Sequence record: NC_054932.1
DNA length: 64,000 bases
DNA from: Escherichia phage teqdroes
Reading direction: 5' to 3' (one strand)
The notes beneath the pieces are model-generated. The model had not been told where the DNA came from, searched no databases, and saw nothing but the letters and a program-made list of their open reading frames with translations. This document shows positions 1 through 64,000 of this stretch, piece by piece. Each line of letters starts with the position of its first letter. Within the stretch, counting starts at the first letter, position 1. The translations under genes and the position numbers were made by a program.

Positions 1-1395
1 AAGAATAAAGATAATGAATTGCTTAAACGAGTATATCGTCTGACTTATTCTCGTGGGTTGCAGTATTATATCAAGAAATGGCCTAAATCTGGTATTGCTA
101 CCCAGAGTTTTGGAATGTTGACTCTTACCGATATGCTTGACTTCATTGAATTCACGTTAGCTACTCGGAAATTGACTGGAAATGCGGCAATTGAGGAATT
201 AACTGGATATATCACTGATGGTAAAAAAGATGATGTTGAAGTTTTGCGTCGAGTGATGATGCGAGACCTTGAATGTGGTGCTTCAGTATCTATTGCAAAC
301 AAAGTTTGGCCAGGTTTAATTCCTGAACAACCTCAAATGCTCGCAAGTTCTTATGATGAAAAAGGCATTAGTAAGAATATCAAATTTCCAGCCTTTGCAC
401 AATTAAAAGCAGATGGAGCTCGGTGTTTTGCTGAAGTTAGAGGTGATGAATTAGATGATGTCCGTCTTTTATCACGAGCTGGTAATGAATATCTAGGATT
501 AGATCTTCTTAAGGAAGAGTTAATCAAAATGACCGCTGAAGCCCGCCAGATTCATCCAGAAGGTGTGTTAATTGATGGCGAATTGGTATACCATGAGCAA
601 GTTAAAAAGGAGCCAGAAGGCCTAGATTTTCTTTTTGATGCTTATCCTGAAATTAGTAAAGCTAAAGAGTTTGCTGAAGTAGCTGAATCACGTACTACTT
701 CTAATGGAATCGCTAATAAATCTTTAAAGGGAACTATTTCAGAAAAAGAAGCTCAATGCATGAAGTTTCAGGTCTGGGATTATGTTCCGTTGGTAGAAAT
801 ATACGGTCTTCCAGCATTTCGTTTAAAATATGATGTACGTTTTTCTAAATTAGAACAAATGACATCAGGATATGATAAAGTAATTTTAATTGAAAACCAA
901 GTAGTAAATAACCTAGATGAAGCTAAGGTAATTTATAAAAAGTATATTGACCAAGGTCTTGAAGGTATTATTCTCAAAAATATCGATGGATTATGGGAAA
1001 ATGCTCGTTCAAAAAATCTCTATAAATTTAAAGAAGTAATTGATGTTGATTTAAAAATTGTAGGAATTTATCCTCACCGTAAAGACCCTACTAAAGCAGG
1101 TGGATTTATTCTTGAGTCAGAGTGTGGAAAAATTAAGGTAAATGCCGGTTCAGGCTTAAAAGATAAAGCCGGCGTAAAATCACATGAACTTGACCGTACT
1201 CGCATTATGGAAAACCAAAATTATTATATTGGAAAAATTCTAGAGTGCGAATGCAACGGTTGGTTAAAATCCGATGGCCGCACTGATTACGTTAAATTAT
1301 TTCTTCCGATTGCGATTCGTTTACGTGAAGATAAAACTAAAGCTAATACATTCGAAGATGTATTTGGTGATTTTCATGAGGTAACTGGTCTATGA
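1..1395 (+). CDS. 30: ATP-dependent DNA ligase, N-terminus cut by window edge
   Basis: Frame 1 reads KNKDNELLKRVYRL from base 1 with no start codon, so the gene begins upstream; adenylation-site motif KADGAR; sequence colinear with T4 gp30 as I recall it. Confidence 0.9.
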   Translation, partial: KNKDNELLKRVYRLTYSRGLQYYIKKWPKSGIATQSFGMLTLTDMLDFIEFTLATRKLTGNAAIEELTGYITDGKKDDVEVLRRVMMRDLECGASVSIANKVWPGLIPEQPQMLASSYDEKGISKNIKFPAFAQLKADGARCFAEVRGDELDDVRLLSRAGNEYLGLDLLKEELIKMTAEARQIHPEGVLIDGELVYHEQVKKEPEGLDFLFDAYPEISKAKEFAEVAESRTTSNGIANKSLKGTISEKEAQCMKFQVWDYVPLVEIYGLPAFRLKYDVRFSKLEQMTSGYDKVILIENQVVNNLDEAKVIYKKYIDQGLEGIILKNIDGLWENARSKNLYKFKEVIDVDLKIVGIYPHRKDPTKAGGFILESECGKIKVNAGSGLKDKAGVKSHELDRTRIMENQNYYIGKILECECNGWLKSDGRTDYVKLFLPIAIRLREDKTKANTFEDVFGDFHEVTGL

Positions 1396-1580
1396 AAGCT
1401 TACTTAGAAACAATTGTCGTGGCTCAAAAAGAAGGTGGAGATGTTTCTACTTCTGTATCACAAATCATGATTGAATTTATAGATGCATATGCTTATAATA
1501 AATTCACAGAAACTTTTGATGCTTATGAAAAAGGTCCAAAGTTTGAAATATATCGTACTCTCTTACCAATAGATTATTAA
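1392..1580 (+). CDS. hypothetical small protein (62 aa)
   Basis: ORF start overlaps ligase stop in an ATGA junction; followed by UUCG hairpin. Confidence 0.5.
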   Translation: MKAYLETIVVAQKEGGDVSTSVSQIMIEFIDAYAYNKFTETFDAYEKGPKFEIYRTLLPIDY

Positions 1581-1596
1581 AGGCCTTCGGGCCTTT
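1579..1596 (+). terminator. UUCG-tetraloop hairpin
   Basis: AAAGGCC-TTCG-GGCCTTT followed by A/T-rich run. Confidence 0.45.
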
Positions 1597-1601
1597 AATT
1601 T

Positions 1602-1609
1602 TATAAATA
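1602..1609 (+). promoter_or_regulatory. T4-type late promoter (TATAAATA) upstream of alt copy 1
   Basis: Exact TATAAATA about 20 nt upstream of ATG. Confidence 0.5.
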
Positions 1610-1629
1610 GAATAAACACTAGAGAGGCT

Positions 1630-3726
1630 ATGATGGAACTTATTACAGAATTATTTGACGAAGATACTACTCTTCCGATTACAAACTTAAATCCAAAGAA
1701 GAAAATACCGCAAATTTTTTCAGTTCGTGTTGATGATGCAATTGAACAACCAGGCTTTCGTTTATGCACCTATACATCTGGAGGTGATACTAATCGCGAT
1801 TTAAAGATGGGCGATAAAATGATGCATATTGTTCCTTTTACATTAACTGCCAAAGGTTCAATTGCTAAATTAAAAGGTCTCGGTCCAAGCCCAATTAATT
1901 ATATCAATTCAGTTTTTACTGTTGCAATGCAAACAATGCGTCAGTATAAAATTGATGCTTGTATGCTTCGTATTCTTAAGTCTAAAACCGCTGGTCAAGC
2001 TCGACAAATTCAAGTTATTGCTGATAGACTTATCCGTAGTCGTTCAGGTGGCAGATACGTCCTTCTTAAGGAACTCTGGGATTATGATAAAAAGTATGCA
2101 TATATTCTTATACATCGCAAAAATGTATCACTAGAAGACATTCCAGGAGTTCCGGAAATTAGTACCGAGCTCTTTACTAAAGTTGAATCGAAAGTCGGCG
2201 ATGTTTATATCAATAAAGATACTGGAGCTCAAGTAACTAAAAATGAGGCAATTGCAGCATCTATTGCACAAGAAAATGATAAACGTTCTGACCAAGCTGT
2301 AATCGTTAAAGTTAAAATTTCCCGTAGAGCAATTGCGCAAAGTCAATCATTGGAATCTTCTAGATTTGAAAGTGAATTATTCCAGAAGTATGAATCTACC
2401 GCAGCTAATTTCAATAAACCTGCTACCGCTCCTTTAATTCCCGAAGCAGAAGAAATGAAACTTGGAATTAATTCATTAGCTTCTAAAACTAAGGCAGCAA
2501 AAATTATTGCCGAAGGAACCGCAGATGAACTTCATTATGACTATAAATTCTTTTCAAAAAGTGAGGTTAATGAAGTTTCTGAAAAAATTAAAGATGTAAT
2601 TCTTAATGCGATTAAAAATGAACCGACTACTTCAATAAAATGTTTAGAGAAATACGCAGCAGCTGTTAATCAATTATTTGAAGAATATAAAGATAATTGG
2701 CTTGATAAACATAATAAAACCCGTAAAGGACAGCCAGATGAAGTCTGGGAAGAAATGACTAAAAATTCCTGGAACGCAGCAAAAACTAAATTCCTCAAAA
2801 GAATGATTTACAGCTTTTCTGGAATTGGTGCAGGTCCAATGATTGATATTACTATTGCCCGTGATGGTTCTAAATATACTCCATCACAAAAGCGCGGCAT
2901 TAGAGAGTATTGTGGTTCAGGATATACTGACATCAATAATCTTCTTTTGGGTCGTTACAATCCAGAACGATATGATGTAATGAGTGAAAAAGAAATTGAA
3001 TCTGCTATAAATAACTTAGATTCAGCTTTTGAAAACGGTGACCGTATACCAGAAGGCATTACAGTTTATCGTGCTCAAAGCATGACTGCTCCTATATACG
3101 AAGCACTAGTTAAAAATAAAGTGTTCTATTTCAGAAATTTTGTATCTACTTCTTTAACTCCTATCATTTTTGGACGTTTTGGAATTACGCATACTGGTAT
3201 TGGTCTTTTAGAACCAGAAGCTCGTAATGAATTGACAGTTGATAAAAATGAAGAAGGAATAACTATTAATCCAAGCGAAATAAGAGCGTATAAAGAAAAT
3301 CCTGAATACGTTAAAGTTCAAATAGGATGGGCAATTGATGGAGCTCATAAAGTTAATGTTGTATATCCAGGAAGTCTCGGAATAGCAACAGAAGCTGAAG
3401 TTATTCTACCGCGCGGATTGATGGTCAAAGTTAATAAAATAACTGATGCTTCTAATAATGACGGAACAACATCTAATAATACAAAACTCATTCAAGCTGA
3501 AGTTATGACCACAGAAGAACTCACCGAATCAGTAATCTATGACGGAGACCATTTAATGGAAACTGGTGAATTGGTTACAATGACAGGTGATATTGAAATA
3601 GAAGACAGAGTTGACTTTGCATCATTTGTTTCATCAAATGTTAAACAAAAAGTAGAATCATCTCTTGGAATTATTGCGTCTTGCATAGATATTGCAAACA
3701 TGCCTTACAAGTTCGTTCAAGGATAA
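1630..3726 (+). CDS. alt: Alt-type mono-ADP-ribosyltransferase, copy 1
   Basis: 698-aa ORF; N-terminus MELITELFDE; R-S-E ART motifs (YRAQ, NFVSTSL, EAEVILPRG); position next to gene 30 as in T4. Confidence 0.8.
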   Translation: MMELITELFDEDTTLPITNLNPKKKIPQIFSVRVDDAIEQPGFRLCTYTSGGDTNRDLKMGDKMMHIVPFTLTAKGSIAKLKGLGPSPINYINSVFTVAMQTMRQYKIDACMLRILKSKTAGQARQIQVIADRLIRSRSGGRYVLLKELWDYDKKYAYILIHRKNVSLEDIPGVPEISTELFTKVESKVGDVYINKDTGAQVTKNEAIAASIAQENDKRSDQAVIVKVKISRRAIAQSQSLESSRFESELFQKYESTAANFNKPATAPLIPEAEEMKLGINSLASKTKAAKIIAEGTADELHYDYKFFSKSEVNEVSEKIKDVILNAIKNEPTTSIKCLEKYAAAVNQLFEEYKDNWLDKHNKTRKGQPDEVWEEMTKNSWNAAKTKFLKRMIYSFSGIGAGPMIDITIARDGSKYTPSQKRGIREYCGSGYTDINNLLLGRYNPERYDVMSEKEIESAINNLDSAFENGDRIPEGITVYRAQSMTAPIYEALVKNKVFYFRNFVSTSLTPIIFGRFGITHTGIGLLEPEARNELTVDKNEEGITINPSEIRAYKENPEYVKVQIGWAIDGAHKVNVVYPGSLGIATEAEVILPRGLMVKVNKITDASNNDGTTSNNTKLIQAEVMTTEELTESVIYDGDHLMETGELVTMTGDIEIEDRVDFASFVSSNVKQKVESSLGIIASCIDIANMPYKFVQG

Positions 3727-3729
3727 ATC

Positions 3730-5787
3730 ATGGAACTTATTACAGAATTATTTGACGGCGCTTCGGCGCCGGTTGTTAACTTAAATCCTAAGCATAAAAT
3801 ACCTCAAATTTTTGCTATTCAAGCCGGCGAAGAAAGTGTGCTTCCTGGATTTAGATTTTGTACATACACCTCTGGCGGTGATACAAATAAAAACGTTAAG
3901 CCGGGCGATAAAATGATGCATATCGTAATGATAGGTGTCAACGAGAAATTATCGCTGGTTAAGCTTAGAAACTTGGGTGGAAATCCAATTGGCGTCATTA
4001 ATGCTGTTTTTGATACTGCTCTTCAAACAATGAAACAGTATAAAATCGACGCATGCCTATTCCGCGTACTAAAGAGTAAAACAAATGGCGCAGCTCGTCA
4101 AATGCAAGTTATTGCTGACCGTTTAGTACGTACTAAAGGAGCAGGTCGATATGTTCTCTTAAAGGAAATCTGGGACTATGATAAGAAATATGCATATATT
4201 ATGGTTTACCGTAAAAATGCCAATTTAGAAGACATTCCAGGTGTACCTCCTATTTCAACTGAGTTATTCACAAAAGTTGAATCAAAGGTTGGTGATGTTT
4301 ATGTAGACGTTAAAACAGGTAATGCTGTTCCTAAAGCTGTTGCTGTTGCTGCTTCTATTGCTTTAGAAAATGATAAGCGCACGGATCAAGCTGTTATTCA
4401 GAAAACTAAAATTAGTCGTCGATTAGCAGCACAAGCTCAATATTCTACTGTTGATGCTTCACTTCAGGGTGATAGCTTCGCCGCTAAGAAATATCAAGAG
4501 TTTGAATCTAAAGTTCCGGTATATAAAGCAGAAGGACCAATGAACTCCGGGGTTATCCAGATTGGTTCAAACTTCGGCAAAGGAGCTATCGGTGGTATGA
4601 GAAGTGCTTCTCGTTTTAAATCTAGTGATTATGAACTAGAAAGCTTCCGAAATCATATTGCATTAGCCCATGCACGTTTACGTGATCCATCTATCAAGTT
4701 GCAGAGCGATATAACATATCAAGGTTCTCAAGAATATTTAAAGAATAAAGAATTCTTTGATTATAAAACTGATAAAATTTTAAGCGATCTTGCTGACATT
4801 AATATTTCTAATAGCTTTGATGTTATTAAGAAAATTATTAATGATTTAGTTAAAGGTTCTAAAGCTACGCCAGATGAAAAGACAGCTATTATTCAATTTG
4901 TCATGAATGGCATTTATAAATTGATTAATGAATCTGCTGCCCAGGCATATGAATACGCAAGCACCGAAGTAACTCCAAAAGGATTAACCCAAGCTGAATC
5001 TGATGTAATTGAAGATTATTGTGCAGATTCATATGTTGAAATGAACTCGTTCCTTTTGGGTAAACCAGATTCTACCCGTGAAGAATATATGGAACGAGCT
5101 ATTAAGCACATCGAGACGTTGGATTCTGCCTTTGCCAAAGGATCAGTTCTTCCTCCAGGAACTACACTTTACCGTGGACAAGAAGTTACCTTTAAAACTT
5201 TGCGTCATAACATTGAAAACAAAATGTTCTATTTCAAGAACTTCGTATCGACATCACTTAAACCAAATATCTTCGGTGAGCATGGTAAAAACTATATGGC
5301 TCTAGATGATTCCGGCGCAGTATTTTCTGGCGAAGGAGAAGGTTCCGTTGATGCAGAAGATTTAATGCATATGGGTAGTCATTCTACATATGCCATTGAA
5401 GATGCTGAAACTAGCGTGGGTATGGTAATTAAAGGAGCTGAGCGAATCAAAGTTATCGTTCCAGGTCATTTATCAGGATTTCCATCAGAAGCTGAAGTTA
5501 TTCTACCGCGTGGAATTTTACTGAAGATTAATAAAGTAAGTACGTACTTTATGAAAGAAACTGCTTATAACAAGTATCTAATCGAAGGTACAATCGTTCC
5601 TCCTTCTGAACAATTAGAAGAATCAGTATATGATGGCGACCATTTAATGGAAACTGGTGAAGTTCGTCCAATGGCTGGATTTAATCAATTCCTTGTAGAA
5701 GAATCAAAAGAAGAGGAAAACGAAGTTTCTCAAATCTTGGCTTCTTTGGTTAACATCAACGGAATGTCTAAAAAGTTCAAGATGTAG
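3730..5787 (+). CDS. Alt-type mono-ADP-ribosyltransferase, copy 2 (paralog)
   Basis: 685-aa ORF 3 nt after copy 1; same N-terminal 240 aa and same ART motifs (YRGQ, NFVSTSL, EAEVILPRG), divergent centre. Confidence 0.75.
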   Translation: MELITELFDGASAPVVNLNPKHKIPQIFAIQAGEESVLPGFRFCTYTSGGDTNKNVKPGDKMMHIVMIGVNEKLSLVKLRNLGGNPIGVINAVFDTALQTMKQYKIDACLFRVLKSKTNGAARQMQVIADRLVRTKGAGRYVLLKEIWDYDKKYAYIMVYRKNANLEDIPGVPPISTELFTKVESKVGDVYVDVKTGNAVPKAVAVAASIALENDKRTDQAVIQKTKISRRLAAQAQYSTVDASLQGDSFAAKKYQEFESKVPVYKAEGPMNSGVIQIGSNFGKGAIGGMRSASRFKSSDYELESFRNHIALAHARLRDPSIKLQSDITYQGSQEYLKNKEFFDYKTDKILSDLADINISNSFDVIKKIINDLVKGSKATPDEKTAIIQFVMNGIYKLINESAAQAYEYASTEVTPKGLTQAESDVIEDYCADSYVEMNSFLLGKPDSTREEYMERAIKHIETLDSAFAKGSVLPPGTTLYRGQEVTFKTLRHNIENKMFYFKNFVSTSLKPNIFGEHGKNYMALDDSGAVFSGEGEGSVDAEDLMHMGSHSTYAIEDAETSVGMVIKGAERIKVIVPGHLSGFPSEAEVILPRGILLKINKVSTYFMKETAYNKYLIEGTIVPPSEQLEESVYDGDHLMETGEVRPMAGFNQFLVEESKEEENEVSQILASLVNINGMSKKFKM

Positions 5788-5816
5788 TTTACAAGTCCCT
5801 CGTGTTGTGTTATAGT
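5788..5816 (+). promoter_or_regulatory. T4 early promoter (GTTTAC, 17 bp, TATAGT)
   Basis: -35 GTTTAC at 5788, -10 at 5811. Confidence 0.5.
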
Positions 5817-5847
5817 AGTCTTACTGACATAACATGAGGAACACAAA

Positions 5848-6138
5848 ATGAAATCTTCTTTGCGCTTTTTAGGTCAAGAACTTGTAGTTGAAGGCGTTAT
5901 TCCTGCTGATAATGCTTTTAATGAAGCAGTTTATGATGAATTTATCAAAATTTTTGGAACAGATAAAAAGTTCGGAATTTTTCCTTCTGAAAATTTTTCA
6001 AAGCCAGAACAAACTGAAAGTATTTTCCAAGGTGTAGTAACAGGTAAATTCGAGTCAGAAGCTCCGGTAAAAATTGAAGTTTATATTGAAGACAGTTTAG
6101 TTGCTTCAGTTTCTGCTTTCATTTCATTCCGTAAATAA
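5848..6138 (+). CDS. hypothetical protein (96 aa)
   Basis: ORF preceded by early-promoter-like GTTTAC/TATAGT and RBS, followed by GNRA hairpin. Confidence 0.5.
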   Translation: MKSSLRFLGQELVVEGVIPADNAFNEAVYDEFIKIFGTDKKFGIFPSENFSKPEQTESIFQGVVTGKFESEAPVKIEVYIEDSLVASVSAFISFRK

Positions 6139-6144
6139 AAATAT

Positions 6145-6162
6145 GGGGACCGAAAGGTCCCC
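6145..6162. terminator. bidirectional hairpin terminator between convergent 96-aa ORF and gene 54
   Basis: GGGGACC-GAAA-GGTCCCC. Confidence 0.6.
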
Positions 6163-6166
6163 ATTG

Positions 6167-7132
6167 TTATATTGCTCCTAATATTTTACTCTGCGAATTA
6201 ACAATTCCTGTCATAGTATTAATGTTTGAAATGCTTCCAGCAGTCCCTCCTAATCTACTAAGTCGTGAAAGCGAATTAGATAGCCCAGTAACACCTCCAC
6301 TATTTCCGAGAACGCTTTGAATACCATTTATAGCAGCAGATTCAAGCCATTCAAGCGCAGCTTGCCTATCAACTGCTCCAGCCTGCATCACTCTGTACGC
6401 AAAAGTAACATCAAATGTAGTTATTTGGTTATCTCCATCATATGATAACTCAGGAGCGCTCACTGATATTGGAATGCATCCTGTGAACATCACCGCAGTA
6501 TGAGGTAATCCATTGCGAGAATGAAGATTAACCTGAATATCTGCCTCGACATCTTGTGGCAAAGCGCGTAATCCAGTTACTGGGTCTTGAACAGCGTTAA
6601 CCCAGTCTTGCATTGCACGATAGTTACATGCTTCTGAATCCATTCTAAATGAAATAACCAAAGGGTCTAATTCTCTCCCAGTTATACGAATATTAGGAGA
6701 ATTATAGTTCCAGTCAGTTTCATAGGATAATCTATTCTCTGGCATTTTTACTGAATATATCATCAATCCAGATGAGTTATATGCCATATTAAAGAAGTCA
6801 ATTAAATATGTACCAACTGTAAATGAGCCTAATAAACTTTGAACTGTACGTTGACTCATGGCACCAATAAGATATTTACTAACCCCTGATTTTCTTATCA
6901 GTTTTTGTGTGCCAGCAGTAATTAGCGTGGTAATTCCCTGATTAATATCACCTTGAGTCAATCCTAACCAATCTGAATTTAGGCCCAAGTTATTATAAGA
7001 AAAGTTGCTAATTGAACTTATCAACGAAGAGCTTTTAGTTGATGGAGTTGTCGCAAAAACGCAGCTAAACATATTATTACGTTGGAAATCTGCGTTTATT
7101 GCTTGATTATTAAATTCCTCTAAAGAATACAT
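6167..7132 (-). CDS. 54: baseplate tail-tube initiator
   Basis: 321-aa ORF; position and length match T4 gp54. Confidence 0.85.
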   Translation of the reverse strand: MYSLEEFNNQAINADFQRNNMFSCVFATTPSTKSSSLISSISNFSYNNLGLNSDWLGLTQGDINQGITTLITAGTQKLIRKSGVSKYLIGAMSQRTVQSLLGSFTVGTYLIDFFNMAYNSSGLMIYSVKMPENRLSYETDWNYNSPNIRITGRELDPLVISFRMDSEACNYRAMQDWVNAVQDPVTGLRALPQDVEADIQVNLHSRNGLPHTAVMFTGCIPISVSAPELSYDGDNQITTFDVTFAYRVMQAGAVDRQAALEWLESAAINGIQSVLGNSGGVTGLSNSLSRLSRLGGTAGSISNINTMTGIVNSQSKILGAI

Positions 7133-8226
7133 TAAAAAGTCCCCGCATATAAAGAAGCACGGTTTAACGTGATAATTTCTCTCATAGTAATCTCAAGAGT
7201 AAATGTACTAGGGAGGTTTGGAGCAATAGCTAATCCGTTAAAGTTACCATTAGGTGTTTTATCAAATCTGATACTCTGGATTTGACATGGACCGAATATT
7301 TCCGTTTTTCCATCAAACTTAGATGTTGCACCAAAGTTTTTCACCATCCAAACTGTCGGGTTTGAAACTACTAGAACGTTAGTTAAACTCGATGTCATTT
7401 TCTCAAATAGTGTTTTATTTTTAGCTGCGTCTTCCGGAGATAAAGGTTCAATTAACGTAGAACGATACCAATCATCTAAATATCCCTTTATTTCAGCAGC
7501 ATATTGAGATTTACCCGTTTCACCATAAGAAAAATAGTTAAAATATTGATAGATATTAATAATAGCCATTAAATCTTCTGTTGAACGTGGAGTCAAATCC
7601 CATGTAAACACTTTAGTTCTATTTTCAGCACCACCATACATACTTCTGGCTGTCGTATAAATCTGTTCATTATTATCAGCCATTATACCTTGTGTTATAC
7701 TTTCCAGCGCCCCAAATACTGCGGTTGAAGCAATATTACTTAGCACACCAGTAGCAGTACCTCCGCCTCTACTGATGAGGCTTTCTTGAACATCATTAAA
7801 TCTATGTGATGATGTATCAACATCAGATTTAGATCTCGGTAAAAGAATATTTGCGATAGGAGATTTACTTATTGTTCCTGAATTATTATTTGATATTAAT
7901 CCATTTGATAGTTTTGATACTGTACTACTAATAGTGTTTCTAGCTGTACGTAAAATACTCGAAGATGAAGAAGAGTAGTTAGATCTCATCGATCTAAGAC
8001 TTCCAGAATCCCTAGATGACATATTGTATGCAGTAAATAATAATCCATTCTTATATAGATCTGTTACCTGGAAGTCCCCTGTAGTGTCATTACCACTAGC
8101 ACGCCCAGTTGGAAACTGGGCAGTGTATGTTTTAGTTCCTACTTCTGATTTAGTACTCTGTCCGGCTGAAATTTTCTCACCAGACTTTTTAATTAAATCA
8201 GCAGTTATTTCTTTAACAATTGCCAT
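7132..8226 (-). CDS. 48: baseplate tail-tube cap
   Basis: 364-aa ORF; length and order match T4 gp48. Confidence 0.85.
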   Translation of the reverse strand: MAIVKEITADLIKKSGEKISAGQSTKSEVGTKTYTAQFPTGRASGNDTTGDFQVTDLYKNGLLFTAYNMSSRDSGSLRSMRSNYSSSSSSILRTARNTISSTVSKLSNGLISNNNSGTISKSPIANILLPRSKSDVDTSSHRFNDVQESLISRGGGTATGVLSNIASTAVFGALESITQGIMADNNEQIYTTARSMYGGAENRTKVFTWDLTPRSTEDLMAIINIYQYFNYFSYGETGKSQYAAEIKGYLDDWYRSTLIEPLSPEDAAKNKTLFEKMTSSLTNVLVVSNPTVWMVKNFGATSKFDGKTEIFGPCQIQSIRFDKTPNGNFNGLAIAPNLPSTFTLEITMREIITLNRASLYAGTF

Positions 8227-8234
8227 ATTATTCC

Positions 8235-10007
8235 TTAATTAACTCCAGTCGCATCAAATACACCAGGAGCAGTCGTGCTCGTTACGGGTGTCATATTATG
8301 AACGACAGTATTTTTCTTAATAACATTATTAGTATTATTGATTGAAGGAGATGCTTGTTGAACAGGAGCTTGCTGTGCTTTGTTCTTTTCAATCACCTGG
8401 ACTTGTTTCGCTTCTGGTGATTTAGCAGAAGTTTCAGGTTTGGCATTAGGCTGATTTTTCTTGAGCTCTTGATAAGTAGCATCAATTTTAGAAAATCTAG
8501 CAGCAAGTTCTTTTTTAACTGCCGGTGAATTATTTAAATCCGGGTCATCCATCCGTTTTTTAAGGTCTTCATAGGCAGCTTCAACTGATTTAACCGTTGA
8601 GTCTTTACTCATATCAGCTGAATCAGCATATTTTTCAAAGCGAATCATTGCGGCACGGGCTTCATTAGCCTTCATTAAAGCATTTTTTCTTTCTTCAGGT
8701 GAAAGTTGCTTTAATTTTTCTTCTTCTGCCGCACGCTCTTCGTCGGTAGTTAGTGCTTCTTTATTATCAACCCCACGAATCCAATTAGATGCACGAGTTT
8801 TCCAATTAGCAATTTTATCTAATCCTTTTGCTATCGGACCAAGGTCTCCATTCATTCGTTTATCTTGATAATTTGCAACTTTTTCCTGGTCTTCTTTATT
8901 GAGAGATGCTCCAGTAGAATTTTGGAAATTTTCTAATGCTCTTCCTTCTACTTCATCAGCAGTATCCTTCATACCAGGAATGACTCGAAGAATTGCAGCA
9001 GATAATTTAGCCATACCTAATTGAATAAGTTCACCTAAATTAAAAAGAACACTTCCGAGTCCTTCAACAATAGCTGCTGTCAATCCACCCCAATCTCCCG
9101 CTTCCCAAAGTTGTTTAATTTTATCAATAGAATCAAAGATGCTCTGTAATAAAGGACCCCATGTTCCGGTTTCGCTAGAGAATTTAGTAAAGTCAGTATT
9201 AAATAAATCCCAGGCTTTTGAAAATTTATCTGACCAATATTTAAAATGAACCATCAGCAAGTCTATTCCAATAACAACAGCCAATATCATTGCAGTCATT
9301 TTAGCAGCTTCAATAGCAGCACTGATGGTGTACTTAAATAACATGCTTGATATTTTATCACTAATTGAAATGGATTTCTTAAATCCAAAATCAACTGTCT
9401 TTGTTAATTTATCTAAAGCTTGAGATAATTTTAAGTTAAATGCTTCTTTTTTCTGTTTTTCTTCTGGTGATTCTTGCTTTGGCTCAACTGGCTGAGGGGT
9501 AGGGAAAAAATCAGCGTCAGGATCATTATTAACTGCTTCGGGAGCCGGTAATAAAGGACCCACAGATTCAGCAGTATCATCCTCAACGACTTTAACAGGA
9601 ATAGCGCTTTCAACTGTAGCTAAACTAGTCCCAGTCTGTTGAATTCCAGCTGTCTGAATTTTTTGTTCTAATAAACTCGTTAATTTATCTAATTTGCTTC
9701 CGAGTGATTCACCGATTTCTTTATTAATATTGTTGCCAATTTCGACAGTTTCAGCAATTAACTCAGAACCGGCAGTAGTATCACTCACTGCGCTTTCTAC
9801 GTTACCAATTGCTCCAACTATTTCATTCGATTTTTCTTCGACAGTTTGAGCTATTAATTCAGAAGCAGCTTGAGTATCATCCAATTTCGTAGATATATCA
9901 TTAAGTCCAGATAAAGTGTTAGAAGCAGATTTAGCCGCTTCCTGTGTTGGTTTATTATCTGAAATAACTTTTCTACGCATCGTTTGCATTTCTTGTGGCT
10001 TTTTCAT
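8235..10007 (-). CDS. 29: baseplate hub subunit / tail length determinator
   Basis: 590-aa ORF; length and order match T4 gp29. Confidence 0.85.
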   Translation of the reverse strand: MKKPQEMQTMRRKVISDNKPTQEAAKSASNTLSGLNDISTKLDDTQAASELIAQTVEEKSNEIVGAIGNVESAVSDTTAGSELIAETVEIGNNINKEIGESLGSKLDKLTSLLEQKIQTAGIQQTGTSLATVESAIPVKVVEDDTAESVGPLLPAPEAVNNDPDADFFPTPQPVEPKQESPEEKQKKEAFNLKLSQALDKLTKTVDFGFKKSISISDKISSMLFKYTISAAIEAAKMTAMILAVVIGIDLLMVHFKYWSDKFSKAWDLFNTDFTKFSSETGTWGPLLQSIFDSIDKIKQLWEAGDWGGLTAAIVEGLGSVLFNLGELIQLGMAKLSAAILRVIPGMKDTADEVEGRALENFQNSTGASLNKEDQEKVANYQDKRMNGDLGPIAKGLDKIANWKTRASNWIRGVDNKEALTTDEERAAEEEKLKQLSPEERKNALMKANEARAAMIRFEKYADSADMSKDSTVKSVEAAYEDLKKRMDDPDLNNSPAVKKELAARFSKIDATYQELKKNQPNAKPETSAKSPEAKQVQVIEKNKAQQAPVQQASPSINNTNNVIKKNTVVHNMTPVTSTTAPGVFDATGVN

Positions 10008-10537
10008 TCAAATAATCCAATAATATTGCCAATTCCAGTTATTGGACCATTAGGGCCAGGAATTGCTAAAGTTGTAAAAATATCATTTGCCCATTTTAAA
10101 ACGAATGCTGGCATCTCAAGAAAATTAATTTCTTTAACTTCATCATTGACCTTAAGTAAGCATTTAGATAACATATCGCTCACCGTTAAAAATTGTTCAA
10201 ATTTTCCAGGAGGTCTAAAATAAAATGTATTTCCTTGGTATTGAAATTCCAATCTTTGGCATACATAGACATCATTAATGTCATAAGTATAGCCATCTAT
10301 TTCTTTACGAGATTTAATCTTTCCATTAAATTCCAATAAATGAATAGAAACGAAATCAACTTCTGCCGGTGATAAATTCGGACAAATAGAATCAATAAGA
10401 AGTTTTAAATTTTCATCAGGACCTTTAACATCCTTTAAAATGTTATAATGTTTAAGACCCATTTTAGGAATAGAAACTTCTTTATTGCTTATTGGAAGAA
10501 CTACTTTCTTCAGTGGTAGTATCAGATTTAAATTCAT
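10004..10537 (-). CDS. 28: baseplate hub distal subunit
   Basis: 177-aa ORF; length and order match T4 gp28; 5' end overlaps gene 27 so true start may be internal. Confidence 0.75.
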
Positions 10538-11657
10538 TTTTAACCTTAACTGGGTCTATTGTTTCCAGTTTCGTTGCATTAGTGAACATATAAAGATGAG
10601 TTACTGAATTATTATTTGATAATTCATGGATAACTTCATCAACGTAAAATTCTGTTTTAAATTGGTTTTTACTATCATTAAAAATAATTTTAACACCAGG
10701 AGTCAAGTTAAAATTACCGACAGTAGAACATTTAGCATAGCCGTCATATTGTGCCATAGTTTGAAGACGAATAGCTTCTTCATATCCATTCCTATAAGTC
10801 ATTTCAGAATAAGCACCTGACCTTGACACTACAATAGAGTTTTCGCCCTTTCCTGTAGTAATCATTGGCAGTGAAGAATCTAAAAATGAATGAGCATAGA
10901 TAGTAGCATTTTTCATTGGGTCACGTTTGTGAGGATTCGATTTAGTCAACCAAACAAAATCATATGCTAATGGGTATTTTAATTCTTGGACAAATTGACC
11001 TATTAAAGATGGCTCACCGACAATCATTGGATATGGTTCTTGATTTATCATCATATCATAGTCCATCATGTTAACTCCCATGATGTCTTGCCACACAAAT
11101 ACAAATTTGTCACTTCCCACAGCTAGAGCAACTTCTCTTACATATGACAAATAGTTTTCAAATGTGCTAGTCCATGGAATATCAGGAACATAAGCATTTA
11201 TAGCATTTATTGCTGGAGTTAATAATGTGCGATCTTGATAAATGACACCAAGCATTTCTTTTATAGATTCACCTGCATCAGGGAAAAATGGTCTACCAAA
11301 TTTAAGATTTTCTATAGAATGAATAGTTCCCAATTCAATAGCAATGATGTTATCGCCTTTTGAATCTACTGACACTGAAAAATGCTTACATCCATAAATT
11401 CGTGTTTTAACATTATTAATATCATTTGCATTAGCTACAGAAATCTGAATTATTTCATTTCCATCCATTTTTGTATGGATGTTTTTAGAATCATAAAACT
11501 GCAGCATTCCTTCATTTCGGCCATAAAGAGAATCCCGCATAGTTAATGTAGTAATAGTAGCAGCTAATTCAACAAATCTATTATTACTCCAAGCGTCGTA
11601 GCTATCAAATAATTTAACGCTGAGATTTGGATATCCGGGGCGTTGCAACATACTCAT
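10482..11657 (-). CDS. 27: baseplate hub subunit
   Basis: 391-aa ORF; length and order match T4 gp27. Confidence 0.85.
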
Positions 11658-12406
11658 TATTGTTTATCCTTCTCAATCAGTTTTAATACGAATCCGCGCT
11701 CAGCAGGAATCATTTTCATTATTGAATTTAAGCTATAATTACTTTTTACGAGTGTGTGATTAATTTGATAAAAAGTAAATATCTCATCTGGGTTAACTAA
11801 TAGCTTAAACACGTCTACTATATCAGTGTATTTTTTAATGTACTTATTACAGCATGACATATGTAGAGTTAAATTAATAGGATTCATTGCATCGAGAATT
11901 TGTTCTAATGTTTCTATCTCGATGGCGTCAACGAGTTCTATTTGACTAGACTCGCTAATTTCCTTCCAATCATACCAAATTTCATCTACTTGAACAGAAT
12001 GAATATTTTCAGTAATCATCTTTGCTTTATTTTCATAAAACTCAGAAGGAAACTTTAATTTAATTTTAACATTAGCTACATCAAAAACAGGTTCCTTTAA
12101 TTCTTTTTGGTATATTTCAAATGGAACTGTCTTTTCTTTTTTACATTTTGGACATACGAATGTGACTGGTACTTTTGTTTTACCTATTGACCCTACAAAT
12201 ACCTGCAAAAATATAAATGGTTGCCAAGTCTTCGGATAGTCTCCAAAATAATCATCAATTAAATCAGTAATTATTTCTTTTTGTTCTTGTGGTGACCGAT
12301 GTTCTATATCGTTTCGAACTAACAAAAAATCTCGATAATCTTCTACCGTAAATGGTTTAAAACGATGAACACCATCTGGTAATTTACAACGAATAATGTT
12401 TGCCAT
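11657..12406 (-). CDS. 51: baseplate hub assembly catalyst
   Basis: 249-aa ORF; length and order match T4 gp51. Confidence 0.8.
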
Positions 12407-12423
12407 AGATGCTCCTTTTATTC

Positions 12424-12435
12424 TATTTATAAATA
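12424..12435. promoter_or_regulatory. overlapping divergent late promoters (palindrome TATTTATAAATA) for genes 51 and 26
   Basis: TATAAATA readable on both strands in the 51/26 divergent intergenic region. Confidence 0.6.
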
Positions 12436-12457
12436 TGATAAATAAAGGAGCTAAAAT

Positions 12458-13084
12458 ATGTATGAATACAAATTTGATGTGAGAGTTGGTTCTAAAATAA
12501 TCAATTGTCGCGCATTCACGCTTAAAGAATATCTAGAACTTATTACTGCCAAAAATAATGGTTCTGTAGAAGTAATTGTTAAAAAGCTAATCAAAGACTG
12601 CACAAATGCAAAAGATTTAAACCGCCAAGAATCAGAACTATTGTTGATTCATTTATGGGCACATTCTCTCGGTGAAGTTAATCACGAAAACTCCTGGAAG
12701 TGCACCTGTGGAACTGAAATATCAACCCATATAAATCTATTACATACACAAATAGATGCACCAGAAGACCTCTGGTATACACTGGGTGACATTAAAATTA
12801 AATTCCGATACCCTAAAATTTTTGATGATAAAAATATAGCCCACATGATAGTATCATGTATAGAAACGATTCACGCTAACGGGGAAAGCATTCCAGTTGA
12901 AGACTTAAATGAAAAAGAGCTGGAAGATTTATATTCTATCATCACAGAGTCAGATATTGTAGCTATAAAAGATATGCTTTTAAAGCCTACTGTTTATTTG
13001 GCTGTTCCAATTAAGTGTCCAGAGTGTGGAAAAACCCATGCTCACGTAATAAGAGGCCTCAAAGAGTTCTTTGAGTTACTATAA
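12458..13084 (+). CDS. 26: baseplate hub subunit
   Basis: 208-aa ORF divergent from gene 51; T4 gp26 length. Confidence 0.8.
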
Positions 13085-13482
13085 TGTCAAATATTAATAA
13101 GCTTTATTCTGACATTGACCCGGAAATGAAAATGGATTGGAACAAAGACGTTTCAAGATCACTTGGATTAAGGTCAATTAAAAATAGTCTTTTAGGAATT
13201 ATTACAACAAGAAAAGGTTCAAGACCGTTTGACCCTGAATTTGGATGTGATTTATCTGACCAACTTTTTGAGAATATGACTCCTCTTACTGCTGACACAG
13301 TTGAGCGTAATATCGAAAGCGCAGTAAGAAACTATGAGCCACGTATTGATAAATTAGCAGTTAATGTAATACCGGTTTATGATGATTATACTTTGATAGT
13401 AGAAATACGCTTTTCGGTCATTGATAACCCTGATGACATTGAGCAGATAAAACTACAACTGGCTTCCAGTAATAGAGTATAA
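13084..13482 (+). CDS. 25: baseplate wedge subunit
   Basis: 132-aa ORF; ATGA-coupled to gene 26; T4 gp25 length. Confidence 0.85.
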   Translation: MSNINKLYSDIDPEMKMDWNKDVSRSLGLRSIKNSLLGIITTRKGSRPFDPEFGCDLSDQLFENMTPLTADTVERNIESAVRNYEPRIDKLAVNVIPVYDDYTLIVEIRFSVIDNPDDIEQIKLQLASSNRV

Positions 13483-13508
13483 TGCTTCACGTATAAACGT
13501 GGTATAAT
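13482..13508 (+). promoter_or_regulatory. middle promoter (MotA box ATGCTTCA plus TATAAT) for uvsY
   Basis: MotA box 13482-13489, 13-bp spacer, -10 TATAAT 13503-13508. Confidence 0.6.
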
Positions 13509-13548
13509 GAATCTAAGTCCATCCAATAACAATTGAATAGAGAACAAT

Positions 13549-13962
13549 ATGAGATTAGAAGATCTTCAAGAAGAATTGAAGAAAGATGTGTTTATAGATT
13601 CGACTAAATTACAGTATGAAGCAGCTAATAATGTGATGTTATATAGTAAATGGCTTAATAAGCATTCAAGTATTAAAAAGGAAATGCTTAGAATTGATGC
13701 ACAGAAAAAAGTTGCTCTTAAAGCTAAATTAGACTACTACTCGGGACGAGGAGATGGTGATGAATTTAGTATGGATCGTTACGAGAAATCAGAAATGAAG
13801 ACAGTTCTATCAGCTGATAAGGATGTTTTAAAGGTTGATACCTCGTTACAGTATTGGGGGATTTTATTAGATTTCTGTAGCGGAGCTCTTGATGCTATCA
13901 AATCACGCGGATTTGCTATTAAGCATATTCAAGACATGCGAGCATTTGAGGCTGGAAAATAA
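13549..13962 (+). CDS. uvsY: recombination mediator UvsY
   Basis: 137-aa ORF; MotA-box middle promoter upstream; T4 UvsY length and position. Confidence 0.85.
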   Translation: MRLEDLQEELKKDVFIDSTKLQYEAANNVMLYSKWLNKHSSIKKEMLRIDAQKKVALKAKLDYYSGRGDGDEFSMDRYEKSEMKTVLSADKDVLKVDTSLQYWGILLDFCSGALDAIKSRGFAIKHIQDMRAFEAGK

Positions 13963-14186
13963 TGAGATATAGCATTGATGATGCTTTTAATTATGAAGAA
14001 GAATTTGAAACGGAAATTCAATTCTTAATGAAAAAGCATAATCTTAAGCGTCAGGATATTCGTATCCTGGCCGACCATCCATGCGGTGAAGATGTCCTTT
14101 ATATTAAAGGAAAATTTGCCGGATATCTTGATGAATATTTTTATTCTAAAGATATGGGCATTGATATGCATATGAGAGTTGTATAA
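13962..14186 (+). CDS. hypothetical protein (uvsY.-1-like)
   Basis: 74-aa ORF ATGA-coupled to uvsY. Confidence 0.6.
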   Translation: MRYSIDDAFNYEEEFETEIQFLMKKHNLKRQDIRILADHPCGEDVLYIKGKFAGYLDEYFYSKDMGIDMHMRVV

Positions 14187-14189
14187 ATA
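14182..14189 (+). promoter_or_regulatory. late promoter TATAAATA upstream of small uvsY.-2-like ORF
   Basis: Exact motif 26 nt upstream of ATG 14215. Confidence 0.45.
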
Positions 14190-14214
14190 GATATATAATT
14201 CAGAGGAGACAATC

Positions 14215-14382
14215 ATGTCAGATAAGATTTGTGTTGTCTGTAAAACTCCAATCGATTCTGCATTGGTTGTTGAAACAGACAAAGGTCCTGTACATCCTGG
14301 GCCTTGCTATAATTACATTAAAGAACTACCAGTTTCAGAAAGTTCGGAAGAACAATTAAATGAAACACAACTTTTGCTATAG
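14215..14382 (+). CDS. small Cys-containing protein (uvsY.-2-like, 55 aa)
   Basis: Not in ORF track (under 60 aa); ATG at 14215 with GAGGAG RBS and TATAAATA upstream; CxxC...C pattern. Confidence 0.45.
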   Translation: MSDKICVVCKTPIDSALVVETDKGPVHPGPCYNYIKELPVSESSEEQLNETQLLL

Positions 14383-14437
14383 TGTGACCTTTAGTCTATA
14401 GTTTTGGCCCTTCCTTTTTGGTTGGGCCTTTTTTAAT

Positions 14438-14680
14438 TTAAAAGCTTTCTTCTACTTCATCGTCTGAATCTTCTAATTCAGCTCTTTTTCCTGCCAAAGC
14501 ATCTCTCACAGAGATGTCATCAGTATCTTTTAATTCAGTTTCTTTGACTCTTTTCTTATAATAAGCTTCAAGTTCTTCTAAACCTTCTAATGTTTGACAA
14601 GAGGCAATTTTACCCATAAATTCATCAATAGAAGCTTCATAAAGAAATTGTTTAAATTCTAGTAACATCTTTTTCTCCAA
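14438..14680 (-). CDS. uvsW.1: UvsW.1-like small acidic protein
   Basis: 80-aa ORF immediately downstream of uvsW on minus strand; start may be the internal Met giving 76 aa. Confidence 0.6.
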   Translation of the reverse strand: MEKKMLLEFKQFLYEASIDEFMGKIASCQTLEGLEELEAYYKKRVKETELKDTDDISVRDALAGKRAELEDSDDEVEESF

Positions 14681-14693
14681 AGGGCCGAAGCCC

Positions 14694-16205
14694 TTATAAA
14701 TTAACTGTTTTCATTACGTAATTAAATTTTTCATCTGCGTAGCGCTGAATACGATCAATGCCGTGTTTTAAAAGATAGTTCAAATGAACATATTTCTTTT
14801 TAGTATTAGCAGATTTTGGCTTAACACCACAATCATCTATGAGGTCCCAGACTGTTGCTATTGTCTTAGAACCATGCTTACGTAATACACGACCGATTGT
14901 TTGTAATACAATGATTTTTGATTTAACACCGTGCGCTAAAACAACGTGATGCAGATTTTTAACTGAAATACCAGTAGAAAATACACCATAACTAGCTACT
15001 ATAATTATTCCTTTACCATTTTCAGCTAAGGTTTTCATTATATTGCGGGTTTCGGTATCAACTTCCCCTGATACGTAATAAACTTTATCGTATTCATTTT
15101 TAATTAAATCGAAAATAGCTTTACCATGTGATACATGTTTAAACATGACAAAAGCGTTTTCATCTTTTTGCGCAAGCTTAATAGCTAATTTAGCGATCCA
15201 TTTATTTCTTTTACTAAGCCCAGTAATAATTTTTATTTCTTCTTGATAAGTTTTTCCCTTTAATTTAGTAGTGAACTCATCTGGATAGCGAAGAAAAATA
15301 CTATTAATTTTTAGCTCAGTTACTTGTCCATCTTCCATTAATTTAGAAGTCGTTACTGGCTTAAATATTTCACCAAACATTCCAACATACTGCATGATAT
15401 TAGCTTTGCCATCACGTAATGAACCTGATAGACCAAATTTAAACATACAGTTATTTAATCCTGATATGATAGATGAAATACTTTTTCCTGTAGCAAGATG
15501 GCATTCATCATTCATCATCATTCCAAACTGTGAGAACCATTCTTTTGGTTGTTTTACTACAGTTTGCCATGTACCAACAACGACTGGTGCATCATTTTTA
15601 TATTTATCATCTTTTGATGCTCCGCCACCAATTTTCTTTATCATTGCATGGCTGAATAAACGATAGTCAACGAAGTCATCAGCCATCTGAGTTGTCAGAG
15701 CAGTTGTTGGAACAATGATAAGAATTTTACCTTCATAATTTTCCAAATAATACCGAGCAAGCAAAGCTTGAATTAACGATTTACCAGCGGATGTTGGAAG
15801 ATTAAGAATTCTACGACGATTAACTAATCCTTCGAACACTGCATCTTTTTGATACCAGTGTGGTTCAATTCTTTTATTTCCTGAATAGATTTCTAATTTA
15901 GAAAGCCATTCATCAAAATCTTTTCTTGATAATTCTTCTTTTTCGTTAATTTGTGGGTCAATCCAGGCTTTATAGCCAAAGTTATCACAGAACTTTTTAA
16001 TTTGCCCGACTAAGCCAAATGGAAGAAGACGATTATAATCTAAAAGACGGATTCGTCCATCCCAGTGGCCATATTTGTATTTCGGATTAAAACGATACCC
16101 ATCAGCTTCAAAGCTAAAGAAATCACGGAGTTCATGAAATGTACTTTCTTCACAATCAATTCTCACGTGACTAAAATCATAAAAATGTACTTTAATGTCA
16201 GTCAT
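14694..16205 (-). CDS. uvsW: UvsW SF2 DNA/RNA helicase
   Basis: 503-aa ORF; Walker A (PTSAGKS) and DECH box. Confidence 0.85.
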   Translation of the reverse strand: MTDIKVHFYDFSHVRIDCEESTFHELRDFFSFEADGYRFNPKYKYGHWDGRIRLLDYNRLLPFGLVGQIKKFCDNFGYKAWIDPQINEKEELSRKDFDEWLSKLEIYSGNKRIEPHWYQKDAVFEGLVNRRRILNLPTSAGKSLIQALLARYYLENYEGKILIIVPTTALTTQMADDFVDYRLFSHAMIKKIGGGASKDDKYKNDAPVVVGTWQTVVKQPKEWFSQFGMMMNDECHLATGKSISSIISGLNNCMFKFGLSGSLRDGKANIMQYVGMFGEIFKPVTTSKLMEDGQVTELKINSIFLRYPDEFTTKLKGKTYQEEIKIITGLSKRNKWIAKLAIKLAQKDENAFVMFKHVSHGKAIFDLIKNEYDKVYYVSGEVDTETRNIMKTLAENGKGIIIVASYGVFSTGISVKNLHHVVLAHGVKSKIIVLQTIGRVLRKHGSKTIATVWDLIDDCGVKPKSANTKKKYVHLNYLLKHGIDRIQRYADEKFNYVMKTVNL

Positions 16206-16234
16206 GTCTAAATACCATGTAATAAATATATCTA

Positions 16235-16242
16235 TATTTATA
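16235..16242 (-). promoter_or_regulatory. late promoter (TATAAATA on minus strand) for uvsW
   Basis: Plus-strand TATTTATA just upstream of uvsW start. Confidence 0.5.
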
Positions 16243-16255
16243 CTGAGGAAATATT

Positions 16256-16936
16256 ATGATAGATAAAGATTATATTGCAGAGCTGAAGGCTCTTGATGAT
16301 AATAAAGAAGCTAAAGCTAAACTAGCTGAATATGCTGAACAGTTTGGTATAAAGGTCAAAAAGAATAAATCTTTTGATAATATCGTTGTTGATATTGAAG
16401 AAGCCCTCCAGAAGCTCGCTAGTGAACCTATGCCAGAGACTGATGGGTTATCTATTAAAGACTTAATTGATGCTGCTGATGCCGCAGAGGGATTAAAATA
16501 TGACGATGAAGAAGTCAATCCAGAAGCAGCACTTCTGATTGATTCTCCAGTTAAATCTGACATTAAAATTGAAGTAGTAGAAACGGATAAAATTCCTGAA
16601 AATACCGATGTTTTGATTGAAGATACTCCTTTTGTTGAAGAAAAATTCGAACAAGCTGTAGCTGAGATTATTGAATCTGAAAAGCCGTCTGTATTTACTC
16701 TTCCGGAAAACTTTAGCCCGAATCTTCAGTTGATTGGAAAAAATCCAGGATTCTGCACTGTTCCTTGGTGGATTTATCAATGGATTGCTGAAACTCCGGA
16801 TTGGAAATCTCACCCAACAAGTTTTGAGCATGCGTCAGCACACCAAACTTTATTTAGCTTAATTTATTACATTAACCGTGACGGATCAGTTTTAATTCGT
16901 GAAACACGCAATTCTTCTTTCGTAACATTAAAATAA
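16256..16936 (+). CDS. inh: inhibitor of prohead protease
   Basis: 226-aa ORF between uvsW and hoc as in T4. Confidence 0.75.
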   Translation: MIDKDYIAELKALDDNKEAKAKLAEYAEQFGIKVKKNKSFDNIVVDIEEALQKLASEPMPETDGLSIKDLIDAADAAEGLKYDDEEVNPEAALLIDSPVKSDIKIEVVETDKIPENTDVLIEDTPFVEEKFEQAVAEIIESEKPSVFTLPENFSPNLQLIGKNPGFCTVPWWIYQWIAETPDWKSHPTSFEHASAHQTLFSLIYYINRDGSVLIRETRNSSFVTLK

Positions 16937-16945
16937 GGATAACTT

Positions 16946-18076
16946 ATGGCTTTTACAGTTGATATAACTCCTAAAACACCTACTGGAGTTATAGATCAGA
17001 CTCAGCAGTTTACTGCTACACCCAGTGGTGAAACTGGAGGTGGAACTATTACCTATGCTTGGACTGTAGATGATTTTCCACAAGATGGAGCTGAAGCAAC
17101 TTTTAATTATGTATTAAAAGGACCTGCCGGTCAAAAGACTATTAAAGTAGTTGCAACAAATACAGTTCCAGAAGCTGAAGCTGAAACAGCAGAAGCTACT
17201 ACAACTATCACAGTTCAAAATAAGACACAGACAACTACCTTGGCAGTAACTCCTGATAGTCCTGCTGCTGGAGTGATTGGAACAGCTGTTGAATTTACCG
17301 CTGCCTTAGCTTCGCAGCCACCAGGTGCATCTGCTACGTATCAATGGCACGTTGACGGTTCTCCTGTGGGCGAAGCAACTTCTGCTACATTCAATTACAC
17401 TCCTACCACAAGCGGAGTTAAAACAATTAAGTGTGTGGCTCAAGTAACCGCGACAGATTATGATGCAAAAGAAGTTACTTCTAATGAAGTGTCGCTGACT
17501 GTTAATAAAAAGACAATGAATCCACAGGTTACATTGACTCCTCCTTCTATTAACGTTCAGCAAGATGCTTCGGCTACATTTACTGCTAATGTCACTGATG
17601 CTCCAGAAGAAGCGCAAATTGAATATTCATGGAAGAAAGATTCTTCTCCTGTAGAAGGATCAACTAATGTATATACAGTTGATACCTCATCTATTGGAAG
17701 TCAAACTATTGAAGTTACTGCAACTGTTACTGCTGCTGATTATGATAGCAAAACTATTACGGCGGAAGGTCAAGTTCAAGTGACTGATAAAGTTGCTCCA
17801 GAACCAGAAGGTGAATTACCTTATGTTCATCCTCTTCCACATCGTACTTCAGCTTACATCTGGTGCGGTTGGTGGGTTATGGATGAAATCCAAAAAATGA
17901 CTGAAGAAGGTAAAGATTGGAAAACTGAAGATCCAGATAGTAAATACTACCTGCATCGTTACACTCTTCAGAAGATGATGAAAGACTATCCAGAAGTTGA
18001 TGTCCAAGAATCGCGTAATGGATACATCATTCATAAAACTGCTTTAGAAACTGGTATCATCTATACCTATCCATAA
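16946..18076 (+). CDS. hoc: highly immunogenic outer capsid protein Hoc
   Basis: 376-aa ORF with tandem Ig-like repeats (ITYAWTVDD / ATYQWHVDG / IEYSWKKDS). Confidence 0.85.
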   Translation: MAFTVDITPKTPTGVIDQTQQFTATPSGETGGGTITYAWTVDDFPQDGAEATFNYVLKGPAGQKTIKVVATNTVPEAEAETAEATTTITVQNKTQTTTLAVTPDSPAAGVIGTAVEFTAALASQPPGASATYQWHVDGSPVGEATSATFNYTPTTSGVKTIKCVAQVTATDYDAKEVTSNEVSLTVNKKTMNPQVTLTPPSINVQQDASATFTANVTDAPEEAQIEYSWKKDSSPVEGSTNVYTVDTSSIGSQTIEVTATVTAADYDSKTITAEGQVQVTDKVAPEPEGELPYVHPLPHRTSAYIWCGWWVMDEIQKMTEEGKDWKTEDPDSKYYLHRYTLQKMMKDYPEVDVQESRNGYIIHKTALETGIIYTYP

Positions 18077-18081
18077 TCATA

Positions 18082-18097
18082 AGGGGCTTCGGCCCCT
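18082..18097 (+). terminator. rho-independent terminator after hoc
   Basis: AGGGGC-TTCG-GCCCCT followed by TTTCTT. Confidence 0.6.
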
Positions 18098-18165
18098 TTC
18101 TTCATTTTGAAAGCACACAAAACACAATCAGAAAATGATGTATATAATGGCACCAACTCGATAAC

Positions 18166-18381
18166 ATGAGATTGATTATGAGAACTGAGGTTGTGGTGTT
18201 TACTCTTCATGAGTCTGGAAAGTCATTCATTGAAATTGCTCGTGAATTAAACTTACAGGCAAAAGAAGTGGCTGTATTATGGGCTCGAGCTATGACTGCT
18301 AAGAATAAATTTGAAACTCGAGAAAAAGTTGTCTATAGAAAAAGACATATCAATAAAAAGGTGAAAAATGGAACAGTATGA
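18166..18381 (+). CDS. hypothetical protein (71 aa)
   Basis: ORF between hoc and rnlB. Confidence 0.5.
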   Translation: MRLIMRTEVVVFTLHESGKSFIEIARELNLQAKEVAVLWARAMTAKNKFETREKVVYRKRHINKKVKNGTV

Positions 18382-18646
18382 TCTTTATGAAAATGAATCT
18401 TTTGCTAATCAATTACGCGAAAAAGCATTCAAAAGTAAACAGTTTAAGCTAGAGTGTTTTATTAAAGATTTTTCGGAACTTGCTAATAAAGCAGCTGAAC
18501 AAGGTAAAACACATTTTAATTATTATTGTATTGCTCGTGATAAATTGATTACTGAAGAAATTGGTGATTGGCTGAGAAAAGAAGGATTCAGCTTTAAAGT
18601 TAATAGTGATCAGCGTGATGGTGATTGGTTAGAAATTACATTTTGA
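18368..18646 (+). CDS. hypothetical protein (92 aa)
   Basis: ORF overlapping previous small ORF; upstream of rnlB. Confidence 0.5.
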   Translation: MEQYDLYENESFANQLREKAFKSKQFKLECFIKDFSELANKAAEQGKTHFNYYCIARDKLITEEIGDWLRKEGFSFKVNSDQRDGDWLEITF

Positions 18647-18655
18647 GGATTAATT

Positions 18656-19660
18656 ATGTTTAAAAAGTATAGCAGTCTTGAAAATCATTACAACTCTAAA
18701 TTTATTGAAAAACTTTATAGCTTGGGATTGACTGGTGGGGAGTGGGTAGCTCGTGAAAAGATTCACGGCACAAATTTCTCATTGATTATTGAGCGTGATA
18801 AAGTAACTTGCGCTAAACGTACTGGACCGATTCTTCCTGCTGAAGATTTCTTTGGGTATGAAATTATTTTAAAGAATTACGCTGATTCCATTAAAGCAGT
18901 ACAAGATATTATGGAAACCTCAGCGGTTGTATCTTATCAAGTCTTTGGCGAATTCGCTGGACCTGGCATTCAGAAGAATGTCGATTATGGTGATAAAGAT
19001 TTTTATGTATTTGACATTATTGTCACTACAGAAAGTGGCGATGTGACTTATGTCGACGATTATATGATGGAATCATTCTGCAATACATTTAAATTTAAAA
19101 TGGCTCCACTTTTAGGTCGCGGTAAATTTGAAGAGCTTATTAAATTGCCAAATGATTTAGATTCTGTCGTCCAAGATTATAATTTTACAGTAGACCATGC
19201 TGGATTAGTTGATGCAAATAAATGCGTTTGGAATGCCGAAGCAAAAGGCGAAGTATTTACCGCTGAAGGATATGTATTGAAACCTTGTTATCCTTCTTGG
19301 CTGCCTAATCGCAATCGTGTAGCGATTAAATGCAAGAATTCCAAATTTAGTGAAAAGAAAAAGTCTGATAAGCCTATTAAAGCTAAAGTTGAACTATCAG
19401 AAGCTGATAACAAATTGGTGGGAATTTTAGCTTGTTACGTTACACTGAACCGGGTAAATAACGTTATTTCTAAAATTGGCGAAATTGGTCCAAAGGATTT
19501 TGGAAAGGTGATGGGGCTAACTGTTCAAGATATTTTGGAAGAAACTTCTCGTGAAGGTATTACTCTAACTCAAGCAGATAATCCTTCTTTGATTAAGAAG
19601 GAATTAGTTAAAATGGTACAAGATGTACTTCGTCCAGCTTGGATTGAGTTGGTGAGCTAA
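18656..19660 (+). CDS. rnlB: RNA ligase 2
   Basis: 334-aa ORF; nucleotidyltransferase motif I (EKIHGTN); matches T4 Rnl2 N-terminus as I recall it. Confidence 0.85.
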
Positions 19661-19665
19661 ATAAA

Positions 19666-19685
19666 AAGGGACCGAAAGGTCCCTT
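19666..19685. terminator. bidirectional hairpin terminator between rnlB and gene 24
   Basis: AAGGGACC-GAAA-GGTCCCTT flanked by A- and T-runs. Confidence 0.65.
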
Positions 19686-19689
19686 TGCT

Positions 19690-20973
19690 TTATTCATCAA
19701 TAATAATTTTTGGTAATTTAACACCTAATAAAACAGACAAATCTGAACGACCAGCCATTTTATCCATGTCTCCACCGTCAATTATTCTTGCTTCTTTTTC
19801 ATCTTTTGCTACGGTATAAGGATTTGCTGATAAAGCATATCTAACTAATAAACCGATAGACGGCTGTAAGCTTTCTGGATCAACAACAACTTTAAATGCA
19901 CCTACATGTTCAGGGTCATCTAAGTCGAGACCTTCTGTATACGGAGCATAGAAAATTGATCCAACAATTTCTTTTTCACCGATATTTTCTACTACACCAA
20001 CGATTACATAATCTAATGGGCTGTTAGTATCGCAATAAAGCGGTAAACCATTAGCTAAGAACCCGTAGGCATTTTGTGAAAGATATTTATCATCTTCCGG
20101 TTTATGTTTTAACCAACCTGATGCAGCAAGAATCGCAGCAGCACGAGCTGAAGCTACACAAAATGTTGCTGTATAAGTTGATTCTTTTTGGATATGTGAA
20201 ACCATTTCACATACCATTCGATATAATGAACGACCCGCTTCAGGTGCAGATGCATAACTCAAATCGATGAATCCACTATCAGTAATTCCTGTAACTTTAT
20301 AGCGTTTTGACACTGTAATCAAAGACTGCAGAATATCTTTATTGATTTCATCCGCCATTTCGGTTGCAAGCAAATCTTCCAAGAAATTAGGAGCATCGAA
20401 TCCATTTGCTTCTAAATCTTGTGCTAATTCAACTGTGATGCCAGTTTTAAGTTTACGAGATTTAACGGCGGTTTGCCATTTATTAATCTGGAATCTAGCA
20501 TCCGCAATTTCACTATCAGAGCTTTCAAATTTGCTTGTTGACGCTGCGTCAGAAAATAGACGAACCTTTAAAAGAACAATTGCAATCTGAAGAGCTAACT
20601 CTAAGTCGCTTTCTTCAATATCAGCAAATGGAGTATCTTCTAATACTTTATAAACGATATTATTATATTTGAATAAATCGCCTTTATTGAGAGTTAATTT
20701 AGACTCTTCTGTCAATTCTGTGATTTGTTCTCGGTCTACATATCCAGCTTCGCCAGCGTAAGTAGCACCAGTTTTAAATGTAAATTCATTGTCTGGGTTA
20801 AGGTATTTGATACCATAAAAAGCAGCAACAGGTTGATTAGTTCTTTGCGTTGCTACAATGTCAGAATATATTAATTTAGTGGTAGCGCGAGTCAAAGCAA
20901 CGAGATTTGGGCGACCGATTGAGTTGCTATTCGTTGTGGTTGATTCGCGCAGAAGTTCGTTGATTTTAGCCAT
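19690..20973 (-). CDS. 24: head vertex protein
   Basis: 427-aa ORF; capsid-fold paralog of gene 23; T4 gp24 length. Confidence 0.85.
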   Translation of the reverse strand: MAKINELLRESTTTNSNSIGRPNLVALTRATTKLIYSDIVATQRTNQPVAAFYGIKYLNPDNEFTFKTGATYAGEAGYVDREQITELTEESKLTLNKGDLFKYNNIVYKVLEDTPFADIEESDLELALQIAIVLLKVRLFSDAASTSKFESSDSEIADARFQINKWQTAVKSRKLKTGITVELAQDLEANGFDAPNFLEDLLATEMADEINKDILQSLITVSKRYKVTGITDSGFIDLSYASAPEAGRSLYRMVCEMVSHIQKESTYTATFCVASARAAAILAASGWLKHKPEDDKYLSQNAYGFLANGLPLYCDTNSPLDYVIVGVVENIGEKEIVGSIFYAPYTEGLDLDDPEHVGAFKVVVDPESLQPSIGLLVRYALSANPYTVAKDEKEARIIDGGDMDKMAGRSDLSVLLGVKLPKIIIDE

Positions 20974-21000
20974 TGCGCTTTCCTTTCAGTTTATATGATT

Positions 21001-21008
21001 TATTTATA
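21001..21008 (-). promoter_or_regulatory. late promoter for gene 24
   Basis: Minus-strand TATAAATA 28 nt upstream of gene 24 ATG. Confidence 0.6.
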
Positions 21009-21024
21009 CCATAAAAACAACTAA

Positions 21025-21042
21025 AGGGACCCGAAGGTCCCT
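21025..21042 (-). terminator. terminator after gene 23
   Basis: Hairpin GGGACC/GGTCCC with UUCG loop on the minus-strand transcript. Confidence 0.6.
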
Positions 21043-21056
21043 TAAATCGTCAAAGA

Positions 21057-22622
21057 TTAGATACCTTTAACATATACACGGCGGAAGTAAGCGTTCTTAC
21101 CAAGGCTGTTCAGGATAGAAGGCATACCACTCTGAATGCGAGAAGCCGGAGCCTGAGCAGCGGATTCTGCAAATGGGTTGATACCGATACCGTAACGAGT
21201 TTTGAATCCCATTACTGGTTGGAAGTTCTTCGGATCGGAACCACGCAGCGGAGTCAGAGCTACATATGGAGCATAGTAAATACCAGCATCCATTTCGTTC
21301 GGACCTTTATAACCTACAGTGAAATAATCCTGTTTAGCATACTGGTCGATATATACACGGTATTTACCACCCAGAACACCTGCAAATACTGACTTAGTAG
21401 TATCAGTATTAAAACCGGTTGCCAAACCTTGAGCAGCATAAGAAATGCCAGTATCAACAGAAGCCAGTACGTTAACTACGTTACGAGAAGCGATAATGAA
21501 GTTACCTTCGCCGCGACCGGTTTGACGAGCAATTTCAACTGCTTCTTTGTCAATCTGGAACAACAGAGCTTTAAAGGATTCACCCGCCCAGCGAGCACCA
21601 CGAATATCGATTGGGTCCTGGAAGTCAAATACACCAGCTTTAGAACCCGGAGTCAGAGTCATACCAGATTTACCAACCTGAGCTGAGTAGTTAATCCAAT
21701 CAACAACTTCACGGTTGATTTCCAGCATAATTTCTGTAGCCAGAATACCAGACAGTTCAGCGTCAGCATCCATACCGTGAACAGCGCGGAGGTCTTGTGC
21801 TAATTCGATAGAGTAAGCAGCTTTCAGCTGGCGAGATTTAGCTTCGATAACTTGTTTATCGATACGGAAGCCCATTTCATTCCATGGGTTATCGGTAGAA
21901 CCGTTGAAACCTTCCTGGAGTTCAGCGATAGAAGTAGCCATACCTTCAGCGATTTCTACCAGTGCACCAGCTTCCATTTGTTTCTTAATTTCAGCATCTA
22001 ATTTATCTGCATCAGTTGCGCTTGCACTAATTGTTACTTGAGCAGAAGCTTGCAGATACACAGTACCAGTGTCCTGGAAGAAGTGAGTATAGATATCACC
22101 TACTGTGGTTTCTGTGCTAGCAGCCAGAGCTGGGAATTTCTTAGCAGCACCCTGACCAGAGAACATTGCATCTGGACCATACATTGGGTGGAATGCTTCT
22201 TTAGCACCGGCAGCGATCGGATCTTTACCATATACCGCGCGGAGTGCGAATACCTGACCGGTTGGGCTGTTCATCGGCTGAACACCACAAATATCGAAAG
22301 CAATCAGGTTAGGAATAGCACGACGTACCATACCCATAACAGCTGGGCCAATCTGAGTTACTGCGCCAGAAGTCTGACCTGCAGCGATGTTGGTAGCATT
22401 GTAACCGTGGTCACCACCGATTTCAGCTTCTGTTAAGAAAGAACCAAATGCCTGAGCAATTTTTTCGTCTTTATATTCTGGAGCTGTCTGGAAATCTTTT
22501 TCCTGGTTTTCAAAGATTTTAGCGATAATCGCTTGTTTGCTATTAGCAATTTCCGGTAAACCTTCACCTTCCAGTAATGGCTTCCATTTGTTCAAAAGTT
22601 CAGCTTTAGTTTTGATAGTCAT
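21057..22622 (-). CDS. 23: major capsid protein
   Basis: 521-aa ORF; T4 gp23 length; strong hairpin terminator downstream. Confidence 0.9.
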   Translation of the reverse strand: MTIKTKAELLNKWKPLLEGEGLPEIANSKQAIIAKIFENQEKDFQTAPEYKDEKIAQAFGSFLTEAEIGGDHGYNATNIAAGQTSGAVTQIGPAVMGMVRRAIPNLIAFDICGVQPMNSPTGQVFALRAVYGKDPIAAGAKEAFHPMYGPDAMFSGQGAAKKFPALAASTETTVGDIYTHFFQDTGTVYLQASAQVTISASATDADKLDAEIKKQMEAGALVEIAEGMATSIAELQEGFNGSTDNPWNEMGFRIDKQVIEAKSRQLKAAYSIELAQDLRAVHGMDADAELSGILATEIMLEINREVVDWINYSAQVGKSGMTLTPGSKAGVFDFQDPIDIRGARWAGESFKALLFQIDKEAVEIARQTGRGEGNFIIASRNVVNVLASVDTGISYAAQGLATGFNTDTTKSVFAGVLGGKYRVYIDQYAKQDYFTVGYKGPNEMDAGIYYAPYVALTPLRGSDPKNFQPVMGFKTRYGIGINPFAESAAQAPASRIQSGMPSILNSLGKNAYFRRVYVKGI

Positions 22623-22640
22623 TTGTGTTAACCTTTAAAA

Positions 22641-23450
22641 TTAGAAACGAGATGCGACTTTCGCATATACACTTACAATATCTTCTGCACCCTGTGCAGC
22701 TTTATCTTCTACAGCTTCAGTGACGAAATTCAGTCCGGCTGCTTCAGTATCAGGAGTATTTATACTCTCAGTAATAGTGCTTTCATCTTTATTAGATTTC
22801 TTCACCATTTCTACGATTGCACTCAATTTACTTGAGAATGCATCTGAATAATCCATACCTTCGACCAGAGCAGAGACTTTTTCTTTTTGAGACTCAGTCA
22901 GATCTTTAGTACTTTCGCTCAATGCCACTTCACGCTGCACATAATTGATATATGCGTCACGCTTATTGAGTTCTTCGAACAGACGAGCTGATTCTTCTTT
23001 ATGTTCTTGCAGCTCTTCTTCCATTTCAGCTACAACATCAACCGATTCTTCTGGAACAACAACGTTGTGTTCAACAAAGAGCTCTTTTAATCCACCAAGC
23101 ATGGATTCAAACAGTTCGGCTTTGATGCCTTTATCAACTGCTAATTTATTTTCAGCGAGCCATTCTTTCGCAAGATGGTCAATGAATTTAGAAGCTTGCT
23201 CAGCGATTTTCTTCTCAGCTTTTTCTTCGGCTTCTTCTTTATTTTTTTCTACTTCTTCTTCTGCTTTTTCAGCAATTTTAGCGATATGAGATTCAGCTAA
23301 TTTAACGGCGTGCTGCTTGACGGTAGCTTCGAATACAGTGCCGAAAGTTTCTTTTGCTTCCGGAGAAATATTAACTGATTCGAAAATACTATCAAGAGCA
23401 ACGGAAGCATCAATTTTCTGCGCTTCGGCAATCAGTTGTTCTTTAAGCAT
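22641..23450 (-). CDS. 22: prohead core scaffold protein
   Basis: 269-aa acidic coiled-coil ORF; T4 gp22 length. Confidence 0.8.
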   Translation of the reverse strand: MLKEQLIAEAQKIDASVALDSIFESVNISPEAKETFGTVFEATVKQHAVKLAESHIAKIAEKAEEEVEKNKEEAEEKAEKKIAEQASKFIDHLAKEWLAENKLAVDKGIKAELFESMLGGLKELFVEHNVVVPEESVDVVAEMEEELQEHKEESARLFEELNKRDAYINYVQREVALSESTKDLTESQKEKVSALVEGMDYSDAFSSKLSAIVEMVKKSNKDESTITESINTPDTEAAGLNFVTEAVEDKAAQGAEDIVSVYAKVASRF

Positions 23451-23477
23451 TTTGTAGTCCTGTTGTTTAGATAATAA

Positions 23478-23485
23478 TATTTATA
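23478..23485 (-). promoter_or_regulatory. late promoter for gene 22
   Basis: Minus-strand TATAAATA overlapping gene 21 stop. Confidence 0.5.
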
Positions 23486-24119
23486 ACGCTTTTTTCATGG
23501 CCTCTGCGAGAGCCATATAGGCGTCATCGGCACTTGTATCGGCTTCCGCCGTCTGTGATTCGGTAATTTCCTTAGGAGTTACCCATGCATCTGGAGCACT
23601 TGGACCCCATACTGCATCAACACCTACAGTTAATTTGAATCCTTCGTTTACGATACGATAACCTTTATTTGTGTCAGTCAATGAACCTAATCCACGAGAA
23701 GAAACTCCTGGAATCCATCCGGCACGAATATTAGCTGCTAATTTATCTCCAGGACCATGGTCACCTTCAATAACACGAGCTCGTCCGTATACGTCATTTC
23801 CTTTCCACCACATATCTTCTATAATGATAGCGGCTTGCATTGGGTCAACATTAGCGCGTGGAGGATGATTTAATTCTCCGAGAGCTTGTTTAGTTAAAAC
23901 TTGCTCATTAATATAGTCTTTTACCGCTTTTTCCAATATACGTTTTGGATAAAGACGTTTATTTCTATTGACGACTTCCGCTTGCATGAATATTCCTTCG
24001 ATGTATAAACCCGGTTTTAAACCTAAGTCTTTTCCATCATGAGATTCAAGCATTGGCACGCCATCAATAATTTCGCCAGGTTGACCCCAAGTTTCAATTA
24101 GTAATTGGGGTTCATTCAT
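23481..24119 (-). CDS. 21: prohead core protease
   Basis: 212-aa ORF; T4 gp21 length and position. Confidence 0.85.
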   Translation of the reverse strand: MNEPQLLIETWGQPGEIIDGVPMLESHDGKDLGLKPGLYIEGIFMQAEVVNRNKRLYPKRILEKAVKDYINEQVLTKQALGELNHPPRANVDPMQAAIIIEDMWWKGNDVYGRARVIEGDHGPGDKLAANIRAGWIPGVSSRGLGSLTDTNKGYRIVNEGFKLTVGVDAVWGPSAPDAWVTPKEITESQTAEADTSADDAYMALAEAMKKAL

Positions 24120-24544
24120 TAGCTTAATCCTAATGCTTTACGGCGTTTAAGAGCTTTTTTACGCTTACGCTGAGCACGAGATTGACCTGCTGGATTGGCA
24201 ATCTTCGTTTTGGTAGCTTTACGAGCAATTTGTCTACGTTTTGCTTTAGACAGCCCAGTGGTTTGAAATGCATTACGTTCACGCGTTTTGCGGTCTTTAG
24301 TGCGAGTAATTTCACCACGGGCGGAAACATGTTTAACGATAAATTCATTTAGCGGCATATTTTCATTAATAGAAGCTAATGCAACCGCTAAATCAGTTTC
24401 ATCATCAAGCATATTCTCGACAATTGTATTTATATCGTCTTTATTTAAAGCAGAAGACAATTCGTCAAAGCGACCCTGTGCTTCAGGAATAAGTGCTTCG
24501 ACATTCTCGAGAACTAATTCATGAGTTTCAGGGATCAGAAGCAT
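24119..24544 (-). CDS. 68: prohead core protein
   Basis: 141-aa basic ORF; T4 gp68 position. Confidence 0.7.
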
Positions 24545-24782
24545 TATTCATCATCCTCGTCTTCGTCAGAGTCTTCGTCTTTTTTGTCGTCTTTATCATC
24601 ACTATCTTCGTCTTCGTCATCATCCTCGTCATCAGGTTCTTCACCTTCGATTAAGAAATTACGAGCGATAGCGATTTTTTCTTCTTTAATTAAATCAATC
24701 GTTCTTGCAGCCATGGCTTCAGCAAATAATTTACGAGCGGCTACGAGGTCGTTTGATTTAATAGCTTCAATTAAACCTTCCA

Positions 24783-24783
<1 letters not shown>
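24544..24783 (-). CDS. 67: prohead core protein with poly-acidic tail
   Basis: 79-aa ORF ending in D/E-rich run; matches T4 gp67 as I recall it. Confidence 0.75.
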
Positions 24784-26408
<1,625 letters not shown>

Positions 26409-26440
26409 TTAAGCAGGATGGGGATTTCTCCCCATTCATT

Positions 26441-26932
26441 TTATTCCCAATAATCGAGAGCAAGAGTTACTTCAAAGGTTTGGATTTCATTGTTTGAATC
26501 CCAATCTAATTGAAGTTCACCCACGTTAGTAGGCCACAGACCTTTAATTTCAATTTCTTTTGTTACTGTTTTAGCGTCACGAGCGTATTGACGAACGATA
26601 GCGCTCTTTTTATACTCGGCAGGTTTTCCACCAGTAATTTCGTTTCCTTGCCCCGCAGCAATGCTTTGCCAATCAACGAACTTCTGGCGAGCATCATGTG
26701 CCTCATCGTTCATTACTGTAACAGTCCAGTCATCGAATGTACGATCACCTGCTACGTTAATTTTACGGTTCATAAATCCGACTGGAATTTTTTCTACAAT
26801 ACCAGCTGGTAAAGCAGTGGCTTTACATTGAAACGTAAAATTTTGTCCAAGATAAGAAATTTCTACTTGGAATAAGTTAGGTCGCGCAAAATCACCCGAT
26901 TCAAACGCGCGTGTTACATCATCTACAAACAT
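26441..26932 (-). CDS. 19: tail tube protein
   Basis: 163-aa ORF; T4 gp19 length. Confidence 0.85.
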   Translation of the reverse strand: MFVDDVTRAFESGDFARPNLFQVEISYLGQNFTFQCKATALPAGIVEKIPVGFMNRKINVAGDRTFDDWTVTVMNDEAHDARQKFVDWQSIAAGQGNEITGGKPAEYKKSAIVRQYARDAKTVTKEIEIKGLWPTNVGELQLDWDSNNEIQTFEVTLALDYWE

Positions 26933-26946
26933 ATTAGCCTCTGTAG

Positions 26947-26954
26947 TATTTATA
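26947..26954 (-). promoter_or_regulatory. late promoter for gene 19 (proximal)
   Basis: Minus-strand TATAAATA. Confidence 0.5.
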
Positions 26955-27005
26955 TCCCTATGTTTAACCTAGGGCATATAGAATTAAAGAATTAAGGATA
27001 TAGTG

Positions 27006-27013
27006 TATTTATA
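27006..27013 (-). promoter_or_regulatory. late promoter motif (distal) upstream of gene 19
   Basis: Second minus-strand TATAAATA next to gene 18 terminator hairpin. Confidence 0.45.
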
Positions 27014-27015
27014 TG

Positions 27016-27033
27016 GCCTGCCGAAACAGGCCT
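27016..27033 (-). terminator. hairpin after gene 18
   Basis: GGCCTG-CCGAAA-CAGGCC just downstream of gene 18 stop. Confidence 0.45.
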
Positions 27034-27048
27034 TTAGAATGCACCGTA

Positions 27049-29028
27049 TTAACCTGCAAGACCAGTTAACTCATCGAAATCTGCACCAGTAGCAGTTGCT
27101 ACGAAGTTTAAGGTAATGTAGTTAATGCTTCTAGCCGGTTGGATGTAGAATGTTGCAACAAACTCATTTCTATCAATTACTGACGGAGTGTTATTTGTTG
27201 TATCGCAAACTACACGATATTCATAAATTCCACCGAGAGCTTTAATTCCCTGTAAGTACTGGGCAGTTTCTGTGCGGAATGATGAACGAGTAAACGCGTT
27301 GTTTAATTCGAACAAACGATATTTTGAACTACGTCCGATATTCGTTTTCAACATATTAAACAGACGACGAACGTTAATACGATCAAATGGAGAAGGAACA
27401 GAAGTAGCTGTTTTATCACCATACAATACGTAACCATCACCACCTGTACCAGTTACTGGGTTGATAGCTTCTTGGTATAAACGGTCGCGCTGAGCCTGGC
27501 GAGTTTCAATAGCCAGTTTAATAACGTTAAGAATCTGACCACGATTATAACCAGCTGGAGACATCCAAGTCTGAGATACGTTATCAGTTCTTGCGCATAA
27601 ACCAGCAATATCAGCTGCTAATGGAACCCAACGATTCACATCATTATATTTGTCATACTGATACTTATAGTTACCATCAATTGCTGCGTAGGTTGAACTG
27701 ATATTAAAGTTATTATCAGTGTATGAACCTGCTGCAGTTCTCCAATTGACTAAGTTATCAACAGCACGAGTTACAGGAATTCCAACTACAGTTTCACGCG
27801 GAGGAGAGCATAATACTAAGCAATCTTGGCGAGCATCCCCAATTGAAACGACGTGTTTTTGGACAGTAGATGCTGTTTCTAAAGATTCACCGGCACAAGA
27901 ACCCGCAATAAACAGTTGAACATCAACGGATTCACGGTCAGCAAAGAAGTCCCAAGCTTCCATCAAATCTCCTGCTGTTACTTCAGCATTTGATGATAAT
28001 CCACCAGACAGAGTTAAAATTCCAGAGAAGCCTTCTGGCCAGTTTTGTGCAGTTGCAAAAATATATTCTGAACCACCTTTTGCGAAAAAGTCATCGATAT
28101 AGATGTTACTATCGTAAATATCTTTTTCACCACGCTTAGTTGAAAGAACAACGCTTTGAACAATAGCATCATTACGACGAACTATAATAGCATACTGTGA
28201 ATCAGTTTGTGGTCCATATCCAAACACTGCTTTAGCAGTAGATGCACGAGTACCACCACCTGGATAAATTGGGAGTAATGCAGAAGCTCCTTTTGCGTAG
28301 TCAGCTTTAGATACGATTTCAATTTCAATTTTATCGCCTAATTCGCCTGGATAAAGAGCTACTACTCCTGGAATTCCGTATTTTTTAAGATTTGTTTGAA
28401 AGTCAACCGCTGTCATAGCAGCTTCAGCATTTTCAATTTCAGCTAATAAAATACCAGAATCAGTAATAATTTTTCCAAGAGTTATTACTGCAGCTAAACC
28501 AGAGGAAGACGAAGAAATTTCCGCAGTCCAGTTAGAACCTAATTCCGGATATTCACCGACTTCTTTCGCTTTAGCGATAATTTTTGCAGTAGGAATATTA
28601 ATTTTCTTAATTTTTCCATCTGCGTCTACTTCAGTAATTTTACCTTCAGTTTCAATATCATCTGAAACATATTTGACCGTGATTTTATCTCCAACTGCAT
28701 AGTTACTACCTGGGGTAGAAATTGTGTATTCAATATTACCAGCAATCGGAGATGAGTTTTTAGCGGTATCTCTATCAACAGCACGAACTACTCGTAAGTC
28801 ATTTCCGTACTGCAAGAAATTCATCGCAGACATAAAATAGTCAGCAGTTTCAGCGGTTGGTTGACCAAAAGTATTAACTAAATCTACTTCATTTGTAACC
28901 TGTTTAATCTGAAAAGCAGGACCCCACTGGAATTTACCGGCCAAAGCTGCTGTACCAGTAGAGTTATTAACCACGGTGCTTTGAACCGTAGTTTCTTTGA
29001 GCTCAATGCCCGGAGATAATAAAGTCAT
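27049..29028 (-). CDS. 18: tail sheath protein
   Basis: 659-aa ORF; T4 gp18 length. Confidence 0.9.
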   Translation of the reverse strand: MTLLSPGIELKETTVQSTVVNNSTGTAALAGKFQWGPAFQIKQVTNEVDLVNTFGQPTAETADYFMSAMNFLQYGNDLRVVRAVDRDTAKNSSPIAGNIEYTISTPGSNYAVGDKITVKYVSDDIETEGKITEVDADGKIKKINIPTAKIIAKAKEVGEYPELGSNWTAEISSSSSGLAAVITLGKIITDSGILLAEIENAEAAMTAVDFQTNLKKYGIPGVVALYPGELGDKIEIEIVSKADYAKGASALLPIYPGGGTRASTAKAVFGYGPQTDSQYAIIVRRNDAIVQSVVLSTKRGEKDIYDSNIYIDDFFAKGGSEYIFATAQNWPEGFSGILTLSGGLSSNAEVTAGDLMEAWDFFADRESVDVQLFIAGSCAGESLETASTVQKHVVSIGDARQDCLVLCSPPRETVVGIPVTRAVDNLVNWRTAAGSYTDNNFNISSTYAAIDGNYKYQYDKYNDVNRWVPLAADIAGLCARTDNVSQTWMSPAGYNRGQILNVIKLAIETRQAQRDRLYQEAINPVTGTGGDGYVLYGDKTATSVPSPFDRINVRRLFNMLKTNIGRSSKYRLFELNNAFTRSSFRTETAQYLQGIKALGGIYEYRVVCDTTNNTPSVIDRNEFVATFYIQPARSINYITLNFVATATGADFDELTGLAG

Positions 29029-29056
29029 TTTTAATCCTCTTTAATATGCTTTAATA

Positions 29057-32197
<3,141 letters not shown>

Positions 32198-32238
32198 GAT
32201 TTCTCCTAATCTGGGCTTTAATTAGTTTATAATATTTA

Positions 32239-33940
<1,702 letters not shown>

Positions 33941-33971
33941 TTAAAATCCTTTGGGGCCTTGCGGCCCCATG

Positions 33972-35435
33972 TTATGCTGGTGATAAAAAGGTAGAAAGCA
34001 ATACCCATTCGCCGTCTTTACGAACGTAAGCTTGCCCATCTCTTGGCGCTTCAGGAATATAACCGGCTTCTTGGAGAGCTTGAACATCGCCTTGTAAAGA
34101 AGATATATTGCCTTTAGCTGTATTCACTTCTTGTGTAACTGATGCAATGTTGGTTTCGTTAGCTTTTATTGAATTGGTTAATCCGCGTTCTTCAACAGTT
34201 GAACCGTTTGGATTAGTTCCATTTACTAAAGTATTTAACGCTACAACTTGCCCTTTAATTCCTGTGCTGTTATTACCAATCTCTACTTGTAGGTTTTGAA
34301 CATCATTATTCAAGCCTGAAACAGAAGTTTCAATTGTAGAAACTCGGTTTAAAAGAGACCCAGGAGGAGAAGGTTGTCCACCACTAGAATCAGTTCCAAC
34401 AATTTGGTTTAACCATGAAACATTCGCTCTTAAACCAGATGAAGTGTTTTCACCGACGATTCCATTTAGAGATTCGATTGAAGTTGTATTATCTTTGATT
34501 TGGCCTTTAATACTTGAAGGAATATCGTCTGATCCAATAGAAGTTTCAATAACGGTTAAACGCTGTTTAATACCTCCACTTTGATTTAGCTCTAAATTAA
34601 TAGATGCAATATTATCAGTGTTTGTATTAACACTCGTGATAATCGAATTATTTCCTGGATATCCTATTGAGGTCTTAATAGCACTAATGTCAGACTCAAC
34701 TGTTGTCTGTTTAGTGTCAATTTCATTTAAACGACTGTAAACGTTCTGTGAAAATGACGGTGGTTTTGGTCCAAGCTCTTCGCGAAGATTACCAACTTCA
34801 ATAGTCAAAGAACCTACATCAGATTCAATAAATTTTGTTTCTAATTCGCTTAAACGTATTCCCTGTGAAGTAATGACATCAGTATTATTAATAATGCGAT
34901 GCTTCATTCCACTACTAGGATTTCCTACAACAGGAAGACCATTAATATCTTGACCTGTGTATTGTCCAAGTTCACGCTTTATCCATAGTAAATCATTTCT
35001 GATCGTTCTGTATACAGAGTTGGCCTCGGAGTTAAATGGACCAATATCAGCAAGAATGCTGTCAACTGTGCTATTAGTCCCATTTAATATTTCTGTATGT
35101 TCACTGGTTAGCGTTTTAAGGTCAGAAATATCATTTTTATTGATACTTATTTGGGCCAAAGCTTCAATATCACCAGATACATCTAAGATGCCCTGAATTG
35201 TTTTAATATCACTATTTGCGGTTTCTAAAGATGTTTTAAGTATTCCAATGTTTTTATCAAGAACTTCAACATTTCTTAGTACAGAAACTGTAGGTCTATT
35301 CATTGAACCTTCGCTTCCATACTGTGTGTCAGCTCCTAATATTTCTTCGCCGTTTTTAATCCAGGAAATGCGGCTCTGGCCCTCTGCAGGAGGGCCGTCA
35401 ACGAATGGTAAGTCATTCAGTACAATATCTGTCAT
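33972..35435 (-). CDS. wac: fibritin (whisker antigen control)
   Basis: 487-aa coiled-coil ORF ending in foldon sequence [27 protein letters not shown]. Confidence 0.9.
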
Positions 35436-37015
35436 TCTTTTACCTTAATTATGTAGTTTAAAGAAATGTTCCATGGACGTGTTTCATTTCCAATTAATTC
35501 AGGGCGATTTAACGTATATTTGGAATTTCGCTGCGATGCCGGGTCAATTTCATATCCATCATTGGTGAAGTATGAACGGTTATCCCAGTCAAGTCCTTTA
35601 CGTGTACCAACAAAATTTGATCTACGGGTATTACCGAATGCCCCAGAATCATCATGCTCACCAAATCCACCAGCATGTTTATGATAAGACATCTGCTGTT
35701 TCTGTACTTCACCAACATATCCACCAGTACAACCTACACCTAATCTAGGTTTACCAAATTGGTCATTACCATTAACATTTGGATTTGTTAAGTGAGAGCC
35801 ACGACCAGAGCCACGAACAAAAAGACCACGCATGTCAGGCAATCCAGGATTTGATGAGCTTCCGCCATATCTTGTTCCAATTCTAGAAGCATATAATGGA
35901 CAATCTGACGCTGAAACAGTTCCACCGTGGCAAAAACGCCAAGCATCACTAGGAAGACTATCAGCGGCCCACATCATAATAGCTCCGACAGGAATAGTTC
36001 TATCAATTTCATTTTGTGTTACGACACGCTTACCTTGAATATAACCACCGGTCATGTTAACTGTTCCGGTAATATTTGCTCCACCTGAAGCTATTGTAAG
36101 CGTGTTATTAATGCGAAGTGTTCCATTGATAGTTTGACCGCCTCTTTGGTGGATAACGTCAGCATTCCAAGCTAAGGCTGATGAAGCATCTCCTCCACTC
36201 TGTGAACCGGCCGTTGTTGTTAATCTAACTACGCCTCTCATTGACGTTGTAGAACCACGACCATTAAGAGTTGCGCCAGTAACCGCAACAGAAGCATTAT
36301 TCGAGTTAACTTCTGATTGTGTTCCTAATTTAATTACGCCTTTATATTCTTCAGTAGCAGATGAATTCATAAACGTATAAGGAGAAATTGCATAGCCTTC
36401 TCTCAAAGTTCCCTGACGAACCTGCGCTACTGTTGCTAATTGAACAACACCTTGGTCCGATTCAGTAGCTGTGGTTTCAGAAGGAGCAATTTGCGCAATT
36501 AATTTAATAGCTAACTGCTGTGTTTTTAATGGAGTCATTGCAGTAGTATCATCTGCACCAGCTAATGCTTGCGGTAGAGATGAAATTTTAATAACACCAT
36601 TCGAGGATTCAGTTGAAACTCGTGTTTCAAACGCATTATTAAGAGCAACAGTAAATTTAGCTGGAGTTATAGAAGATTCATTATTAACTCCGGCAATGGC
36701 TTCATCATTGGTTGAATATCTTGTTAATCCGTAAACAGTTTCAGTTGCGTTTGGATATGATAATCTTGTTGCCAACGTTGCTGGTGTAACTGCTTTGGTA
36801 TTATTAGTTCCATCTATAACTTCCTGTTCAGTGGCAAGAAATAAAATTCCCTTTGTTGTTGACGATGCATCAGGAACTCCATTTACGCCAGCAGGAGAAA
36901 TGGCTGCTATAGCAGCCTGAACATCAGTAATCTCTGGTGGAAAATTCGTATCGGTAGGATCAAATTTTACATAACGAGATTCATTAGAAACGTGTTGATA
37001 TGTATTATTACTCAT
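35432..37015 (-). CDS. 12: short tail fibre protein
   Basis: 527-aa ORF; T4 gp12 length. Confidence 0.85.
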
Positions 37016-37671
37016 GCTGTTCTCTCAAAATGATAAAATACTGTAGGAGTCTGCTGATTATCTAAAGTTACAGTTTGTGCGCCTAATAAATTCCATGTAC
37101 CGTAGCCAGGTTTAGACTCAGAAATAATTTCCTGTGAAATAGTTATTCCATATGTAGAATATGTGCTTAATACATGTTTTTGATTATCTAAATAAGTAAC
37201 TTCTAATTTACTACCATCTGTTGGATGGTCTTTATATGAGTTAATAGCAGTAAATGACGCAATAGCTTCTTGAAGGGCAACACGAACTTTTGCAACAAAC
37301 TCAATTGCCGTCATTCCAGTAGTTGCTGAAACTGGAAGACCAAATACTAATACCGTAACAGGAGAACCCGGAGGAAGAGAATCGTCTGTTACAGTTCCAG
37401 AAAATGCCCAATAATCGGTTTGAGAAACACCCTCAGGAGAAACACCAGTTTTATTAGTAATAATTGTACCAACGTCTTTTATAGAAAAATTATGAACATC
37501 ATTAATAGCTGATTCTACGTTTGGTTCATAAAATCCTTTCGCTAATTGAGAAATTGTCACTGACCCAACTGATTGACGATTCATTACATCTATATTACCA
37601 GCTTTAGGTCTAAAACCAAGAAAATCGGCTAAGCGGGAAATAACTCCCGCTTTATTATTAAGTAAACTCAT
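37012..37671 (-). CDS. 11: baseplate wedge / short tail fibre attachment
   Basis: 219 aa from MSLLNNKAG (ORF track extends to 37689). Confidence 0.8.
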
Positions 37672-39479
37672 TATGCAATCCTTATCCAACGATAAACTGT
37701 AATATATGGTTGAATGTTAGTTATTGATGTTGGCGGAGTGTGAGTAGAGTTAGTAGATGCTTTAGCTTCACGGTATTTAGTGTAAATTGGACCGGATTCA
37801 TCTGGATCGTATTGACACCCACCAACAATGACTGATCCATTTTCATCAACTATTAGAACTTCTTCATCTGTTTCAGTTGCAGGAAGATTAGCATTTTCCA
37901 ATGTAACAGAAGTAGAACCACCTGTTCCACCTGCAGTATGTGAAGGATTTCCACCCGAATCTAAATCGTTGTTATTTAGAGCAAAGTTAGGGTCCGAAAT
38001 ATCTTCATTCCATCCAACTAAAACTTTTCCTTGCCCAAATAATTTCCATGAGCCGAATCCCATATATGTAACAGGGTTGTTTGGATTAACAGCGTTTTCA
38101 TATATAGTTCCAATAGGATAAATCGTATCAAAGATATTTGAAACAGCATTAAATTCGCGTTGATAAGATTGAACTGCTTCTACATTTGGCCAACCAATTT
38201 TATCGAAGTCTGTTAAATTTACATCACCAGAAATATCTACTCCCGGTCCTTGAGATACATAAAGATTATCAGTTTCATCAATAATCTCGTCTTTTGTTAA
38301 TAATGTGCCTAAATCATTATTAAACCAGGTGATATTGATAATGTCACCATGCTCAAATACTCTATCGAAATGTAAAATTTCCGGTATGCCGTTTTCATCA
38401 GTTTCAATTGAATAATCGGTATGAGATTGTTCCCAAGTTCCACCTAAAACAGAGCATTCTACTTCATCGTCTGAATCGGCACCAACACAATGAAATAATG
38501 GCATTCCAACTGTGCCAGCCAATTCCTGCAAAATCCCATTAAAACGAACCTCAAGAGAGTTAGGATTAATAGGTTCTCCTGGAATTAATCCAAAAGCAGA
38601 AAATGGAATTGATTTCATTGTTGATAAATCAGTAACGTAAATACTTCCTTCTAAAGAAGTTTTTGACGTTAATTTTGAATCTAACAATCTAATTTGACGT
38701 CTTGTATATGAACTTCTCCACTGCGATACACCATCCATAAATGTTTCAATTTGAACAGTGTCACCAATATTACAAGGCTGTCTTAATCGAATATTAAATC
38801 CATCAAGAGGAACCAGTTCTCCTTCATTTTCGCCCGGAGAGCCAAAATCGCTGTTTTCGCTAAACACATCGCCATAATATAATTCGTTACCACGATGTTT
38901 TACTCTGATGTTATTTACATTATAACTAGTTCCACGGAAAACATCTAAAAAGTCTGTTTGTCCTTGGACTTCGACTAAAAATTCTTTACGAGCTACATTA
39001 CTAATGTCTGAACTGGTAATTTTGTCAATTTGTTTATTTTTGACATATTCCCAACGTCCTGGGGCACAATACACTAGTTCTAAATCGCTGAATTGAACAT
39101 TAATTTCAACTGGTACTGCAGACCCTTTAATCGTATCGCCGGAAGCAGCTACTAGTGTAACTGGGTTGACGTTCCATGTAGCAAATACGTCTCTAGCTCT
39201 AATTACCTTGTTGTAATCATTAACTGTACCCTTTGGAAGACTTATAGTCACTCTTCCAGAAGATGTATTAATAGCGTATGATTTTCCCCATTCTGCTGTT
39301 AATGTTTGTCCTGATGAAGCATTATAAGTTTTCCAGGCACCGGCTGAATATGGAACATCACCATCACCGAGTTCATAATAAAGCTCATCAAAGTTTTCAT
39401 TTATTTTTATACCACCTTTACGCAGGTAGTCACCGGTACCATCATCTACAACATTACCGATATTAATATTTTGTTTCAT
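37671..39479 (-). CDS. 10: baseplate wedge subunit and tail pin
   Basis: 602-aa ORF; T4 gp10 length. Confidence 0.85.
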
Positions 39480-40345
39480 TATTGAGCCACCCCGATTTTC
39501 TGCGTAGCGATAACTTTAACTGCTGCTCTCATACCGACAGTTGAAGAACTTATAGTCGCCGTTACATAATTTTCTTTAATACTAAATGCAATATTAGCGA
39601 TTTCGTCTTCTTCGGTTTCATTCCCAACCCGCATGACAGCATATTCAGAAGAAATTACCTCTGAATTAACAGTATCCACAAGAATATTTATTTCTGCTGT
39701 TTTAATTTTTCTTCCATCTACCGATTGGCACGTAACTAGCAATTTAGCCATATTGTATTCAGTGCGATGAAATAGTGGAATATCAACTGATCCGGATGTA
39801 GAAATATTCCATGTACCTTCAGCTGGTGATTCCTTTTGTCCAAACATACTTTCAATAGAATAATTCCAAACCGATGTAGAATTATCAGATGAAATACAGC
39901 GTAAAGTAACTTTACTATATGGGCTAGTTACTACTAAATTACCTGAAACACCTTTAATTGAATCAATAGCTTGAATTGTTAGAGGATTAGTAACTGATAT
40001 TGATCCATTAGAGTTAATAAATTCAACGCAGTCGCCAAGTTCGCCTCTTTCAATGATAACTTTAACACCTACAGTAGAGGTATCAATATCATGCCTAGTG
40101 CCAACTTTCACTGGAGTTGCATACTCCGTAATAGAGTGTTTTTGATAATATCCAGTAGCATGGATAATTTGACCATCTGCTCCAGTGCCATTTGCTACTG
40201 CCATTTTACGCTGATCGCCAAACGCATTATAAATTGCGTTAAAATCACTATTAATTTTATTACCACCGTCGAATAAGATATCACCAGTAGAAGCGTTACC
40301 AATTTCGCCGGTATCAATCAATTTCTTTGGTTCTTGAATGAACAT
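39479..40345 (-). CDS. 9: baseplate wedge, long tail fibre socket
   Basis: 288-aa ORF; T4 gp9 length. Confidence 0.85.
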   Translation of the reverse strand: MFIQEPKKLIDTGEIGNASTGDILFDGGNKINSDFNAIYNAFGDQRKMAVANGTGADGQIIHATGYYQKHSITEYATPVKVGTRHDIDTSTVGVKVIIERGELGDCVEFINSNGSISVTNPLTIQAIDSIKGVSGNLVVTSPYSKVTLRCISSDNSTSVWNYSIESMFGQKESPAEGTWNISTSGSVDIPLFHRTEYNMAKLLVTCQSVDGRKIKTAEINILVDTVNSEVISSEYAVMRVGNETEEDEIANIAFSIKENYVTATISSSTVGMRAAVKVIATQKIGVAQ

Positions 40346-40359
40346 AGCGGTTTCCTTAT

Positions 40360-40367
40360 GAGTTTAT
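40360..40367 (-). promoter_or_regulatory. late promoter for gene 9
   Basis: Minus-strand TATAAATA. Confidence 0.5.
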
Positions 40368-40375
40368 AGTATTTA

Positions 40376-40393
40376 TAAAGAAAAAGGGAGCCC
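40376..40393 (-). terminator. rho-independent terminator after gene 8
   Basis: GGGAGCCCATGGGCTCCC palindrome followed by U-run on minus transcript. Confidence 0.6.
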
Positions 40394-40408
40394 ATGGGCT
40401 CCCTTAAT

Positions 40409-41413
40409 TTAAAATGTAAACAGAATATTGATTTCTTCTGTTTGATCCATTGCCATAATAATAGGTGGCCTATTTTCCATATAAATCATTTCACCCGAAT
40501 GCCTCATTAAATCTTCTGGATCATAATAATCCTTTTCAGCTTTAACGTTTGGGTCATTTGGATGAGCTTTAGCTTCAAGAGGATTCGTGATTATTGATAT
40601 TTGTCTAAATCCTTTATTTCCTGGCAATGCAGCTTCAGGAAAATAAACTGAATCTAAATATGCTTTAAAACGAATAGTATTTGCCTTAACACGGTAAATT
40701 AATCCAAAATCATCTTGTTGCCAAGTGAGATTGTCTTCATATCCCCATCTAGTCGGGTCTTCTTTTAATTCCTCAGGCCAAGGAACCACGATATATTCAT
40801 TCGTGCATCTATTTATAGATACATCAGGCGGAATCTCAAATAGATATTCCCACACATACCCGTCTCCTGGTTCAATTGTTCCTTCAGCATCTCCTCGGCC
40901 TTCAGGCGGAGTCATTGACCTAGCAGAAGGAGTCCATTTTCCACCTAATTTGAGGCATTCATCCTTATCAGTTAAAGATGTTATTGAACACATTCCGGTA
41001 TCAGGAACATCTAAACAACGATATACTAACCAGCCTGCGCCTGATTCAGTAGCATTGTAAGGAGCTGAGTTACACACTACAATATCGTTAATTCTAAATG
41101 TGTATGGATCCGGATATCTAGTATCTCCCCAATCTCTGCGAGGAATAACAGCATCAAGCATTGATGGAAGAACCTTTACTGTTCCCATCATATGCGTCCA
41201 CATGTCAGTTACGCCTAATACAGAATCGGTTGGATAAGGTGGGGCAAAGCCCACCTCATTTTCATTTGATGACCACGGTTCTGATCTTCCAAATGTGATA
41301 AAGATAGTGTTTTTATCCGGACCACTTCCAATTGAATTATAAAAATTCAACATTTTTTCTGTTCTAAATTTTGAAGTAACTATCGCACGATAGATAACAC
41401 TTGAATCATTCAT
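40409..41413 (-). CDS. 8: baseplate wedge subunit
   Basis: 334-aa ORF; T4 gp8 length. Confidence 0.85.
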   Translation of the reverse strand: MNDSSVIYRAIVTSKFRTEKMLNFYNSIGSGPDKNTIFITFGRSEPWSSNENEVGFAPPYPTDSVLGVTDMWTHMMGTVKVLPSMLDAVIPRRDWGDTRYPDPYTFRINDIVVCNSAPYNATESGAGWLVYRCLDVPDTGMCSITSLTDKDECLKLGGKWTPSARSMTPPEGRGDAEGTIEPGDGYVWEYLFEIPPDVSINRCTNEYIVVPWPEELKEDPTRWGYEDNLTWQQDDFGLIYRVKANTIRFKAYLDSVYFPEAALPGNKGFRQISIITNPLEAKAHPNDPNVKAEKDYYDPEDLMRHSGEMIYMENRPPIIMAMDQTEEINILFTF

Positions 41414-44400
41414 CTATTTTAACCTGTGTTGGATTTTCAGGGTCTCTTGGATTTCCTATATTGTCTTTTAGACGTTTATTAACTAAATCTCTAAATTGTG
41501 CAAATGTTGTTCCAGATGCGTCAAATAGAGGACTCATTAATTTACGTCGTTCAGACGGCAATTGACCTTGAAATATTGAATTGTTATTTTCAGCATTATA
41601 GTCATCAGGAAGAGGATATTCTACACCAGCCATTGGGCCAGGCTCATAAATTGCTTCGCCTGTTACTGAATCATGCTCAATTTCACCAGTTGGAGTTAAT
41701 TTAGCTACTCTATCAGCATATTCAGTAGGCAATCCAGAATCCCATTTATAGTTTTTGTATTTATTAATTATAGTCTCTGTATGTTTAAGAGTTAAACCAA
41801 CATTAATAAACATTGTTAAAAGGGTAATTGCTATAAATCCAAATCCTACTGGATGAACAAAACGAATAACGTCAGATTTCCAGCGGGAAGAAGGTAAATT
41901 GGATTTAATTTTCATTACATAGTATGATCTACTTCTATTAATATAGTCTATATTGTTTTGAAGCAAATCCTTTCCTTTAACCCCACGAATAATTTCGCCT
42001 TCAAAACTAGGGAGTCTTTCTGCTTTAACTTCTTGACCAGCAATTAATCGTCCTAAAAGATTATGAATAGTTACGGTCCATTGCAATTTACCATTAGAAT
42101 AGCTTCTTTCTATATAAGTAACATTACATCTTCCTGTTGCCGTATAAATCGTTTGTCCTACTAAATCTTCAGTCAAAGAATCAGATTGAACGATTATGTC
42201 ATATTCAGTACCAGCCCCAGATTCAATTTCAATTTCAACTTCTTCATTATAAAGAACTTTAAAAAGAAATTTGTATGATGCTTCAATTCCTTTAGTAGAA
42301 TAAAAATCATAGCTACGTGATTCAAAGAATCTCGCAACAGCATCGCGTTTGTCAGCATTTAAATAAATGTTTCTTTTATATATCTCTGACCACAAATATT
42401 CCCATGCATGCTCTTCTCGTGGATATTGGTTACGAATTAAATTTCGTAAATTGTTATACTGAGTTCCATATCCATCAGAAAGATATTGAATATATGCTTC
42501 GCAAAATGCTTCAAAATTCGAATCCTGTAACAAATAAGAATCAGGCATCATTGTGCCAATTAATGGTCTTAAATCAGGGTCAGCTAATCCACGCTCTTCT
42601 TCTGGTGACCAAGGAGTCTCATGCTCTTGGTTTTGTAAAAATGCTTTTAAAAATACTTCAGTTGGCTTCCAAATAATTTCTACTGTATCTCTCACACGAT
42701 AGTTAAAATCATAGTAAGAAATTATTTCACCGGAGGCTTTGTAGAAAAGCATTCCTGATGCGTATTTTTTAAATCCAGTGAATTTGACATTTGGCATTAC
42801 TATAGTGCAATCACCATCATCCCAGTATTCATGAACTAATCTATCTGGTGATGTTTCCGGAATATTTTCTATAACTTTAGTGTATTTTAAATCAGCATAA
42901 ACTACTACAACCCTATCGGAGTTGTTTATCCAACAACGGGTGTTAGATTTTTTAGACCAATTAAAGAACGGTTCTGCGTAGTATTTCATTGGCTGAGGCG
43001 TAAAAGTTTCCCAATCAGATTTTTCATCCGCTATAAATGCCATCATATGATAATGCTTATCAGCTAACCATTCACGAGGAAATTCATATTTAACAGCACC
43101 GATTAACTGATATTTCACCACAGTTTCAGGGTCATTAACAACATTATCACTTAAAAATTTAAAATTACTCGAAGACAGAGAAACTAATTTACCGTCAGTT
43201 GACATATTCGCATATCCGGGTTGAATACGTCTTCTTTCTTCTTCAGTATTACCAAAAACTCTTTTCCATGTTTTTTCGTCATGATTTAAAACATATATTC
43301 CTTTATCAGCGGAATCAATTATTTTTGATGTTCTAGGATTAGCATTTAATGTTTCAACTTCACCAATAATAAGAGCAAAAACTTTATCACCGATAGAATC
43401 CATTTTATAGCATACTGCTTTAGGATTTCCGGTTATAGTCATGGTATCAGGTTCAAAAAGTCTTTCCGAATATGTTGGAGATAATGGATCAGAATCTATA
43501 GGTGCATTACTCGTTTTTATGTATCTAACTTTGTCTCTGGCGACAACGTAAATGTAATCATCGGTGCAAGTAATAGCTTCTGCAATGCGGTATACATTCG
43601 CTGGCAAAGTCGCGTAAGTGGCAAAAATTTCTACATCAAATCCTAGATGTAATTGGTCGCCAAGTTTAGCAAATGTTATATCCTGAGAACTAAATCTGAC
43701 ATCATCAGCTGACCATCTAACATCAGTAGATTTGCGGCCATAGAAAATCTTGTCGTATCCTAGAACGTATGTAGTGTTCGCAGATTGGTAATATACTGTC
43801 TTAGATAAAGGATATCCTACACGATCATTGAAGAGCTTTACAGCTTTCCAGGTTTGTCCTTTATCATTGGATACTTTAACTACAGGTTGATAACGCTCAA
43901 AAAGATATAGAATCCCTTCTGATTCCATCAAATAAACTCGATTAATATCCTTACATACCTGCTGAATAGAACCTTGTATTTCATGATACTCATTTTCACC
44001 AATAATAAAATTACTTATTGATGAAACATCAACATATGATGGGCTGAATTGGAACGATTCATTCATCAATGCAGCCATTATAGTATCATTATTAAAATTA
44101 ACATAATCAGAATTATTAAGAGTAAATTTTTCCTGAATGAATTTATTAGCTAATTGCATTTCAATCATGTTTTGAAATGTATAAGCATTTGTAGCAAAAG
44201 TTTCAAACTCTTCGGTATAAATCCAATCAGACTGCTCAAAATCTTGTGCAGCTGTGGCTACTCTAATAATGTATGTTGTTAATGGATCAGCATCATCAAA
44301 AAAGAAACTATTATTTGCTGTATATCCTAAATTAATCCAACGATATTGATTACTCGGGAGTTTTTCCCCCGAGTTTGTTTTTGTCTCAGCGATTTCTACA

Positions 44401-44504
44401 AAATAGTAGAAATTAGCACCAACGTCATCCCAGCGTACTTGCACCTGATTTGCGGATAACTTGGAAATTCTGAGACTAGTGACTGAAGGTGCTTTTACTG
44501 TCAT
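41406..44504 (-). CDS. 7: baseplate wedge initiator
   Basis: 1032-aa ORF; T4 gp7 length. Confidence 0.85.
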   Translation of the reverse strand: MTVKAPSVTSLRISKLSANQVQVRWDDVGANFYYFVEIAETKTNSGEKLPSNQYRWINLGYTANNSFFFDDADPLTTYIIRVATAAQDFEQSDWIYTEEFETFATNAYTFQNMIEMQLANKFIQEKFTLNNSDYVNFNNDTIMAALMNESFQFSPSYVDVSSISNFIIGENEYHEIQGSIQQVCKDINRVYLMESEGILYLFERYQPVVKVSNDKGQTWKAVKLFNDRVGYPLSKTVYYQSANTTYVLGYDKIFYGRKSTDVRWSADDVRFSSQDITFAKLGDQLHLGFDVEIFATYATLPANVYRIAEAITCTDDYIYVVARDKVRYIKTSNAPIDSDPLSPTYSERLFEPDTMTITGNPKAVCYKMDSIGDKVFALIIGEVETLNANPRTSKIIDSADKGIYVLNHDEKTWKRVFGNTEEERRRIQPGYANMSTDGKLVSLSSSNFKFLSDNVVNDPETVVKYQLIGAVKYEFPREWLADKHYHMMAFIADEKSDWETFTPQPMKYYAEPFFNWSKKSNTRCWINNSDRVVVVYADLKYTKVIENIPETSPDRLVHEYWDDGDCTIVMPNVKFTGFKKYASGMLFYKASGEIISYYDFNYRVRDTVEIIWKPTEVFLKAFLQNQEHETPWSPEEERGLADPDLRPLIGTMMPDSYLLQDSNFEAFCEAYIQYLSDGYGTQYNNLRNLIRNQYPREEHAWEYLWSEIYKRNIYLNADKRDAVARFFESRSYDFYSTKGIEASYKFLFKVLYNEEVEIEIESGAGTEYDIIVQSDSLTEDLVGQTIYTATGRCNVTYIERSYSNGKLQWTVTIHNLLGRLIAGQEVKAERLPSFEGEIIRGVKGKDLLQNNIDYINRSRSYYVMKIKSNLPSSRWKSDVIRFVHPVGFGFIAITLLTMFINVGLTLKHTETIINKYKNYKWDSGLPTEYADRVAKLTPTGEIEHDSVTGEAIYEPGPMAGVEYPLPDDYNAENNNSIFQGQLPSERRKLMSPLFDASGTTFAQFRDLVNKRLKDNIGNPRDPENPTQVKIDE

Positions 44505-46483
44505 TGTGATATAGGCTCCAAATCGATAGTTAAGTATTGTGGACGTAAGTCATTTTCAAATACAATCAGTGAACCATCGCGAGTAAAGATAACATCATCG
44601 GTTGGGTCAGAATATAATTCAATGGTCTGAACTTCAAATTTTTCAGATGTTAAATTAATTTTAGCGATATTCCAATAAATCATGTCAGCCGGATAATTTA
44701 TTTCACCGATAACATAATATTTGTCACGTCCATCAGAATTTGCTAATTTATTAAAATCATTGCCTGTATACGGCTGAATGTTTTCATTTTCTGTAACATC
44801 GCCAGAAGCAAATGGACCAATAATAACTTTACCAATTCCTTTAGAATCTCGGTCTGTTGATACTATACGAACGTCATATAATACATCTTCTTCTAAACCA
44901 GTATCAGGATTTACAACCTTTCGTCCAGAATTAAATGAAAACGTATTAGATTCCATAGAACGATCTTTTATTTGATTATTGTATTTAATACCTGCTTCAG
45001 GCGTTTTATAGAAGTTTTGTACTTCACGAACCATTTGAATAGTCGCTGATGAACCAATGACAGAATGATCTGCATCATCTACATATGTCAACATCTTAGA
45101 CTTGGCAAAAGACGAGTTAAAAATTTCTACATCTTCGGTATAATAGCGATCAATTTTATCAATTATTTGACCTTCAAGCCACTGCTCGGATTCTTGCAGT
45201 TTATTTAAAGCATATGTGACTTTTAAATTAGTCTTAATAAAAAGATAATTAGGAGAAATAATTGATGGCGTAATAGGAGCTAAATTATAGTCTTTGAGAT
45301 AATTTTTAATATCTTCACGTTGTACAGTAGTTAGATACAGACCTGATTTAGGTTTAGCAGCAATAAATGCATACCCAGGTTTAGTAGAATCAGTGAAAGT
45401 TTGAACTGCTTGAATAATAGAACCAAATCTCTCTGAAACGAATGTATCATAGTCAGTCGCAGTTACGCATCGTTGTTGGGTTTCGCGTTTAATAGTACCC
45501 AATTCGCGAATACGCTCAATATCTTCTGGATCACCGCCGCCATCTGCCCCAACAAAATCTGGGTCATCGTTTGGATTTTCATTAATATTGATGACAGTTA
45601 TATTTGTTAATGTATCTGCGTATGAAAATCCGACTGCTCCGTTCGCGTCAGCACCATTAGTACTAATGTACTCAATAACAATCGTAGAGTTCTGAGTAGG
45701 TTTAAGACCTCCGATATAATTAGCGGTCAAAGCTCCTTCAGAAGCATTAACAGAAATTTCACCTTCACCAAAATAGAATTCAGTGTTTCCATCAATAGTT
45801 TCACGCATATAATAAATCGTTGATGTTGAACCAGCATGAACCATTGACTTTCTCGTCCAGTTAATCCATTCCGCTCCATCAACATATAATTTAACCTGGT
45901 TTCTATCAATATTTTTATCATAAATGATAATAGGTGTTAATTTATCATAAATGATTTCAGTTCTTACTATACGTCCCTGGGCCAATTTTAAACGCGGAAA
46001 ATATTGGTTATTTTTATCACGAATAGCAATAACGTCTTCGGTAGAAACGAAGTTGTATGGATTAACAGAAGTATCTTTTGCATATGCTAAAAAGCGAGTT
46101 CCGCGAGGAATAGTAATGTAATTCCTATTCAATGCGTCGGTGCATGTTAACATAATTTCGGTCTGCGCAGCGGATTTTGAAGTAGGTAAATATCCGTTAT
46201 CTTGTGCAGCTTGAACAACTGAACTTCGTAAGTTAGCAGTACGCATAAAGCTTTCATACACAGCAGCATTACCAAACTGTTGAATGTATAATGTATTATA
46301 AGCTAAAAGGTCACACAGAACGTTTAATCTTGAGCCTTCAAAATCATAATCCAAAAATTCATTTTGACCATTAAGCCATTCAATGAGGTTTTGTTTTATT
46401 TCAGCAAACGTACCCCCGACGAATATCTCGGGAATAGCATTTGCTGTTCTTGTTAATTGATAATTTACAGGGGTATTTGCCAT
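44501..46483 (-). CDS. 6: baseplate wedge subunit
   Basis: 660-aa ORF; T4 gp6 length. Confidence 0.85.
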   Translation of the reverse strand: MANTPVNYQLTRTANAIPEIFVGGTFAEIKQNLIEWLNGQNEFLDYDFEGSRLNVLCDLLAYNTLYIQQFGNAAVYESFMRTANLRSSVVQAAQDNGYLPTSKSAAQTEIMLTCTDALNRNYITIPRGTRFLAYAKDTSVNPYNFVSTEDVIAIRDKNNQYFPRLKLAQGRIVRTEIIYDKLTPIIIYDKNIDRNQVKLYVDGAEWINWTRKSMVHAGSTSTIYYMRETIDGNTEFYFGEGEISVNASEGALTANYIGGLKPTQNSTIVIEYISTNGADANGAVGFSYADTLTNITVININENPNDDPDFVGADGGGDPEDIERIRELGTIKRETQQRCVTATDYDTFVSERFGSIIQAVQTFTDSTKPGYAFIAAKPKSGLYLTTVQREDIKNYLKDYNLAPITPSIISPNYLFIKTNLKVTYALNKLQESEQWLEGQIIDKIDRYYTEDVEIFNSSFAKSKMLTYVDDADHSVIGSSATIQMVREVQNFYKTPEAGIKYNNQIKDRSMESNTFSFNSGRKVVNPDTGLEEDVLYDVRIVSTDRDSKGIGKVIIGPFASGDVTENENIQPYTGNDFNKLANSDGRDKYYVIGEINYPADMIYWNIAKINLTSEKFEVQTIELYSDPTDDVIFTRDGSLIVFENDLRPQYLTIDLEPISQ

Positions 46484-46491
46484 TTTAAATC

Positions 46492-46785
46492 CTATTTAAT
46501 GAATACTTTAGATGATGCCTGAGCCACAGTATCACCGCATGATATTGGATCAGCCATTTGAACAGCTTTCTTTCCAGTGACATATACTTTAGAAGTTCTG
46601 GGTTGTGTCACTCCGCCATGTGTTTCATATGGCTTTTTAATTTCTGTATGTTCTGTAATTGGATCGCCTGCTACGAGAACAGCAATTCCTCCAGTGAATA
46701 CTTTACTTTGTGTAGCATTCACAACTGTTGGAGGCCACGCTTCATGGCCAGCAGTAACACACTTATCATAACTTAATCCTGACAT
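46492..46785 (-). CDS. 5.4: spike-tip protein (PAAR-like)
   Basis: 97-aa ORF downstream of gene 5; T4 gp5.4 length. Confidence 0.7.
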
Positions 46786-47343
46786 TTATGGCCTCTCATA
46801 CACATAGCTTCTCAGTTTATTAGCCCAACGACTCCAATTTCCAACTATAGTTTTAGTATAATTTTTAACGAGAGTTTTTCTTACTGGAGCAGGAGGATCT
46901 GCCGGTTCAGTAGTATCAGAAGATGACCTAGAATTACTGCCAGAACCTCCAGATTCACTTTGTTCTTGGTAGTCATATATTAATGTTACTTCGTAAGTGA
47001 ATGTCTTCTGGAGATTTTGAGGAGCTTTCCACAAATACAACTGAGTATCAGAATCAGTAGGAAGTTCTTCCCATGAAGCAGCAGTTTTAAATTCATCGCC
47101 TAAACGATATTTCAACGCGTCATTTCCGAAACCAAATACAGATTCATATGTTCCATATAAGCGATTTTCTTCTACTAAAACTCCAGGAGTTTCTTCGTAA
47201 CTAGTTATATTTATAGATACTAACGTTTCACCTGTTTCTAATTGAGCGGTAAAGGTGACGTCGATAGAAGAACCTTCCATGGATTCTCCTAAATCAGCGC
47301 TCATTGGAAGTATATTAGCCAATGTCAATCCTCGATCCATCAA
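46786..47343 (-). CDS. hypothetical protein (5.1-like)
   Basis: ORF between gene 5 and 5.4; first Met overlaps gene 5 end, likely starts at internal Met near 47304. Confidence 0.5.
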
Positions 47344-49042
47344 TTGTGTATTGACCAGATGAAATAGAACTCATAGATGCCATTTTTTCTGTCCAATCAC
47401 CGCCAACGTCCCAATCAACTGTCCCAGCAACTTTCCAAGAAAGATTTCCATTTACTGTATTAGTTTGATTACCTTCAACTAAAGTGGTAGCATCTCCTTT
47501 AACTGTAATGTCAGCATTGCCTTCAACTACAATAGTAACATTACCTTTGACTAGGATAGTTCCATTACCTTCAACCGTCTTAGTTTCATCGCCACGTACA
47601 AATATTGTATTGCTTCCATCTATTTGGTGAAGACGATTATCCATGTTATAATAAATTTCTGAACCACCGACGTTAGTCTTTTTATCACCGGCTACCAAAA
47701 AATTACCATCAGCGTTGGTTATATCATACAAATTATCAACAGTTTTTCTTGTTCTTCTTCCTGACGGTGATACTTCTTCATAAGTTCCAGTTGGATGAAC
47801 TAATCTGTATCGTTCTTGCCCAGGGGTATCATCAAATTCTTGGATATGTCCACTTTCAGTTTCCATTGTATGCACATAAGGATATTCACCTTTATATGAA
47901 GAAACTGGTTCTTTGAATAAAATTCTCGAGTCATTTGGAATAGGAGGATCAGCAGGGTCAGAAGATTTAGCTACAGTAGCAGCCATTGCTGATAGAGACC
48001 TAGCTGGGGTTTTCACTTCAACACCATATGATTCCAAATTTCCCGTAAGAATAATCATGGTAACACGGGATGCACGGCCTTTTGTTTGTTGATACCACAA
48101 TGAATCACGACCAGCTTTATATGCTTTTTCCCAATCTCCGGCTAACATAGCAGTTAACATTGTGTTAAATTTAGCTACACCGCCAACACCCATCTGAAAT
48201 GCCATATTTTCTAACGCCATTTGACGAGAACGATTAACTGCCTGCCAAACTGGGCCAACTTTAGAATGTGATTTAATGTCCCGTTGCATATCAGCCAAAT
48301 CACGCTCAAATAAAGCTGTCGCCTCTTCCATTGTAATAGAACCTGGGTTTCCAGTAATTTCACGACCAACTTGTTTTGATAAAACTTTATTAATTTGAGC
48401 CATATCACGAACTGGCTGCTTCATGATAAGATGACCAATACCAATTGTCGGATATCCTTCGGTATCCCAATAAACTTTTAATCTTAATCCTTCATCACGG
48501 CGAAGCATTTCAGCCATTGACATATTTGGATTATCATCGGTTGGAATCTCTGATAGTGGTCTATCATCGGGATTTATTGCGGTGTCTAAGTTACTATCTT
48601 GGATAATGTTAGAAGACGAATCATATCCTACTTCTCCGCCTTGGTTTAATACGTTCGTATCATTTCCTAAACGTCTAGGATACTGCCCAGTTGGGTCAGA
48701 AAATCCTTCAAGTCTATTCGGTTTTTCGCGAACTATTCCACCATATGTGCCAAGGACAATTCCGTTAGTTTTCCATTTGTCTAAAAAATGACCATAAACT
48801 CTAGTTCCTTCTACTGGCCCTGTAACAGAACCTCCAATTCCTGACATCGCTGCAGAAGTTATAGGTTGAATAACTGACATCCATGGTAATTTTTCAGTTG
48901 GAATACCCATTACATCACCTTGTGCTCTTTGGGGTGGATGCAAACCAACCACACGAACACGAACACGACCTAATTTTAATGGGTCCATTCTATCTTCAAC
49001 AACACCAACAAACCAATTAAGGTTATTACTTATCATTTCCAT
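47315..49042 (-). CDS. 5: baseplate hub and tail lysozyme (cell-puncturing device)
   Basis: 575-aa ORF; internal lysozyme domain resembling gene e (EGLRLKVYWDTEGYPTIGIGHL); C-terminal beta-helix VxGxxxV repeats. Confidence 0.9.
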   Translation of the reverse strand: MEMISNNLNWFVGVVEDRMDPLKLGRVRVRVVGLHPPQRAQGDVMGIPTEKLPWMSVIQPITSAAMSGIGGSVTGPVEGTRVYGHFLDKWKTNGIVLGTYGGIVREKPNRLEGFSDPTGQYPRRLGNDTNVLNQGGEVGYDSSSNIIQDSNLDTAINPDDRPLSEIPTDDNPNMSMAEMLRRDEGLRLKVYWDTEGYPTIGIGHLIMKQPVRDMAQINKVLSKQVGREITGNPGSITMEEATALFERDLADMQRDIKSHSKVGPVWQAVNRSRQMALENMAFQMGVGGVAKFNTMLTAMLAGDWEKAYKAGRDSLWYQQTKGRASRVTMIILTGNLESYGVEVKTPARSLSAMAATVAKSSDPADPPIPNDSRILFKEPVSSYKGEYPYVHTMETESGHIQEFDDTPGQERYRLVHPTGTYEEVSPSGRRTRKTVDNLYDITNADGNFLVAGDKKTNVGGSEIYYNMDNRLHQIDGSNTIFVRGDETKTVEGNGTILVKGNVTIVVEGNADITVKGDATTLVEGNQTNTVNGNLSWKVAGTVDWDVGGDWTEKMASMSSISSGQYTIDGSRIDIG

Positions 49043-49616
49043 AAGATTTCTCCATTATACGTATAAGGTCGTTCATAAATGAATTGATGTCTGATTTTGC
49101 TATTATTTTTATTTGACGAAGTTTTTCATTTTCAAGAACAGCCGCTTCATACGTATCGACCGCAGCAAGTGCTCCTTCATATTGAGGATATTTTCTAGCT
49201 TTATCGCCTTTGTCATACCAAACATATGGATTATCATCGTATGATATTAAATTATAAAATTTTTCACCGTTCTCATTCACATGATATACTATTTGGTCTC
49301 CACCCACATTTTTGTATTTTTGTATAGATGCTTGATAAGCTGCTTCTTGTGAAGTAATCCATCCATAATACGGATCATAATTATCATTACACATCAATAA
49401 AACCCAATACAGCTGTGGATTTCCATATATAGTATTTGCTAATTCTTCCGGGCGTGGTGAACCTTTAATATAATAAGTACGTAAGCGGTATCCCGCAAGA
49501 GCGCGTTTAAAATAGTCTTTATAGTTTCTAAAAATATCTGTCATAGGAATAGTCGGCGCGTTTTTATTCACCGTTTTGGCCGCATATTCAATCGGATCAA
49601 AAAATGTAAAGAGCAT
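49026..49616 (-). CDS. 53: baseplate wedge subunit
   Basis: 196-aa ORF; T4 gp53 length. Confidence 0.8.
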   Translation of the reverse strand: MLFTFFDPIEYAAKTVNKNAPTIPMTDIFRNYKDYFKRALAGYRLRTYYIKGSPRPEELANTIYGNPQLYWVLLMCNDNYDPYYGWITSQEAAYQASIQKYKNVGGDQIVYHVNENGEKFYNLISYDDNPYVWYDKGDKARKYPQYEGALAAVDTYEAAVLENEKLRQIKIIAKSDINSFMNDLIRIMEKSYGNDK

Positions 49617-49629
49617 GGGCCCTCCTGTT

Positions 49630-49637
49630 TATAAATA
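49630..49637 (+). promoter_or_regulatory. late promoter for gene 4
   Basis: Plus-strand TATAAATA in 53/4 divergent region. Confidence 0.55.
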
Positions 49638-49644
49638 TATTATC

Positions 49645-49652
49645 TATTTATA
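49645..49652 (-). promoter_or_regulatory. late promoter for gene 53
   Basis: Minus-strand TATAAATA in 53/4 divergent region. Confidence 0.55.
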
Positions 49653-49663
49653 AGGAGAATCCA

Positions 49664-50116
49664 ATGGCATATTCTGGAAAATGGGTTCCTAAAAATATAT
49701 CAAAGTATAGAGGTGACCCTAAAAAAATTACGTATAGATCAAATTGGGAAAAATTCTTTTTTGAATGGTTAGATAAAAATCCAGAAATTATTGCATGGGG
49801 TAGTGAAACAGCAGTAATTCCTTATTTTTGTAATGCAGAAGGGAAAAAACGTAGATACTTCATGGATATTTGGATGAAAGATTCTTCTGGGCAAGAATTT
49901 TTTATTGAAATAAAACCTAAAAAAGAAACACAACCACCGGTTAAACCAGCACATCTAACAACCGCAGCGAAGAAAAGATTTATGAATGAAATTTATACAT
50001 ATTCTGTTAATACCGACAAATGGAAAGCAGCGCAAGCTTTAGCTGAAAAGCGTGGAATAAAATTTAGAATTCTAACAGAAGATGGATTACGAGCTCTTGG
50101 CTTTAAGGGGGCATAA
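49664..50116 (+). CDS. 4: head completion protein
   Basis: 150-aa ORF behind late promoter; T4 gp4 length. Confidence 0.8.
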
Positions 50117-50940
50117 TGGCTATTTTTCAAATAATTAATGAAAGCACTCCCCAAGTTCCAAAGGTTAAGCAATCATTAAACGAAAAGAAATGGATTCAAA
50201 TAGGTCTTGAATACAAAAAGGCCAAAGCAAAAGGAATGACAGGAAAGCAATTTGCTGAAGAAAGAGGAATCAAATACTCTACGTTTACTTCGGCAATGTC
50301 AAAATATGCTTCAGGAATTAAAACAGCTGAAAAGATTCAAAAGCTTGAATCAAAACCAATGAATAAGCTCAATAAGCAAGAAAGACAACTGCTTATGATA
50401 AATTCATTCAGACAAACATTGCGCGATAAAATTCGTAATGAAGGTGCAGCAATTAATAATAAAACCAGAAAGTGGTTTGCTGAAACTATTAAGCAAGTAA
50501 AAGGACATAAAGTTGTTCGCCCGCAGCCGGGACGAATATATGCTTTTGCTTATGATGCTAAACACAAGGAAACTCTTCCTTACTGGGATAAATTTCCTTT
50601 GATAATTTACCTTGGTTTAGGTAAGCATAATTTAATGTACGGATTGAACTTGCACTATATTCCACCTAAAGCTCGTCAGCAATTTCTAGAAGAGCTTTTA
50701 AAGCAATATTCAAATACACCTACTATTACTAATAAAACGAAATTAAAAATTGATTGGAGTCAAGTGAAAGGATTTAGGGGTGCAGACCAAATGATTAAGG
50801 CATATATACCCGGTAATATTATGGGTAGCCTTGTTGAAATCGCCCCGAAAGACTGGGCGAACGTTGTGTTGATGCCACTTCAGCAGTTCGTTTCAAAAGG
50901 AAAACGTTTCTCTGCAAACAAAGTCTGGTCAAATATCTAA
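50116..50940 (+). CDS. 2: DNA end-protector protein
   Basis: 274-aa ORF ATGA-coupled to gene 4; T4 gp2 length. Confidence 0.8.
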
Positions 50941-51046
50941 TTCTATTATCTTCCATTCTTTTCTGTTGTTTGTTCTAAATGGAATTGAATGGAAGGGACT
51001 TAGACCCATTATACCACCAACAGTTATAAAGCATTATGAGGAATAT

Positions 51047-51577
51047 ATGTCGCAAGCTCTGCAACAAATTTTTAACCAAGCAAATACAACTAACTTTGTA
51101 GTATCAATACCACATAGTAATACTACATCTGCTTTTACTTTAAATGCTCAGTCAGTTCCTATTCCAGGAATTAGAATACCTGTTACTGATACCGTGACTG
51201 GGCCGTTTGGACTTGGCCGAGCACAACGACCAGGTGTTACATTTGAATACGATCCACTCATTGTGAGATTTATAGTTGATGAAGAACTTAAGTCGTGGAT
51301 AGGAATGTATGAATGGATGCTAGGAACTAGTAACTATCTTACAGGTGAAAATACTGCCCAAAAAACAGGTCCTGAGTACATTACGCTTTACATCTTAGAT
51401 AATAGCAAAACTGAAATCGTGATGTCAATAAATTTTTATAAGCCTTGGGTTTCTGACCTATCTGAAGTAGAATTTAGCTACACAGAAGATTCAGACCCGG
51501 CTTTAGTATGTACAGCTACGATTCCTTACACCTATTTTCAAGTAGAAAAAGATGGTAAAATTATAGCAGAAGTTTAA
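51047..51577 (+). CDS. 3: tail completion / tube terminator
   Basis: 176 aa from MSQALQQIF (ORF track extends upstream to 50966 with no better start). Confidence 0.8.
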   Translation: MSQALQQIFNQANTTNFVVSIPHSNTTSAFTLNAQSVPIPGIRIPVTDTVTGPFGLGRAQRPGVTFEYDPLIVRFIVDEELKSWIGMYEWMLGTSNYLTGENTAQKTGPEYITLYILDNSKTEIVMSINFYKPWVSDLSEVEFSYTEDSDPALVCTATIPYTYFQVEKDGKIIAEV

Positions 51578-51626
51578 TGCTTCAGTTTTGTGTGTTATAA
51601 TCTTAATTAAATTTGAGGAGAAACAC

Positions 51627-52351
51627 ATGAAACTAATCTTTTTAAGCGGTGTAAAGCGTAGTGGAAAAGATACTACTGCTGATTTTATCATGAGCAATTA
51701 TTCTGCAGTTAAATACCAACTTGCTGGTCCTATTAAGGATGCATTGGCTTATGCATGGGGAGTATTTGCAGCAAACACTGACTATCCTTGCTTAACTCGT
51801 AAAGAGTTTGAAGGAATTGACTATGATCGTGAGACTAATTTAAATCTGACTAAATTAGAAGTAATCACGATTATGGAACAAGCATTTTGCTATCTTAATG
51901 GTAAAAGCCCAATTAAAGGTGTGTTTGTTTTTGATGACGAAGGAAAAGAATCAGTTAATTTCGTAGCATTTAACAAAATTACTGACGTTATAAATAATAT
52001 TGAAGATCAATGGTCAGTCCGTCGTCTGATGCAAGCCCTAGGTACGGATTTGATTGTTAATAACTTCGACCGCATGTACTGGGTAAAATTATTTGCTTTA
52101 GATTATCTTGATAAATTTAACTCAGGTTATGATTATTATATCGTTCCTGATACCCGTCAAGATCATGAAATGGATGCGGCTAGGGCGATGGGTGCTACAG
52201 TAATTCATGTAGTTCGTCCTGGTCAAAAATCCAATGATACACATATTACAGAAGCTGGATTGCCAATTCGTGATGGCGATTTAGTAATTACAAACGATGG
52301 TTCTCTTGAAGAACTTTTTTCTAAAATTAAAAATACACTAAAGGTACTATA

Positions 52352-52352
<1 letters not shown>
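51627..52352 (+). CDS. 1: deoxynucleoside monophosphate kinase
   Basis: 241 aa from MKLIFLSGVKRSGKDT (P-loop). Confidence 0.85.
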
Positions 52353-53049
<697 letters not shown>

Positions 53050-53061
53050 TTTCACAAAGTT

Positions 53062-53091
53062 GTTTACATACTGATGAGGTAGTGATACTAT
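53062..53091 (+). promoter_or_regulatory. early promoter with stem-loop over -10 (PeSL-like) for ipI
   Basis: GTTTAC, 18 bp, TACTAT; -10 embedded in inverted repeat GATGAGGTA/TATCTCATC. Confidence 0.6.
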
Positions 53092-53121
53092 TATCTCATC
53101 AAAATTAATTAGGAAAATAAA

Positions 53122-53409
53122 ATGAAAACATTTAAAGAATTTACTTCTACAACTACCCCGGTTTCTACCATTACCGAAGCTACTCTTACTTCTGAAGTTA
53201 TTAAAGCAAATAAAGGACGAGAAGGTAAACCAATGATTAGTCTGGTTGATGGCGAAGAAATCAAAGGTACTGTTTACCTAGGTGATGGGTGGTCTGCTAA
53301 AAAGGATGGTGCTACAATCGTTATCTCTCCTGCCGAAGAAACTGCGTTGTTTAAAGCTAAACACATTTCTGCAGCACATCTCAAGATTATTGCTAAAAAT
53401 CTTTTGTAA
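53122..53409 (+). CDS. ipI: internal protein I (capsid-packaged anti-restriction protein)
   Basis: 95-aa ORF; N-terminal capsid-targeting sequence MKTFKEFTS with TITE/A protease site; early promoter upstream. Confidence 0.8.
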   Translation: MKTFKEFTSTTTPVSTITEATLTSEVIKANKGREGKPMISLVDGEEIKGTVYLGDGWSAKKDGATIVISPAEETALFKAKHISAAHLKIIAKNLL

Positions 53410-53428
53410 TAAACAATTTCACAAAGTT

Positions 53429-53458
53429 GTTTACACGGGGTTTTAGTAGTGATACTAT
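53429..53458 (+). promoter_or_regulatory. early promoter (PeSL-like) for 53495 ORF
   Basis: GTTTAC, 18 bp, TACTAT; conserved upstream TTTCACAAAGTTG. Confidence 0.6.
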
Positions 53459-53500
53459 TACCCTATCAAAACAAATGTGAAATTGGAGAATAAAATGAAA
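53447..53500 (+). repeat. 54-bp direct repeat, copy A (promoter -10 / RBS / ATGAAA cassette)
   Basis: Identical to 53747-53800. Confidence 0.8.
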
Positions 53501-53728
53501 ACGTATCAAGAATTTATTGCTGAAGCTGCTGATGTAAAAGTTGAGTTTATTTACATTGGTAAGAAAGATAAAATGGGCGAAATGCCTCATGGAGTTCTTC
53601 GTGATGCATTAGATAATTTCGGTCAACTCGGTGGTGAAGAGTTTGGTGATTATTTTGTTATCTATGGACCAGAAAAAGTCATCGAGAAATGGGCTGATAA
53701 ATATAAATCAATTTTTCGTAAAAAATAA
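53495..53728 (+). CDS. internal-protein-like small protein with CTS
   Basis: ATG at 53495 gives MKTYQEFIAEA N-terminus (ORF track begins at upstream GTG); early promoter cassette upstream. Confidence 0.55.
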   Translation: MKTYQEFIAEAADVKVEFIYIGKKDKMGEMPHGVLRDALDNFGQLGGEEFGDYFVIYGPEKVIEKWADKYKSIFRKK

Positions 53729-53758
53729 GTTTACTTTTAGATAGGGTAGTGATACTAT
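53729..53758 (+). promoter_or_regulatory. early promoter with stem-loop over -10 (PeSL-like) for 53795 ORF
   Basis: GTTTAC, 18 bp, TACTAT; inverted repeat ATAGGGTA/TACCCTAT flanks the -10. Confidence 0.6.
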
Positions 53759-53800
53759 TACCCTATCAAAACAAATGTGAAATTGGAGAATAAAATGAAA
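53747..53800 (+). repeat. 54-bp direct repeat, copy B
   Basis: Identical to 53447-53500, exactly 300 bp downstream. Confidence 0.8.
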
Positions 53801-53980
53801 CGTTGTGAATTAATTCGAAATGTTGCTATTGCAATTTCTGCTTCCGCTTTTAGTTTTTCAATGTTTGTTGGATTTATATGTGGATTATTGACTACAGCAG
53901 AAAATGTGTTTTCACTTGTAGTAGCATTTTTAATTGGTTTAATTGCTATTGTTATGGATAAAATTTCTAAAGGTGAATAA
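53795..53980 (+). CDS. small hydrophobic membrane protein
   Basis: ATG at 53795 behind duplicated promoter/RBS cassette; hydrophobic helices. Confidence 0.45.
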   Translation: MKRCELIRNVAIAISASAFSFSMFVGFICGLLTTAENVFSLVVAFLIGLIAIVMDKISKGE

Positions 53981-54391
53981 ATGAGTATTAACGAATATTA
54001 TGTTTATGCCGGGGATTATGCAAATCCTTCTCATTTTGAAGGTAATTTAATACCTGATAAAGTTTTTAATACTCCTTTTGAAGCGTGGAGTTGGATTGAA
54101 AGTAAAAATGGATTTTCTTACCGTTATGTTGAAGTAACTGATTGGAGAGGAACTAAATATCCTAAAGACCATTATTACGTAAATCCATCTAAGGTAAATT
54201 TTCTTTTATTCGCAGGTGATAATTATTATCCTTGTGGCGGATATGATGATTTAATTGCGTATGCTGAAACAGAAGATAAACTGCGTGATATCATTAAAGA
54301 AAATGAAAATAAACCAGATTATGGTTCCAATCGTTTCGACTGGTGGCAAATCGTAAATGCCCATACTCATGCTATCGTTGATAGAGGCTGA
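53981..54391 (+). CDS. hypothetical protein (136 aa)
   Basis: ORF ATGA-coupled to upstream gene. Confidence 0.5.
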   Translation: MSINEYYVYAGDYANPSHFEGNLIPDKVFNTPFEAWSWIESKNGFSYRYVEVTDWRGTKYPKDHYYVNPSKVNFLLFAGDNYYPCGGYDDLIAYAETEDKLRDIIKENENKPDYGSNRFDWWQIVNAHTHAIVDRG

Positions 54392-54393
54392 TA

Positions 54394-54681
54394 ATGATTC
54401 TTTATGCTAAAGTATCATCCATTGAAAATGGATATAAATATGATCAAGAAGCAGCTAAAGCCTTGATTGATGATTATGGCATTTTAACATGTTTTGAAGT
54501 TGAAAAGGTTTACATTGACCGTTCATCTTCTCAGGTTAAATTAGTGAAGGAAGACCGTAAATTTAATACAGTAAATTTTGATTTCTTTATTGAAACAGAA
54601 AAAGGTCCTCTTGAATATGATATTTTCAAGAATCCTTTGGGTCTTGAATGCATCGTAAATATGTATTATCATAAATGGTAA
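54394..54681 (+). CDS. hypothetical protein (95 aa)
   Basis: ORF 2 nt after previous stop. Confidence 0.5.
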   Translation: MILYAKVSSIENGYKYDQEAAKALIDDYGILTCFEVEKVYIDRSSSQVKLVKEDRKFNTVNFDFFIETEKGPLEYDIFKNPLGLECIVNMYYHKW

Positions 54682-54684
54682 ATA

Positions 54685-54709
54685 TGCTTTAAGAATTATT
54701 TGTTATTAT
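54685..54709 (+). promoter_or_regulatory. candidate middle promoter (MotA box TGCTTTA plus TATTAT) upstream of tRNA cluster
   Basis: MotA-box-like motif with correctly spaced -10, about 70 nt before tRNA-Gln. Confidence 0.4.
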
Positions 54710-54778
54710 TAACTCATACCGCACTGATTAATACCCTCTATCATCAAGGGTTCTTGCTAAAGAGCCTTTGTTAATAAT

Positions 54779-54851
54779 TGGGAATTAGCCAAGTTGGTAA
54801 GGCACTGGATTTTGATTCCAGGATGCAAAGGTTCGAGTCCTTTATTCCCAG
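54779..54851 (+). tRNA. tRNA-Gln (anticodon TTG)
   Basis: Cloverleaf by eye: acceptor TGGGAAT/ATTCCCA, T-loop TTCGAGT, anticodon loop TTTTGAT. Confidence 0.8.
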
Positions 54852-54852
54852 C

Positions 54853-54939
54853 GCGAGAATGGTCAAATTGGTAAAGGCACAGCACTTAAAATGCTGCGGA
54901 ATGATTTCCTTGTGGGTTCGAGTCCCACTTCTCGCACCA
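54853..54939 (+). tRNA. tRNA-Leu (anticodon TAA)
   Basis: Acceptor GCGAGAA/TTCTCGC, long variable arm, T-loop TTCGAGT, CCA encoded. Confidence 0.8.
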
Positions 54940-54944
54940 AATTT

Positions 54945-55018
<74 letters not shown>

Positions 55019-55022
55019 ATTT

Positions 55023-55673
55023 ATGACTCGTCGTGAGACGCTCAGTTCTTTATTAGGGACTGATATGCATTTTTATCTTTATAAAATAACAAATAAAATT
55101 AATAATAAAATTTATATTGGTGTGCATTCTACCGAAAATTTAGATGATGGATATATGGGTTCTGGTAAATTATTAAAAAGAGCCCAAGACAAGTATGGTA
55201 TAGAAAATTTCTCTAAAGAAATATTAGAGTATTTTGATGATAAAGAATCTATGCTTGAAGCCGAGAAAAATATTGTCACAGAAGAGTTTTTAAATAGACC
55301 AGATGTGTATAATTTAAAACTTGGCGGAGAAGGTGGATGGGACCATATAAATAATTATCCTATGACAGATCAGCAACGCGAATTAATTTCATTGGGTGTT
55401 AAAAAGGCACATTCTAACGGAAAATTAAAAGGATGGTCTTCAAATGGATTAATGAAGAATGGCTTTGCTGGTAAAAATCATTCTCAAGAAGCTAAACGTA
55501 AAATAGCAAAAGCAAACGAAGCAAAAGTTTCTGCGGATGAAAGAAAAAGAAGAATAGAAATTTCTAAATTATATGATTTTTCTAAGCGTGGTGAATTATC
55601 TAAATATGCTAAGCATATTGGCGTAAGTCATACTCAAGCAAAAAGAATTCTAAATCAAATTAACAATATATAA
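55023..55673 (+). CDS. segB: GIY-YIG homing endonuclease
   Basis: GIY..YIG motif (FYLYKITNKINNKIYIGVHS); inserted in tRNA cluster as T4 segB; start may be ATG 55065. Confidence 0.8.
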   Translation: MTRRETLSSLLGTDMHFYLYKITNKINNKIYIGVHSTENLDDGYMGSGKLLKRAQDKYGIENFSKEILEYFDDKESMLEAEKNIVTEEFLNRPDVYNLKLGGEGGWDHINNYPMTDQQRELISLGVKKAHSNGKLKGWSSNGLMKNGFAGKNHSQEAKRKIAKANEAKVSADERKRRIEISKLYDFSKRGELSKYAKHIGVSHTQAKRILNQINNI

Positions 55674-55680
55674 ATATTTG

Positions 55681-55770
55681 GAGGCGTGGCAGAGTGGTTT
55701 AATGCACCGGTCTTGAAAACCGGCAGTCGCTCCGGCGACTCATAGGTTCAAATCCTATCGCCTCCGCCAG
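55681..55770 (+). tRNA. tRNA-Ser (anticodon TGA)
   Basis: Acceptor GGAGGCG/CGCCTCC, long variable arm, T-loop TTCAAAT, CCA. Confidence 0.8.
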
Positions 55771-55776
55771 TTTTTG

Positions 55777-55852
55777 CTGATTTAGCTCAGTAGGTAGAGC
55801 ACCTCACTTGTAATGAGGACGTCGGCGGTTCGATTCCGTCAATCAGCACCAA
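55777..55852 (+). tRNA. tRNA-Thr (anticodon TGT)
   Basis: Acceptor GCTGATT/AATCAGC, anticodon loop CTTGTAA, T-loop TTCGATT, CCA. Confidence 0.8.
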
Positions 55853-55853
55853 G

Positions 55854-55928
55854 GCCCTGTAGCTGGAAGGTTCAAGCAAGCGACTCATAATCGCCAGATG
55901 GTGGTTCAATTCCACCCAGGGCCACCAA
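55854..55928 (+). tRNA. tRNA-Ile (anticodon CAT; Ile2-type, could be Met)
   Basis: Acceptor GGCCCTG/CAGGGCC, anticodon loop CTCATAA, T-loop TTCAATT, CCA. Confidence 0.7.
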
Positions 55929-55940
55929 ATTATGAATTAG

Positions 55941-56027
55941 GGGAGTTATCCCGTAGAGGTAGCGGTGTGGACTGTAAATTCATTGTCATTGCGACTCGGG
56001 TGGTTCGACTCCACCACTCCCCACCAA
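55941..56027 (+). tRNA. tRNA-Tyr (anticodon GTA), class II
   Basis: Acceptor GGGGAGT/ACTCCCC, loop CTGTAAA, long variable arm resembling E. coli tRNA-Tyr, T-loop TTCGACT; anticodon stem has two G-U pairs. Confidence 0.6.
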
Positions 56028-56031
56028 TTTG

Positions 56032-56106
56032 GATGTGTAGCTCAATGGTAGAGCGATCGCCTGTTAAGCGATTGGTTATAGGTTCGAATCCTATCACGTC
56101 CGCCAA
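56032..56106 (+). tRNA. tRNA-Asn (anticodon GTT)
   Basis: Acceptor GGATGTG/CACGTCC (one G-U), loop CTGTTAA, T-loop TTCGAAT, CCA. Confidence 0.7.
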
Positions 56107-56219
56107 ATTTGTGACAACTGTCACATTAATATCTACTTGACGCGATTATAGGGGTTGAACTGATCACTCTTCTCTTAATTTCGTGTGAAGACATCTTGAT
56201 TGTTGGAGTAGGTATTAAT

Positions 56220-56295
56220 GTGGCCGTAGTTCAGTTGGTAGAACTCGAGATTGTGATTCTCGTAGTCATGGGTTCGACTCCCATCGGTCACCCCA
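56220..56295 (+). tRNA. tRNA-His (anticodon GTG)
   Basis: Acceptor GTGGCCG/CGGTCAC, loop TTGTGAT, T-loop TTCGACT, CCA; no encoded G-1. Confidence 0.65.
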
Positions 56296-56299
56296 ATTA

Positions 56300-56375
56300 C
56301 GGGGCATAGCTCAGAAGGAAGAGCAAGGACCTTCTAAGTCCTAGGTCGTAGGTTCGATCCCTACTGCCTCGACCA
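56300..56375 (+). tRNA. tRNA-Arg (anticodon TCT)
   Basis: Acceptor CGGGGCA/TGCCTCG, loop CTTCTAA, T-loop TTCGATC, CCA. Confidence 0.75.
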
Positions 56376-56393
56376 ATTATAAGTGAGGAAAAT

Positions 56394-56744
56394 ATGAAAG
56401 GTAATGTTTATTTAGTAGTTCATGATTTAACATTTTACTTCAATGAATATGAAAAACATATCTCATTTCGTGAAATTAATTTACTTTATCAACACGCGGA
56501 TTATATTTATATTCAAAACGAATTTGGTCATTGGCAATTTCTCAAAAATCGTTCATTTGGCTTAGATGGTTACGAATACTTTGAACGTAAAGACCTTTTA
56601 GATAAAATTCCGTTATCTACGCAATATCAAAATCACAAATCTTTATATAAATGCCGTCCAATTCGAAATGTTGAATCCGCGTATGAAGCAATTGATTTAT
56701 GGCGTGAACGCCGTAAACAGATTGATGCTTTAAAAGAATATTAA
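56394..56744 (+). CDS. hypothetical protein (116 aa)
   Basis: ORF 18 nt after tRNA-Arg with GAGG RBS. Confidence 0.5.
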   Translation: MKGNVYLVVHDLTFYFNEYEKHISFREINLLYQHADYIYIQNEFGHWQFLKNRSFGLDGYEYFERKDLLDKIPLSTQYQNHKSLYKCRPIRNVESAYEAIDLWRERRKQIDALKEY

Positions 56745-56749
56745 GAAAC

Positions 56750-57081
56750 CGGGTCGCTACCGGTAAGTCGTCGGACTGATGTTCCCTGAGTAAGGAATTG
56801 CGTTAATAATCTTTGCGTTTATTGATGCCCTCTTACATCACAGCAGAAACGGCGCACCGAATTATCGATTCGAGGAAATATCTTTGCCGTAAGCCGAGTA
56901 GCGTTTTTGACGGAACGTTCGGATATGGTCGAGATATGGCCTTTTAAAAATATTGAGTAGCGTCAACTGCTTAATAACCGGGTTCGAATCCCGGCGTTTC
57001 GTACAAACACTTGCCTTAGCAGGTGGAACCCCGACAAGGTTGCCGCAAGGCTTAGCCCCGACCGAAAGGTTGGGGCTTTTT
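56750..57081 (+). ncRNA. putative stable structured RNA locus (tRNA-like T-arm; possible species 1/2-type RNAs)
   Basis: About 330 nt with no plus-strand ORF, higher GC, tRNA-like element CCGGG-TTCGAAT-CCCGG, ends in GNRA-hairpin terminator. Confidence 0.3.
57054..57081 (+). terminator. rho-independent terminator (GNRA hairpin plus T5)
   Basis: AGCCCCGACC-GAAA-GGTTGGGGCT then TTTTT. Confidence 0.65.
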
Positions 57082-57083
57082 GG

Positions 57084-57091
57084 TATAAATA
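57084..57091 (+). promoter_or_regulatory. late promoter TATAAATA for the 57128 CTS protein
   Basis: Exact motif 37 nt upstream of ATG, immediately after terminator. Confidence 0.5.
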
Positions 57092-57127
57092 AGTATATTA
57101 AAACCACGAATTAAAACAGGAAATAAG

Positions 57128-57601
57128 ATGAAATCATATGCTCAATTTTTAAATGAAGCGGTGTTAAATGAAGCATCTAGCACCGAAATTCAAGCTGTCG
57201 CAAAAGCAGCCATTGCCGCGGGTAAATATTCCTATAAAGATGCTTCCGATGAATCACGATTCCAATTTGCTCGTGATATGAAAGCCGAAGGATTTACAGG
57301 GAATGCAGTTAGTATGGCCTGGAAAAGTTTAGTTGCTACTGGCGCTGCTTTTGCAAAGGCTTCAGGTAAACCTGCTCCTAAAGCAGATCCTAAAGCTACA
57401 CAAGAAAAAAATATTGTTAAAGGAATTATCTCCAAATATGAAGCTATCCTTAAAGAGCTTTTAGTAATCAAAACTGAAGGTCAAAAGTTAGCTCGTGCTT
57501 ATAGTTTCAAAGATAACCCACATGCTCACTCTCTTGAGTATGTTGAAGACATCCAAAAAATTATTAAAGACCGCATTTGGTCTGCTAAACAAATCAAATA
57601 A
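57128..57601 (+). CDS. internal-protein-like protein with CTS (157 aa)
   Basis: N-terminus MKSYAQFLNEA resembles capsid-targeting sequence; TATAAATA late promoter upstream; terminator downstream. Confidence 0.55.
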   Translation: MKSYAQFLNEAVLNEASSTEIQAVAKAAIAAGKYSYKDASDESRFQFARDMKAEGFTGNAVSMAWKSLVATGAAFAKASGKPAPKADPKATQEKNIVKGIISKYEAILKELLVIKTEGQKLARAYSFKDNPHAHSLEYVEDIQKIIKDRIWSAKQIK

Positions 57602-57608
57602 CATTCTT

Positions 57609-57637
57609 AGTCCCAACCGAAAGGTTGGGACTTTTTG
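57609..57637 (+). terminator. rho-independent terminator, near-copy of 57054 module
   Basis: AGTCCCAACC-GAAA-GGTTGGGACT then TTTTT. Confidence 0.65.
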
Positions 57638-57769
57638 GTATCTAGGCCTTTCTGGGCCTCTCTAGGCATCATTTAGTTTCTACCCTTTATAATATATTAT
57701 CCTATCTTTTAATTGCCCCTCCTGACCCTAGAATTCCCTAAAACTTTTTAAAAATTTTTTCACAAAACT

Positions 57770-57799
57770 GTTTACATCCCTTTTCTTCCATGGTACTAT
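57770..57799 (+). promoter_or_regulatory. early promoter (GTTTAC, 18 bp, TACTAT)
   Basis: Conserved upstream TTTTCACAAAACTG element as at 53050 and 53416. Confidence 0.55.
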
Positions 57800-57842
57800 A
57801 CAACTATCAACTACTGATACAGAAAACAACTCGGAGAACGAA

Positions 57843-58106
57843 ATGGATAATTACGGCGAACTGTTCAACTTCTTTATGAAATGTGTTTCAGAAGATTTCG
57901 GTCGTACAGTGAATGATATTAAAGTTATCGGTCCTGATCATCCGATGTTTGAAACTTATGCGGTAATGGGCAATGAAGACGGTCAGTGGTATACTGTAAA
58001 GGTTGTGATTAACATGTTCACTGCTGAAAGTTATGTTAAACTGTCTTCTAAAGTTTACCATGATAACGACGAAATCGCAGAAGAATATTTCAATAATATG
58101 AAATAA
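57843..58106 (+). CDS. hypothetical protein (87 aa)
   Basis: ORF behind early promoter GTTTAC/TACTAT. Confidence 0.5.
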   Translation: MDNYGELFNFFMKCVSEDFGRTVNDIKVIGPDHPMFETYAVMGNEDGQWYTVKVVINMFTAESYVKLSSKVYHDNDEIAEEYFNNMK

Positions 58107-58107
58107 G

Positions 58108-58143
58108 TTTACATAGGCTCATGATTGAGATATTATGAGCCTA
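58108..58143 (+). promoter_or_regulatory. early promoter with stem-loop over -10 (PeSL-like)
   Basis: GTTTAC, 17 bp, TATTAT; perfect inverted repeat ATAGGCTCAT/ATGAGCCTAT around -10. Confidence 0.6.
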
Positions 58144-58162
58144 TACAAATGAGGAAAACATT

Positions 58163-58498
58163 ATGAAACGTAACTTTAGTAAAGCTTTTTGTAATAGAAA
58201 TAATTATCCTGAAGAGCTTTTTGAATCTAAGGACTTTAAAGAGTTTAACGAACGTTCTCAAAACATGCCTGTACAATGGGTGTTAGATTATGCCAAACGT
58301 ATCTTTGAAGGCGTGCGGGATATTTGTCCTGATGATGAAGCTCCTTATTTTAAAAAGGCTTGGGAACTCGCCAACCAAGCATATATCAATGCTTTAGAAT
58401 CTTCTAAAGGTACTGACGATGATTTTATTTTATTAGCTATCAATGATGCCGTTATTGAGGCCATCAACGTCTTTATCGACGAGCTAGACGAAGAATAA
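58163..58498 (+). CDS. hypothetical acidic protein (111 aa)
   Basis: ORF behind early promoter with stem-loop over the -10. Confidence 0.5.
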   Translation: MKRNFSKAFCNRNNYPEELFESKDFKEFNERSQNMPVQWVLDYAKRIFEGVRDICPDDEAPYFKKAWELANQAYINALESSKGTDDDFILLAINDAVIEAINVFIDELDEE

Positions 58499-58527
58499 GT
58501 TTACAATCTATTAAAACGTGATATTAT
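58499..58527 (+). promoter_or_regulatory. early promoter (GTTTAC, 17 bp, TATTAT)
   Basis: Extended -10 GTGATATTAT. Confidence 0.55.
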
Positions 58528-58554
58528 CTAATTATACCAACCTAAGGAAATACT

Positions 58555-59148
58555 ATGAACACACTGAAGAAAATTGTTGAGTTTATTCGCACTAAACTTG
58601 GTTCTGCTATGGCTAAAAATCTATCTGTTGAAGAACAGTATACTGCTGCAGCAGCAAAACTACTTGATAAGATTAAAGATCTAAAAACTGCTTCTGTTAA
58701 ATCTATTAATGAAGAAAAGCGTATTCGTGAACTTATTGTCGAAAAGAATAAGCAGGCCGAATCAAAAGAGCGTGAAATTCGCAAGCTTCTTTCGGAAGGT
58801 CAAGATGTAACAATGCATGCTAAACTTGGTTTACTATATCGTCGAACAGCTGAGCAGTTGACTACTAAAGCTGATGGTTATGCTGAAATGCGAATTGAAA
58901 TCGCCAAGAAAGTAGTTGAGTTAGATGATGCTCGCCAAGAACTTGCAGTTAAATTGGAATATATCCGTGAAACTCGCGCCGCGAATGCCCTCGGAATTAG
59001 TACTGCCGATGATGTAGTTGAAATTGCAGCACTGACTAAGGTTGATATTGAAGATACTCTTGCTCGAGTTGAAACCTTTAATGGTAATATTTCTGGGGTT
59101 GAAACTACCTCTGCCGATGTTCAGGAATATATTAATTCTCTGAAATAA
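58555..59148 (+). CDS. hypothetical coiled-coil protein (197 aa)
   Basis: ORF behind early promoter; long heptad-like helices; UUCG hairpin downstream. Confidence 0.5.
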
Positions 59149-59154
59149 TGATAA

Positions 59155-59168
59155 GGGGCTTCGGCCCC
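59155..59168 (+). terminator. UUCG-tetraloop hairpin after coiled-coil ORF
   Basis: GGGGC-TTCG-GCCCC; no clear U-run, so possibly RNA stability/processing element. Confidence 0.35.
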
Positions 59169-59189
59169 TATTACTTGGAGTAAATAGGA

Positions 59190-59798
59190 ATGAAAATGCA
59201 AAGTGATTTCAATTCAATGTTTGAAGAATTCCAAAGACAAGTTGATGTTCCAGACCAATTATTAAATGCTCTTAAACGTATGGCAGAAGGACGTAATTAT
59301 TATTGGGGTTCTTCATATGAAACTGATGAAAGTCTTTCTGGAAGATTTTCTAGAGGTAAAAAGTCTTTAATACGTCCTGGAATACTTATTAACAGTATTG
59401 AATCAATTCATTCATTGACATGTGATTTTGATGTTGAATTTACTGATTTCATTTCTCCTGAATGGTCAGTTTGTTATTTAAACGACGATTTTGATTATCT
59501 CGGTGTTTATAGTTTAAGTGATGCATGGTTTAAACGTAATTTACAAAAGTCAAATTTATTTTATATTGATACTACTGTAAAATTTCGGGGCAAGAAATAT
59601 TTCTTTACTCTTATAGTTGATTCTGAAACTAAGCATGAAAATAAGCGTATTCTTAGTAAAAAGAATATCTTAACTATTGTTGATGATCTTTTTGATAAAT
59701 TCGTGGAAAATCCTAGTTTTGAAAGCGATTTATTACTAGAAAAATTTGTTAAGGAATGTAGAGAATATGTCAAAGCCATCAATGTATCTTCCAAGTAA
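59190..59798 (+). CDS. hypothetical protein (202 aa), C-terminal FVKECREY tail
   Basis: ORF with GGAG RBS; 3' end overlaps next gene start. Confidence 0.5.
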   Translation: MKMQSDFNSMFEEFQRQVDVPDQLLNALKRMAEGRNYYWGSSYETDESLSGRFSRGKKSLIRPGILINSIESIHSLTCDFDVEFTDFISPEWSVCYLNDDFDYLGVYSLSDAWFKRNLQKSNLFYIDTTVKFRGKKYFFTLIVDSETKHENKRILSKKNILTIVDDLFDKFVENPSFESDLLLEKFVKECREYVKAINVSSK

Positions 59799-60159
59799 AC
59801 CCTTAAAGTATGAATTAAAGCGCCAGCTAATTTCTACTGATGTATTAATAGGTCCTGTAATAGCTGTATCATTTGTAATTCTACTGGGGGTTGGAATAGT
59901 TATAGATGTTATGACTGATATTGAATCTAATATAATATTTGCGTCAACATTAATTCTTCCAATGATAGTTCCATTTTTATTAATACCTGTAAATTGGGTA
60001 GGATACTGGTATCAAGGAAGGCATTATCGTAAACGCGTACGTGATTGGAAAGCACAGTGTAAAAAGATTAAAAAGGAACATCAGCTTAAACTTGCTGCGT
60101 ATGAATTTGATGAAATTATGAAATTTGTTAAGGAATCACGATGCAAAAGCCAAAACTAA
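59767..60159 (+). CDS. small 2-TM membrane protein, C-terminal FVKESRCK tail
   Basis: ATG at 59767 with AAGGAA RBS (ORF track starts at upstream TTG); two hydrophobic helices. Confidence 0.5.
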   Translation: MSKPSMYLPSKPLKYELKRQLISTDVLIGPVIAVSFVILLGVGIVIDVMTDIESNIIFASTLILPMIVPFLLIPVNWVGYWYQGRHYRKRVRDWKAQCKKIKKEHQLKLAAYEFDEIMKFVKESRCKSQN

Positions 60160-60503
60160 ATAAAGTCAAATATTCGCTTCCTGAGTCATTTTTAATTTTT
60201 GCTGTGGCGTTGGCTGCAGCTCTTGCGGGTAGTCTTTTTGGATTGTTAATTGACTGTCTTATTTTAAACATTGACGGCACAGTAAATATAATAGAAGTTT
60301 GGAGTGAACTTCACTATACTAAAATTATTTCATTATTTTCATTCTTTGGTACCATGTTATATTTTCATTATGATAATTTTAAAATAAATTGGCAAAGAAA
60401 AAAAGATTACAAAATACAATTAAAGGAATATAATAGCTACATGTCTTATATTGAAAAAGAATCAATGGAAGAGTTTGTGAGTGATTGCAGGAAAATCAAA
60501 TGA
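60141..60503 (+). CDS. small 2-TM membrane protein, C-terminal FVSDCRKIK tail
   Basis: ATG 60141 with AAGGAA RBS embedded in upstream gene; two hydrophobic helices. Confidence 0.5.
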   Translation: MQKPKLNKVKYSLPESFLIFAVALAAALAGSLFGLLIDCLILNIDGTVNIIEVWSELHYTKIISLFSFFGTMLYFHYDNFKINWQRKKDYKIQLKEYNSYMSYIEKESMEEFVSDCRKIK

Positions 60504-60988
60504 TTTTAAAAACTCGCTGGTATGATTTAGATGACGGGGATGATGGCATTTCAGTTGATAGAGTTGACTGGAATGGCTGTTCCGAAGATATGAAAAATTT
60601 GCTGATTAGGGAGTTTAGAATGGGATATCAACCAGTTAAGCCATCTACTGCAACAGATGATAAATTCGTGTGTATTCATAATGGTCGCGCTAAATTAACG
60701 AACGCTGATTGGTTCACAGATAAAATTATGATTCTGTGGTACATTATTAGTTTTCCTGTGACATCATTTGTATTTTGCTTCTTTGGAGAAAGTCCAGTAG
60801 ACAGAACGGGAGATTGGATTATTTTAACCATACTTGTTAATATTTTTACAGCAGCAATACTATCTGGGATATGGTACACGTTCATTGAAATGCCATGGCG
60901 TTTACGCAGACAACAAAAGATTTTTGATGAAAAGAAATATACCCAAAATTTAAATAGCTTTATCACTGAATGCAGGAAATTAAAATGA
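60500..60988 (+). CDS. small 2-TM membrane protein, C-terminal FITECRKLK tail
   Basis: ATG 60500 in ATGA overlap with upstream stop (ORF track starts at TTG 60485); AGGAAA RBS. Confidence 0.5.
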   Translation: MILKTRWYDLDDGDDGISVDRVDWNGCSEDMKNLLIREFRMGYQPVKPSTATDDKFVCIHNGRAKLTNADWFTDKIMILWYIISFPVTSFVFCFFGESPVDRTGDWIILTILVNIFTAAILSGIWYTFIEMPWRLRRQQKIFDEKKYTQNLNSFITECRKLK

Positions 60989-61425
60989 AAACATTATCAG
61001 CTGGTATTATCTTTATGACAGAAGATAAAGATTTATTTATGGGTCGGGTTACTGGTTCTCGTAAGCCTGGAATGATGGCACATCGCTGGGATATTCCAAA
61101 AGGTCGTGTAGAATGTTCTGATTTGAGCGCATTAGATGCAGCACGAAGAGAATGTTTAGAAGAGACCGGTTTTAGCAATTATAATCCAGACCTTCTAGAA
61201 GACCTAGGTGTATTTAAATATTCTAGTAATAAAGACTTACAGTTATTTTATTATACGATTCCAGTAGAGCATGAGATGTTCAGAAATTGCCATTGCGAGT
61301 CTTATTTTGAAAATAAAGATGGCGTTATGATTCCAGAGATGGACGCTTTTGCTCTTATTCCTCGTACTCAGTGGCAATATGTGATGGGTCCTTCACTTTA
61401 CCGAATAATGAACAACCTCTTTTAA
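60970..61425 (+). CDS. nudE: Nudix hydrolase
   Basis: Nudix box (GRVECSDLSALDAARRECLEETGF); directly upstream of e as in T4; start may be ATG 60985 in ATGA overlap. Confidence 0.8.
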   Translation: MQEIKMKTLSAGIIFMTEDKDLFMGRVTGSRKPGMMAHRWDIPKGRVECSDLSALDAARRECLEETGFSNYNPDLLEDLGVFKYSSNKDLQLFYYTIPVEHEMFRNCHCESYFENKDGVMIPEMDAFALIPRTQWQYVMGPSLYRIMNNLF

Positions 61426-61956
<531 letters not shown>

Positions 61957-61960
61957 AGTT

Positions 61961-61990
61961 GTTTACTTTCTCCTAGAATTGTGATAGTAT
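61961..61990 (+). promoter_or_regulatory. early promoter for denV
   Basis: GTTTAC, 18 bp, TAGTAT with GTGA extension. Confidence 0.5.
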
Positions 61991-62015
61991 ATTCACAGTT
62001 ACTTGGAGGGATAAA

Positions 62016-62432
62016 ATGACTCGTATTAATTTGACTTTAGTATCTGAACTTGCTGATCAACATTTAATCGCAGAATACCGTGAATTGCCGCGTGTTTTTG
62101 GTATAGTTCGTAAGCATGTGGCAAACGGTAAGCGCGTTAAAGATTTTAAAATATCTTCTAAATTTATTTTAGGTTCTGGTCATGTTACTTTCTTTTACGA
62201 TAAGTTAGAATTTTTGCGAAAGCGTCAATCGGACATTATAACGGAATGCTTAAAACGCGGGTTCAGTATAAAAGATACTGAAGTTCCTGACATCAGCGAT
62301 ATTCCAGTAGAATGGAAAAATGATTATAATCCATGCAAATCAGCTATTAAATTGAGTCAACAACGACTTGATGAAAAAATTTTAATGAAACCACATTGGT
62401 ATAAGTATTACGGTAAAAATATTTACATTTAA
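62016..62432 (+). CDS. denV: endonuclease V (pyrimidine dimer DNA glycosylase)
   Basis: 138-aa [20 protein letters not shown]; matches T4 endoV as I recall it. Confidence 0.9.
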
Positions 62433-62441
62433 AGGAAACAT

Positions 62442-62915
62442 ATGAAAACATATCAAGAATTTATCACTGAAGCAGCTATTAATTCTCAAATTATTGCTGA
62501 ATCTTTTACTGATCTTTTGAAATTTAAAAAAGGTCAAAAAATCACTGCTGTATTGGATGATGGTACAGAAGTTGAGATGGATGTACAGGGATATAATTAT
62601 GCAGTAGATGGAAAACTGTATAATAAATCTCATGCTAAATTTGATTCATTTGACGACTTTGTTAATACAGTTGAAGATGAAAAAACTCGTAGATCCATTG
62701 CAACTGGTGATGCTAAGGTTCTTATGGCACATGGTCATGAACGCATTCGCGCTAAACAGAATAAAATGGGTGAAGATAATTTTGCATTAGTTGGTTATCA
62801 ATCTGGTAAACAAACTTATGGCTATCAACGTACTGCTACCATGTATAACAAAAATGGTAAAATTGCCTTTGTGAATAGTAAAGGTTCTATTCAGTACGTT
62901 AAATCGTTCAAATAA
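62442..62915 (+). CDS. internal-protein-like protein with CTS (157 aa)
   Basis: N-terminus MKTYQEFITEA, a near-consensus capsid-targeting sequence. Confidence 0.55.
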   Translation: MKTYQEFITEAAINSQIIAESFTDLLKFKKGQKITAVLDDGTEVEMDVQGYNYAVDGKLYNKSHAKFDSFDDFVNTVEDEKTRRSIATGDAKVLMAHGHERIRAKQNKMGEDNFALVGYQSGKQTYGYQRTATMYNKNGKIAFVNSKGSIQYVKSFK

Positions 62916-63020
62916 GCAAATAAGAAATATGGGAACAACCTGGACCTCATGATTCTGTGAGGGATTCCCGCCAACCTGTAATAAGGTCGAGCCTGAGCGC
63001 GGTAATGGGTAAATACAGAA

Positions 63021-63608
63021 ATGGAAAATTCATGCGCCATGGAATGGCCCAAATTTAGAGATAACAAAATGAGAACATTTTTAACTGGTCCTTATCTATC
63101 CCTGATGAATGCTTTTACACACCATTCTGATGCTAGAGTAGAAGAAATTTGTAAAAACGATTATATCCCACCATTTGAAGACTTACTCAAGCAGTATTGC
63201 ACACTTCGATTAGATGGTGGCAGACAATCCGGTAAATCAACTGCTGTGACTAACTTTGCTGCTAATTGGCTGTATGATGGTGGAACAGTTATTGTTCTTT
63301 CTAATACTTCAGCTTACGCTAAAATTTCTGCAGGCCACATTAAAAAAGAATTTTCTCGTTATTCTGGCGATGATATTCGATTCCGCTTATTTACCGATTC
63401 TGTCCGTAGTTTTATCGGTAATAAAGGAAGCAAGTTCAGAGGTTTATCGCTTTCGCGGATTTTGTATATAATCGATGAGCCTGTTAAATCTCCTGATATG
63501 GATAAAATTTACGATATTCATATTGAAACTGTGCACCACTGTTGCAATAGTAAATGCTGCATTGGTGGTATTACTCGTCCACAGTTTTTCATAATCGGAA
63601 TGCAATGA
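63021..63608 (+). CDS. hypothetical small P-loop NTPase
   Basis: Walker A-like GGRQSGKST and Walker B-like ILYIIDEP; start could be ATG 63069. Confidence 0.5.
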   Translation: MENSCAMEWPKFRDNKMRTFLTGPYLSLMNAFTHHSDARVEEICKNDYIPPFEDLLKQYCTLRLDGGRQSGKSTAVTNFAANWLYDGGTVIVLSNTSAYAKISAGHIKKEFSRYSGDDIRFRLFTDSVRSFIGNKGSKFRGLSLSRILYIIDEPVKSPDMDKIYDIHIETVHHCCNSKCCIGGITRPQFFIIGMQ

Positions 63609-63934
63609 TGACAGACACACAGCTTTTCGAATATCTTTATTTTTCGCCAAAAACTATTAAAAATAAATTGGTGAATCATTTTGAAATTTTGGCAAATAAT
63701 AACGTCTTGAGCGAATTTTATCCTAAGCAATACAAATTACAAAAAGGCGTATTCAAAGGATGCAGAGTTTTGTGCACTGCTCCTAATGCAAGATTAATGA
63801 ATAAAATTCCATATTTTACCATGGAATTTATTGATGGACCTTTTAAAGGACTAATCACCCAAAGTTTAATGGCATATGATTCTGAGCCATTTTTAATTAA
63901 AGAACAGTCTTGGATAAATTTATTTTCTAATTGA
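63605..63934 (+). CDS. hypothetical protein (about 109 aa)
   Basis: ATG 63605 in ATGA overlap with upstream stop (ORF track starts further upstream at 63554). Confidence 0.45.
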   Translation: MMTDTQLFEYLYFSPKTIKNKLVNHFEILANNNVLSEFYPKQYKLQKGVFKGCRVLCTAPNARLMNKIPYFTMEFIDGPFKGLITQSLMAYDSEPFLIKEQSWINLFSN

Positions 63935-63940
63935 GGTTAT

Positions 63941-64000
63941 ATGAAAGCATATCAAATTCTTGAAGGCACACATAAAGGTACTATTTATTTTGAAGATGGT
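63941..64000 (+). CDS. CTS-like ORF, 3'-truncated by window edge
   Basis: ATG with GAGG RBS; N-terminus MKAYQILEG resembles capsid-targeting sequence; runs off window. Confidence 0.4.
   Translation, partial: MKAYQILEGTHKGTIYFEDG

Follow-up and report, generated by a model that had tools for sequence, protein, structure and literature searches.

Two Alt-family ADP-ribosyltransferase genes standing back to back in a T4-type genome raise the question of whether they are recent duplicates of one enzyme or long-separated ones, and of what the second would do. We analyzed this locus in a 64,000-nucleotide stretch of Escherichia phage teqdroes (NC_054932.1), the whole of which is called the window here. 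Its two tandem, same-strand ORFs occupy 1630-3726 (698 aa) and 3730-5787 (685 aa) with a 3-nt gap (TAA-ATC-ATG), in agreement with an earlier sequence-only reading of this DNA. Both copies keep the conserved Alt position between gene 30/alt.1 and alt.-3/gene 54, alt.-3 being a conserved downstream neighbor of alt genes. The features of the locus are as follows.

1579..1596, + strand: terminator-like hairpin AAAGGCC-TTCG-GGCCTTT after alt.1 and just upstream of the alt promoter, read from the sequence
1602..1609, + strand: late-promoter motif TATAAATA, exact match, 21-24 nt upstream of the copy 1 start, conserved in T4
1633..3726, + strand: copy 1, canonical alt (Alt, AltA lineage), 697 aa (698 aa from ATG 1630)
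1633-1650, + strand: copy 1 propeptide MELITE (697-aa numbering)
to 2346, + strand: copy 1 N-domain, followed by the helical middle domain at 2347-2868
2380..3510, + strand: allelic replacement in copy 1 relative to T4 alt, covering middle and ART domains (60-nt sliding identity, protein segment table)
2869-3528, + strand: copy 1 ART domain with R480, S505-T-S507 and E587-A-E589 (697-aa numbering)
3006..3013, + strand: second TATAAATA motif, exact match, inside copy 1 and 717 nt upstream of copy 2
3529-3723: copy 1 C-propeptide; LTE cleavage motif at aa 630-632 (697-aa numbering)
3730..5787, + strand: copy 2 (Alt2, alt.-2, AltB lineage), 685 aa
3730-3747, + strand: copy 2 propeptide MELITE; N-domain to 4443, helical middle domain 4444-4983
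4078..5767, + strand: part of copy 2 missing from T4 (blastn of the T4 locus against the window, junction sequences, remnant translation, T4 record note)
4984-5622, + strand: copy 2 ART domain with R482, S507-T-S509 and E587-A-E589
5623-5784: copy 2 C-propeptide; LEE motif at aa 629-631
5788..5816, + strand: sigma-70/early-type promoter-like site TTTACA-17-TATAGT with TG extension, between copy 2 and alt.-3 (consensus scan only, 10/12 matches)
5848..6138, + strand: alt.-3 (96 aa, DUF5498; Pfam PF17602, E 5.4e-64), syntenic in T4, RB32 and JS98

The motif TATAAATA at 1602 is that of the T4 late promoter, and both genes would be transcribed from it late in infection. Since the start of copy 2 is not immediately preceded by such a motif (the nearest lies at 3006, inside copy 1), we assume co-transcription, with copy 2 reached by read-through; judging by its match, the motif at 3006 could be a candidate extra late promoter for copy 2. 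An AAGGA Shine-Dalgarno sequence lies 6 nt before the copy 2 ATG. The hairpin preceding the promoter is identical in T4, and a rho-independent terminator is annotated at this position in the DalCa record. Copy 1 probably starts at its second ATG, at 1633 (697 aa), since a GAGG Shine-Dalgarno sequence (1624-1627) sits 5 nt before this codon, the ATGATG start is also found in T4 alt, and mature T4 Alt lacks precisely the first six residues, MELITE (PMC5694885).

Family membership was clear for both ORFs, as had been proposed from the sequence. Pfam PF03496 (ADPrib_exo_Tox) matched copy 1 with E 1.8e-37 (129 bits) and copy 2 with E 6.3e-20 (71.8 bits), against a curated cut-off of 23.4, and PHROG 802 matched them over their full length (residues 1-696, E 2e-272; residues 1-685, E 8.6e-256), whereas neither copy matched NCBIfam. 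The catalytic motifs are YR481AQ, S506-T-S508 and E588-A-E590 in copy 1 (698-aa numbering) and YR482GQ, S507-T-S509 and E587-A-E589 in copy 2. The R, STS and ExE residues were invariant in alignments of 15-17 diverse homologs and in every aligned sequence of the Alt2/AltB lineage, confirming that neither copy has lost its catalytic Arg or Glu. Both proteins also have the ART fold of the R-S-E clade. A sequence search for a solved Alt structure returned only distant ART toxins, and a profile of the N-domain had no match in PDB and, with the threshold relaxed to E <= 10, no credible one in Pfam. In T4 Alt, the substitution E577A, at the second Glu of ExE, abolishes activity (PMC11404850), and ADP-ribosylation of the RNA polymerase alpha subunit has been reported for this enzyme. 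From the ExE motif and the analogy with T4 Alt, we infer that both copies are arginine-specific mono-ADP-ribosyltransferases.

We then compared the two copies segment by segment. Over their length they align by BLASTP with E 6e-158 and 41% identity. The N-terminal ~240 aa, which the sequence-only reading had called near-identical, are in fact 67% identical over 238 aa (50 to 80% in 30-residue windows; 68% at the DNA level). The central part is indeed almost fully different, ~aa 239 to 412/418 being essentially unalignable at 12-13% identity (12% for the helical middle domain). The divergence is not confined to the center, as had been supposed: the ART domains are only 35% identical and the C-terminal 55-65 aa, which form the C-propeptide, only 43%, although the common C-terminal block described earlier is present (SVIYDGDHLMETGE in copy 1, SVYDGDHLMETGE in copy 2).

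Phylogenetic trees of the individual segments revealed a consistent pattern for the middle, ART and C-propeptide segments, in which copy 2 groups with AltB of JS98 (Dhakavirus, EF469154), and copy 1 with T4 Alt, JS98 AltA and all single-copy Alts. Identities in these three segments are 45/58/60% between copy 2 and AltB and 34/60/55% between copy 1 and AltA. The altA/altB pair of JS98 also stands in tandem between alt.1 and alt.-3, as in the window. Since the two copies have separate orthologs in a different genus, the duplication must be old; together with the placement of the single-copy Alts, this indicates that the C-terminal two thirds diverged long ago, the helical and ART domains of Alt2 being as far from Alt as Alt is from the Alts of unrelated genera. 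The history of the N-domain is discordant, as it groups by genome rather than by paralog lineage. The JS98 N-domains are of a different type, 42-46% identical to those of the window and closer to each other (65%) and to X20 and VAC36 than to their window orthologs; their propeptide motif is L-N-E, and that of the window is I-T-E. One possibility is that the Alt N-domain, whose fold may be GNAT-like, is an exchangeable module that docks the protein in the head core, gene conversion keeping the N-domains of one genome matched.

These results bear on the idea of swapped central segments, which pictured a relatively recent tandem duplication in which the central module alone was exchanged and the enzymes otherwise stayed similar. 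The N-terminal 238 aa and the blocks FVSTSL, EAEVILPRG and YDGDHLMETGE are far better conserved than the 12% center, as this idea expects. It is nevertheless highly improbable, and the segment-wise identities and trees speak decisively against it: the ART and C-propeptide segments are highly diverged too, the N-domains share only 68% of their DNA, each copy has its own Dhakavirus ortholog in three segments, and all single-copy Alts of other genera fall with copy 1. What had looked like a swap is thus an old divergence over the middle, ART and C-terminal parts.

The pair proved to be the ordinary two-gene alt locus of Tequatrovirus, consisting of canonical Alt followed by an old, deeply diverged paralog, Alt2. 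A full-length second copy was found in about 395-400 phage records, and the annotated pair in about three quarters of T4's close relatives; of 572 matching records, 391 span 80% or more of window positions 1-7200, over which the best DNA match was vB_Eco_TB37 (98.8%). The BASEL phage Bas37 (Escherichia phage KarlGJung, MZ501089) carries these two genes in the same order, with equal lengths (698 and 685 aa) and likewise 3 nt apart. Its bas37_0033, annotated as ADP-ribosyltransferase Alt, is 99.0% identical in protein sequence to copy 1, and its bas37_0032, annotated as Alt2, is 99.1% identical to copy 2 (~1% of residues differ). RB32 (NC_008515; DQ904452) carries alt and alt.-2 in the same synteny, 30 - alt.1 - alt - alt.-2 - alt.-3 - 54, and the RB32-type locus is 97.2% identical to the window DNA over 7.2 kb; T6, RB10, RB18 and RB33 also have the pair. 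Nolan et al. (2006) listed alt paralogs in several T4-like phages. The arrangement therefore adds nothing new, being annotated in hundreds of genomes and in print since 2006. By the sequence-only reading's own yardstick, its claim of novelty is refuted because full-length versions of both copies, arranged alike, occur in known T4-type genomes (RB32 alt/alt.-2, JS98 altA/altB, T6, BASEL Alt/Alt2). Our literature search on alt.-1/alt.-2 found Nolan et al. (2006) alone, and a search combining Alt2, ADP-ribosyltransferase and phage found no papers and no study of the targets or role of Alt2.

The reference T4 genome, as stated correctly in the earlier reading, has only one full-length alt. T4 Alt (NP_049811, 682 aa) is the positional ortholog of copy 1, with the same late promoter, propeptide and gp21 motifs and with 99% identity in the N-domain and 100% in the C-propeptide. 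Downstream of it, a deletion of ~1.69 kb inside Alt2 joins at a 9-10 nt microhomology, CTAAA(G/A)AGT, and alt.-1 and alt.-2 of T4 are the remnants. The product of T4 alt.-1 matches residues 1-54 of Alt2 except for one substitution, and a note in the T4 record traces alt.-1/alt.-2 to an alt duplication. Full Alt2 is absent from T4 and about 128 other records, about a quarter of the Tequatrovirus records. Because T4 and the others are viable, Alt2 cannot be essential in every host. Laboratory T4 is atypical in this respect: about three quarters of its near relatives encode, and perhaps inject, a pair of Alt-family enzymes, and what is concluded from T4 about "the" injected ART applies to only half of the natural set.

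The only true cassette replacement we observed, in the comparison of the window with T4, affects alleles of copy 1 and not the paralogs. T4 Alt and copy 1 are only 33% identical in the middle domain and 66% in the ART domain, owing to an allelic replacement of ~1.1 kb in which DNA identity is 35-80%, compared with 97-100% in the flanks. At least 90% identity to the window-type middle domain was found in 317 records and to the T4-type in 174. The same Alt2 is paired with the T4-type alt allele in DalCa and Paracelsus/Bas36; such combinations of copy 1 allele and Alt2 presence were confirmed on individual example records. An IMG/VR scan with copy 2 gave 5 loci among which all allele/deletion combinations occur, too few for statistics. 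According to a preprint, T4 Alt aids evasion of Mokosh type I, a role that the window allele, as found in Bas37, cannot take over. Variation in copy 1 thus has functional consequences: two very different alleles with near-identical flanks are not interchangeable against this system, which identifies the middle and ART domains as a rapidly changing surface for host interaction.

To consider whether Alt2 reaches the host cell, T4 Alt provides the reference. It is both an enzyme and a component of the prohead core, with about 40 copies in each head, and is injected with the DNA; its gp21 cleavage sites have been mapped at ITE-6 and LTE-619 (PMC5694885). Both window copies begin with MELITE, and the position of LTE-619 is occupied by LTE in copy 1 and LEE in copy 2, directly followed in both by SV(I)YDGDHLMETGE. 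By motif, each copy thus has an N-propeptide site and a C-terminal L-x-E before a removable propeptide, and cleavage is predicted. The features common to the paralogs (ITE propeptide, N-domain, L-x-E site with the SV(I)YDGDHLMETGE that follows) match the head-targeting and gp21-processing features of T4 Alt, which predicts packaging of Alt2 and its cleavage at both ends. Among published virion data, the "particle-associated" list of the two-copy phage fD1 has obvious non-structural proteins, e.g. DNA ligase, among its entries (PMC8309999), which makes it weak evidence for packaging, and the proteome of a Klebsiella T4-like virion, in which one ART is abundant (189/191 spectra), has no bearing on Alt2.

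Both genes are under strong purifying selection. Across five genomes, Alt2 had an overall dN/dS of 0.036 and no stop codons, which rules out a pseudogene or decaying copy; the ART domain gave 0.038, and the N-domain, the most constrained part at about 0.01, gave 0.009 in Alt2. In 400 records the Alt2 middle domain reaches 90% identity or more, and in 398 of them 95% or more. In Bas37 transposon data, insertions in Alt2 were depleted (116 of 164 TA sites hit, mean count 44.5, class "Intermediate") compared with Alt (164 of 179 sites, mean count 203.6), and alt.-3 was non-essential. Disruption of Alt2 thus costs Bas37 fitness on laboratory K-12, whereas disruption of Alt does not, although the depletion could reflect harmful truncated products rather than a lost useful activity. 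From dN/dS, conservation and insertion depletion, Alt2 is a working gene.

Taken together, we consider it probable that this two-gene locus supplies two products that are both packaged, trimmed by gp21, injected and active as ARTs, most likely with different targets. Both proteins would enter the prohead core through their common N-terminal propeptide and N-domain, where the prohead protease gp21 would trim them after I-T-E and after the L-x-E ~55-65 residues from the C-terminus. Injected with the DNA, Alt and Alt2 would each transfer single ADP-ribose groups to arginines of proteins in the cell, as R-S-E-type enzymes carrying E-x-E. They would most likely modify different host proteins, because their middle and ART domains differ so greatly. 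Two injected ARTs with different targets, as the sequence-only reading suggested, is, on indirect evidence, the most plausible functional reading. A bolder version is tentative, its chances falling somewhat short of even: Alt2 (AltB lineage) would be a further injected effector acting on substrates of its own, possibly in anti-defense. This is compatible with the divergence of Alt2, its purifying selection and the Bas37 fitness cost even on K-12, and under it Alt2 would have escaped study because laboratory T4 deleted it.

Two other accounts of Alt2 deserve weighing. It might mainly serve as structure or scaffold in the head core, or be a redundant duplicate in decay, its enzymatic activity being irrelevant. 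Loss of most of Alt2 from T4 and about a quarter of Tequatrovirus records is in line with this, as is the description of Alt as a head-core protein, and the cost of Alt2 insertions even on laboratory K-12 could reflect an assembly role. We regard this account as unlikely: the catalytic residues of the Alt2/AltB lineage are invariant, the low dN/dS of the ART domain is unexpected if only packaging mattered, and decay is excluded by the intact frames in five genomes and the near-uniform middle domain. Less probable still is that Alt alone is injected and Alt2 stays unpackaged, acting late in the producing cell. Alt2 is a late gene by position and we found no virion evidence for it; however, it keeps the six-residue propeptide, an extremely constrained N-domain, and the L-x-E site and conserved C-propeptide that in T4 Alt are linked to head incorporation and gp21 processing. 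Its N-domain also follows the type of its genome, as expected if both proteins fit the same head core.

The favored reading, of two injected enzymes, can be set beside the R-S-E bacterial ART toxins (Vis, C3, VIP2, iota Ia and CDTa), which share the catalytic fold and the Arg, STS and ExE motifs of the Alt copies at a sequence identity of only 14-25%. These toxins, unlike Alt, are secreted or delivered via a binary B component. VIP2, Ia and CDTa carry an inactive ART-like N-terminal adaptor domain, so that two ART-fold domains stand in tandem; the Alt copies lack this arrangement, and we rejected their assignment as binary-toxin A components. In Alt proteins the catalytic domain is instead accompanied by an N-domain specific to phages, by a helical middle domain and by two propeptides that a protease removes.

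The window is part of a T4-like (Tequatrovirus) genome in which two genes of the Alt family lie in tandem, copy 1 being the canonical alt gene (product Alt) and copy 2 encoding Alt2.

Features of the alt locus in the window (coordinates, strand, description)
19-1395, +, DNA ligase gene 30, 3' portion
1392-1580, +, alt.1
1579-1596, hairpin preceding the TATAAATA of copy 1, kept in T4
1602, +, T4 late-promoter motif TATAAATA, kept in T4
1630-3726, +, copy 1 ORF, 698 aa
3006-3013, +, second exact TATAAATA, within the ART-coding part of copy 1 and 717 nt upstream of copy 2
3730-5787, +, copy 2 ORF, 685 aa
5788-5816, early-type promoter-like site of alt.-3
5848-6138, +, alt.-3, 96 aa, DUF5498
6143-6164, bidirectional hairpin terminator after alt.-3
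Downstream of alt.-3, -, baseplate genes 54, 48 and 29

Both ORFs matched Pfam PF03496 (E 1.8e-37 for copy 1, 6.3e-20 for copy 2) and, over their full length, PHROG 802, "Alt-like RNA polymerase ADP-ribosyltransferase". The two proteins match each other at 41% identity (BLASTP, E 6e-158), and the genes are separated only by TAA-ATC-ATG, so that the tandem pair of 698 and 685 aa reported by the sequence-only reading stands. For copy 1, the GAGG at 1624-1627, upstream of its ATGs, favors ATG 1633 as the true start, which would yield MELITE… as in T4. Copy 2 is preceded by AAGGA, a good ribosome-binding site. A motif search gave no late promoter immediately ahead of its start, so co-transcription with copy 1 was assumed; the second exact TATAAATA, inside copy 1, could also be the source of a separate Alt2 late transcript.

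Elsewhere in the window, a tRNA cluster at 54779-56375 comprises 10 genes (Gln, Leu, Gly, Ser, Thr, Met/Ile-CAT, Tyr, Asn, His and Arg) and contains a gap at 55019-55679. T4 has eight tRNA genes, for Gln, Leu, Gly, Pro, Ser, Thr, Ile and Arg. Relative to this set, the Tyr, Asn and His tRNAs are extra, and no tRNA-Pro was called in the cluster.

We compared the two copies segment by segment. The N-terminal 238 aa are 67% identical, the following ~175 aa 12%, the ART domain 35% and the final 55-65 aa 43%. The N-terminal ~240 aa are therefore not near-identical, as had been proposed; the proposed difference in the center is real, but divergence is not confined to it and extends through the ART domain and C-terminus. 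All three R-S-E motifs are present in both copies, as that reading had noted, leaving the catalytic set intact in each: R481, S506-T-S508 and E588-A-E590 in copy 1 (698-aa numbering), and R482, S507-T-S509 and E587-A-E589 in copy 2. The E577A substitution abolishes catalysis by T4 Alt (PMC11404850); since T4 alt also begins with ATGATG, numbering from its first ATG places E577 at the second Glu in the T4 E-M-E motif.

AlphaFold models of the two copies (pLDDT 75.5 for copy 1 and 76.5 for copy 2) predicted the same architecture, consisting of an alpha/beta N-domain at about residues 15-240, an all-helical middle extending to about 410-420, and an ART domain preceded by helices of its own and followed by a low-confidence C-tail. 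The ART domains of both copies matched Vis, C3, VIP2, iota-like toxins and CDTa.

In T4, Alt belongs to the prohead core, numbers about 40 copies per head and is ejected into the host cell at infection (PMC9026906). The prohead protease gp21 cleaves after L/I-x-E and processes T4 Alt at ITE-6 and LTE-619, the latter removing 63 C-terminal residues (PMC5694885). Both window copies begin with MELITE. Aligned with LTE-619, copy 1 has an L-x-E motif reading LTE and copy 2 one reading LEE. This motif is immediately followed in both by SV(I)YDGDHLMETGE; the C-terminal block previously described as common to the two copies is thus genuine and corresponds to the start of the C-propeptide. The features conserved between the paralogs are those that accompany the incorporation of T4 Alt into the head and its processing, from which we infer that Alt2, like Alt, is packaged and trimmed. 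In S16, X20, PS49, VAC36 and JS98, L-N-E or L-V-E closes the N-terminal propeptide of Alt and is followed by VF, compared with I-T-E followed by LF in the window type, so a gp21-type L/I-x-E site is kept across the Alt family while the surrounding residues vary.

To place the paralogs, we compared the window with JS98, which carries altA and altB, and with the single-copy Alts of four other genera (S16, X20, PS49 and VAC36). Alt2 and JS98 AltB formed a deep separate clade for the middle, ART and C-terminal segments, and copy 1, T4 Alt, AltA and every single-copy Alt compared formed the other; the duplication is therefore older than the split of these genera. The idea of swapped central segments is not supported by this comparison, as all three segments group by paralog across genera. 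The N-domain, unlike the remainder of the protein, grouped by genome (window 1633-2346 versus 3730-4443; JS98 4284-5030 versus 6372-7120). Its identity within a genome was 67-68% for copies 1 and 2 and 65% for JS98 AltA and AltB, compared with only 42-46% between cross-genus orthologs. This pattern suggests that gene conversion, or replacement of the domain on repeated occasions, acts on the head-targeting part alone and keeps the two N-domains matched within a genome; alternatively, both may be held to the same lineage-specific partner.

A genuine cassette swap does exist, between the copy 1 alleles of the window and T4 rather than between paralogs. Copy 1 and T4 alt DNA are 97-100% identical up to about 2375 and from about 3510 on, and identity drops to 35-80% in between. 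At the protein level, the middle is 33% and the ART domain 66% identical to T4 Alt, nearly as distant as another genus. The window-type middle was found at ≥90% identity in 317 records and the T4 type in 174. Bas37 Alt is the same copy 1 allele as that of the window. [quoted passage not shown]

In T4 it is Alt2 that is reduced. T4 DNA aligns to the window over ~3730-4077 and then picks up again at 5768, so T4 has lost about 1.69 kb of Alt2, with the junction lying within a 9-10 nt microhomology, CTAAA(G/A)AGT. The remnant is split by a frameshift into alt.-1, which encodes Alt2 residues 1-54 but for a single substitution, and alt.-2; the T4 record ascribes both to duplication of the initial portion of alt. 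The same Alt2 deletion is found alongside each of the copy 1 alleles (loci L006 and L007), as is full Alt2 (window and Bas37; DalCa and Bas36).

Across five genomes, Alt2 contained zero stop codons and had a dN/dS of 0.036 (N-domain, 0.009; middle, 0.054; ART domain, 0.038), compared with 0.073 for copy 1 overall. In published Bas37 transposon data from laboratory E. coli K-12 (HIDEN-SEQ preprint, supplement file 8), Alt2 had insertions at 116 of 164 TA sites (mean count 44.5, "Intermediate") and Alt at 164 of 179 (mean count 203.6, non-essential), a published but uninterpreted hint that Alt2 loss is costlier than Alt loss in this phage. The main text of that preprint does not mention Alt2, and our literature search found no paper discussing it. 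The neighboring alt.-3 was non-essential in the same data, and mutants in which its C-terminus is extended allow T4 to evade the CmdTAC defense system (PMC11618068). Most likely, Alt and Alt2 are both arginine ADP-ribosyltransferases that are packaged in the head, processed by gp21 and injected, and that differ in target range; for Alt2, packaging, activity and targets are predictions.

Finally, we surveyed earlier records of the pair. Window 1-7200 matched 572 phage records by megablast, 391 of which covered ≥80% of the query. By tblastn, the Alt2 middle was ≥90% identical in 400 records and its N-domain ≥95% identical in 395, while a further 128 gave only a 60-80% N-domain match, as expected of Alt alone; full Alt2 is thus present in roughly three quarters of Tequatrovirus records. 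Nolan et al. (2006) listed alt paralogs for T4, RB49 and 44RR. The two-gene arrangement is the normal, annotated and already known state of this phage group: RB32 has alt and alt.-2 (noted as "similar to alt"), JS98 has altA and altB at the same position, T6 carries both copies, and the BASEL phages have genes annotated "ADP-ribosyltransferase Alt" and "Alt2", those of Bas37 being 99.0% and 99.1% identical in protein to window copies 1 and 2, respectively.

Follow-up and report, generated by a model that had tools for sequence, protein, structure and literature searches.

Early-promoter and inverted-repeat cassettes at the internal-protein locus of a T4-like coliphage, with an exact 55-nt repeat on both sides of ip6

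Genes of the internal-protein locus

The window, that is, the whole 64,000-nt stretch of DNA that was analysed, belongs to a Tequatrovirus, a T4-like coliphage, and its nearest records are Tequatrovirus genomes; about 1,100 records matched the locus. Its genes run in the order gp1-57A-57B-ipI-ip6-trna.4-trna.3-trna.2-tRNAs, in agreement with annotated relatives. The interval from 57B to trna.4 occupies the place of the polymorphic internal-protein (IP) locus, with the order 57B-ipI-ip6-trna.4 as in the annotation of T4, RB18 and RB15. This region is very probably the hypervariable IP locus of T4-like coliphages, shuffled via promoter cassettes. An Rfam search of positions 52300-59300 detected tRNAs and nothing else.

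All features described here lie on the plus strand. The gene ipI (53122-53409; named so in T4) encodes internal protein I, with 95 aa beginning MKTFKEF and a propeptide end at TE/ATLTSE (the slash marks this end here and below), and was assigned to phrog_4363, 'internal virion protein' (E 1.8e-48). It is followed by ip6 (53495-53728; 77 aa, MKTYQEFIAE/A; phrog_8111, 'internal virion protein', E 1.8e-50), which is annotated in relatives as 'Ip6 similar to T6 Ip6' and is a variable gene, present in 244 of the 736 records that hold trna.4. The conserved gene trna.4 (53795-53980; 61 aa; phrog_1692) encodes a predicted membrane protein without a capsid-targeting sequence. To the second IP locus belongs an internal-protein gene at 62442-62915 (157 aa, MKTYQEFITE/A; phrog_3155, 'internal virion protein', E 6e-102), which lies immediately 3′ of denV. 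A further ORF with a similar N-terminus (57128-57601; 157 aa, MKSYAQFLNE/A) is flanked on both sides by 36-nt terminator hairpin repeats. Neither of these two ORFs has a promoter cassette of its own. The PHROG family names of the ip ORFs are annotation only, and head packaging and gp21 processing of their products are therefore predictions here. For the neighbouring gene 57B, one relative has the annotation Acb1, an anti-CBASS protein.

The N-terminus MKTYQEF occurs at 53495 and 62442, with the variants MKTFKEF at 53122 and MKSYAQF at 57128. Internal proteins of T4 carry a capsid-targeting sequence (CTS) that, in the reviewed account of Mullaney & Black 1996, serves prohead targeting and gp21 cleavage (PMC9026906, PMC3012670); residues 4 and 7 (Y/F and F) are assigned to targeting and residues 8 and 10 (I and E) to gp21 processing (PMC9026906). 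A propeptide of about 10 residues, aromatic residues at 4 and 7, and an (I/L)-x-E motif were all found at 53495 and 62442, where MKTYQEFIAE/A and MKTYQEFITE/A match the 10-residue CTS of T4 IPI, IPII and IPIII while the mature parts are unrelated. The ORF at 53122 has a longer, IPI-type propeptide, and that at 57128 a divergent MKSYAQFLNE. Judged from these residues, the shared N-terminus appears to be the CTS of internal proteins, kept by function.

The preliminary description of this DNA had explained the shared MKTYQEF by the promoter-early stem-loop architecture. The CTS is a protein signal, which accounts for the N-terminus being kept and not for its spread. The 55-nt repeat described below holds only the ATGAAA (Met-Lys) of the MKTYQEF codons, trna.4 lacks this N-terminus, and of the window's four ORFs with it, those at 57128 and 62442 have no promoter cassette. 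What survives of the explanation is that CTS codons do move together with cassettes in relatives, as in KMB23 ip6, phiD1 ipI and a 73-nt repeat of VR7.

Promoter cassettes and their inverted repeats

Each gene of the IP locus comes with a portable expression cassette of its own, about 70-90 bp long and composed in order of an AT-rich upstream block, a T4 early promoter, an inverted repeat, a short leader with the RBS, and ATGAAA, to which CTS codons are added in the IP genes. The promoters, at 53062, 53429 and 53729, have the T4 early form GTTTAC-N17-TACTAT with an extended -10 (TG at -15/-14), and the fPS-65 annotation lists the equivalent sites as predicted early promoters. The T4 RefSeq record holds no promoter features and thus gives no experimental anchor; the three promoters are predicted to be active from the consensus and from homology to T4.

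Cassette P1 (class alpha; 53044-53121), 5′ of ipI, has its -35 GTTTAC at 53062-53067 and its extended -10 GTGATACTAT at 53082-53091, followed by a leader with an AGGA RBS. Its upstream block AAATAATTTCACAAAGTT overlaps the 57B stop codon, and in 15 relatives this cassette stands before ipI or ip5. Cassette P2 (class beta; 53411-53494), 5′ of ip6, has the upstream block and -35 of P1 (GTTTAC at 53429-53434), the same -10 at 53449-53458, the left segment ACGGGGTTTTAGTA, the right arm TACCCTATCA and a leader, L1, of sequence AAAACAAATGTGAAATTGGAGAATAAA. P2 is not, as one reading had it, a 'broken' chimera derived from P1 and P3, but forms a class of its own that still folds, and its 5′ half stands directly before trna.4 in T4, HY01 and RB68. 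In cassette P3 (class gamma; 53711-53794), 5′ of trna.4, the -35 GTTTAC (53729-53734) abuts the ip6 stop codon, and the -10 (53749-53758) is again followed by leader L1. The gamma 5′ half follows ip6 in all ip6-bearing Tequatrovirus relatives examined.

A conserved upstream block had been proposed for three consecutive promoters. Among P1-P3 the block AATTTCACAAAGTTGTTTACA is common to P1 and P2 only, so the proposal holds for these two; P3, whose upstream side consists of the 3′ end of ip6, for that reason has only the hexamer GTTTAC in common with them. The block recurs a third time (TTTTTTCACAAAACTGTTTACAT, 57748-57777), with an early promoter 5′ of e.8 (57748-57799), where there is no inverted repeat. 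An early promoter combined with an inverted repeat recurs 5′ of e.7 (58107-58162), with GTTTAC at 58107-58112, arms at 58113-58125 and 58132-58144, and the -10 TATTAT at 58131-58136.

The -10 was described earlier as lying inside an inverted repeat at three sites, and this was confirmed at each of them. In P1 (53072-53101) the arms TGATGAGGTA and TATCTCATCA enclose GTGATACTAT, so that the -10 forms the loop; in P3 (53740-53767) the arms GATAGGGTA and TACCCTATC likewise enclose GTGATACTAT; and the e.7 repeat (58113-58144) consists of ATAGGCTCATGAT, TGAGAT and ATTATGAGCCTAT. The arms around the -10 of P1 and P3 measure 9-10 bp, and the arms fall between -35 and +3. The coordinates originally given for these repeats correctly placed them at the promoters and covered -35 to -10, but the true right arms run about 10 nt further. 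Predicted RNA folds of P1, P3 and e.7 had energies of -14.8, -16.4 and -18.4 kcal/mol (z -4.3 to -6.4), and 0 of 200 shuffled sequences were as stable. P2 folds as well (-14.6 kcal/mol, z -3.8), with a shifted and interrupted stem. RNA folding of the neighbouring early promoters at 57770 and 58499 gave no comparable structure.

The stem classes alpha, gamma and delta differ in sequence but pair in one and the same register, with both sides altered at 7 of 10 pairs. In the stem alignment 84.5% of cells were paired, compared with 31-63% when the partner was slid, and the covariation score was 0.348 against 0.19 for shuffles, none of 500 of which reached 0.348; these values come from 3-5 independent stem classes. 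A fifth class is present in VR7.

Two readings of the hairpins were set aside. As intrinsic terminators they lack a T-run and received no call in a terminator scan; one depositor annotated an e.7-type hairpin as 'terminator' in phage e11/2. Hairpins that mask the RBS occur in the T4 genes e, soc and I-TevI, and such masking was rejected here, where the Shine-Dalgarno sequence (SD) lies 17-26 nt 3′ of the right arm. Most likely the hairpin forms in read-through RNA from the upstream gene, in which it may act as an attenuator or 3′ stabiliser. Transcripts initiated at the cassette promoter would lack the hairpin that the read-through RNA has.

Positions 53446-53500 and 53746-53800 are identical over 55 nt and allow no extension at either end. 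A duplicated cassette with an offset of 300 bp had thus been recognised correctly in the preliminary description, where it was given as 54 nt, one base short at the 5′ end. Each copy contains the extended -10 GTGATACTAT, the right arm of the hairpin, leader L1, the GGAG RBS (53485-53488 and 53785-53788) and ATGAAA (53495 and 53795), and leads into a different coding body (ip6, 77 aa, and trna.4, 61 aa), also as had been described. No other exact direct repeat in the 64-kb window is as long, the next being 28 and 25 nt. The first copy is found at the same place, 100% identical, in 303Ecol101PP, SCS4 and teqskov, and the 75 nt of 53746-53820, which include the second copy, are 100% identical to the end of the RB15 record Z35082. 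The perfect 55-nt repeat itself was absent from all 50,697 phage records compared.

Exchange of genes and cassette parts among relatives

When we compared 20 relatives, the number, order and identity of the ip ORFs varied in at least six configurations. T4 and HY01 have only ipI, RB68 only ip5 and RB18 only ip6; ipI is combined with ip6 in the window, KAW1E185, 303Ecol and SCS4, and ip5 with ip6 in fPS-65, HP3.1, ZCEC15, fFiEco06, KMB23 and teqskov, while RB15 carries ip5-ip9-ip7-ip8. Across the 20 relatives ipI, ip5 and ip6 were gained, lost or exchanged as units, and the boundaries lay within cassettes. Breaks in collinear homology with the window occur at 53103-53156, 53409-53411, 53469, 53495, 53762-53763 and 53785, and 12 of the 15 distinct breakpoints fall inside the three cassettes, which account for 27% of the interval 52600-53975. 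Compared with T4, ip6 is an indel that has the repeated sequence GTGATACTATTACCCTATC at its boundaries. The gene e.7, behind the cassette at 58108, is likewise replaced or bounded there: KAW1E185 has the whole of 58107-58538 replaced, and in other relatives homology breaks at about 58145-58167.

These comparisons bear on the earlier suggestion of gene shuffling by promoter-early stem-loops (PeSLs), which would have been contradicted by the same ORFs occurring in relatives without cassette-delimited boundaries. The boundaries were found in the cassettes, and the cassettes do delimit modular exchange; the part of the suggestion that does not apply is the classic PeSL layout, since the stem here overlaps the -10 and lacks a T-run. 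Mosaic switches free of cassettes were also detected, for trna.3 alleles at 53976-53981 and 54191-54224, and an additional ORF lies 3′ of trna.2 in KAW1E185, again at a place that has no promoter cassette. Some of the clustering at gene ends is therefore what selection for intact genes would produce by itself.

The cassettes are themselves composite. Six phages have leader L1 before ip6, and RB15, phiD1, ESh33 and Phaginator have it before trna.4; leader L2 stands before trna.4 in most phages and before ip9 in RB15. The ip7 cassette of RB15 joins a gamma left arm to an alpha right arm. First codons have been exchanged as well, KMB23 ip6 having the ip5 type and phiD1 ipI the YQ type, and 57B and ip5 have their last codons and the upstream block in common (31-33 nt exact). 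VR7 contains a comparable exact cassette duplication of 73 nt. The 5′ half, the stem arms, the leader and the first codons thus recombine independently.

Repoila, Tetart, Bouet and Krisch (EMBO J, 1994) are said to have described T-even IP loci with early-promoter/inverted-repeat elements, in which a conserved element of about 70 bp reportedly flanks small ORFs that share a conserved leader of about 11 aa and are polymorphic in number, order and identity. In the summaries of that work in PMC2839356 and PMC4122927, the IP locus carries PeSL-like early-promoter/stem-loop elements for which shuffling was proposed. To the extent of these summaries, the window agrees with the 1994 locus in its position between 57B and trna.4, in a conserved element of about 70 bp whose T4 early promoter is overlapped by an inverted repeat, in cassettes on both sides of the leader-bearing ORFs ipI (MKTFKEF) and ip6 (MKTYQEFIAEA), and in the polymorphism of the ip genes, and it differs only in the allele combination, ipI plus ip6 with L1 before both ip6 and trna.4. 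The RB15 sequence Z35082 that matches the window over 75 nt comes from the same 1994 study.

Classic PeSLs, described for RB49/phi1, PST/T4 and nt-1/KVP40 (PMC2839356, PMC4122927), carry their stem-loop immediately 5′ of the promoter; it is frequently rich in G/C, and its activity as a transcription terminator has been demonstrated (Arbiol 2010, PMC2839356; Comeau 2014, PMC4122927). The window cassettes resemble them in being AT-rich regions with an early promoter that fits the PST/T4 consensus TTTACW-N17-TAYWAT (PMC2839356, PMC4122927) and with an SD and start codon at the 3′ end. Further likenesses are their place in a hyperplastic region at indel and replacement boundaries (the 12 of 15 breakpoints and the replaced e.7 region) and the chimeric cassettes that arise from crossovers in or near the loop. 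They differ in the stem-loop, which overlaps the -10, is AT-rich, has no T-run and received no call in the terminator scan. Neighbouring PeSLs recombine to give mini-circles or deletions, and the chimeric cassettes and the short patch described below offer indirect support that the window cassettes may do the same. The window cassettes are, as far as the summaries of the 1994 work describe it, the older 'PeSL-like' element attributed to Repoila and not classic PeSLs. Petrov 2010 mentions neither IP loci nor PeSLs.

Both the architecture and the shuffling model are thus already known from the 1994 work and the PeSL papers of 2010 and 2014, and because of the 1994 description the feature is a clean example and not a discovery. 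What the window adds is a clean natural example at nucleotide resolution, in which a 17-nt patch, probably from conversion, sits in an otherwise identical background and gives rise to a 55-bp direct repeat around ip6. It leaves the existing knowledge of the IP-locus system unchanged, and elevated loss or circle formation of ip6 is a simple prediction from it.

Internal proteins enter the host together with the phage DNA, and IPI*, at least, disarms a host restriction system. Because of these properties, and with 57B annotated as Acb1, the IP locus may be viewed as a small counter-defence arsenal, which the cassettes would provide a means of re-equipping.

Origin of the 55-nt identity and recombination at the cassettes

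The long identity of the two copies depends on a 17-nt patch, AAAACAAATGTGAAATT, at 53768-53784, which replaces the usual trna.4 leader (T/A)ACTACTGA. This patch is the sole difference between the window and 303Ecol101PP over 1.6 kb (52600-54237), and KAW1E185 differs from the window across 2 kb only at 53460, in the patch at 53768-53784 and at 54597. A donor sequence for the patch lies 300 bp upstream in the same genome. On this sequence evidence, the 55-nt identity appears to be a recent short-patch replacement and not an old conserved cassette. A single recent event, most simply ectopic gene conversion, would have created it by copying the 17-nt ip6 leader of P2 over the 9-nt trna.4 leader of P3, with GTAGTGATACTATTACCCTATC and GGAGAATAAAATGAAA as flanking homologies.

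A possible but less likely origin of the patch is a co-infecting RB15- or phiD1-like phage that already had L1 before trna.4. In-register homologous recombination would then have placed one crossover within the 22-nt core GTAGTGATACTATTACCCTATC and a second a short way 3′ of it, which would still be cassette-mediated shuffling, here between genomes. The distribution of the L1-trna.4 junction was resolved by a 53-nt BLAST query at E<=1e-14, queries of 161 nt and 81 nt being ambiguous because two-piece matches tie with one-piece matches. The junction was found in five records, so that L1 before trna.4 is not unique to this phage (it is also in RB15, phiD1, ESh33 and Phaginator), and the complete identity of RB15 Z35082 over 53746-53820 also agrees with a donor of this kind. 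Exact-pattern scans of IMG/VR for the junction and for the 55-mer gave 0 hits, which shows only that IMG/VR lacks close relatives. Since the window equals 303Ecol101PP up to 54237 and KAW1E185 up to 54596, a tract from another phage would be under about 35-55 nt. Against such an origin, phiD1 and ESh33 do not match the window at 53803, 53845, 53881 and further sites, and an identical donor was already available 300 bp away in the same genome.

Given how closely the cassettes resemble each other and how readily T4 recombination uses short homologies, the cassettes would act as crossover points, between which ip genes would be inserted, deleted and exchanged, and their sub-modules would themselves be reassorted. 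It is improbable that the inverted repeat is instead a dedicated recombination signal whose cruciform or hairpin form is cut or bound by a phage enzyme (endonuclease VII, for instance, or a recombinase), which would make the IP locus an integron-like array of promoter-carrying cassettes that does not depend on passive homology. The conservation of structure over sequence, with compensatory changes in at least four stem classes as in attC sites, and the chimeric cassettes that join within the loop are in line with such a signal, and a stem-loop-binding recombination protein was raised as a possibility by Arbiol et al. (PMC2839356). However, the locus has no associated recombinase, crossovers are also seen outside the hairpin (in the upstream block, leader and CTS codons), hairpin-free early promoters and cassette-free breakpoints exist, and T4 general recombination suffices at such homology lengths. 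If the repeat were a structure-specific site, T-even IP loci would constitute a rapid exchange system for injected anti-defence proteins. The likeness to integron attC arrays is a functional analogy, comprising small exchangeable adaptive or anti-defence genes and inverted repeats whose structure is kept more than their sequence. The window has neither an integrase nor attI and each cassette has its own promoter, so that it is not a member of that family, and general homologous recombination is the simplest account.

An assembly or consensus artefact, in which P2 reads were misplaced at P3 and the true leader at 53768 is TACTACTGA instead of AAAACAAATGTGAAATT, is very improbable. Two near-identical cassettes separated by 300 bp fit into the insert of a short-read library, and the whole P3 configuration is in no other record (best collinear match 93.2%; 0 IMG/VR hits), but each half of the junction is known independently from records of the Sanger era and from modern ones, the patch boundaries are clean and lie at shared homologies, and the 73-nt exact duplication in VR7 is similar. 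Just as implausible is identity through selection on promoter and RBS function, by convergence or purifying selection: the -35, extended -10, GGAG and ATGAAA are functional elements kept in all cassettes, but the 17 nt that make the identity long are leader positions that vary freely (L1, L2 and L3 before the same genes), and the closest relatives have a leader of other sequence and length there in an otherwise identical background.

As a result of the replacement, ip6 now lies between perfect 55-bp direct repeats, in place of the 22-nt repeat of phages of the 303Ecol101PP or KAW1E185 type. Loss of ip6, or its excision as a 300-bp circle, is therefore predicted to occur at a raised frequency.

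The ipI–ip6–trna.4 locus and its duplicated cassette

The window is a Tequatrovirus sequence, and its top database match was phage vB_EcoM_KAW1E185 (98.8%). On the + strand, the genes run in the order gp1 dNMP kinase, 57A, 57B, ipI (53122-53409), ip6 (53495-53728; 77 aa, "Ip6" according to several depositors), trna.4 (53795-53980), trna.3, trna.2, and the tRNA cluster, with early-promoter cassettes, here called P1, P2, and P3, before ipI, ip6, and trna.4, respectively. The ORFs starting at 53122, 53495, and 62442 belong to three distinct "internal virion protein" families in PHROG profiles. The trna.4 body was found in 736 phage records versus only 244 for the ip6 body, and ip6 is therefore the variable gene beside a conserved trna.4; in T4, trna.4 directly follows ipI. 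Directly 5′ of the internal protein (IP) cassettes lies 57B (52594-53049), which is annotated as "anti-CBASS protein Acb1" in ZCEC15 and as "cyclic phosphodiesterase" in 303Ecol101PP; under the Acb1 label, 57B together with IPI would make the locus a counter-defence gene cluster. A 216-aa ORF (55023-55673) that separates tRNA-Gly from tRNA-Ser in the tRNA cluster is annotated in relatives as a homing endonuclease (segB or segB-like). The tRNA set differs from that of T4, with Met, Tyr, Asn, and His present in the window and in KAW1E185, and Pro and Ile absent.

The exact duplication of promoter, ribosome-binding site, and start that the preliminary description had reported is real and one base longer than claimed: positions 53446-53500 and 53746-53800 are identical over 55 nt, and extension is impossible on both sides. 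This pair is the longest exact direct repeat of the 64-kb window, and chance is no concern because the next-longest exact repeats measure only 28 and 25 nt. Each copy runs from an extended −10 (GTGATACTAT) through TACCCTATC and a 26-nt leader with GGAG to ATGAAA, and the ORFs that follow, ip6 and trna.4, are mutually unrelated. The 28- and 25-nt repeats, spaced 2097 nt apart, are due to two tandem Alt-like ORFs (1630-3726 and 3730-5787; 698 and 685 aa) directly 3′ of the DNA ligase gene, both of which begin M(M)ELITELFD and differ in their middle parts.

Stem classes, breakpoints and reassortment

Inverted repeats were found at all three sites where they had been described (53072-53101, 53740-53767, and 58113-58144), each with the −10 in its loop. 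Their RNA folds reached −14.8, −16.4, and −18.4 kcal/mol, respectively, with z-scores of −4.3 to −6.4 and 0 of 200 shuffles equally stable, and DNA folds of the same repeats gave z-scores of −2.2 to −4.6. The same folding test detected no structure at the nearby early-promoter-like sites 57770 and 58499. An upstream block said to be common to three promoters (AATTTCACAAAGTTGTTTACA) is present at P1 and P2, and also at site 57748, but is missing at P3 because the last part of the ip6 ORF occupies the 5′ side of P3. At the denV early promoter (61962-61990), which precedes the second IP locus, a small inverted repeat spans the −10 (AATTGTGA|TAGTATAT|TCACAGTT, with 7 of 8 positions paired).

We surveyed every GTTTAC-N17-TAnnnT site with a downstream ORF in 20 related loci. 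The cassettes fell into classes that have the −35, spacing, and −10 in common and whose arms are unlike. Class alpha (TGATGAGGTA / TACCTCATCA) precedes ipI or ip5, class gamma (AGATAGGGTA / TACCCTATCT) always follows ip6, class delta (TGATAGAACT / AGTTCTATCA) precedes trna.4 in phiD1, ESh33, Phaginator, and RB69, and class beta (GGGTTTTAG..., with a shifted stem) precedes ip6, or trna.4 in T4, HY01, and RB68; a fifth stem (GATGGGATAA/TTATCCCATC) was found in VR7, a phage of another genus. When 20 distinct cassettes were aligned without gaps, with 10 in-register pairs, 84.5% of stem positions paired in register versus 31-63% with the partner slid, and changes on both sides occurred at 7 of the 10 pairs. 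The covariation score was 0.348 versus 0.19 for shuffles (matched by 0 of 500), which is suggestive of selection acting on stem structure and falls short of proof because the independent stem classes are few.

In relatives, most gene boundaries fell in cassettes, and the refuting condition set beforehand, the same ORFs lacking cassette-delimited boundaries, did not hold. Breakpoints were read from BLAST matches of the window to each of 19 relatives, chained collinearly over 52600-53975, an interval of which the three cassettes, counted from the upstream block through codon 11, make up 27%. Twelve of 15 distinct homology breakpoints fell inside them, and part of this clustering at gene ends would also be expected from selection for intact genes. 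The ipI/ip5 swap extends from 53142-53156, in the first codons, to 53411, where the P2 upstream block starts, and breakpoints in phiD1-type phages lie at 53411 and 53763. RB18 lacks ipI through a 367-nt deletion from the P1 repeat to the P2 repeat, while in T4, HY01, and RB68, which lack ip6, the gap runs from 53469 to 53785, flanked by the repeated GTGATACTATTACCCTATC at one end and by GGAGAATAAAATGAAA at the opposite end. The e.7 cassette, at ~58107, behaved alike: in KAW1E185 the entire 58107-58538 segment (cassette, e.7, and next promoter) is swapped for another cassette and a 59-aa ORF, and other phages break at ~58145, 58152, 58157, and 58165-58167. This 59-aa ORF (9805-10076 of the extracted KAW1E185 locus) is unrelated to e.7 and has its own promoters, with small palindromes over the −10 (AACACC..GGTGTT; GAGTATAATACTC). 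Cassette-free mosaic boundaries also exist, at the trna.3 allele switch (53976-53981 and 54191-54224) and at about 54650-54700, where an extra ORF lies between trna.2 and tRNA-Gln, and the cassettes are therefore frequent but not sole crossover points. Many relatives carry another allele of trna.3 over its 5′ two-thirds; the extra ~516-nt ORF (RB32ORF135c-like) is present in KAW1E185, RB18, ZCEC15, teqskov, and phiD1 and absent from the window.

Reassortment also involves parts of cassettes. Leader allele L1 (AAAACAAATGTGAAATTGGAG) precedes ip6 in the window, KAW1E185, 303Ecol101PP, SCS4, RB18, and teqskov, and trna.4 in RB15, phiD1, ESh33, and Phaginator; L2 (ACTACTGAGGAG) precedes trna.4 in most phages and ip9 in RB15, and L3 precedes ip6 in fPS-65-type phages. 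The ip7 cassette of RB15 (Z35082; 683-760 of its extracted locus) combines a gamma-type left arm with an alpha-type right arm and leader, and the joint, within the loop, breaks the stem. First codons are exchanged as well: in KMB23 ip6, the initial seven codons are those of ip5 (ATGAAAACTTTCAAAGAGTTT; 1788-1810 of the KMB23 locus), while phiD1 ipI starts with MKTYQEF instead of MKTFKEF, and RB68 ip5 with MKTYKEF. Genes 57B and ip5 have identical last codons (DLK*; DDLK* in 57B) followed by the same upstream block, exact over 31-33 nt. The final codons and stop codon of 57B are part of the recombining block, in common with the ip5 end. In VR7 (Gaprivervirus), a 73-nt exact repeat (2115-2187 and 2448-2520 of its locus, 333 nt apart) comprises hairpin, −10, leader, GGAG, ATG, and eight codons of the capsid-targeting sequence (CTS) before two different ip genes. 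The window is therefore not alone in having a long perfect duplication of a cassette; the VR7 repeat shows the phenomenon in a second genus, and there the repeat includes the CTS.

Of earlier accounts, that of Repoila et al. 1994 is the closest and deals with exactly the same locus; Comeau et al. (PMC4122927) again put forward the idea that such elements shuffle the IP palette. The reading as cassette-driven gene shuffling of T4-type phages was largely right, with breakpoints and reassortment in agreement; the system was already known and has been correctly recognised here, and the window is a tidy natural example of it. The strict promoter-early stem-loop (PeSL) has its stem-loop, a terminator, 5′ of the promoter, a feature that the window cassettes lack. 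They do agree with it in composition (AT-rich region, early promoter, and SD plus start codon at the 3′ end) and in lying at insertion, deletion, or replacement boundaries.

Origin of the 55-nt identity

Over 52600-54237, the sole difference between the window and 303Ecol101PP lies at 53768-53784; over 52600-54650, KAW1E185 differs only at this patch, at 54597, and at 53460, the last being a private KAW1E185 change. In both phages and 11 further relatives, (T/A)ACTACTGA precedes trna.4. The window has 17 nt (AAAACAAATGTGAAATT) in place of 9 nt, and the same 17 nt stand before ip6, 300 bp upstream. P2 and P3 beforehand had 22 nt to the left and 16 nt to the right of the patch in common. Judged from these alignments, the pattern is the probable signature of short-patch ectopic conversion between neighbouring cassettes. 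What is new here is the allele only, a fresh conversion patch by which the direct repeat flanking ip6 grew from 22 bp to 55 bp. The complete P3 configuration was found in none of 50,697 records (best collinear match, 93.2%), and the five records with an L1–trna.4 junction all lack ip6.

A less likely but plausible source of the patch is an RB15- or phiD1-like phage in which L1 already preceded trna.4, through a double crossover over a very short tract: RB15 matches perfectly over 53746-53820, where its record ends, but phiD1 and ESh33 diverge from the window shortly downstream. A testable expectation from the 55-bp repeat is that ip6 is lost more often, or that 300-bp circles arise.

Proposed working of the cassettes and the shared N-terminus

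Beside the established anatomy, cassette-bounded polymorphism, sub-module reassortment, stem covariation, and isolated patch, a working of the cassettes can be proposed. The sites probably act as early promoters, because they match the T4/PST consensus TTTACW-N17-TAYWAT (as given in PMC4122927) and the fPS-65 record carries its depositors' predicted early promoters at equivalent sites. T4 general recombination, whose homology need is <50 bp as cited in PMC2839356, would exploit the 20-70-bp cassette homologies. The hairpin would arise in read-through RNA just past the upstream stop codon, where it would probably attenuate transcription or stabilise the 3′ end; transcripts begun ~7 nt past the −10 would hold only part of the right arm. 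A canonical intrinsic terminator was rejected, as the hairpin has no T-run. The e.7 hairpin is annotated as a "terminator" in phage e11/2. A DNA-level role of the inverted repeat, for example a cruciform as a recombination or regulatory site, is conceivable; a structure-specific, integron-like recombination role is improbable.

MKTYQEFIAE is the CTS of T4 internal proteins. According to PMC9026906, the first 10 residues of IPIII are enough for packaging, with residues 4 and 7 acting in targeting and residues 8 and 10 in gp21 cleavage. Four window ORFs (53122, 53495, 57128, and 62442) have a CTS-type start on bodies that are mutually unrelated by BLASTP. The suggestion that the cassette explains the shared MKTYQEF held in part: it is a plausible acquisition route, given first-codon exchange in relatives, but the 55-nt repeat itself supplies only Met-Lys. 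Because cassette and CTS dissociate (a promoter cassette is lacking at 57128 and 62442 and present without a CTS at trna.4), function explains retention of the N-terminus, and cassette recombination could plausibly bring a CTS to new ORFs.

The 157-aa ORF at 57128-57601 starts with MKSYAQFLNE|A, a divergent CTS-like leader that includes an L-x-E cleavage motif. The ORF matches phrog_2280 ("unknown function") and occurs in 510 phage records, being "hypothetical" in all those sampled. Two 36-nt terminator hairpins that are 92% identical (57051-57086 and 57606-57641) flank it, and TATAAATA, the T4 late-promoter motif, lies at 57084-57091. The ORF may encode a packaged protein that has gone unrecognised, in a cassette bounded by terminators.

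Follow-up and report, generated by a model that had tools for sequence, protein, structure and literature searches.

The 64-kb window analysed here (the whole stretch of 64,000 nucleotides) is a segment of a Tequatrovirus (T4-like) genome from a hyperplastic region, and we are fairly confident that it holds four T-even internal-protein genes, three of them known and one, at position 57128, a new candidate, while a fifth suspected member at 63941 is vs.6. The finding is largely known and its general principle is not new; what it adds is a plausible new family, encoded at a third locus.

T-even internal proteins are described as having a capsid-targeting sequence (CTS), cleavage by gp21 after Glu, mutually unrelated bodies and anti-defence roles following injection (Rao & Black 2010, PMC3012670; Kuhn & Thomas 2022, PMC9026906; Silas 2025, PMC12373910). 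Going by its citation in Rao & Black 2010, the idea of varied injected anti-defence proteins with only the targeting tag in common has been in print since 1994 (Repoila 1994). The first 10 residues of the CTS are enough for targeting, residues 4 and 7 serving targeting and residues 8 and 10 processing, and gp21 recognises L/I-x-E (PMC9026906). Host immunity meets internal proteins before any other phage molecule, and each of those characterised to date acts against one particular type IV restriction enzyme: IpI, IpII and IpIII inhibit GmrSD variants, with narrow specificity (PMC12373910), and an IpVI orthologue acts against McrBC.

Four genes with a T4-type capsid-targeting sequence

The five genes under discussion are as follows.
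53122..53409, + strand: ipI, internal protein I; precursor of 95 aa, identical to T4 IpI at 95 of 95 positions
53495..53728, + strand: ipVI-type internal protein, 77 aa; matches phrog_8111 'internal virion protein' (1.8e-50)
57128..57601, + strand: candidate internal protein, unannotated (phrog_2280; RB32ORF132c), 157 aa; proposed on CTS features and conservation
62442..62915, + strand: ipIV internal protein, 157 aa, DUF7412; identical at 157 of 157 positions to PST ipIV 'internal head protein'
63941..64000, + strand: 5' end of vs.6, a GrcA-like glycyl-radical protein; first 20 aa identical to T4 and fD1 vs.6

The initial annotation had placed tagged genes at these five starts, and each start and quoted N-terminus was indeed found there. 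The signature it proposed for all of them, M-K-[TSA]-[YF]-x-[EQ]-[FI], is present at 53122 (MKTFKEF), 53495 and 62442 (both MKTYQEF) and 57128 (MKSYAQF) but not at 63941, and 'at least five' tagged genes should read 'four'. Strict matches begin at exactly four ATGs on both strands of the 64-kb window; 300 dinucleotide-preserving shuffles average 0.04 matches and never give more than 1, and amino-acid composition predicts 0.0017 matches among 108 open reading frames. The same sequences served to define the motif post hoc, but two independent checks agree with it: (i) the published T4 CTS, MKTYQEFIAE (PMC8442874), matches 53495 at 10 of 10 residues and 62442 at 9 of 10; and (ii) in the complete 167-kb genome of the relative fD1 the motif occurs in only four open reading frames (IPI, IpIV, the 57128 family and one of 54 aa), all four of them particle-associated, the 54-aa one only below the strict threshold of that paper. 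The aromatic residue 4 and Phe7 (the MKT[YF]xEF type; rule from PMC9026906) are likewise present in all four window genes.

Glu-Ala cleavage sites shortly after the tag had also been claimed for the whole set. They are present in the four genes as L/I-x-E followed by Ala, which occupies residues 17-20 of IPI and residues 8-11 of the rest (ITE/A in IpI, IAE/A in IpVI, LNE/A twice in 57128 and ITE/A in IpIV, the slash marking the predicted cut), but 63941 has Glu-Gly. The bodies downstream of the tag are unrelated, as had been stated, since no two of the mature parts are significantly similar (lowest BLASTP E, 0.06). The picture of an injected anti-defence set with a common tag thus fits four of the five genes, for which it matches the accepted account of T-even internal proteins, but does not extend to 63941.

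The known members

The earlier view that only ipI is recognisable proved mistaken, as the genes at 53495 and 62442 encode IpVI and IpIV, which already have names and annotations in phage PST and RefSeq. These three proteins have homology to a named Ip family and their genes lie inside the two known ip loci (57B-tRNA.4 and the e/denV region), whereas 57128 has no such homology and lies outside both. IpI has the propeptide MKTFKEFTSTTTPVSTITE, cut before Ala20 to leave the 76-aa IPI*; the Pfam IPI_T4 match (7e-54) spans residues 20-95, exactly the mature protein, and the gene matches phrog_4363 'internal virion protein'. The CTS of the 53495 protein, MKTYQEFIAE/A, is the same as that of T4 IpII/IpIII. 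Its counterpart in RB18 is labelled 'similar to T6 Ip6', many records call it ip6 or 'internal head protein', and 59 of its 77 residues are identical to PST IpVI. In IpIV the CTS is MKTYQEFITE/A, with a second site, I-A-E/S, at residue 20; its profile matches are Pfam DUF7412 (5.7e-96) and phrog_3155 'internal virion protein', a homologue is named 'Ip4' in a Salmonella phage, and the fD1 homologue (g129) is listed as 'Head protein, PPAP'. An alpha/beta AF2 model of IpIV gave no fold match in the PDB.

Start-region DNA and the common N-termini

One alternative, which the initial annotation itself had raised, is that the common N-termini are a by-product of duplicated ribosome-binding-site and start-region DNA and have no targeting function. 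We consider this extremely improbable, although an upstream cassette is indeed common to ipI, ipVI and tRNA.4 as a three-copy direct repeat.
53044..53121, + strand: early-promoter cassette (PeSL-type), upstream of ipI
53411-53494, + strand: PeSL-type cassette copy, before ipVI
53711-53794, + strand: PeSL-type cassette copy, before tRNA.4

The first two copies contain TTTACA-N17-TACTAT promoters (53063-53091 and 53430-53458), both matching the T4/PST PeSL consensus TTTACW-N17-TAYWAT (PMC4122927), and in the ipVI copy the inverted repeats AATTTCACA/TGTGAAATT flank the promoter. These are therefore early promoters in a repeated stem-loop cassette bordering variable genes, which is what defines a PeSL. 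Also in keeping with duplication, ipIV and T4 ipII have 27 upstream nucleotides and the first 23 coding nucleotides in common. However, the identical cassette that precedes tRNA.4 shares nothing with ipVI beyond ATGAAA, after which tRNA.4 goes on RCELIR, and this excludes the explanation for IpVI. It is excluded for 57128 as well, where the upstream DNA is unrelated and the codons differ, and for the IpII/IpIII type of CTS it was already refuted by published fusion experiments that demonstrated the function of the sequence (PMC9026906, PMC8442874).

vs.6 as a rejected fifth member

The reading in which all five genes, vs.6 included, encode CTS-bearing internal proteins is very improbable. It draws on the fact that vs.6 begins MKAY and has I-L-E at residues 6-8, but MKAYQIL carries Ile6 and Leu7, failing the motif at both positions, and the cleavage-like site ILE/G is atypical. 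We regard 63941 as a false positive. The window covers only the first 20 codons of vs.6, and the domain evidence comes from a full-length orthologue with the same first 20 residues, which matches Pfam Gly_radical (PF01228) at 2.8e-18, above the Pfam cut-off, and TIGR04365 at 3.7e-45, under the curated cut-off (153 vs 170 bits). Its GrcA-like identity argues against an internal protein, as does its place in the early vs.3-vs.8/regB cluster, where TATAAATA, the T4-type late promoter, was not found within 300 nt upstream of the gene. The vs.6 homologue was also not among the particle-associated proteins of the fD1 proteome, though 41% were.

The 57128 candidate

The protein encoded at 57128 begins MKSYAQFLNE/AVLNE/ASS, with Tyr4, Phe7 and Leu8-Asn-Glu10-Ala11, and after cleavage it is predicted to have a mass of about 16 kDa and a pI of 9.5. 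Position 6 is Gln, where characterised CTSs have Glu, as do many 57128 homologues. Among the homologues as a whole the core of aromatic residue 4, Phe7 and Leu-x-Glu (8-10) is retained while the bodies diverge to about 40-53% identity; their N-termini (MKTYNEFLNES, MKSYAEFLTEQ, MLEYSEFLKE, MLKFNEFLAE and MKFKEFLAEA among them) overlap those of the IpIV family, and the tag shows synonymous codon differences. No named product was found among the 40 matches listed of 510 phage records, all being 'hypothetical', and the only profile match was to phrog_2280 'unknown function', with none to a named Ip family. No characterised protein matched the body in sequence or in fold, and the AF2 model consists entirely of helices, a long hairpin among them.

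The gene makes up a self-contained cassette with a late promoter and a terminator of its own, set between the tRNA/rnaC terminator and e.8.
57054..57082, + strand: intrinsic terminator closing the tRNA/rnaC unit, upstream repeat copy bracketing the cassette (terminator scan)
57084..57091, + strand: T4-type late promoter TATAAATA; the start codon of the 57128 gene follows 36 nt downstream
57609..57637, + strand: second, near-identical terminator hairpin directly 3' of the gene, downstream bracket copy (terminator scan)

T4 and PST lack the cassette, each having a single hairpin at this locus without a gene, and the terminator at 57054..57082 aligns with the single T4 copy. The promoter is kept 26-40 nt upstream of 57128 homologues across three genera (KAW1E185, RB18, fD1, ESCO10 of Dhakavirus, KpV477 of Jiaodavirus and 8 IMG/VR contigs). 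A late promoter also fits non-virion late proteins. In Bas37 and 165 other records a second, unrelated CTS-bearing gene (bas37_0243-type) adjoins the 57128 homologue.

These features suggest that the 57128 protein is probably packaged, processed and injected. In fD1 its homologue (g140, one substitution apart) was flagged as particle-associated, as were those of IpI and IpIV, and vs.6 was not; for the 57128 homologue the flag carries a likelihood ratio of only about 2, because the preparation was impure and 113 of 277 phage proteins (41%), including DenV, lysozyme and NudE, were flagged.

It is unlikely, although not negligibly so, that 57128 encodes a late protein that stays unpackaged in the cytoplasm, its CTS-like N-terminus being a relic of recombination or having another use such as translation initiation. 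The non-specific nature of the fD1 particle proteome, the Gln at position 6 of the present allele, the frequency of 'MK' starts in the genome of the window and the shifting of 5' modules by recombination at ip loci would all be consistent with such a protein. However, aromatic residue 4, Phe7 and L-x-E have been kept across genera despite divergence of the body and changes of codon, the upstream DNA is unlike that of the other ip genes, and the adjoining gene in other phages bears the same tag on an unrelated body.

We think it quite improbable that the protein is instead an assembly or scaffold accessory (gp67/gp68-like) that is targeted to the prohead core and then degraded or expelled. Such a role might account for the two tandem L-N-E sites, for the predicted helical fold, whose long hairpin recalls scaffold proteins, and for a late-only promoter, whereas the ipI-locus genes have early-promoter cassettes. 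The gene is, however, missing from T4 and PST and is therefore not required to build the head; the cassette comes and goes as accessory ip genes do, and the fD1 flag implies that peptides persist in particles.

Packaging and injection thus remain our preferred reading for 57128. An anti-defence role for the protein is possible, though we would put it somewhat short of an even chance. More tentative still is the proposal that the rnaC-e.8 junction is a third, so far unrecognised internal-protein hotspot of Tequatrovirus-like phages, from which late-promoter, CTS-tagged injected proteins (the 57128 family in about 510 records and the bas37_0243 type in about 165) may counter defences beyond the targets of IpI-IpVI. 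The analysis marks phrog_2280, a widespread family annotated only as 'hypothetical', as probably another injected protein, encoded at a new locus. It offers a specific and inexpensive target for screening anti-defence functions and for engineering the host range of therapeutic T4-like phages.

Proposed mechanism

In the scenario we favor, the aromatic residue 4 and Phe7 would anchor the protein in the scaffolding core of the prohead, gp21, the protease of the prohead, would cleave after L/I-x-Glu, and the small mature protein would remain in the head and be injected with the DNA, where it could neutralise host defences ahead of phage gene expression. Behind this explanation stand our own observations on sequence features, homology, conservation and the layout of promoters and terminators; CTS function, the specificity of gp21 and the targets of IpI and of the IpVI orthologue are taken from the literature.

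Comparison with known systems

IpI does not differ from T4 IpI/IPI*, which inhibits GmrSD, a type IV restriction enzyme (PMC12373910); it has the same locus after 57B and the same 19-residue propeptide. IpIV is identical to that of Yersinia phage PST (DUF7412, phrog_3155) in its CTS, MKTYQEFITE, and over the entire protein; its gene lies here between denV and vs.8, whereas T4 instead has ipIII and ipII between e and denV. For vs.6 the counterpart is GrcA/YfiD, the autonomous glycyl-radical cofactor (T4 vs.6), as full-length orthologues of the 63941 reading frame have the Gly_radical domain.

The 57128 protein compares best with T4 IpII/IpIII, with which it has M1, K2, Y4, F7 and E10-A11 in common, S3 and L8 being conservative changes, and which it also resembles in size (16 kDa) and basic character (pI 9.5). 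It differs in its unrelated body, its locus (tRNA/rnaC-e.8) and a late-only promoter in place of an early-promoter cassette.

The 53495 IpVI is closest to the CTS-bearing Bas37_0260, a knockout of which becomes McrBC-sensitive (HIDEN-SEQ, 2025 preprint 10.1101/2025.11.20.689424). The two are identical at 62 of 77 residues (80%) and share their length of 77 aa and their CTS, and their genes are syntenic, flanked by the first ip gene and tRNA.4; most of the 15 substitutions fall in the C-terminal third and they are concentrated at residues 46-70. By analogy with this orthologue, the 53495 gene probably encodes an McrBC inhibitor.

Four genes, not five, carry the capsid-targeting tag

The initial annotation listed at least five genes with internal-protein-like N-termini, and each of the five ORFs does start, with the N-terminal string quoted, at the coordinate it gave. 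The signature itself holds for four of these genes: three encode known internal proteins (IpI, IpVI and IpIV) and the fourth, starting at 57128, encodes a candidate. The strict motif, M-K-[TSA]-[YF]-x-[EQ]-[FI], occurs at exactly four ATGs (53122, 53495, 57128 and 62442) on both strands of the whole window, where chance counts are 0.04 (mean of dinucleotide-preserving shuffles) and 0.0017 (among 108 ORFs, from composition). Since this motif was derived from the very sequences being tested, we checked it independently in two ways. The capsid-targeting sequence (CTS) published for T4, MKTYQEFIAE (PMC8442874), matches at 10/10 residues at 53495 and 9/10 at 62442, and fD1, a relative whose complete genome measures 167 kb, has only four ORFs that match the motif. 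The features concerned, apart from the candidate, are:

53122-53409, ipI, 95/95 residues identical to T4 IpI
53495-53728, IpVI-type protein, phrog_8111 'internal virion protein'
62442-62915, IpIV, 157/157 residues identical to the 'internal head protein' ipIV of Yersinia phage PST
63941 onward, vs.6, first 20 residues identical to vs.6 of T4 and fD1

The suggestion that only ipI is recognizable does not stand, as the 53495 and 62442 products are both named internal proteins. In the 53122 protein the Pfam IPI_T4 domain starts exactly at residue 20, after I-T-E19. The 53495 protein is 'similar to T6 Ip6' in RB18 and ip6 or internal head protein in many other records; it has no family in NCBIfam or Pfam, and is identical to PST ipVI at 59/77 residues and to bas37_0260 of phage KarlGJung (Bas37) at 62/77, the latter gene occupying the same position just before tRNA.4. 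Deletion of bas37_0260 made the phage specifically sensitive to McrBC of E. coli K-12, and its product has only the N-terminal packaging signal in common with IpI-III (HIDEN-SEQ preprint, 10.1101/2025.11.20.689424). IpIV matches Pfam DUF7412 and phrog_3155, and its homologues all start MK[TSQ][YF]x[ED]F..E. Its AF2 model (pLDDT 77, pTM 0.72) gave no PDB fold match with E <0.1, and a sequence search against solved structures returned nothing significant for the 53495 and 62442 proteins. Downstream of the tag the bodies are unrelated, as had been proposed; the mature parts have no significant pairwise similarity.

We consider 63941 a false positive. In its start, MKAYQIL, the positions that call for Glu/Gln and Phe/Ile are occupied by Ile and Leu, and Glu-Gly follows, not Glu-Ala; the full-length vs.6 orthologue is a GrcA-like glycyl-radical protein; and vs.6 is absent from the particle-associated proteins of fD1. 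The gene sits in the vs.3-vs.8/regB cluster, with no late promoter (TATAAATA) in the 300 nt upstream.

These genes lie in an 11-kb stretch, the region classically variable among T-even genomes. More than 1,100 T4-like phage records match it, the best being R5505, RB18 and KAW1E185 at 94-97% identity. In the orientation of the window the 5' part runs 57B, ipI, a second ip gene, tRNA.4/.3/.2 and ten tRNAs interrupted by segB; then come an ORF, the 57128 gene, e.8 to e.2, nudE, e, denV, an ip gene, vs.8, vs.7 and vs.6. The order e-denV-ipIV-vs.8 at 61462-63608 differs from e-ipIII-ipII-denV-vs.8 in T4 and from e-ipIII-ipIV-vs.8, without denV, in PST, so that the ip slot lies on the other side of denV relative to T4. 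A segB-type GIY-YIG homing endonuclease gene at 55023-55673 interrupts the tRNA cluster (54779-56375; Gln, Leu, Gly, Ser, Thr, Met/Ile-CAT, Tyr, Asn, His and Arg), whose ten tRNAs contrast with the eight, of other composition, in T4. In the ORF listing of the window vs.8 (63021-63608) and vs.7 (63554-63934) are overlapping long ORFs, for which relatives annotate internal starts (179 and 109 aa, respectively); vs.8 has a weak P-loop/terminase-like match (phrog_2, 4e-6).

The 57128 gene encodes a new internal-protein candidate

The gene at 57128 (RB32ORF132c) is the only one of the five not already catalogued. By tblastn it is present in 510 phage records, and 40/40 matches listed are labelled 'hypothetical' or 'phage protein'. 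Its PHROG family, phrog_2280, is labelled 'unknown function', Pfam and NCBIfam hold no family for the protein, and a literal name search of the literature for RB32ORF132c found no paper.

Work on IpIII showed that its first 10 residues are enough for targeting, in which residues 4 and 7 are important, that residues 8 and 10 are important in processing, and that the prohead protease gp21 cleaves after L/I-x-E (all PMC9026906). As read from the gene, the 57128 N-terminus obeys these experimentally derived rules: Tyr stands at position 4 and Phe at position 7, Leu8-Asn-Glu10|Ala comes next, and L-N-E|A recurs five residues on. The mature protein would begin AVLNEASSTEIQAVAK if gp21 cuts after Glu10, and ASSTEIQAVAK if the cut is after Glu15. 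Homologues from Tequatrovirus, Dhakavirus, Jiaodavirus and Yersinia phage fHe-Yen9-01 start MKTYNEFLNES, MKSYAEFLTEQ, MKTYNEFLMTEA, MLEYSEFLKE, MLKFNEFLAE and MKFKEFLAEA; the tag core is kept while body identity falls to ~40-53%. There are synonymous codon differences within the family's tag (e.g. TAT/TAC, TTA/TTG), and some of its N-termini cannot be told from those of the IpIV family.

The fD1 homologue, g140, whose sole difference is Thr in place of Ala5, is flagged as particle-associated in fD1, as are IpI and IpIV; vs.6, tRNA.4 and e.8 are not. This association is weak support, because the particle preparation flagged 113/277 phage proteins, including DenV, lysozyme and NudE. Cleaner data were sought in the fPS-2/65/90 paper, which contains no virion proteomics. 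Outside the window, a 54-aa fD1 ORF adjoining the primase gene (g034; HE956711 17643-17807, minus strand) starts MKTYKEFIKEDMVAG, a near-perfect CTS, and is a sub-threshold 'ppap' (particle-associated label) in the fD1 particle proteome; this ORF, too, may encode a small protein with the tag.

The predicted mature 57128 protein is ~16 kDa and basic (pI 9.5), like IpI and IpIV of the window. Its AF2 model (pLDDT 77) is all-helical, with a small bundle at the N-terminus that a Pro/Lys-rich linker joins to a long hairpin; the first 17 residues are poorly ordered. We found no sequence or fold relative beyond T4-like phages: (i) the model had no PDB match with E <0.1; (ii) in BFVD it matched its own family only; (iii) a sequence search against solved structures gave nothing significant; and (iv) phmmer with the mature protein against 1.84 billion representatives returned T4-like relatives only. 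Two large repeat proteins in the phmmer output matched a short 'AGxYSYK' motif only and were judged spurious.

The DNA upstream of 57128 has no relation to the DNA that precedes the other ip genes, and the gene has a setting of its own:

57054-57082, intrinsic terminator hairpin
36 nt before the 57128 ATG, canonical T4 late promoter TATAAATA, preceded by the terminator
57609-57637, second, near-identical intrinsic terminator hairpin
MZ501089 9029-9592, minus strand, bas37_0243, 187 aa 'hypothetical', directly downstream of the 57128 homologue (bas37_0244) in Bas37

All homologues examined keep the promoter, 26-40 nt upstream; among them are eight IMG/VR contigs and a Klebsiella phage gene of 50% identity. 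The hairpins, CTTAG[C/T]CCC[G/A]ACCGAAAGGTTGGG[G/A]CTTTTTGGTAT, bracket promoter and gene, whereas in T4 and PST the junction lacks the gene and has only one hairpin. The unit thus has the look of a cassette that recombination between the two hairpin copies has inserted or removed. In Bas37, bas37_0243 starts MKTYAEFLTEAAKL, with TAATAAATA 39 nt upstream; such a gene also follows directly in ~165 other records. Both bas37_0243 and the 57128 protein score to phrog_2280; only the 10-residue tag aligns (BLASTP, hhalign), and for this reason we do not claim homology of the bodies. The HIDEN-SEQ text makes no mention of bas37_0243 or bas37_0244. With a second tagged gene adjoining 57128 homologues in other phages, the junction appears to behave like another ip hotspot.

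Shared start-region DNA suggests a possible moving 5' module

Similar N-termini could simply reflect duplication of DNA around the start codon, and stretches of such DNA are present in the window:

53044-53121, 53411-53494 and 53711-53794, ~80-nt early-promoter cassettes before ipI, ipVI and tRNA.4
62415-62464, 27 upstream nt and first 23 coding nt of ipIV, identical to T4 ipII

TTTACA-N17-TACTAT was detected in the cassettes before ipI and ipVI, and in the latter inverted repeats (AATTTCACA/TGTGAAATT) flank the promoter. These three cassettes fit the PeSL mobile regulatory cassettes published for T4/PST, which had been tied to ip-locus shuffling before (PMC4122927). The ipVI and tRNA.4 cassettes are 100% identical over 55 nt, an identity that stops at ATGAAA, after which tRNA.4 goes on RCELIR. 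Fusions show, moreover, that this exact tag sends foreign proteins into the head (PMC9026906, PMC8442874). We reject duplication as the source of a meaningless resemblance. The identity of ipIV to T4 ipII on both sides of the start suggests that the RBS and CTS-coding segment is a portable 5' recombination module; we read its movement as a way of diversifying these proteins and not as an artefact.

Relation to known injected proteins

We regard the 57128 protein (phrog_2280) as a new internal-protein candidate at a third locus, well-supported but unproven. It is probably packaged and processed; that it acts as an anti-defence effector is a more tentative proposal, somewhat on the doubtful side. 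What the result adds to a well-understood system is a useful annotation and a lead that can be tested. The interpretation of the tagged genes as a diversified, injected arsenal was right in kind but is not new, since the idea of a diverse palette of injected T-even proteins with only the CTS in common dates from Repoila et al. 1994 (as cited in PMC3012670, PMC12373910 and PMC4122927) and targets of Ips are published: IpI, IpII and IpIII each inhibit a different type IV enzyme of the GmrSD group (PMC12373910), infection of ECOR17 requires IpIII, and McrBC is blocked by an IpVI orthologue (HIDEN-SEQ preprint, 10.1101/2025.11.20.689424).

Follow-up and report, generated by a model that had tools for sequence, protein, structure and literature searches.

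What is encoded by the DNA behind the tRNA genes of a T4-like phage, when it carries a tRNA-like T arm and seems to hold neither a tRNA nor a protein-coding gene? This question is raised by a locus of Escherichia phage teqdroes (NC_054932.1), of which a stretch of 64,000 nucleotides, hereafter referred to as the window, was analysed. The tRNA cluster of the window occupies positions 54779-56375 of the plus strand and consists of ten tRNAs according to ARAGORN, nine of which were confirmed by the Rfam tRNA model. Further downstream, the GC content reaches 0.44 across positions 56700-57150 compared to 0.29-0.36 in the flanking coding DNA, in line with the GC-richer segment described in an earlier note on this DNA.

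The same note had suggested that the segment could be the counterpart of two stable small RNAs of T4. A blastn search with positions 56700-57100 against phage records yielded 805 matches, which included T4 (X03016) and RB59; the matched DNA carries the labels 'species 2 RNA', 'species 1 RNA' and 'pot. terminator' in the former and rnaD and rnaC in the latter. The coordinates of rnaD and rnaC in the window were obtained by mapping the X03016 features (species 2: 4615-4734; species 1: 4741-4877) by alignment (Table 1). Identity to T4 amounts to 116 of 120 aligned columns for rnaD, 135 of 137 for rnaC and 79 of 81 for positions 57003-57083, and a template oligonucleotide of the RNAC Northern probe, one of two given in PMC9697503, matches rnaC of the window at all 58 of its 58 positions. 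The blastn matches, the mapping and the oligonucleotide match show that the counterpart reading was correct; judged by its sequence, the region 56741-57085 corresponds, as an orthologue in a Tequatrovirus, to the rnaD-rnaC locus of T4. The match to species 2 and species 1 RNA means that the feature was already known, and since the genes have long been known, their rediscovery is not news; the covariation-backed structure of rnaC, in contrast, is new. Taken as a whole, the locus very probably encodes two stable non-coding RNAs, which are transcribed as the last part of the tRNA operon, ahead of an intrinsic terminator, with rnaC adopting the fold described below and being matured in a tRNA-like manner. 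In T4, RNAC and RNAD were confirmed by Northern blots as late-accumulating RNAs in the transcriptome paper of 2022 (PMC9697503). The function of both RNAs was stated to be unknown in a review of 2010 (PMC3014915), in the 2022 study (PMC9697503) and again in 2025 (PMC12685909).

The locus is composed of rnaD (119 nt), a spacer of 6 nt, rnaC (137 nt) and a trailer and terminator region of about 80 nt. An untranslated segment of about 330 nt had been placed at 56745-57090 as a single unit; such a segment is present, but it starts at about position 56741, where the beginning of rnaD overlaps the TAA stop codon of a 116-amino-acid ORF, and it comprises two RNA genes rather than one RNA. This ORF (phrog_3355, unknown function) lies between tRNA-Arg and rnaD, whereas in T4 rnaD directly abuts tRNA-Arg. 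The window further differs from T4 by an additional gene cassette with a late promoter (57128-57601, phrog_2280), which is located between two copies of the terminator. A spacer of the AAYWAW type, as found between rnaD and rnaC, is also present between the CCA of the upstream tRNA and rnaC in other genera.

Table 1. Features of the rnaD-rnaC locus and of the tRNA-His leader; positions are those of the window
Feature	Position	Strand	Remarks
Perfect palindrome GTGACAACTGTCAC	56111-56124	+	only GTCAC (56120-56124) lies in the conserved leader
Structured tRNA-His leader	56120-56219	+	predicted closing helix 56120-56138 x 56206-56224, 19 bp
rnaD (T4 species 2 RNA orthologue)	56741-56859	+	119 nt; first 4 nt overlap the TAA of the 116-aa ORF
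rnaD 5' hairpin ACCGG-GUCGCUA-CCGGU	56748-56764	+	predicted by RNAalifold from 13 sequences; closing pair A-U changes to G-C
rnaD long-range helix, 5' strand GUCGUCG	56767-56773	+	predicted to pair with 56850-56857
Small ORF, 44 aa	56813-56947	+	TTG start; spans the rnaD/rnaC spacer
rnaD long-range helix, 3' strand CGGCGCAC	56850-56857	+	one bulged C; near the 3' end of the RNA
rnaD/rnaC spacer	56860-56865	+	AAUUAU, 6 nt
Small ORF, 81 aa	56862-57107	-	no PHROG match
rnaC (T4 species 1 RNA orthologue)	56866-57002	+	137 nt; tRNA-shaped four-way junction
rnaC acceptor stem, 5' strand CGAUUCG	56866-56872	+	pairs with 56995-57001; 4 of 7 pairs compensatory
rnaC long arm P2-P5	56873-56942	+	D-arm position; both main helices compensatory at every pair
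rnaC long-arm tip UUGACG	56907-56912	+	5' half of the predicted kissing-loop pseudoknot; pairs with 56961-56966
rnaC hairpin P6	56951-56976	+	10 bp; anticodon/variable-arm position; 8 of 10 pairs compensatory
Small ORF, 53 aa	56953-57114	+	TTG start; runs through the terminator hairpin and late promoter
rnaC P6 loop CGUCAA	56961-56966	+	other half of the predicted kissing-loop pseudoknot; complementary to UUGACG
rnaC T arm CCGGG-UUCGAAU-CCCGG	56978-56994	+	5-bp stem, 7-nt loop
rnaC acceptor stem, 3' strand CGUUUCG, and discriminator U57002	56995-57002	+	invariant U
3' trailer	57003-57053	+	7-bp hairpin CACUUGC/GCAGGUG (~57008-57025) and GCAA-loop hairpin
Intrinsic terminator AGCCCCGACC-GAAA-GGUUGGGGCU, then UUUUU	57054-57082	+	'pot. 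terminator' in X03016
TATAAATA, T4-type late promoter box for the gene that follows	57084-57091	+	feature boundary, outside the RNAs

The structure of rnaC was derived from an alignment of 23 distinct sequences taken from GenBank phages and IMG/VR (an earlier set contained 18), which cover nine genera of the Tevenvirinae, namely Tequatrovirus, Mosigvirus, Karamvirus, Kanagawavirus, Winklervirus, Tegunavirus, Gelderlandvirus, Mosugukvirus and Jiaodavirus. In the consensus, the 7-bp acceptor stem is followed by the long arm of around 60 nt, an A/U-rich linker of 9 to 10 nt, the hairpin P6, a single nucleotide and the T arm. Standard pairs account for 93.8% of the paired cells of the alignment, and compensatory changes were found for 34 of the 50 pairs. 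This count was equalled in none of 500 shuffles, and controls in which the 3' partners were moved by one to three columns reached at most 16 compensatory pairs. The minimum free energy (MFE) fold of rnaC of the window is the same as the fold derived from covariation (z = -4.42). A covariance model, R1, detects rnaC as the sole significant match in the window (155.2 bits, E = 6e-33), the window sequence having been part of the training set of this model. The rnaC of the Jiaodavirus Mineola was not in the training set and was found by the covariance model alone with 73 bits; its 7-bp acceptor stem is perfectly paired, and its MFE structure shows the same four-way architecture.

At the fourth and fifth pair of the rnaC acceptor stem, 18 of the 23 sequences have a tandem U.U mismatch, and the lineages of TG1, PM2 and Mineola have Watson-Crick pairs; the third pair of the T stem occurs as G-C, U-A, A-U, C-G or U-G. 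The T-arm-like motif CCGGG-TTCGAAT-CCCGG, which had drawn attention to the segment in the first place, is located at 56978-56994, where it forms the T arm within the acceptor/T-arm module of rnaC, a module supported by covariation. Its sequence CCGGGTTCGAATCCCGG is unique in the window, and no match was obtained in 100 shuffles even if two mismatches were allowed. Most homologs have a T loop similar to UUCGAAU; in Kanagawavirus and Winklervirus, the loop reads UGCAUGC or UGCAUCC. These two genera no longer have the canonical T loop, and with the U.U mismatches of the acceptor stem this means that the standard tRNA enzymes need not recognize rnaC. The length of rnaC remains at 137 to 141 nt everywhere, despite the replacement of the long-arm sequence in VPA32, Melville and PM2. 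The P6 hairpin had already been labelled 'pot. stem-loop structure' in X03016. An alternative 3' strand of the acceptor stem, the internal CGGAACG that corresponds to a weak tRNA-Sec-like register, was rejected; it shows an anti-compensatory change in Karamvirus, while the 5' strand CGAUUCG covaries.

The tip of the long arm and the loop of P6 are complementary to each other, and the pairing UUGACG x CGUCAA is possible in 99.3% of the cells. The motif is kept in lineages in which the long arm is otherwise replaced. In the TG1 lineage, the two loops read UUGAUG and CAUCAA, and in Mineola, they read UUGCAG and CUGCAA, which means that two adjacent pairs have changed and that both are compensated. 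The predicted loop-loop interaction of rnaC is thus well supported for a computational result. A kissing loop of this kind would close the two lower arms of rnaC into a ring, thereby leaving the minihelix of acceptor stem and T arm as the exposed surface.

The ends of rnaC are informative with respect to its possible maturation. The species 1 feature of X03016 starts with the first base of the acceptor stem and ends with the discriminator base. No CCA is encoded 3' of rnaC in the window, where the sequence reads UACA; PM2 is the exception with UCCA. In other genera, rnaC begins 6 nt 3' of the CCA of a tRNA, and the next tRNA follows immediately downstream. RNase P, the nucleases that trim 3' ends and the CCA-adding enzyme recognize acceptor/T-arm architectures of this type, which is why a tRNA-type maturation is inferred for rnaC. 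Host RNase P would cut directly before C56866, 3' trimming would remove the trailer as far as U57002, and the CCA, as it is not encoded, would be put on post-transcriptionally. Addition of CCA to 137 nt would give 140 nt, the published size of the T4 RNA, and processing of the T4 RNAs by RNase P and RNase III is reportedly described in the old literature. The proposed pathway of RNase P cleavage, 3' trimming and CCA addition draws on the structure, the annotated T4 ends and general tRNA biology. The mature rnaC of around 140 nt would present the minihelix of acceptor stem and T arm and would be incapable of decoding.

The trailer between rnaC and the terminator is predicted to be structured (z = -3.79) and is kept in JS98, a phage without rnaC. 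The hairpin with a GNRA loop and a run of T residues, which the earlier note had seen at the end of the segment, is a 10-bp stem (57054-57077) with seven GC pairs and a GAAA loop that is directly followed by TTTTT, as expected for a Rho-independent terminator. The late promoter that had been placed at 57084 is likewise present.

rnaD seems to be a separate structured RNA module, which combines a hairpin at the 5' end with a long-range helix close to the 3' end and a swappable middle. In 13 diverse sequences, the first 45 nt and the last 25 nt are invariant, and at least three unrelated versions of the middle part occur. The inner helices covary where the middle part has been swapped; the long-range helix is without covariation support because the sequence of rnaD is invariant there. 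In the consensus fold, 98% of the cells are paired and most pairs are invariant; the five compensatory pairs were equalled by 72 of 500 shuffles, and the MFE structure of the single sequence has a z-score of -1.55. The predicted fold of rnaD is therefore weakly supported. The encoded 3' end reads CCA in T4, CCG in the window and CAG or AAG elsewhere. Matches to rnaD were found in 734 phage records. In Karamvirus and Jiaodavirus, a 5' domain homologous to that of rnaD is located directly after tRNA-Asn, where it starts a longer spacer element of about 240 nt that contains a different covarying hairpin, followed by AAGUCGUCGG, UCCCUG and ACGGCG. In a T4-like phage adapted to semi-permissive E. 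coli, one convergent SNP arose in each of the three lines, and this SNP is located in rnaD (PMC12685909), which is a published hint that the locus has a role in host interaction.

A second candidate for a stable RNA had been seen in the gap between tRNA-Asn and tRNA-His. The perfect palindrome noticed there, GTGACAACTGTCAC, is present at 56111-56124; its 5' half is specific to the lineage of the window, and its 3' half, GTCAC, is conserved. The suggestion was only partly right: most of the gap is a conserved structured element, but one that has no homology to rnaC or rnaD. The region from approximately 56118 to 56219 accompanies tRNA-His in at least six genera. It constitutes the spacer between tRNA-Gln and tRNA-His in Karamvirus, Gelderlandvirus, Jiaodavirus, Mosugukvirus and Winklervirus, where its conservation amounts to 77-89%. 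In T2 and Sf24, tRNA-Asn abuts tRNA-Arg, and the window adds the leader and tRNA-His as one module. The closing helix of the predicted leader fold takes in the first five nucleotides of tRNA-His (G-1 to C4) and encloses two hairpins. Among eight sequences, 97.2% of the cells are paired and seven pairs are compensatory, a count that was equalled by none of 500 shuffles; the z-score of the MFE structure is -6.01. Several pairs of the leader are G.U on the plus strand, which favours a constraint at the RNA level over one at the DNA level. Our best guess is that the leader would act as a processing stem of the tRNA-His precursor and possibly contains an RNase III site. The closing helix comprises 19 predicted bp, which partly covary, compared to the near-perfect duplex of around 20 bp (about two turns) that is the norm for RNase III stems. 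It is less likely that the leader is another stable spacer RNA. Two further candidates were rejected in this region. A 37-amino-acid ORF (56196-56309) has an SD-like GAAGG and an ATG start codon in relatives; it reads through tRNA-His and starts with TTG in the window. A pairing in trans between the rnaC loop GCGUCAA and UUGACGC of the leader was dropped because PM2, Mineola and LC53 do not share this motif of the leader.

The distribution of the two RNA genes was analysed across phages and cellular genomes. DNA of the rnaC type was found in about 760 + 138 phage records (approximately 900), which belong to nine genera. In JS98 and other members of the genus Dhakavirus, the trailer directly follows rnaD and rnaC is precisely missing, and in most other genera rnaC is present but a full rnaD is not; the two genes thus occur independently of one another. 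In Karamvirus, Gelderlandvirus, Winklervirus and Jiaodavirus, rnaC is located within tRNA arrays between different tRNAs, and its size as well as its junction and loop sequences are constant though the neighbours differ. A search of 185,579 bacterial and archaeal species genomes with an rnaC pattern of 24 specified bases gave no match, and neither did a blastn search of 5,426 complete E. coli genomes with the whole segment. The rnaC covariance model, run without filters, detected no rnaC homologue in the tRNA cluster of the Aeromonas phage 44RR; the weak matches obtained there (at most 18.9 bits) all fall on annotated tRNA genes and, in the two alignments shown, run via the acceptor stem and T arm. 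A long-arm pattern matched 21 loci on viral contigs, ten of which were new, and five of these ten were chance matches that were discarded after a search with the model. The 116-amino-acid ORF, used as a query to find diverse tRNA regions, returned only five close relatives. The modular distribution, the number of phage records and the lack of bacterial and 44RR counterparts in these searches favour the view that rnaD and rnaC are autonomous, selected RNA genes, which are restricted to enterobacterial Tevenvirinae. The comparative picture of rnaC and rnaD as a whole argues for autonomous genes under selection and against spacers.

What such genes might do has been sought for about 50 years, and the structure of rnaC provides mutational handles for this question: the top half of a tRNA, the kissing-loop body and the invariant U. 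We speculate that rnaC might be a non-decoding tRNA mimic, which engages a tRNA-binding protein via its minihelix of acceptor stem and T arm. The candidate partners would be a host nuclease or toxin directed against tRNAs, or an enzyme that processes or modifies them. This proposal is tentative and, though the likeliest of the functions considered, remains on the doubtful side. Unlikely, in our opinion, is a more specific version, according to which a CCA-ended minihelix on a body locked by the kissing loop would draw off a host factor that acts on tRNAs, for instance a defence nuclease, in the manner of a decoy or sponge, and rnaD would tune host compatibility. The role of rnaD may be host-related. 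Deletions of the T4 tRNA region are said to be viable, so any role would be conditional. If the decoy version is true, it would, along with the tRNA-His leader and further structured spacers, turn the tRNA arrays of T4-like phages into a reservoir of uncharacterised tRNA-shaped RNAs.

The main rival of the mimic proposal, which we consider an unlikely reading as well, is that the locus contains a module that acts in cis by guiding endonucleolytic cleavage of the polycistronic tRNA transcript during its processing and protecting its 3' end, the excised RNAs being stable by-products without a function in trans. The location of rnaD and rnaC in Tequatrovirus at the 3' end of the operon, beside the terminator, would fit such a role, and rnaD is always located directly 3' of a tRNA or an ORF. 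Moreover, other spacers of T4-like tRNA arrays also give terminally paired folds, and the tRNA-His leader resembles a processing stem. However, in four genera rnaC lies inside the tRNA array with unchanged size, junction and loops, and Dhakavirus manages without it. A compensated kissing loop is also hard to reconcile with a mere spacer.

Another hypothesis assumes that rnaC, rnaD or both are antisense sRNAs, which pair with mRNAs of the phage or the host. The label 'small regulatory RNAs', which has been given to them without evidence (PMC9697503, PMC12685909), points in this direction, as do conserved single-stranded stretches such as UUUUAAAAAU in rnaC and AAGAAA in rnaD. The most conserved loops of rnaC, however, pair with one another, and we regard an antisense function as improbable.

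It is very improbable that the RNAs are decayed, functionless remnants of tRNAs. The earlier note had named a decayed pseudo-tRNA without conserved structure as the outcome that would speak against a stable RNA, and it is true that rnaC retains only the acceptor stem and T arm of the tRNA arms, that neither ARAGORN nor the Rfam tRNA model calls a tRNA on it and that its acceptor stem contains U.U mismatches. For rnaC, this reading is contradicted by the covariation, with 34 of 50 pairs being compensatory at a constant length, by its conservation in around 900 phage records of nine genera, and by the reported detection of T4 RNAC on Northern blots (PMC9697503).

Least credence of all, hardly any, is given to the view that the small ORFs are real protein genes: many GenBank records annotate CDSs for a 'hypothetical protein' here and two of the ORFs have PHROGs families (phrog_24262 and phrog_28391), but the two plus-strand ORFs both start with TTG, the 53-amino-acid ORF extends across both terminator hairpin and late promoter, the 44-amino-acid ORF crosses the rnaD/rnaC spacer, the 81-amino-acid ORF on the minus strand has no counterpart in PHROGs, the frames cannot be conserved because the rnaC of Karamvirus has tRNAs within 6 nt, and the substitutions track RNA pairing rather than codons. 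The earlier statement that there is no credible plus-strand ORF thus needs a slight correction, as ORFs of 44 and 53 amino acids do exist, but it stands insofar as they are not credible genes. The annotation of rnaD/rnaC DNA as CDSs in many records and in two PHROG families is an error worth correcting.

Among known systems, rnaC of the window comes closest to the rnaC of T4, which likewise lies between rnaD on one side and the trailer and terminator on the other and has the same ends in X03016. The two differ by only two substitutions, one of which turns a U-A pair of P6 into U.G. With canonical tRNAs (RF00005), rnaC shares the 7-bp acceptor stem, the 5-bp T stem, the UUCGAAU loop, a single discriminator base, the four-way junction and the place in a tRNA operon; however, it is 137 nt long and lacks both a D arm and an anticodon arm with a 7-nt loop. 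ARAGORN detected neither a tRNA nor a tmRNA in the segment, and RF00005 gave no match over positions 56741-57002 even at E <= 10 (gathering threshold 29 bits), the sole Rfam match there at this cutoff being tRNA-Sec with 16.6 bits compared to a threshold of 47. The earlier note had looked to Rfam for an identification, which was not obtained: in searches of the window and five related loci, both at the gathering threshold and at E <= 10, only tRNAs were found and no family for rnaC, rnaD or the tRNA-His leader, and Rfam 15 has no family that matches rnaC or rnaD. YrlA (RF02553) is a non-decoding RNA with a tRNA-like module, which is sometimes encoded by phages; its model does not match rnaC or its homologs. 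The tRNA-like domain of tmRNA likewise places a module of acceptor stem and T arm on a larger RNA without an anticodon. In contrast to tmRNA, rnaC has no frame for a tag and no G3.U70 pair, its third acceptor pair being A-U or G-C, with G-U in PM2 only, and its body is formed by arms joined by the predicted kissing loop instead of pseudoknots around an ORF. In comparison with these known systems, rnaC would function like the upper half of a tRNA while being neither a tRNA nor a tmRNA itself.

Two TTG-start ORFs overlie rnaD/rnaC, the trailer and the terminator; their PHROG matches, phrog_24262 and phrog_28391, are both labelled 'unknown function', and a 'hypothetical protein' is annotated over the rnaD/rnaC stretch in many GenBank phage records. 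Both ORFs look like RNA genes which were wrongly annotated as proteins and carried on into the protein-family database. The 37-aa ORF that starts within the structured leader of tRNA-His is very probably a by-product of RNA constraints. At its start, relatives possess GAAGG with an ATG 4 nt on, whereas the window has TTG.

Features of the tRNA operon region and of related phage loci (L-handles, own coordinates)
Feature	Coordinates	Strand	Remarks
GIY-YIG homing endonuclease, SegB-like	55065-55673	+	phrog_314; between tRNA-Gly and tRNA-Ser
Late-promoter box	55669-55676	+	4 nt upstream of tRNA-Ser
tRNA-Tyr (GTA)	55940-56026	+	ARAGORN call
37-aa ORF	56196-56309	+	starts within His leader, reads through tRNA-His
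116-aa ORF	56394-56744	+	phrog_3355, 'unknown function'; between tRNA-Arg and rnaD
TTG-start ORF	56813-56947	+	over rnaD/rnaC region
TTG-start ORF	56953-57114	+	over rnaC/trailer/terminator region
Operon terminator, two copies	57054-57082; 57609-57637	+	
Late-promoter gene cassette, 157 aa	57128-57601		phrog_2280; flanked by the terminator copies
Asn-Asp spacers (~240 nt), Jiaodavirus and Karamvirus	L032 (Klebsiella phage Mineola) 852-1112; L003 430-680; L033 889-1144		
Extra element (~115 nt)	L003 1040-1152; also L005, L007		between tRNA-Gln and His leader

The Asn-Asp spacers of related tRNA arrays open with an rnaD-like domain, in which a covarying hairpin is followed by AAGUCGUCGG, UCCCUG and ACGGCG. 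On this evidence, blastn may understate the extent of the rnaD family. Two further spacers of the T4-like tRNA array in Mineola (L032 1675-1770 and 1856-1921) have multi-branched folds with paired termini and may represent additional tRNA-shaped spacer RNAs. In one, CCA comes after a terminal stem of 8 bp (z = -3.41); the terminal stem of the other is 9 bp long (z = -4.21). The element between tRNA-Gln and the His leader is conserved among Karamvirus and Gelderlandvirus loci and has no significant fold when taken alone (z = 0.20).

The box upstream of tRNA-Ser, TATAAATA, could drive late transcription of the subcluster from tRNA-Ser to tRNA-Arg, the 116-aa ORF, rnaD and rnaC, which would agree with the literature, where RNAC and RNAD are classed as late RNAs (PMC9697503). 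When the whole window was scanned with Rfam, tRNA-Tyr stayed below the gathering score for tRNAs. The TAA stop of the 116-aa ORF overlaps the first bases of rnaD, and Karamvirus likewise has a phrog_3355 member beside its tRNA array (L003 2337-2711). At the end of the operon, the terminator copies (AGCCCCGACCGAAAGGTTGGGGCT vs AGTCCCAACCGAAAGGTTGGGACT) are each followed by TTTTTGGTAT, and the enclosed cassette looks like a gene inserted through recombination at the terminator.

In comparison with T4, the window cluster lacks tRNA-Pro and contains tRNA-Tyr, tRNA-Asn and tRNA-His instead. T4 has nothing at the position of the 116-aa ORF, and the phrog_2280 cassette is likewise absent from T4.

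Follow-up and report, generated by a model that had tools for sequence, protein, structure and literature searches.

The stretch of DNA analysed here (hereafter the window; 64,000 nucleotides from Escherichia phage teqdroes, record NC_054932.1) is from a Tequatrovirus, and the four consecutive small genes that are the subject of this report correspond to T4 genes e.5, e.4, e.3, and e.2 (UniProt P39223, P39222, P32274, and P32273, respectively). DNA identity over these four genes is 91.7% with T4 and 98% with phage KAW1E185, and the ORFs match annotated block genes of RB3, T4, and PP01 (with e.2 missing in PP01-type phages). Gene order, overlaps, and C-terminal tails are alike in T4 and in the window; by contrast, e.2 is intact in the window (162 aa), whereas in T4 a frameshift truncates it at 102 aa. 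The T4 annotation already lists e.2, e.3, and e.4 as "predicted membrane protein".

The e.6-to-nudE gene block

The four genes lie in a tightly packed run that is headed by e.6 and closed by the Nudix hydrolase gene nudE, which is also annotated in RB3 and PP01 (Table 1). Neighboring genes overlap by 32 nt (e.5/e.4), 19 nt (e.4/e.3), and 4 nt (both e.3/e.2 and e.2/nudE). The T4 record L13089 has an annotated promoter upstream of msp3 (i.e., e.6), at a place equivalent to that of the promoter-like site found here, and no comparably placed promoter is annotated in its e.6-to-nudE interval; a strong promoter is absent between e.6 and the e.5-e.2 block. The hairpin between e.6 and e.5 has no T-run downstream on the + strand and is listed as "putative stem_loop" in L13089. 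In a T4 proteome and transcriptome study, all of these proteins have a protein-expression time class and their RNA is early. Knockdown of each gene in T4 had no fitness effect (PMC11879866); e.5, e.4, e.3, and e.2 are early genes that are dispensable in the laboratory.

Table 1. Genes, tail motifs, and other features of the block, with positions in the window
Feature	Position	Strand	Description and basis
Sigma-70-type early promoter-like site	58500..58527	+	TTTACA-16-TATTAT with TG, upstream of e.6; consensus scan
e.6	58555..59148	+	PspA/Vipp1 (IM30, ESCRT-III superfamily) homologue, heads the block; profile and fold searches
GGGGC-UUCG-GCCCC hairpin	59154..59169	+	e.6/e.5 interval; read from sequence and scan
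e.5	59190..59798	+	Soluble, 202 aa; PHROG 2607; alternative start 59196
e.5 tail motif FVKECR	59745..59762	+	TTT GTT AAG GAA TGT AGA; AAGGAA is SD-like for e.4
e.4	59767..60159	+	130 aa, two TM segments; PHROG 2604, precomputed Pfam PF26873
e.4 tail motif FVKESR	60124..60141	+	TTT GTT AAG GAA TCA CGA
e.3	60141..60503	+	120-aa membrane protein; PHROG 2330
e.3 tail motif FVSDCR	60474..60491	+	TTT GTG AGT GAT TGC AGG, then AAA ATC AAA TGA
e.2	60500..60988	+	162 aa, two TM segments; PHROG 2203, precomputed Pfam PF26896
e.2 tail motif FITECR	60959..60976	+	TTT ATC ACT GAA TGC AGG, then AAA TTA AAA TGA
nudE (e.1)	60985..61425	+	Nudix hydrolase, closes the tightly packed run; Pfam NUDIX 2.2e-13, PHROG 1185

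The four proteins are filed in four separate PHROGs, with full-length matches at E = 4.7e-108 for e.5, 1.8e-69 for e.4 (over residues 1-130), 2.2e-60 for e.3, and 2.6e-79 for e.2. Scans of the four proteins against Pfam, NCBIfam, and PADLOC gave nothing usable; the two Pfam families listed for e.4 and e.2 were assigned through precomputed annotation of close homologues. A profile of e.5-type proteins had no match in the PDB. An apparent match of e.4 to the Bfi1 immunity family (E = 0.0019; score 18 bits, cut-off 100) was dismissed as a TM-composition effect, because only two of nine diverse e.4 orthologues matched, and the public labels "sulfurtransferase" and "DNA primase" (for e.3/e.4) as well as "host specificity protein" (for e.6) were unsupported in any profile search.

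A first-pass annotation of the window had described three of the four proteins as carrying two TM helices followed by a basic stretch. By Kyte-Doolittle hydropathy, two clear hydrophobic segments are present in e.4 (about residues 24-46 and 56-80) and in e.2 (about residues 76-96 and 106-129, after a 75-aa N-terminal soluble part and before the tail), while e.3 has one strong segment (about residues 15-42) and one that is borderline (about residues 62-77; IISLFSFFGTMLYFH, KD15 = 1.5); no hydrophobic segment was detected in e.5. The Lys/Arg-rich stretch after the hydrophobic segments is found in all three membrane proteins. Their N- and C-termini are rich in Lys and Arg and their inter-TM loops are acidic, a distribution that by the positive-inside rule predicts cytoplasmic tails for e.4, e.3, and e.2. 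Within Tequatrovirus, the C-terminal 50 residues of e.4, on the predicted cytoplasmic side, are almost invariant, and its TM segments are variable.

A C-terminal tail shared by four dissimilar proteins

The proteins end in ...EKFVKECREYVKAINVSSK (e.5), ...MKFVKESRCKSQN (e.4), ...EEFVSDCRKIK (e.3), and ...NSFITECRKLK (e.2). These tails follow the consensus Φ(-3)-x-x-[FY](0)-[IV](+1)-x-x-C(+4)-R(+5), continued by basic residues, with Ser for Cys in e.4; the motif is followed by 11 further residues in e.5, and in e.4 the ATG of e.3 starts at the last base of the motif. The claim of four consecutive related tails proved real: with a position matrix made from 25 tails drawn from several genera, the four proteins scored 27.5, 25.6, 22.0, and 21.5 bits, against 9.7 bits for the next-best ORF of a whole T4-like genome. 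Across 27 tails, position 0 is always F or Y and position +1 always I or V (100% each), with a hydrophobic residue at -3 in 93%, Arg at +5 in 96%, and Cys at +4 in 81% (V, S, or I in the others). Among 497 stop-to-stop segments of at least 40 aa in the window, only these four contain [FYW][IVL]..[CS]R, or the shifted form [FYW][IVL]...RC, in their last 25 residues; the stricter pattern [FY][IV]..C[RK] is matched only by e.5, e.3, e.2, and an unrelated thymidine kinase among 1404 such segments from the window and the remainder of the nearest complete genome. No description of the shared tail was found in the sources searched, and the motif strings were absent from the literature covered.

The Cys-Arg pair, which the first-pass annotation took to persist, does so in e.5, e.3, and e.2 but not in e.4, where Ser stands at the aligned position. 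In e.4 orthologues from other genera (FVKEIR, FIKEVR, and FIRNVR) this position is Ile or Val; the Cys of the e.4 ending "SRCK" is therefore not the motif Cys, and, since e.4-type proteins do without it, the Cys is no general requirement. Seven soluble e.5-type proteins that were compared have M1, F, E, C, and R as their sole invariant columns, in favor of selection on the peptide.

The relationship among the four proteins is largely confined to this tail. Profile alignment with hhalign joined e.4 to e.3 at 87.8% probability along 40 C-terminal columns and e.3 to e.2 at 76% along 18 columns, and aligned e.5 with the others over 12-17 tail columns only. When the tails were removed, nothing significant was found by hhalign (best, 37.6% over 18 N-terminal columns of e.4/e.3), and single-sequence phmmer gave no significant pairwise similarity among the four (E >= 1). 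The soluble e.5 forms a divergent orthologous family of its own, and a layout of two TM segments, basic stretch, and tail holds for e.4 and e.2, is borderline for e.3, and fails for e.5. What is common to the four is a C-terminal module of approximately 10-18 residues, not a whole-protein fold. The tandem family of paralogues initially described has some support from the shared tail and from the longer e.4-e.3 alignment, but e.2 and e.5 share the tail only, and whole-protein paralogy appears only partly supported by these comparisons.

Other genera were sampled by tblastn and through annotated records, and all lineages surveyed bear e.6. The motif occurs in the block downstream of e.6 in Tequatrovirus, Mosigvirus (Mizar), Dhakavirus (QL01 and L008), Gualtarvirus (Rgz1, in six of seven tandem genes), Klebsiella phage RCIP0102, Kanagawavirus (PEi20), and Biquartavirus (avDM10 and phage 31), and as the variant FIHSCK in Pseudotevenvirus (leB and RB43). 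In every Straboviridae lineage sampled, the gene directly after e.6 carries the motif; this gene is an e.5 orthologue in Mosigvirus, Dhakavirus, a Klebsiella phage, Kanagawavirus, and Biquartavirus. The block spans the e.6-to-nudE interval in those sampled lineages in which nudE was seen, includes both two-TM membrane proteins and soluble proteins that bear the motif, and has from one (Biquartavirus) to six (Gualtarvirus) motif-bearing members. It is functionally mixed, as NudE ends the run and extra gene families are inserted in other genera.

Gain and loss of members involve short repeats. The tails of e.5/e.4 and e.4/e.3 have 16 identical nucleotides in common (AAATTTGTTAAGGAAT), and those of e.3/e.2 have a 9-nt repeat in common (TGCAGGAAA), inside which lies the crossover that accounts for the absence of e.2 in PP01-type phages. 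In UFV05, e.3 is missing and an in-frame e.4::e.2 chimera, joined at a TCCTGT microhomology, retains the two-TM-plus-tail layout.

Candidate docking on e.6 and competing accounts

The gene at the head of the block encodes a confirmed PspA/Vipp1 homologue. When a profile of the e.6 family (28 representatives) was searched against the PDB, the top eight matches were all Vipp1/PspA (best, 8e-5, colinear over residues 1-140); Pfam PF04012 was matched by 4 of the 28 family members (best, 8.9e-10), with the window e.6 alone falling below the Pfam threshold. An AF2 model of e.6 (pLDDT 83.9; helices 2-22, 25-80, and 86-145) has the N-terminal amphipathic helix and the long alpha-helical hairpin fold of PspA/Vipp1, and the top 10 Foldseek matches of this model in the PDB were all Vipp1/PspA, followed by archaeal CdvB. 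This link has already been published on the basis of HHpred (PMC7862958); both it and the genes themselves were known. In Ackermannviridae, a PspA-like gene has no motif-bearing neighbors, and a phage PspA homologue therefore needs no such partners.

The C-terminal helix of e.6 itself fits a relaxed form of the tail pattern, defined post hoc, which occurs at the C-terminus of eight ORFs in the genome, five of which are e.6 to e.2; this is a weak pointer to a link with e.6. The strict tail matrix did not rank the e.6 C-terminus among full-genome ORFs, and the idea that the tail is a strict copy of that C-terminus was not supported, as only the relaxed pattern fits.

The reading that we prefer, and hold tentatively, is that the early accessory proteins e.5 to e.2 share a modular docking helix, selected at the peptide level, for which e.6 is the most likely partner; both the docking as such and the choice of partner are inferred. 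The tail would be a modular, C-terminal amphipathic helix on the cytoplasmic side, carried either by a two-TM hairpin anchor (e.4, e.3, and e.2) or by a soluble domain (e.5); its codons also serve as the ribosome-binding site (RBS) for whichever gene follows in the closely overlapping and probably translationally coupled run from e.6 through e.5, e.4, e.3, and e.2 to nudE. It would dock on one common partner, most likely e.6 as the phage's PspA/Vipp1-type membrane-maintenance protein, and the membrane members would serve as interchangeable inner-membrane anchors or adaptors of e.6, in the manner of PspB/PspC with PspA and of LiaI with LiaH. The tail has the look of a docking tag because it is kept across T4 relatives and, in the sampled lineages, always beside e.6. 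The loss of e.2 in PP01-type phages, its frameshift in T4, the UFV05 chimera, and the neutral knockdowns all fit interchangeable adaptors; synteny with e.6 could, however, simply follow from transcription as one early unit within a plastic region. Also against this reading are the mixed functions in the block, the e.4-type proteins that have no Cys, the outcome with the strict tail matrix, the Ackermannviridae PspA-like gene, and the lack of similarity to PspB, PspC, or LiaI families. More doubtful is the extension of this proposal to a complete phage-shock-like module, in which e.6 and a variable set of adaptors (one soluble and several two-TM proteins), docking via ΦxxF[IV]xxCR, would act together; the adaptor tails might imitate the C-terminal helix of e.6 and compete for the same hairpin groove, and their docking would recruit e.6 or switch its polymerisation at the inner membrane during infection.

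The same genes could instead encode small membrane factors that work independently in superinfection exclusion or anti-defence, a role that the first-pass annotation had suggested, and their tails would then bind a host or competitor target and not e.6. T4 Imm, a small two-TM early protein, does act in exclusion, and Imm and Sp resemble the present proteins in being small, early membrane proteins that T-even phages can dispense with. The genes are early, laboratory-dispensable, and variable in number, and they are situated in a plastic region beside a Nudix hydrolase whose type has been proposed to counter ADPr-based immunity (PMC9503650); their TM segments diverge much more quickly than the tails, as an arms race predicts. 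Nevertheless, we consider this role unlikely: in a complete T4-like genome, no homology to Imm, Sp, or any further ORF was found (phmmer of the four proteins against ORFs of at least 40 aa from the window and the rest of KAW1E185; best non-self E = 0.059), e.6, e.5, e.4, e.3, and e.2 had no PADLOC match at E <= 0.1, the Bfi1-immunity match failed, the knockdowns in T4 were neutral, and the motif is also carried by soluble e.5-type proteins. The predicted cytoplasmic location of the tail would also keep it apart from incoming DNA and from targets in the periplasm, and the position of the block immediately after e.6 points to another role. We regard as distinctly improbable that the tails bind one another, forming a hetero-oligomeric membrane complex through coiled-coil bundling in which the Cys residues possibly share a metal or a disulfide. 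The heptad-like spacing of hydrophobic positions (-3, 0/+1, and +4, with weaker periodicity at -12, -15, and -19), the adjacent overlapped genes, which favor co-assembly, and the single conserved Cys per chain speak for such a complex, but an obligate stoichiometric assembly does not fit a block in which the number of members varies from one to six, members are lost singly, and e.4-type proteins have no Cys.

There is very little likelihood that the motif is a functionless by-product of constraints on the nucleic acid, i.e., of the Shine-Dalgarno (SD) sequence and spacer of the next gene or of recombination microhomology, even though each tail does hold the SD of the next gene. The RBS strings and the two ATGA overlaps noted in the first-pass annotation were confirmed: AAGGAA precedes the ATG of e.4 by 10 nt and that of e.3 by 5 nt, and AGGAAA precedes the ATGs of both e.2 and nudE by 5 nt, at two junctions that are ATGA overlaps. 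Further points in favor of a by-product are the repeats shared between the tails, with the PP01 e.2 joint placed exactly in the 9-nt one, and the motifs of e.5 and e.4, which track the downstream ATG and not their own stop codon. In a survey of 21 gene junctions from five lineages (four genera), however, the Arg position is encoded by AGA, AGG, CGA, CGG, CGT, and CGC (plus two Lys AAA), both codons are used for Cys (TGT and TGC), Phe, and Tyr, and GTT, GTG, ATT, and ATC all occur at +1. The SD falls on codons +2/+3 (AAGGAA or GAGGAA) or on +5/+6 (AGGAAA, GAGG, or GGAG), and Dhakavirus e.5 keeps FI(K/T)ECREY with the SD 12-20 nt past the motif. The hydrophobic -3 position and the F/I pair are conserved upstream of any SD, conservation extends approximately 40 residues upstream in e.4 and e.2, and in Tequatrovirus the entire cytoplasmic C-terminal domain, far past the bases shared with the next gene, is better conserved than the TM segments. 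Because six Arg codons are used and the SD sits on varied codons or outside the motif, selection acts on the peptide, and a nucleic-acid origin is already largely refuted by the codon data. The similarity thus goes beyond the RBS-encoding codons, Cys-Arg is kept whichever codons bear the downstream SD, and the dual-coding constraint that had been suggested is real but added on top of peptide-level selection; it is not what maintains the motif. The locus is also a clean case of an RBS that shifts its place along a peptide motif under selection in its own right.

T4 is the best-studied large lytic phage, and here one short peptide, common to up to six otherwise dissimilar proteins, is conserved over Straboviridae genera, which provides a concrete and cheap experimental handle with one candidate partner. 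Docking on e.6 would represent a viral version of the PspA-adaptor principle and would make the tail a minimal peptide by which an ESCRT-III-type protein is recognized; with any other docking site, the tail would still be a ready-made bait for the target of a whole set of "hypothetical" proteins.

The block shares features with several known systems. As in T4-type hyperplastic-region shuffling, the presence or absence of e.2 is resolved at a joint in a short junction repeat, but the repeat described here is coding and under peptide-level selection, and is not an intergenic promoter/stem-loop cassette. LiaI of Bacillus subtilis is a small membrane anchor of a PspA homologue (LiaH) from the same operon; this comparison is an analogy only, as no sequence relation was detected and a FIxxCR tail is not a known Lia feature. 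With regard to PspA and PspB/PspC, the likeness consists of a PspA-family gene beside small inner-membrane proteins with cytoplasmic amphipathic C-terminal segments, and PspC of Yersinia is reported to bind PspA through an amphipathic region at its C-terminus. The phage block differs in that the putative partners are downstream, are several, and include a soluble one, that it has no PspF-type regulator, and that binding to e.6 is putative; e.4, e.3, and e.2 had no match to the PspB, PspC, or LiaI families (hmmscan against Pfam-A, E <= 1). The placement is that of PspA partners, with genes encoding predicted TM segments located directly downstream of e.6 in the sampled Straboviridae.

Tail-bearing genes e.5 to e.2

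The window comes from a Tequatrovirus genome, and 512 phage records match its bases 59000-61500, most closely that of Escherichia phage vB_EcoM_KAW1E185 (98.4%). In RB3, T4, and PP01, the four consecutive plus-strand ORFs carry the annotations e.5, e.4, e.3, and e.2; e.6 lies ahead of them, and nudE (e.1) and then the lysozyme gene e come after. Directly after e, the window carries denV and then a 157-aa ORF, and RB3 and PP01 carry internal-protein genes (Ip4, Ip10) there instead; the stretch downstream of e is also variable. The four proteins are split by family databases because each sits in a separate PHROG, matched over its full length and of unknown function; precomputed Pfam assignments on close homologues are PF26873 (e.4) and PF26896 (e.2). 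The names "sulfurtransferase" and "DNA primase" on several public e.3/e.4 records, and "host specificity protein" on records of e.6 homologues, are supported by no profile search. Early RNA and an assigned time class of protein expression are on record for all these genes in T4 (PMC9697503, supplements). When e.2-e.6 and nudE were knocked down one at a time, each scored "Not Fit", meaning that laboratory fitness was unaffected (PMC11879866, supplement 15); e.5 to e.2 are therefore real, known, uncharacterised, and dispensable genes. Prior work already covers the genes, their membrane prediction, and the link between e.6 and PspA; a description of the shared tail was not found in the literature searched for motif strings.

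Coordinates of the features discussed
Feature	Record	Position	Compared window position
e.6	window	58555-59148	
e.6-e.5 hairpin	window	59154-59169	
e.5	window	59190-59798	
e.4	window	59767-60159	
e.3	window	60141-60503	
e.2	window	60500-60988	
nudE (e.1)	window	60985-61425	
Stretch with denV and 157-aa ORF	window	61462-62915	
denV	window	62016-62432	
e.2 joint	L004 (PP01)	2780-2815	60470-60503 and 60955-60988
e.2 frameshift	L003 (T4 L13089)	2927-3414	60500-60988
e.4::e.2 chimera (protein P0098)	UFV05	4210-4530	
Split e.5	L006 (IMG/VR Tequatrovirus contig)	7636-8251	
Soluble motif protein	RCIP0102	8886-9194	
Soluble motif protein	PEi20	8853-9143	
Second tandem family	L002 (Mosigvirus)	4569-5363	
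Second tandem family	L008 (Dhakavirus)	8862-10112	
Second tandem family	L020 (Kanagawavirus)	7716-9330	

The first-pass annotation described e.5 to e.2 as tandem paralogues encoding small membrane proteins with a common FVxECRK tail, and its coordinates, tails, Shine-Dalgarno (SD)-like sequences, and ATGA overlaps agree with our analysis. Numbered from the F/Y residue as 0, the motif consists of a hydrophobic residue (-3), F/Y (0), I/V (+1), Cys (+4), and Arg (+5), followed by basic residues. It occurs within the last 25 residues in 4 of the 497 stop-to-stop segments of the window, exactly e.5, e.4, e.3, and e.2; among the 1404 segments of the window plus the rest of the KAW1E185 genome, its strict form is limited to e.5, e.3, and e.2, apart from thymidine kinase, an unrelated match. 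With a matrix derived from 25 tails, the four ORFs score 27.5, 25.6, 22.0, and 21.5 bits and the next ORF 9.7; the occurrence of the motif is far beyond chance. The proposed two TM helices in three of the proteins stand for e.4 and e.2, with two clear hydrophobic segments each, while e.3 has one clear and one borderline segment; e.5 has none. Lys and Arg are abundant at the N- and C-termini, and the loops between TM segments are acidic, which by the positive-inside rule predicts cytoplasmic tails.

Paralogy holds only in part. Profile-profile comparison linked e.4 to e.3 over 40 C-terminal columns (87.8%), e.3 to e.2 over 18 columns (76%), and e.5 to e.3 and e.2 over 12-17 tail columns only; a tail alignment was not found for e.4 and e.5, and with the tails removed nothing significant was left among the four. 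Single-sequence phmmer found no pairwise similarity among these proteins. What the four have in common thus appears to be a C-terminal module of 10-18 residues on differing protein bodies. Soluble proteins encoded at the e.5 position make up a separate, fast-evolving orthologous chain (Tequatrovirus-Kanagawavirus-Klebsiella-Dhakavirus-Biquartavirus), in which only the start Met and motif residues F, E, C, and R are invariant.

The tail across Straboviridae and at the codon level

We gathered the syntenic block from seven other lineages, and the gene immediately 3' of e.6 bears the motif in every Straboviridae lineage sampled; motif-bearing neighbours were not found in an Ackermannviridae phage with a PspA-like gene.

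Tails in the syntenic block of other lineages ("-stop", tail ends at the stop codon)
Lineage	Tails
Mosigvirus (Mizar)	FIMECREY, FVKEIRCK, FIKECRK-stop; further two-TM protein, FIKECRGK-stop
Dhakavirus (QL01, L008)	FI(K/T)ECREY, FIKEVR, FIKECKS-stop, FIEECRK-stop
Gualtarvirus (Rgz1)	6 of 7 tandem genes: YIKHCRGE-stop, YIKQCRGKK-stop, FVDKCRGKK-stop, FVDECRRRL-stop, FVDECRRRQNEN-stop, YVKHCRGK-stop
Klebsiella phage RCIP0102	FIKYCRERVQK-stop, FIKEVRRK-stop, FIAKCRAK-stop
Kanagawavirus (PEi20)	FVEQCR, FIRNVRRK-stop, FIQMCRR, FIKGCRNGRN-stop
Biquartavirus (avDM10, phage 31)	F(I/V)DYCRR
Pseudotevenvirus (leB, RB43)	FIHSCKK, 25 (leB) or 31 (RB43) residues before the C-terminus

Among 27 tails, 93% have a hydrophobic residue at position -3, 100% have F/Y at 0 and I/V at +1, and 81% and 96% have Cys at +4 and Arg at +5, respectively; this spacing is that of an amphipathic helix. 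Orthologues of e.4 have Ser, Ile, or Val at +4, and the Cys of the e.4 "SRCK" ending sits two residues after +4, so it is not the motif Cys. The motif is also found on two small soluble proteins unrelated to e.5, one of them encoded after nudE; the RCIP0102 protein carries it at the very end (MFIAKCRAK-stop) and the PEi20 protein ends AFIQMCRRNQNVSS-stop, with seven residues after the motif. The module thus extends beyond the e.5-e.2 families. In Mosigvirus, Dhakavirus, and Kanagawavirus, the block also contains an inserted second tandem family, 3-5 small soluble proteins that the window lacks; all members end in another conserved C-terminal Cys motif, W-[VIFY]-x-S-S-x-x-C and a stop (e.g., GAWVSSSALC, GGWVASSHTC, KIWYPSSC).

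Dual coding of the tail and the downstream SD, as initially described, is real, and nucleic-acid constraint alone could be proposed to lie behind the motif; codon usage at 21 gene junctions largely refutes this explanation. All six Arg codons and both Cys codons are in use at the motif positions, and Cys-Arg persists whether the next gene's SD falls on codons +2/+3, on +5/+6, or beyond the motif (in Dhakavirus e.5, 12-20 nt past it). In Tequatrovirus e.4, e.3, and e.2, the TM segments vary and the entire cytoplasmic C-terminal domain is nearly invariant, with conservation extending far upstream of the overlapped bases. Given these patterns, the motif is under selection as a peptide, with dual coding secondary.

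Modular turnover of the block

PP01-type phages lack exactly e.2, with the joint inside TGCAGGAAA, common to the e.3 and e.2 tails; PP01 e.3 therefore ends CRKLK, and this coding repeat also serves as a site of recombination. A frameshift in an A-run cuts e.2, which is intact in the window, to 102 aa in T4 and some relatives (P0192, P0193; e.g., Yersinia phage fPS-2); the downstream frame (TM2 and the FITECRKLK tail) is intact and conserved, has an internal ATG (MDRIGDW...), and may still be expressed. UFV05 has a natural in-frame chimera, e.4(1-31)::e.2(C-terminal part), seen on 5 contigs, whose joint is a TCCTGT microhomology within TM1; it has lost e.4 beyond residue 31, the whole of e.3, and the e.2 N-domain, yet two TM segments and the tail are kept. 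These three cases show the membrane members to be expendable one by one and interchangeable. In one contig, which also lacks e.2, e.5 is split into overlapping ORFs of 145 aa and 92 aa, through either a frameshift or an error in sequencing.

e.6 as a candidate common partner

The gene directly upstream of e.5, e.6, encodes a divergent PspA/Vipp1 (IM30, ESCRT-III superfamily) homologue. A phmmer search with the window e.6 against 1.84 billion representatives yielded a compact family of 36, with complete members of about 195-209 aa and a quarter being shorter fragments or chimeric assemblies. The top eight PDB matches of a 28-sequence family profile are all Vipp1/PspA (best 8e-5, colinear from residue 1), four family members reach Pfam PspA_IM30 (best 8.9e-10), and the AF2 model (pLDDT 83.9), an N-terminal helix and a long hairpin, retrieves with Foldseek a top ten consisting of Vipp1/PspA, followed by archaeal CdvB. 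For Klebsiella phage Metamorpho, an HHpred link between its e.6 homologue and PspA has been published (PMC7862958). More than 1000 phage records contain a conserved e.6, among them those of Aeromonas, Klebsiella, Cronobacter, and Edwardsiella phages, and Ackermannviridae have a weaker relative. Upstream of e.6 there is a promoter-like site, and between e.6 and nudE no promoter is annotated in T4 record L13089; the e.6-e.5 gap holds only a perfect GGGGC-UUCG-GCCCC tetraloop hairpin without a following T-run (a putative stem-loop in L13089), more suggestive of an element for RNA stability or processing than of a terminator.

We propose that the tail serves as an amphipathic docking helix on the cytoplasmic side, common to one soluble and several membrane-anchored proteins. 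These would be expressed early from a single transcription unit of closely overlapping genes, with the PspA-type gene at its head, and would bind one common partner. Considering synteny, topology, and motif anatomy, a single partner, with e.6 as the best candidate, is the most economical reading. The C-terminal helix of e.6 itself, with a nearly invariant Tyr, fits a relaxed pattern defined post hoc; of the 8 genomic ORFs that match this pattern C-terminally, 5 are e.6 to e.2 in unbroken succession. This likeness is a weak pointer, and the strict 25-tail matrix did not rank e.6. Assembly of the e.5-e.2 proteins with each other through their tails is an alternative weakened by the variable copy number of tail-bearing genes. 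The suggested role of these proteins as anti-defence or exclusion factors is possible; homology support for it was not found. If the tails do bind e.6, then e.4, e.3, and e.2 would be redundant inner-membrane adaptors for e.6. In a model phage, the tail is a well-founded motif open to testing, with a putative docking function. With regard to known systems, e.6 together with e.5-e.2 resembles, in its presumed function, a PspA homologue with small membrane partners; the proposed analogues of a candidate pairing of e.4, e.3, and e.2 with e.6 are PspB/PspC with PspA and LiaI with LiaH.
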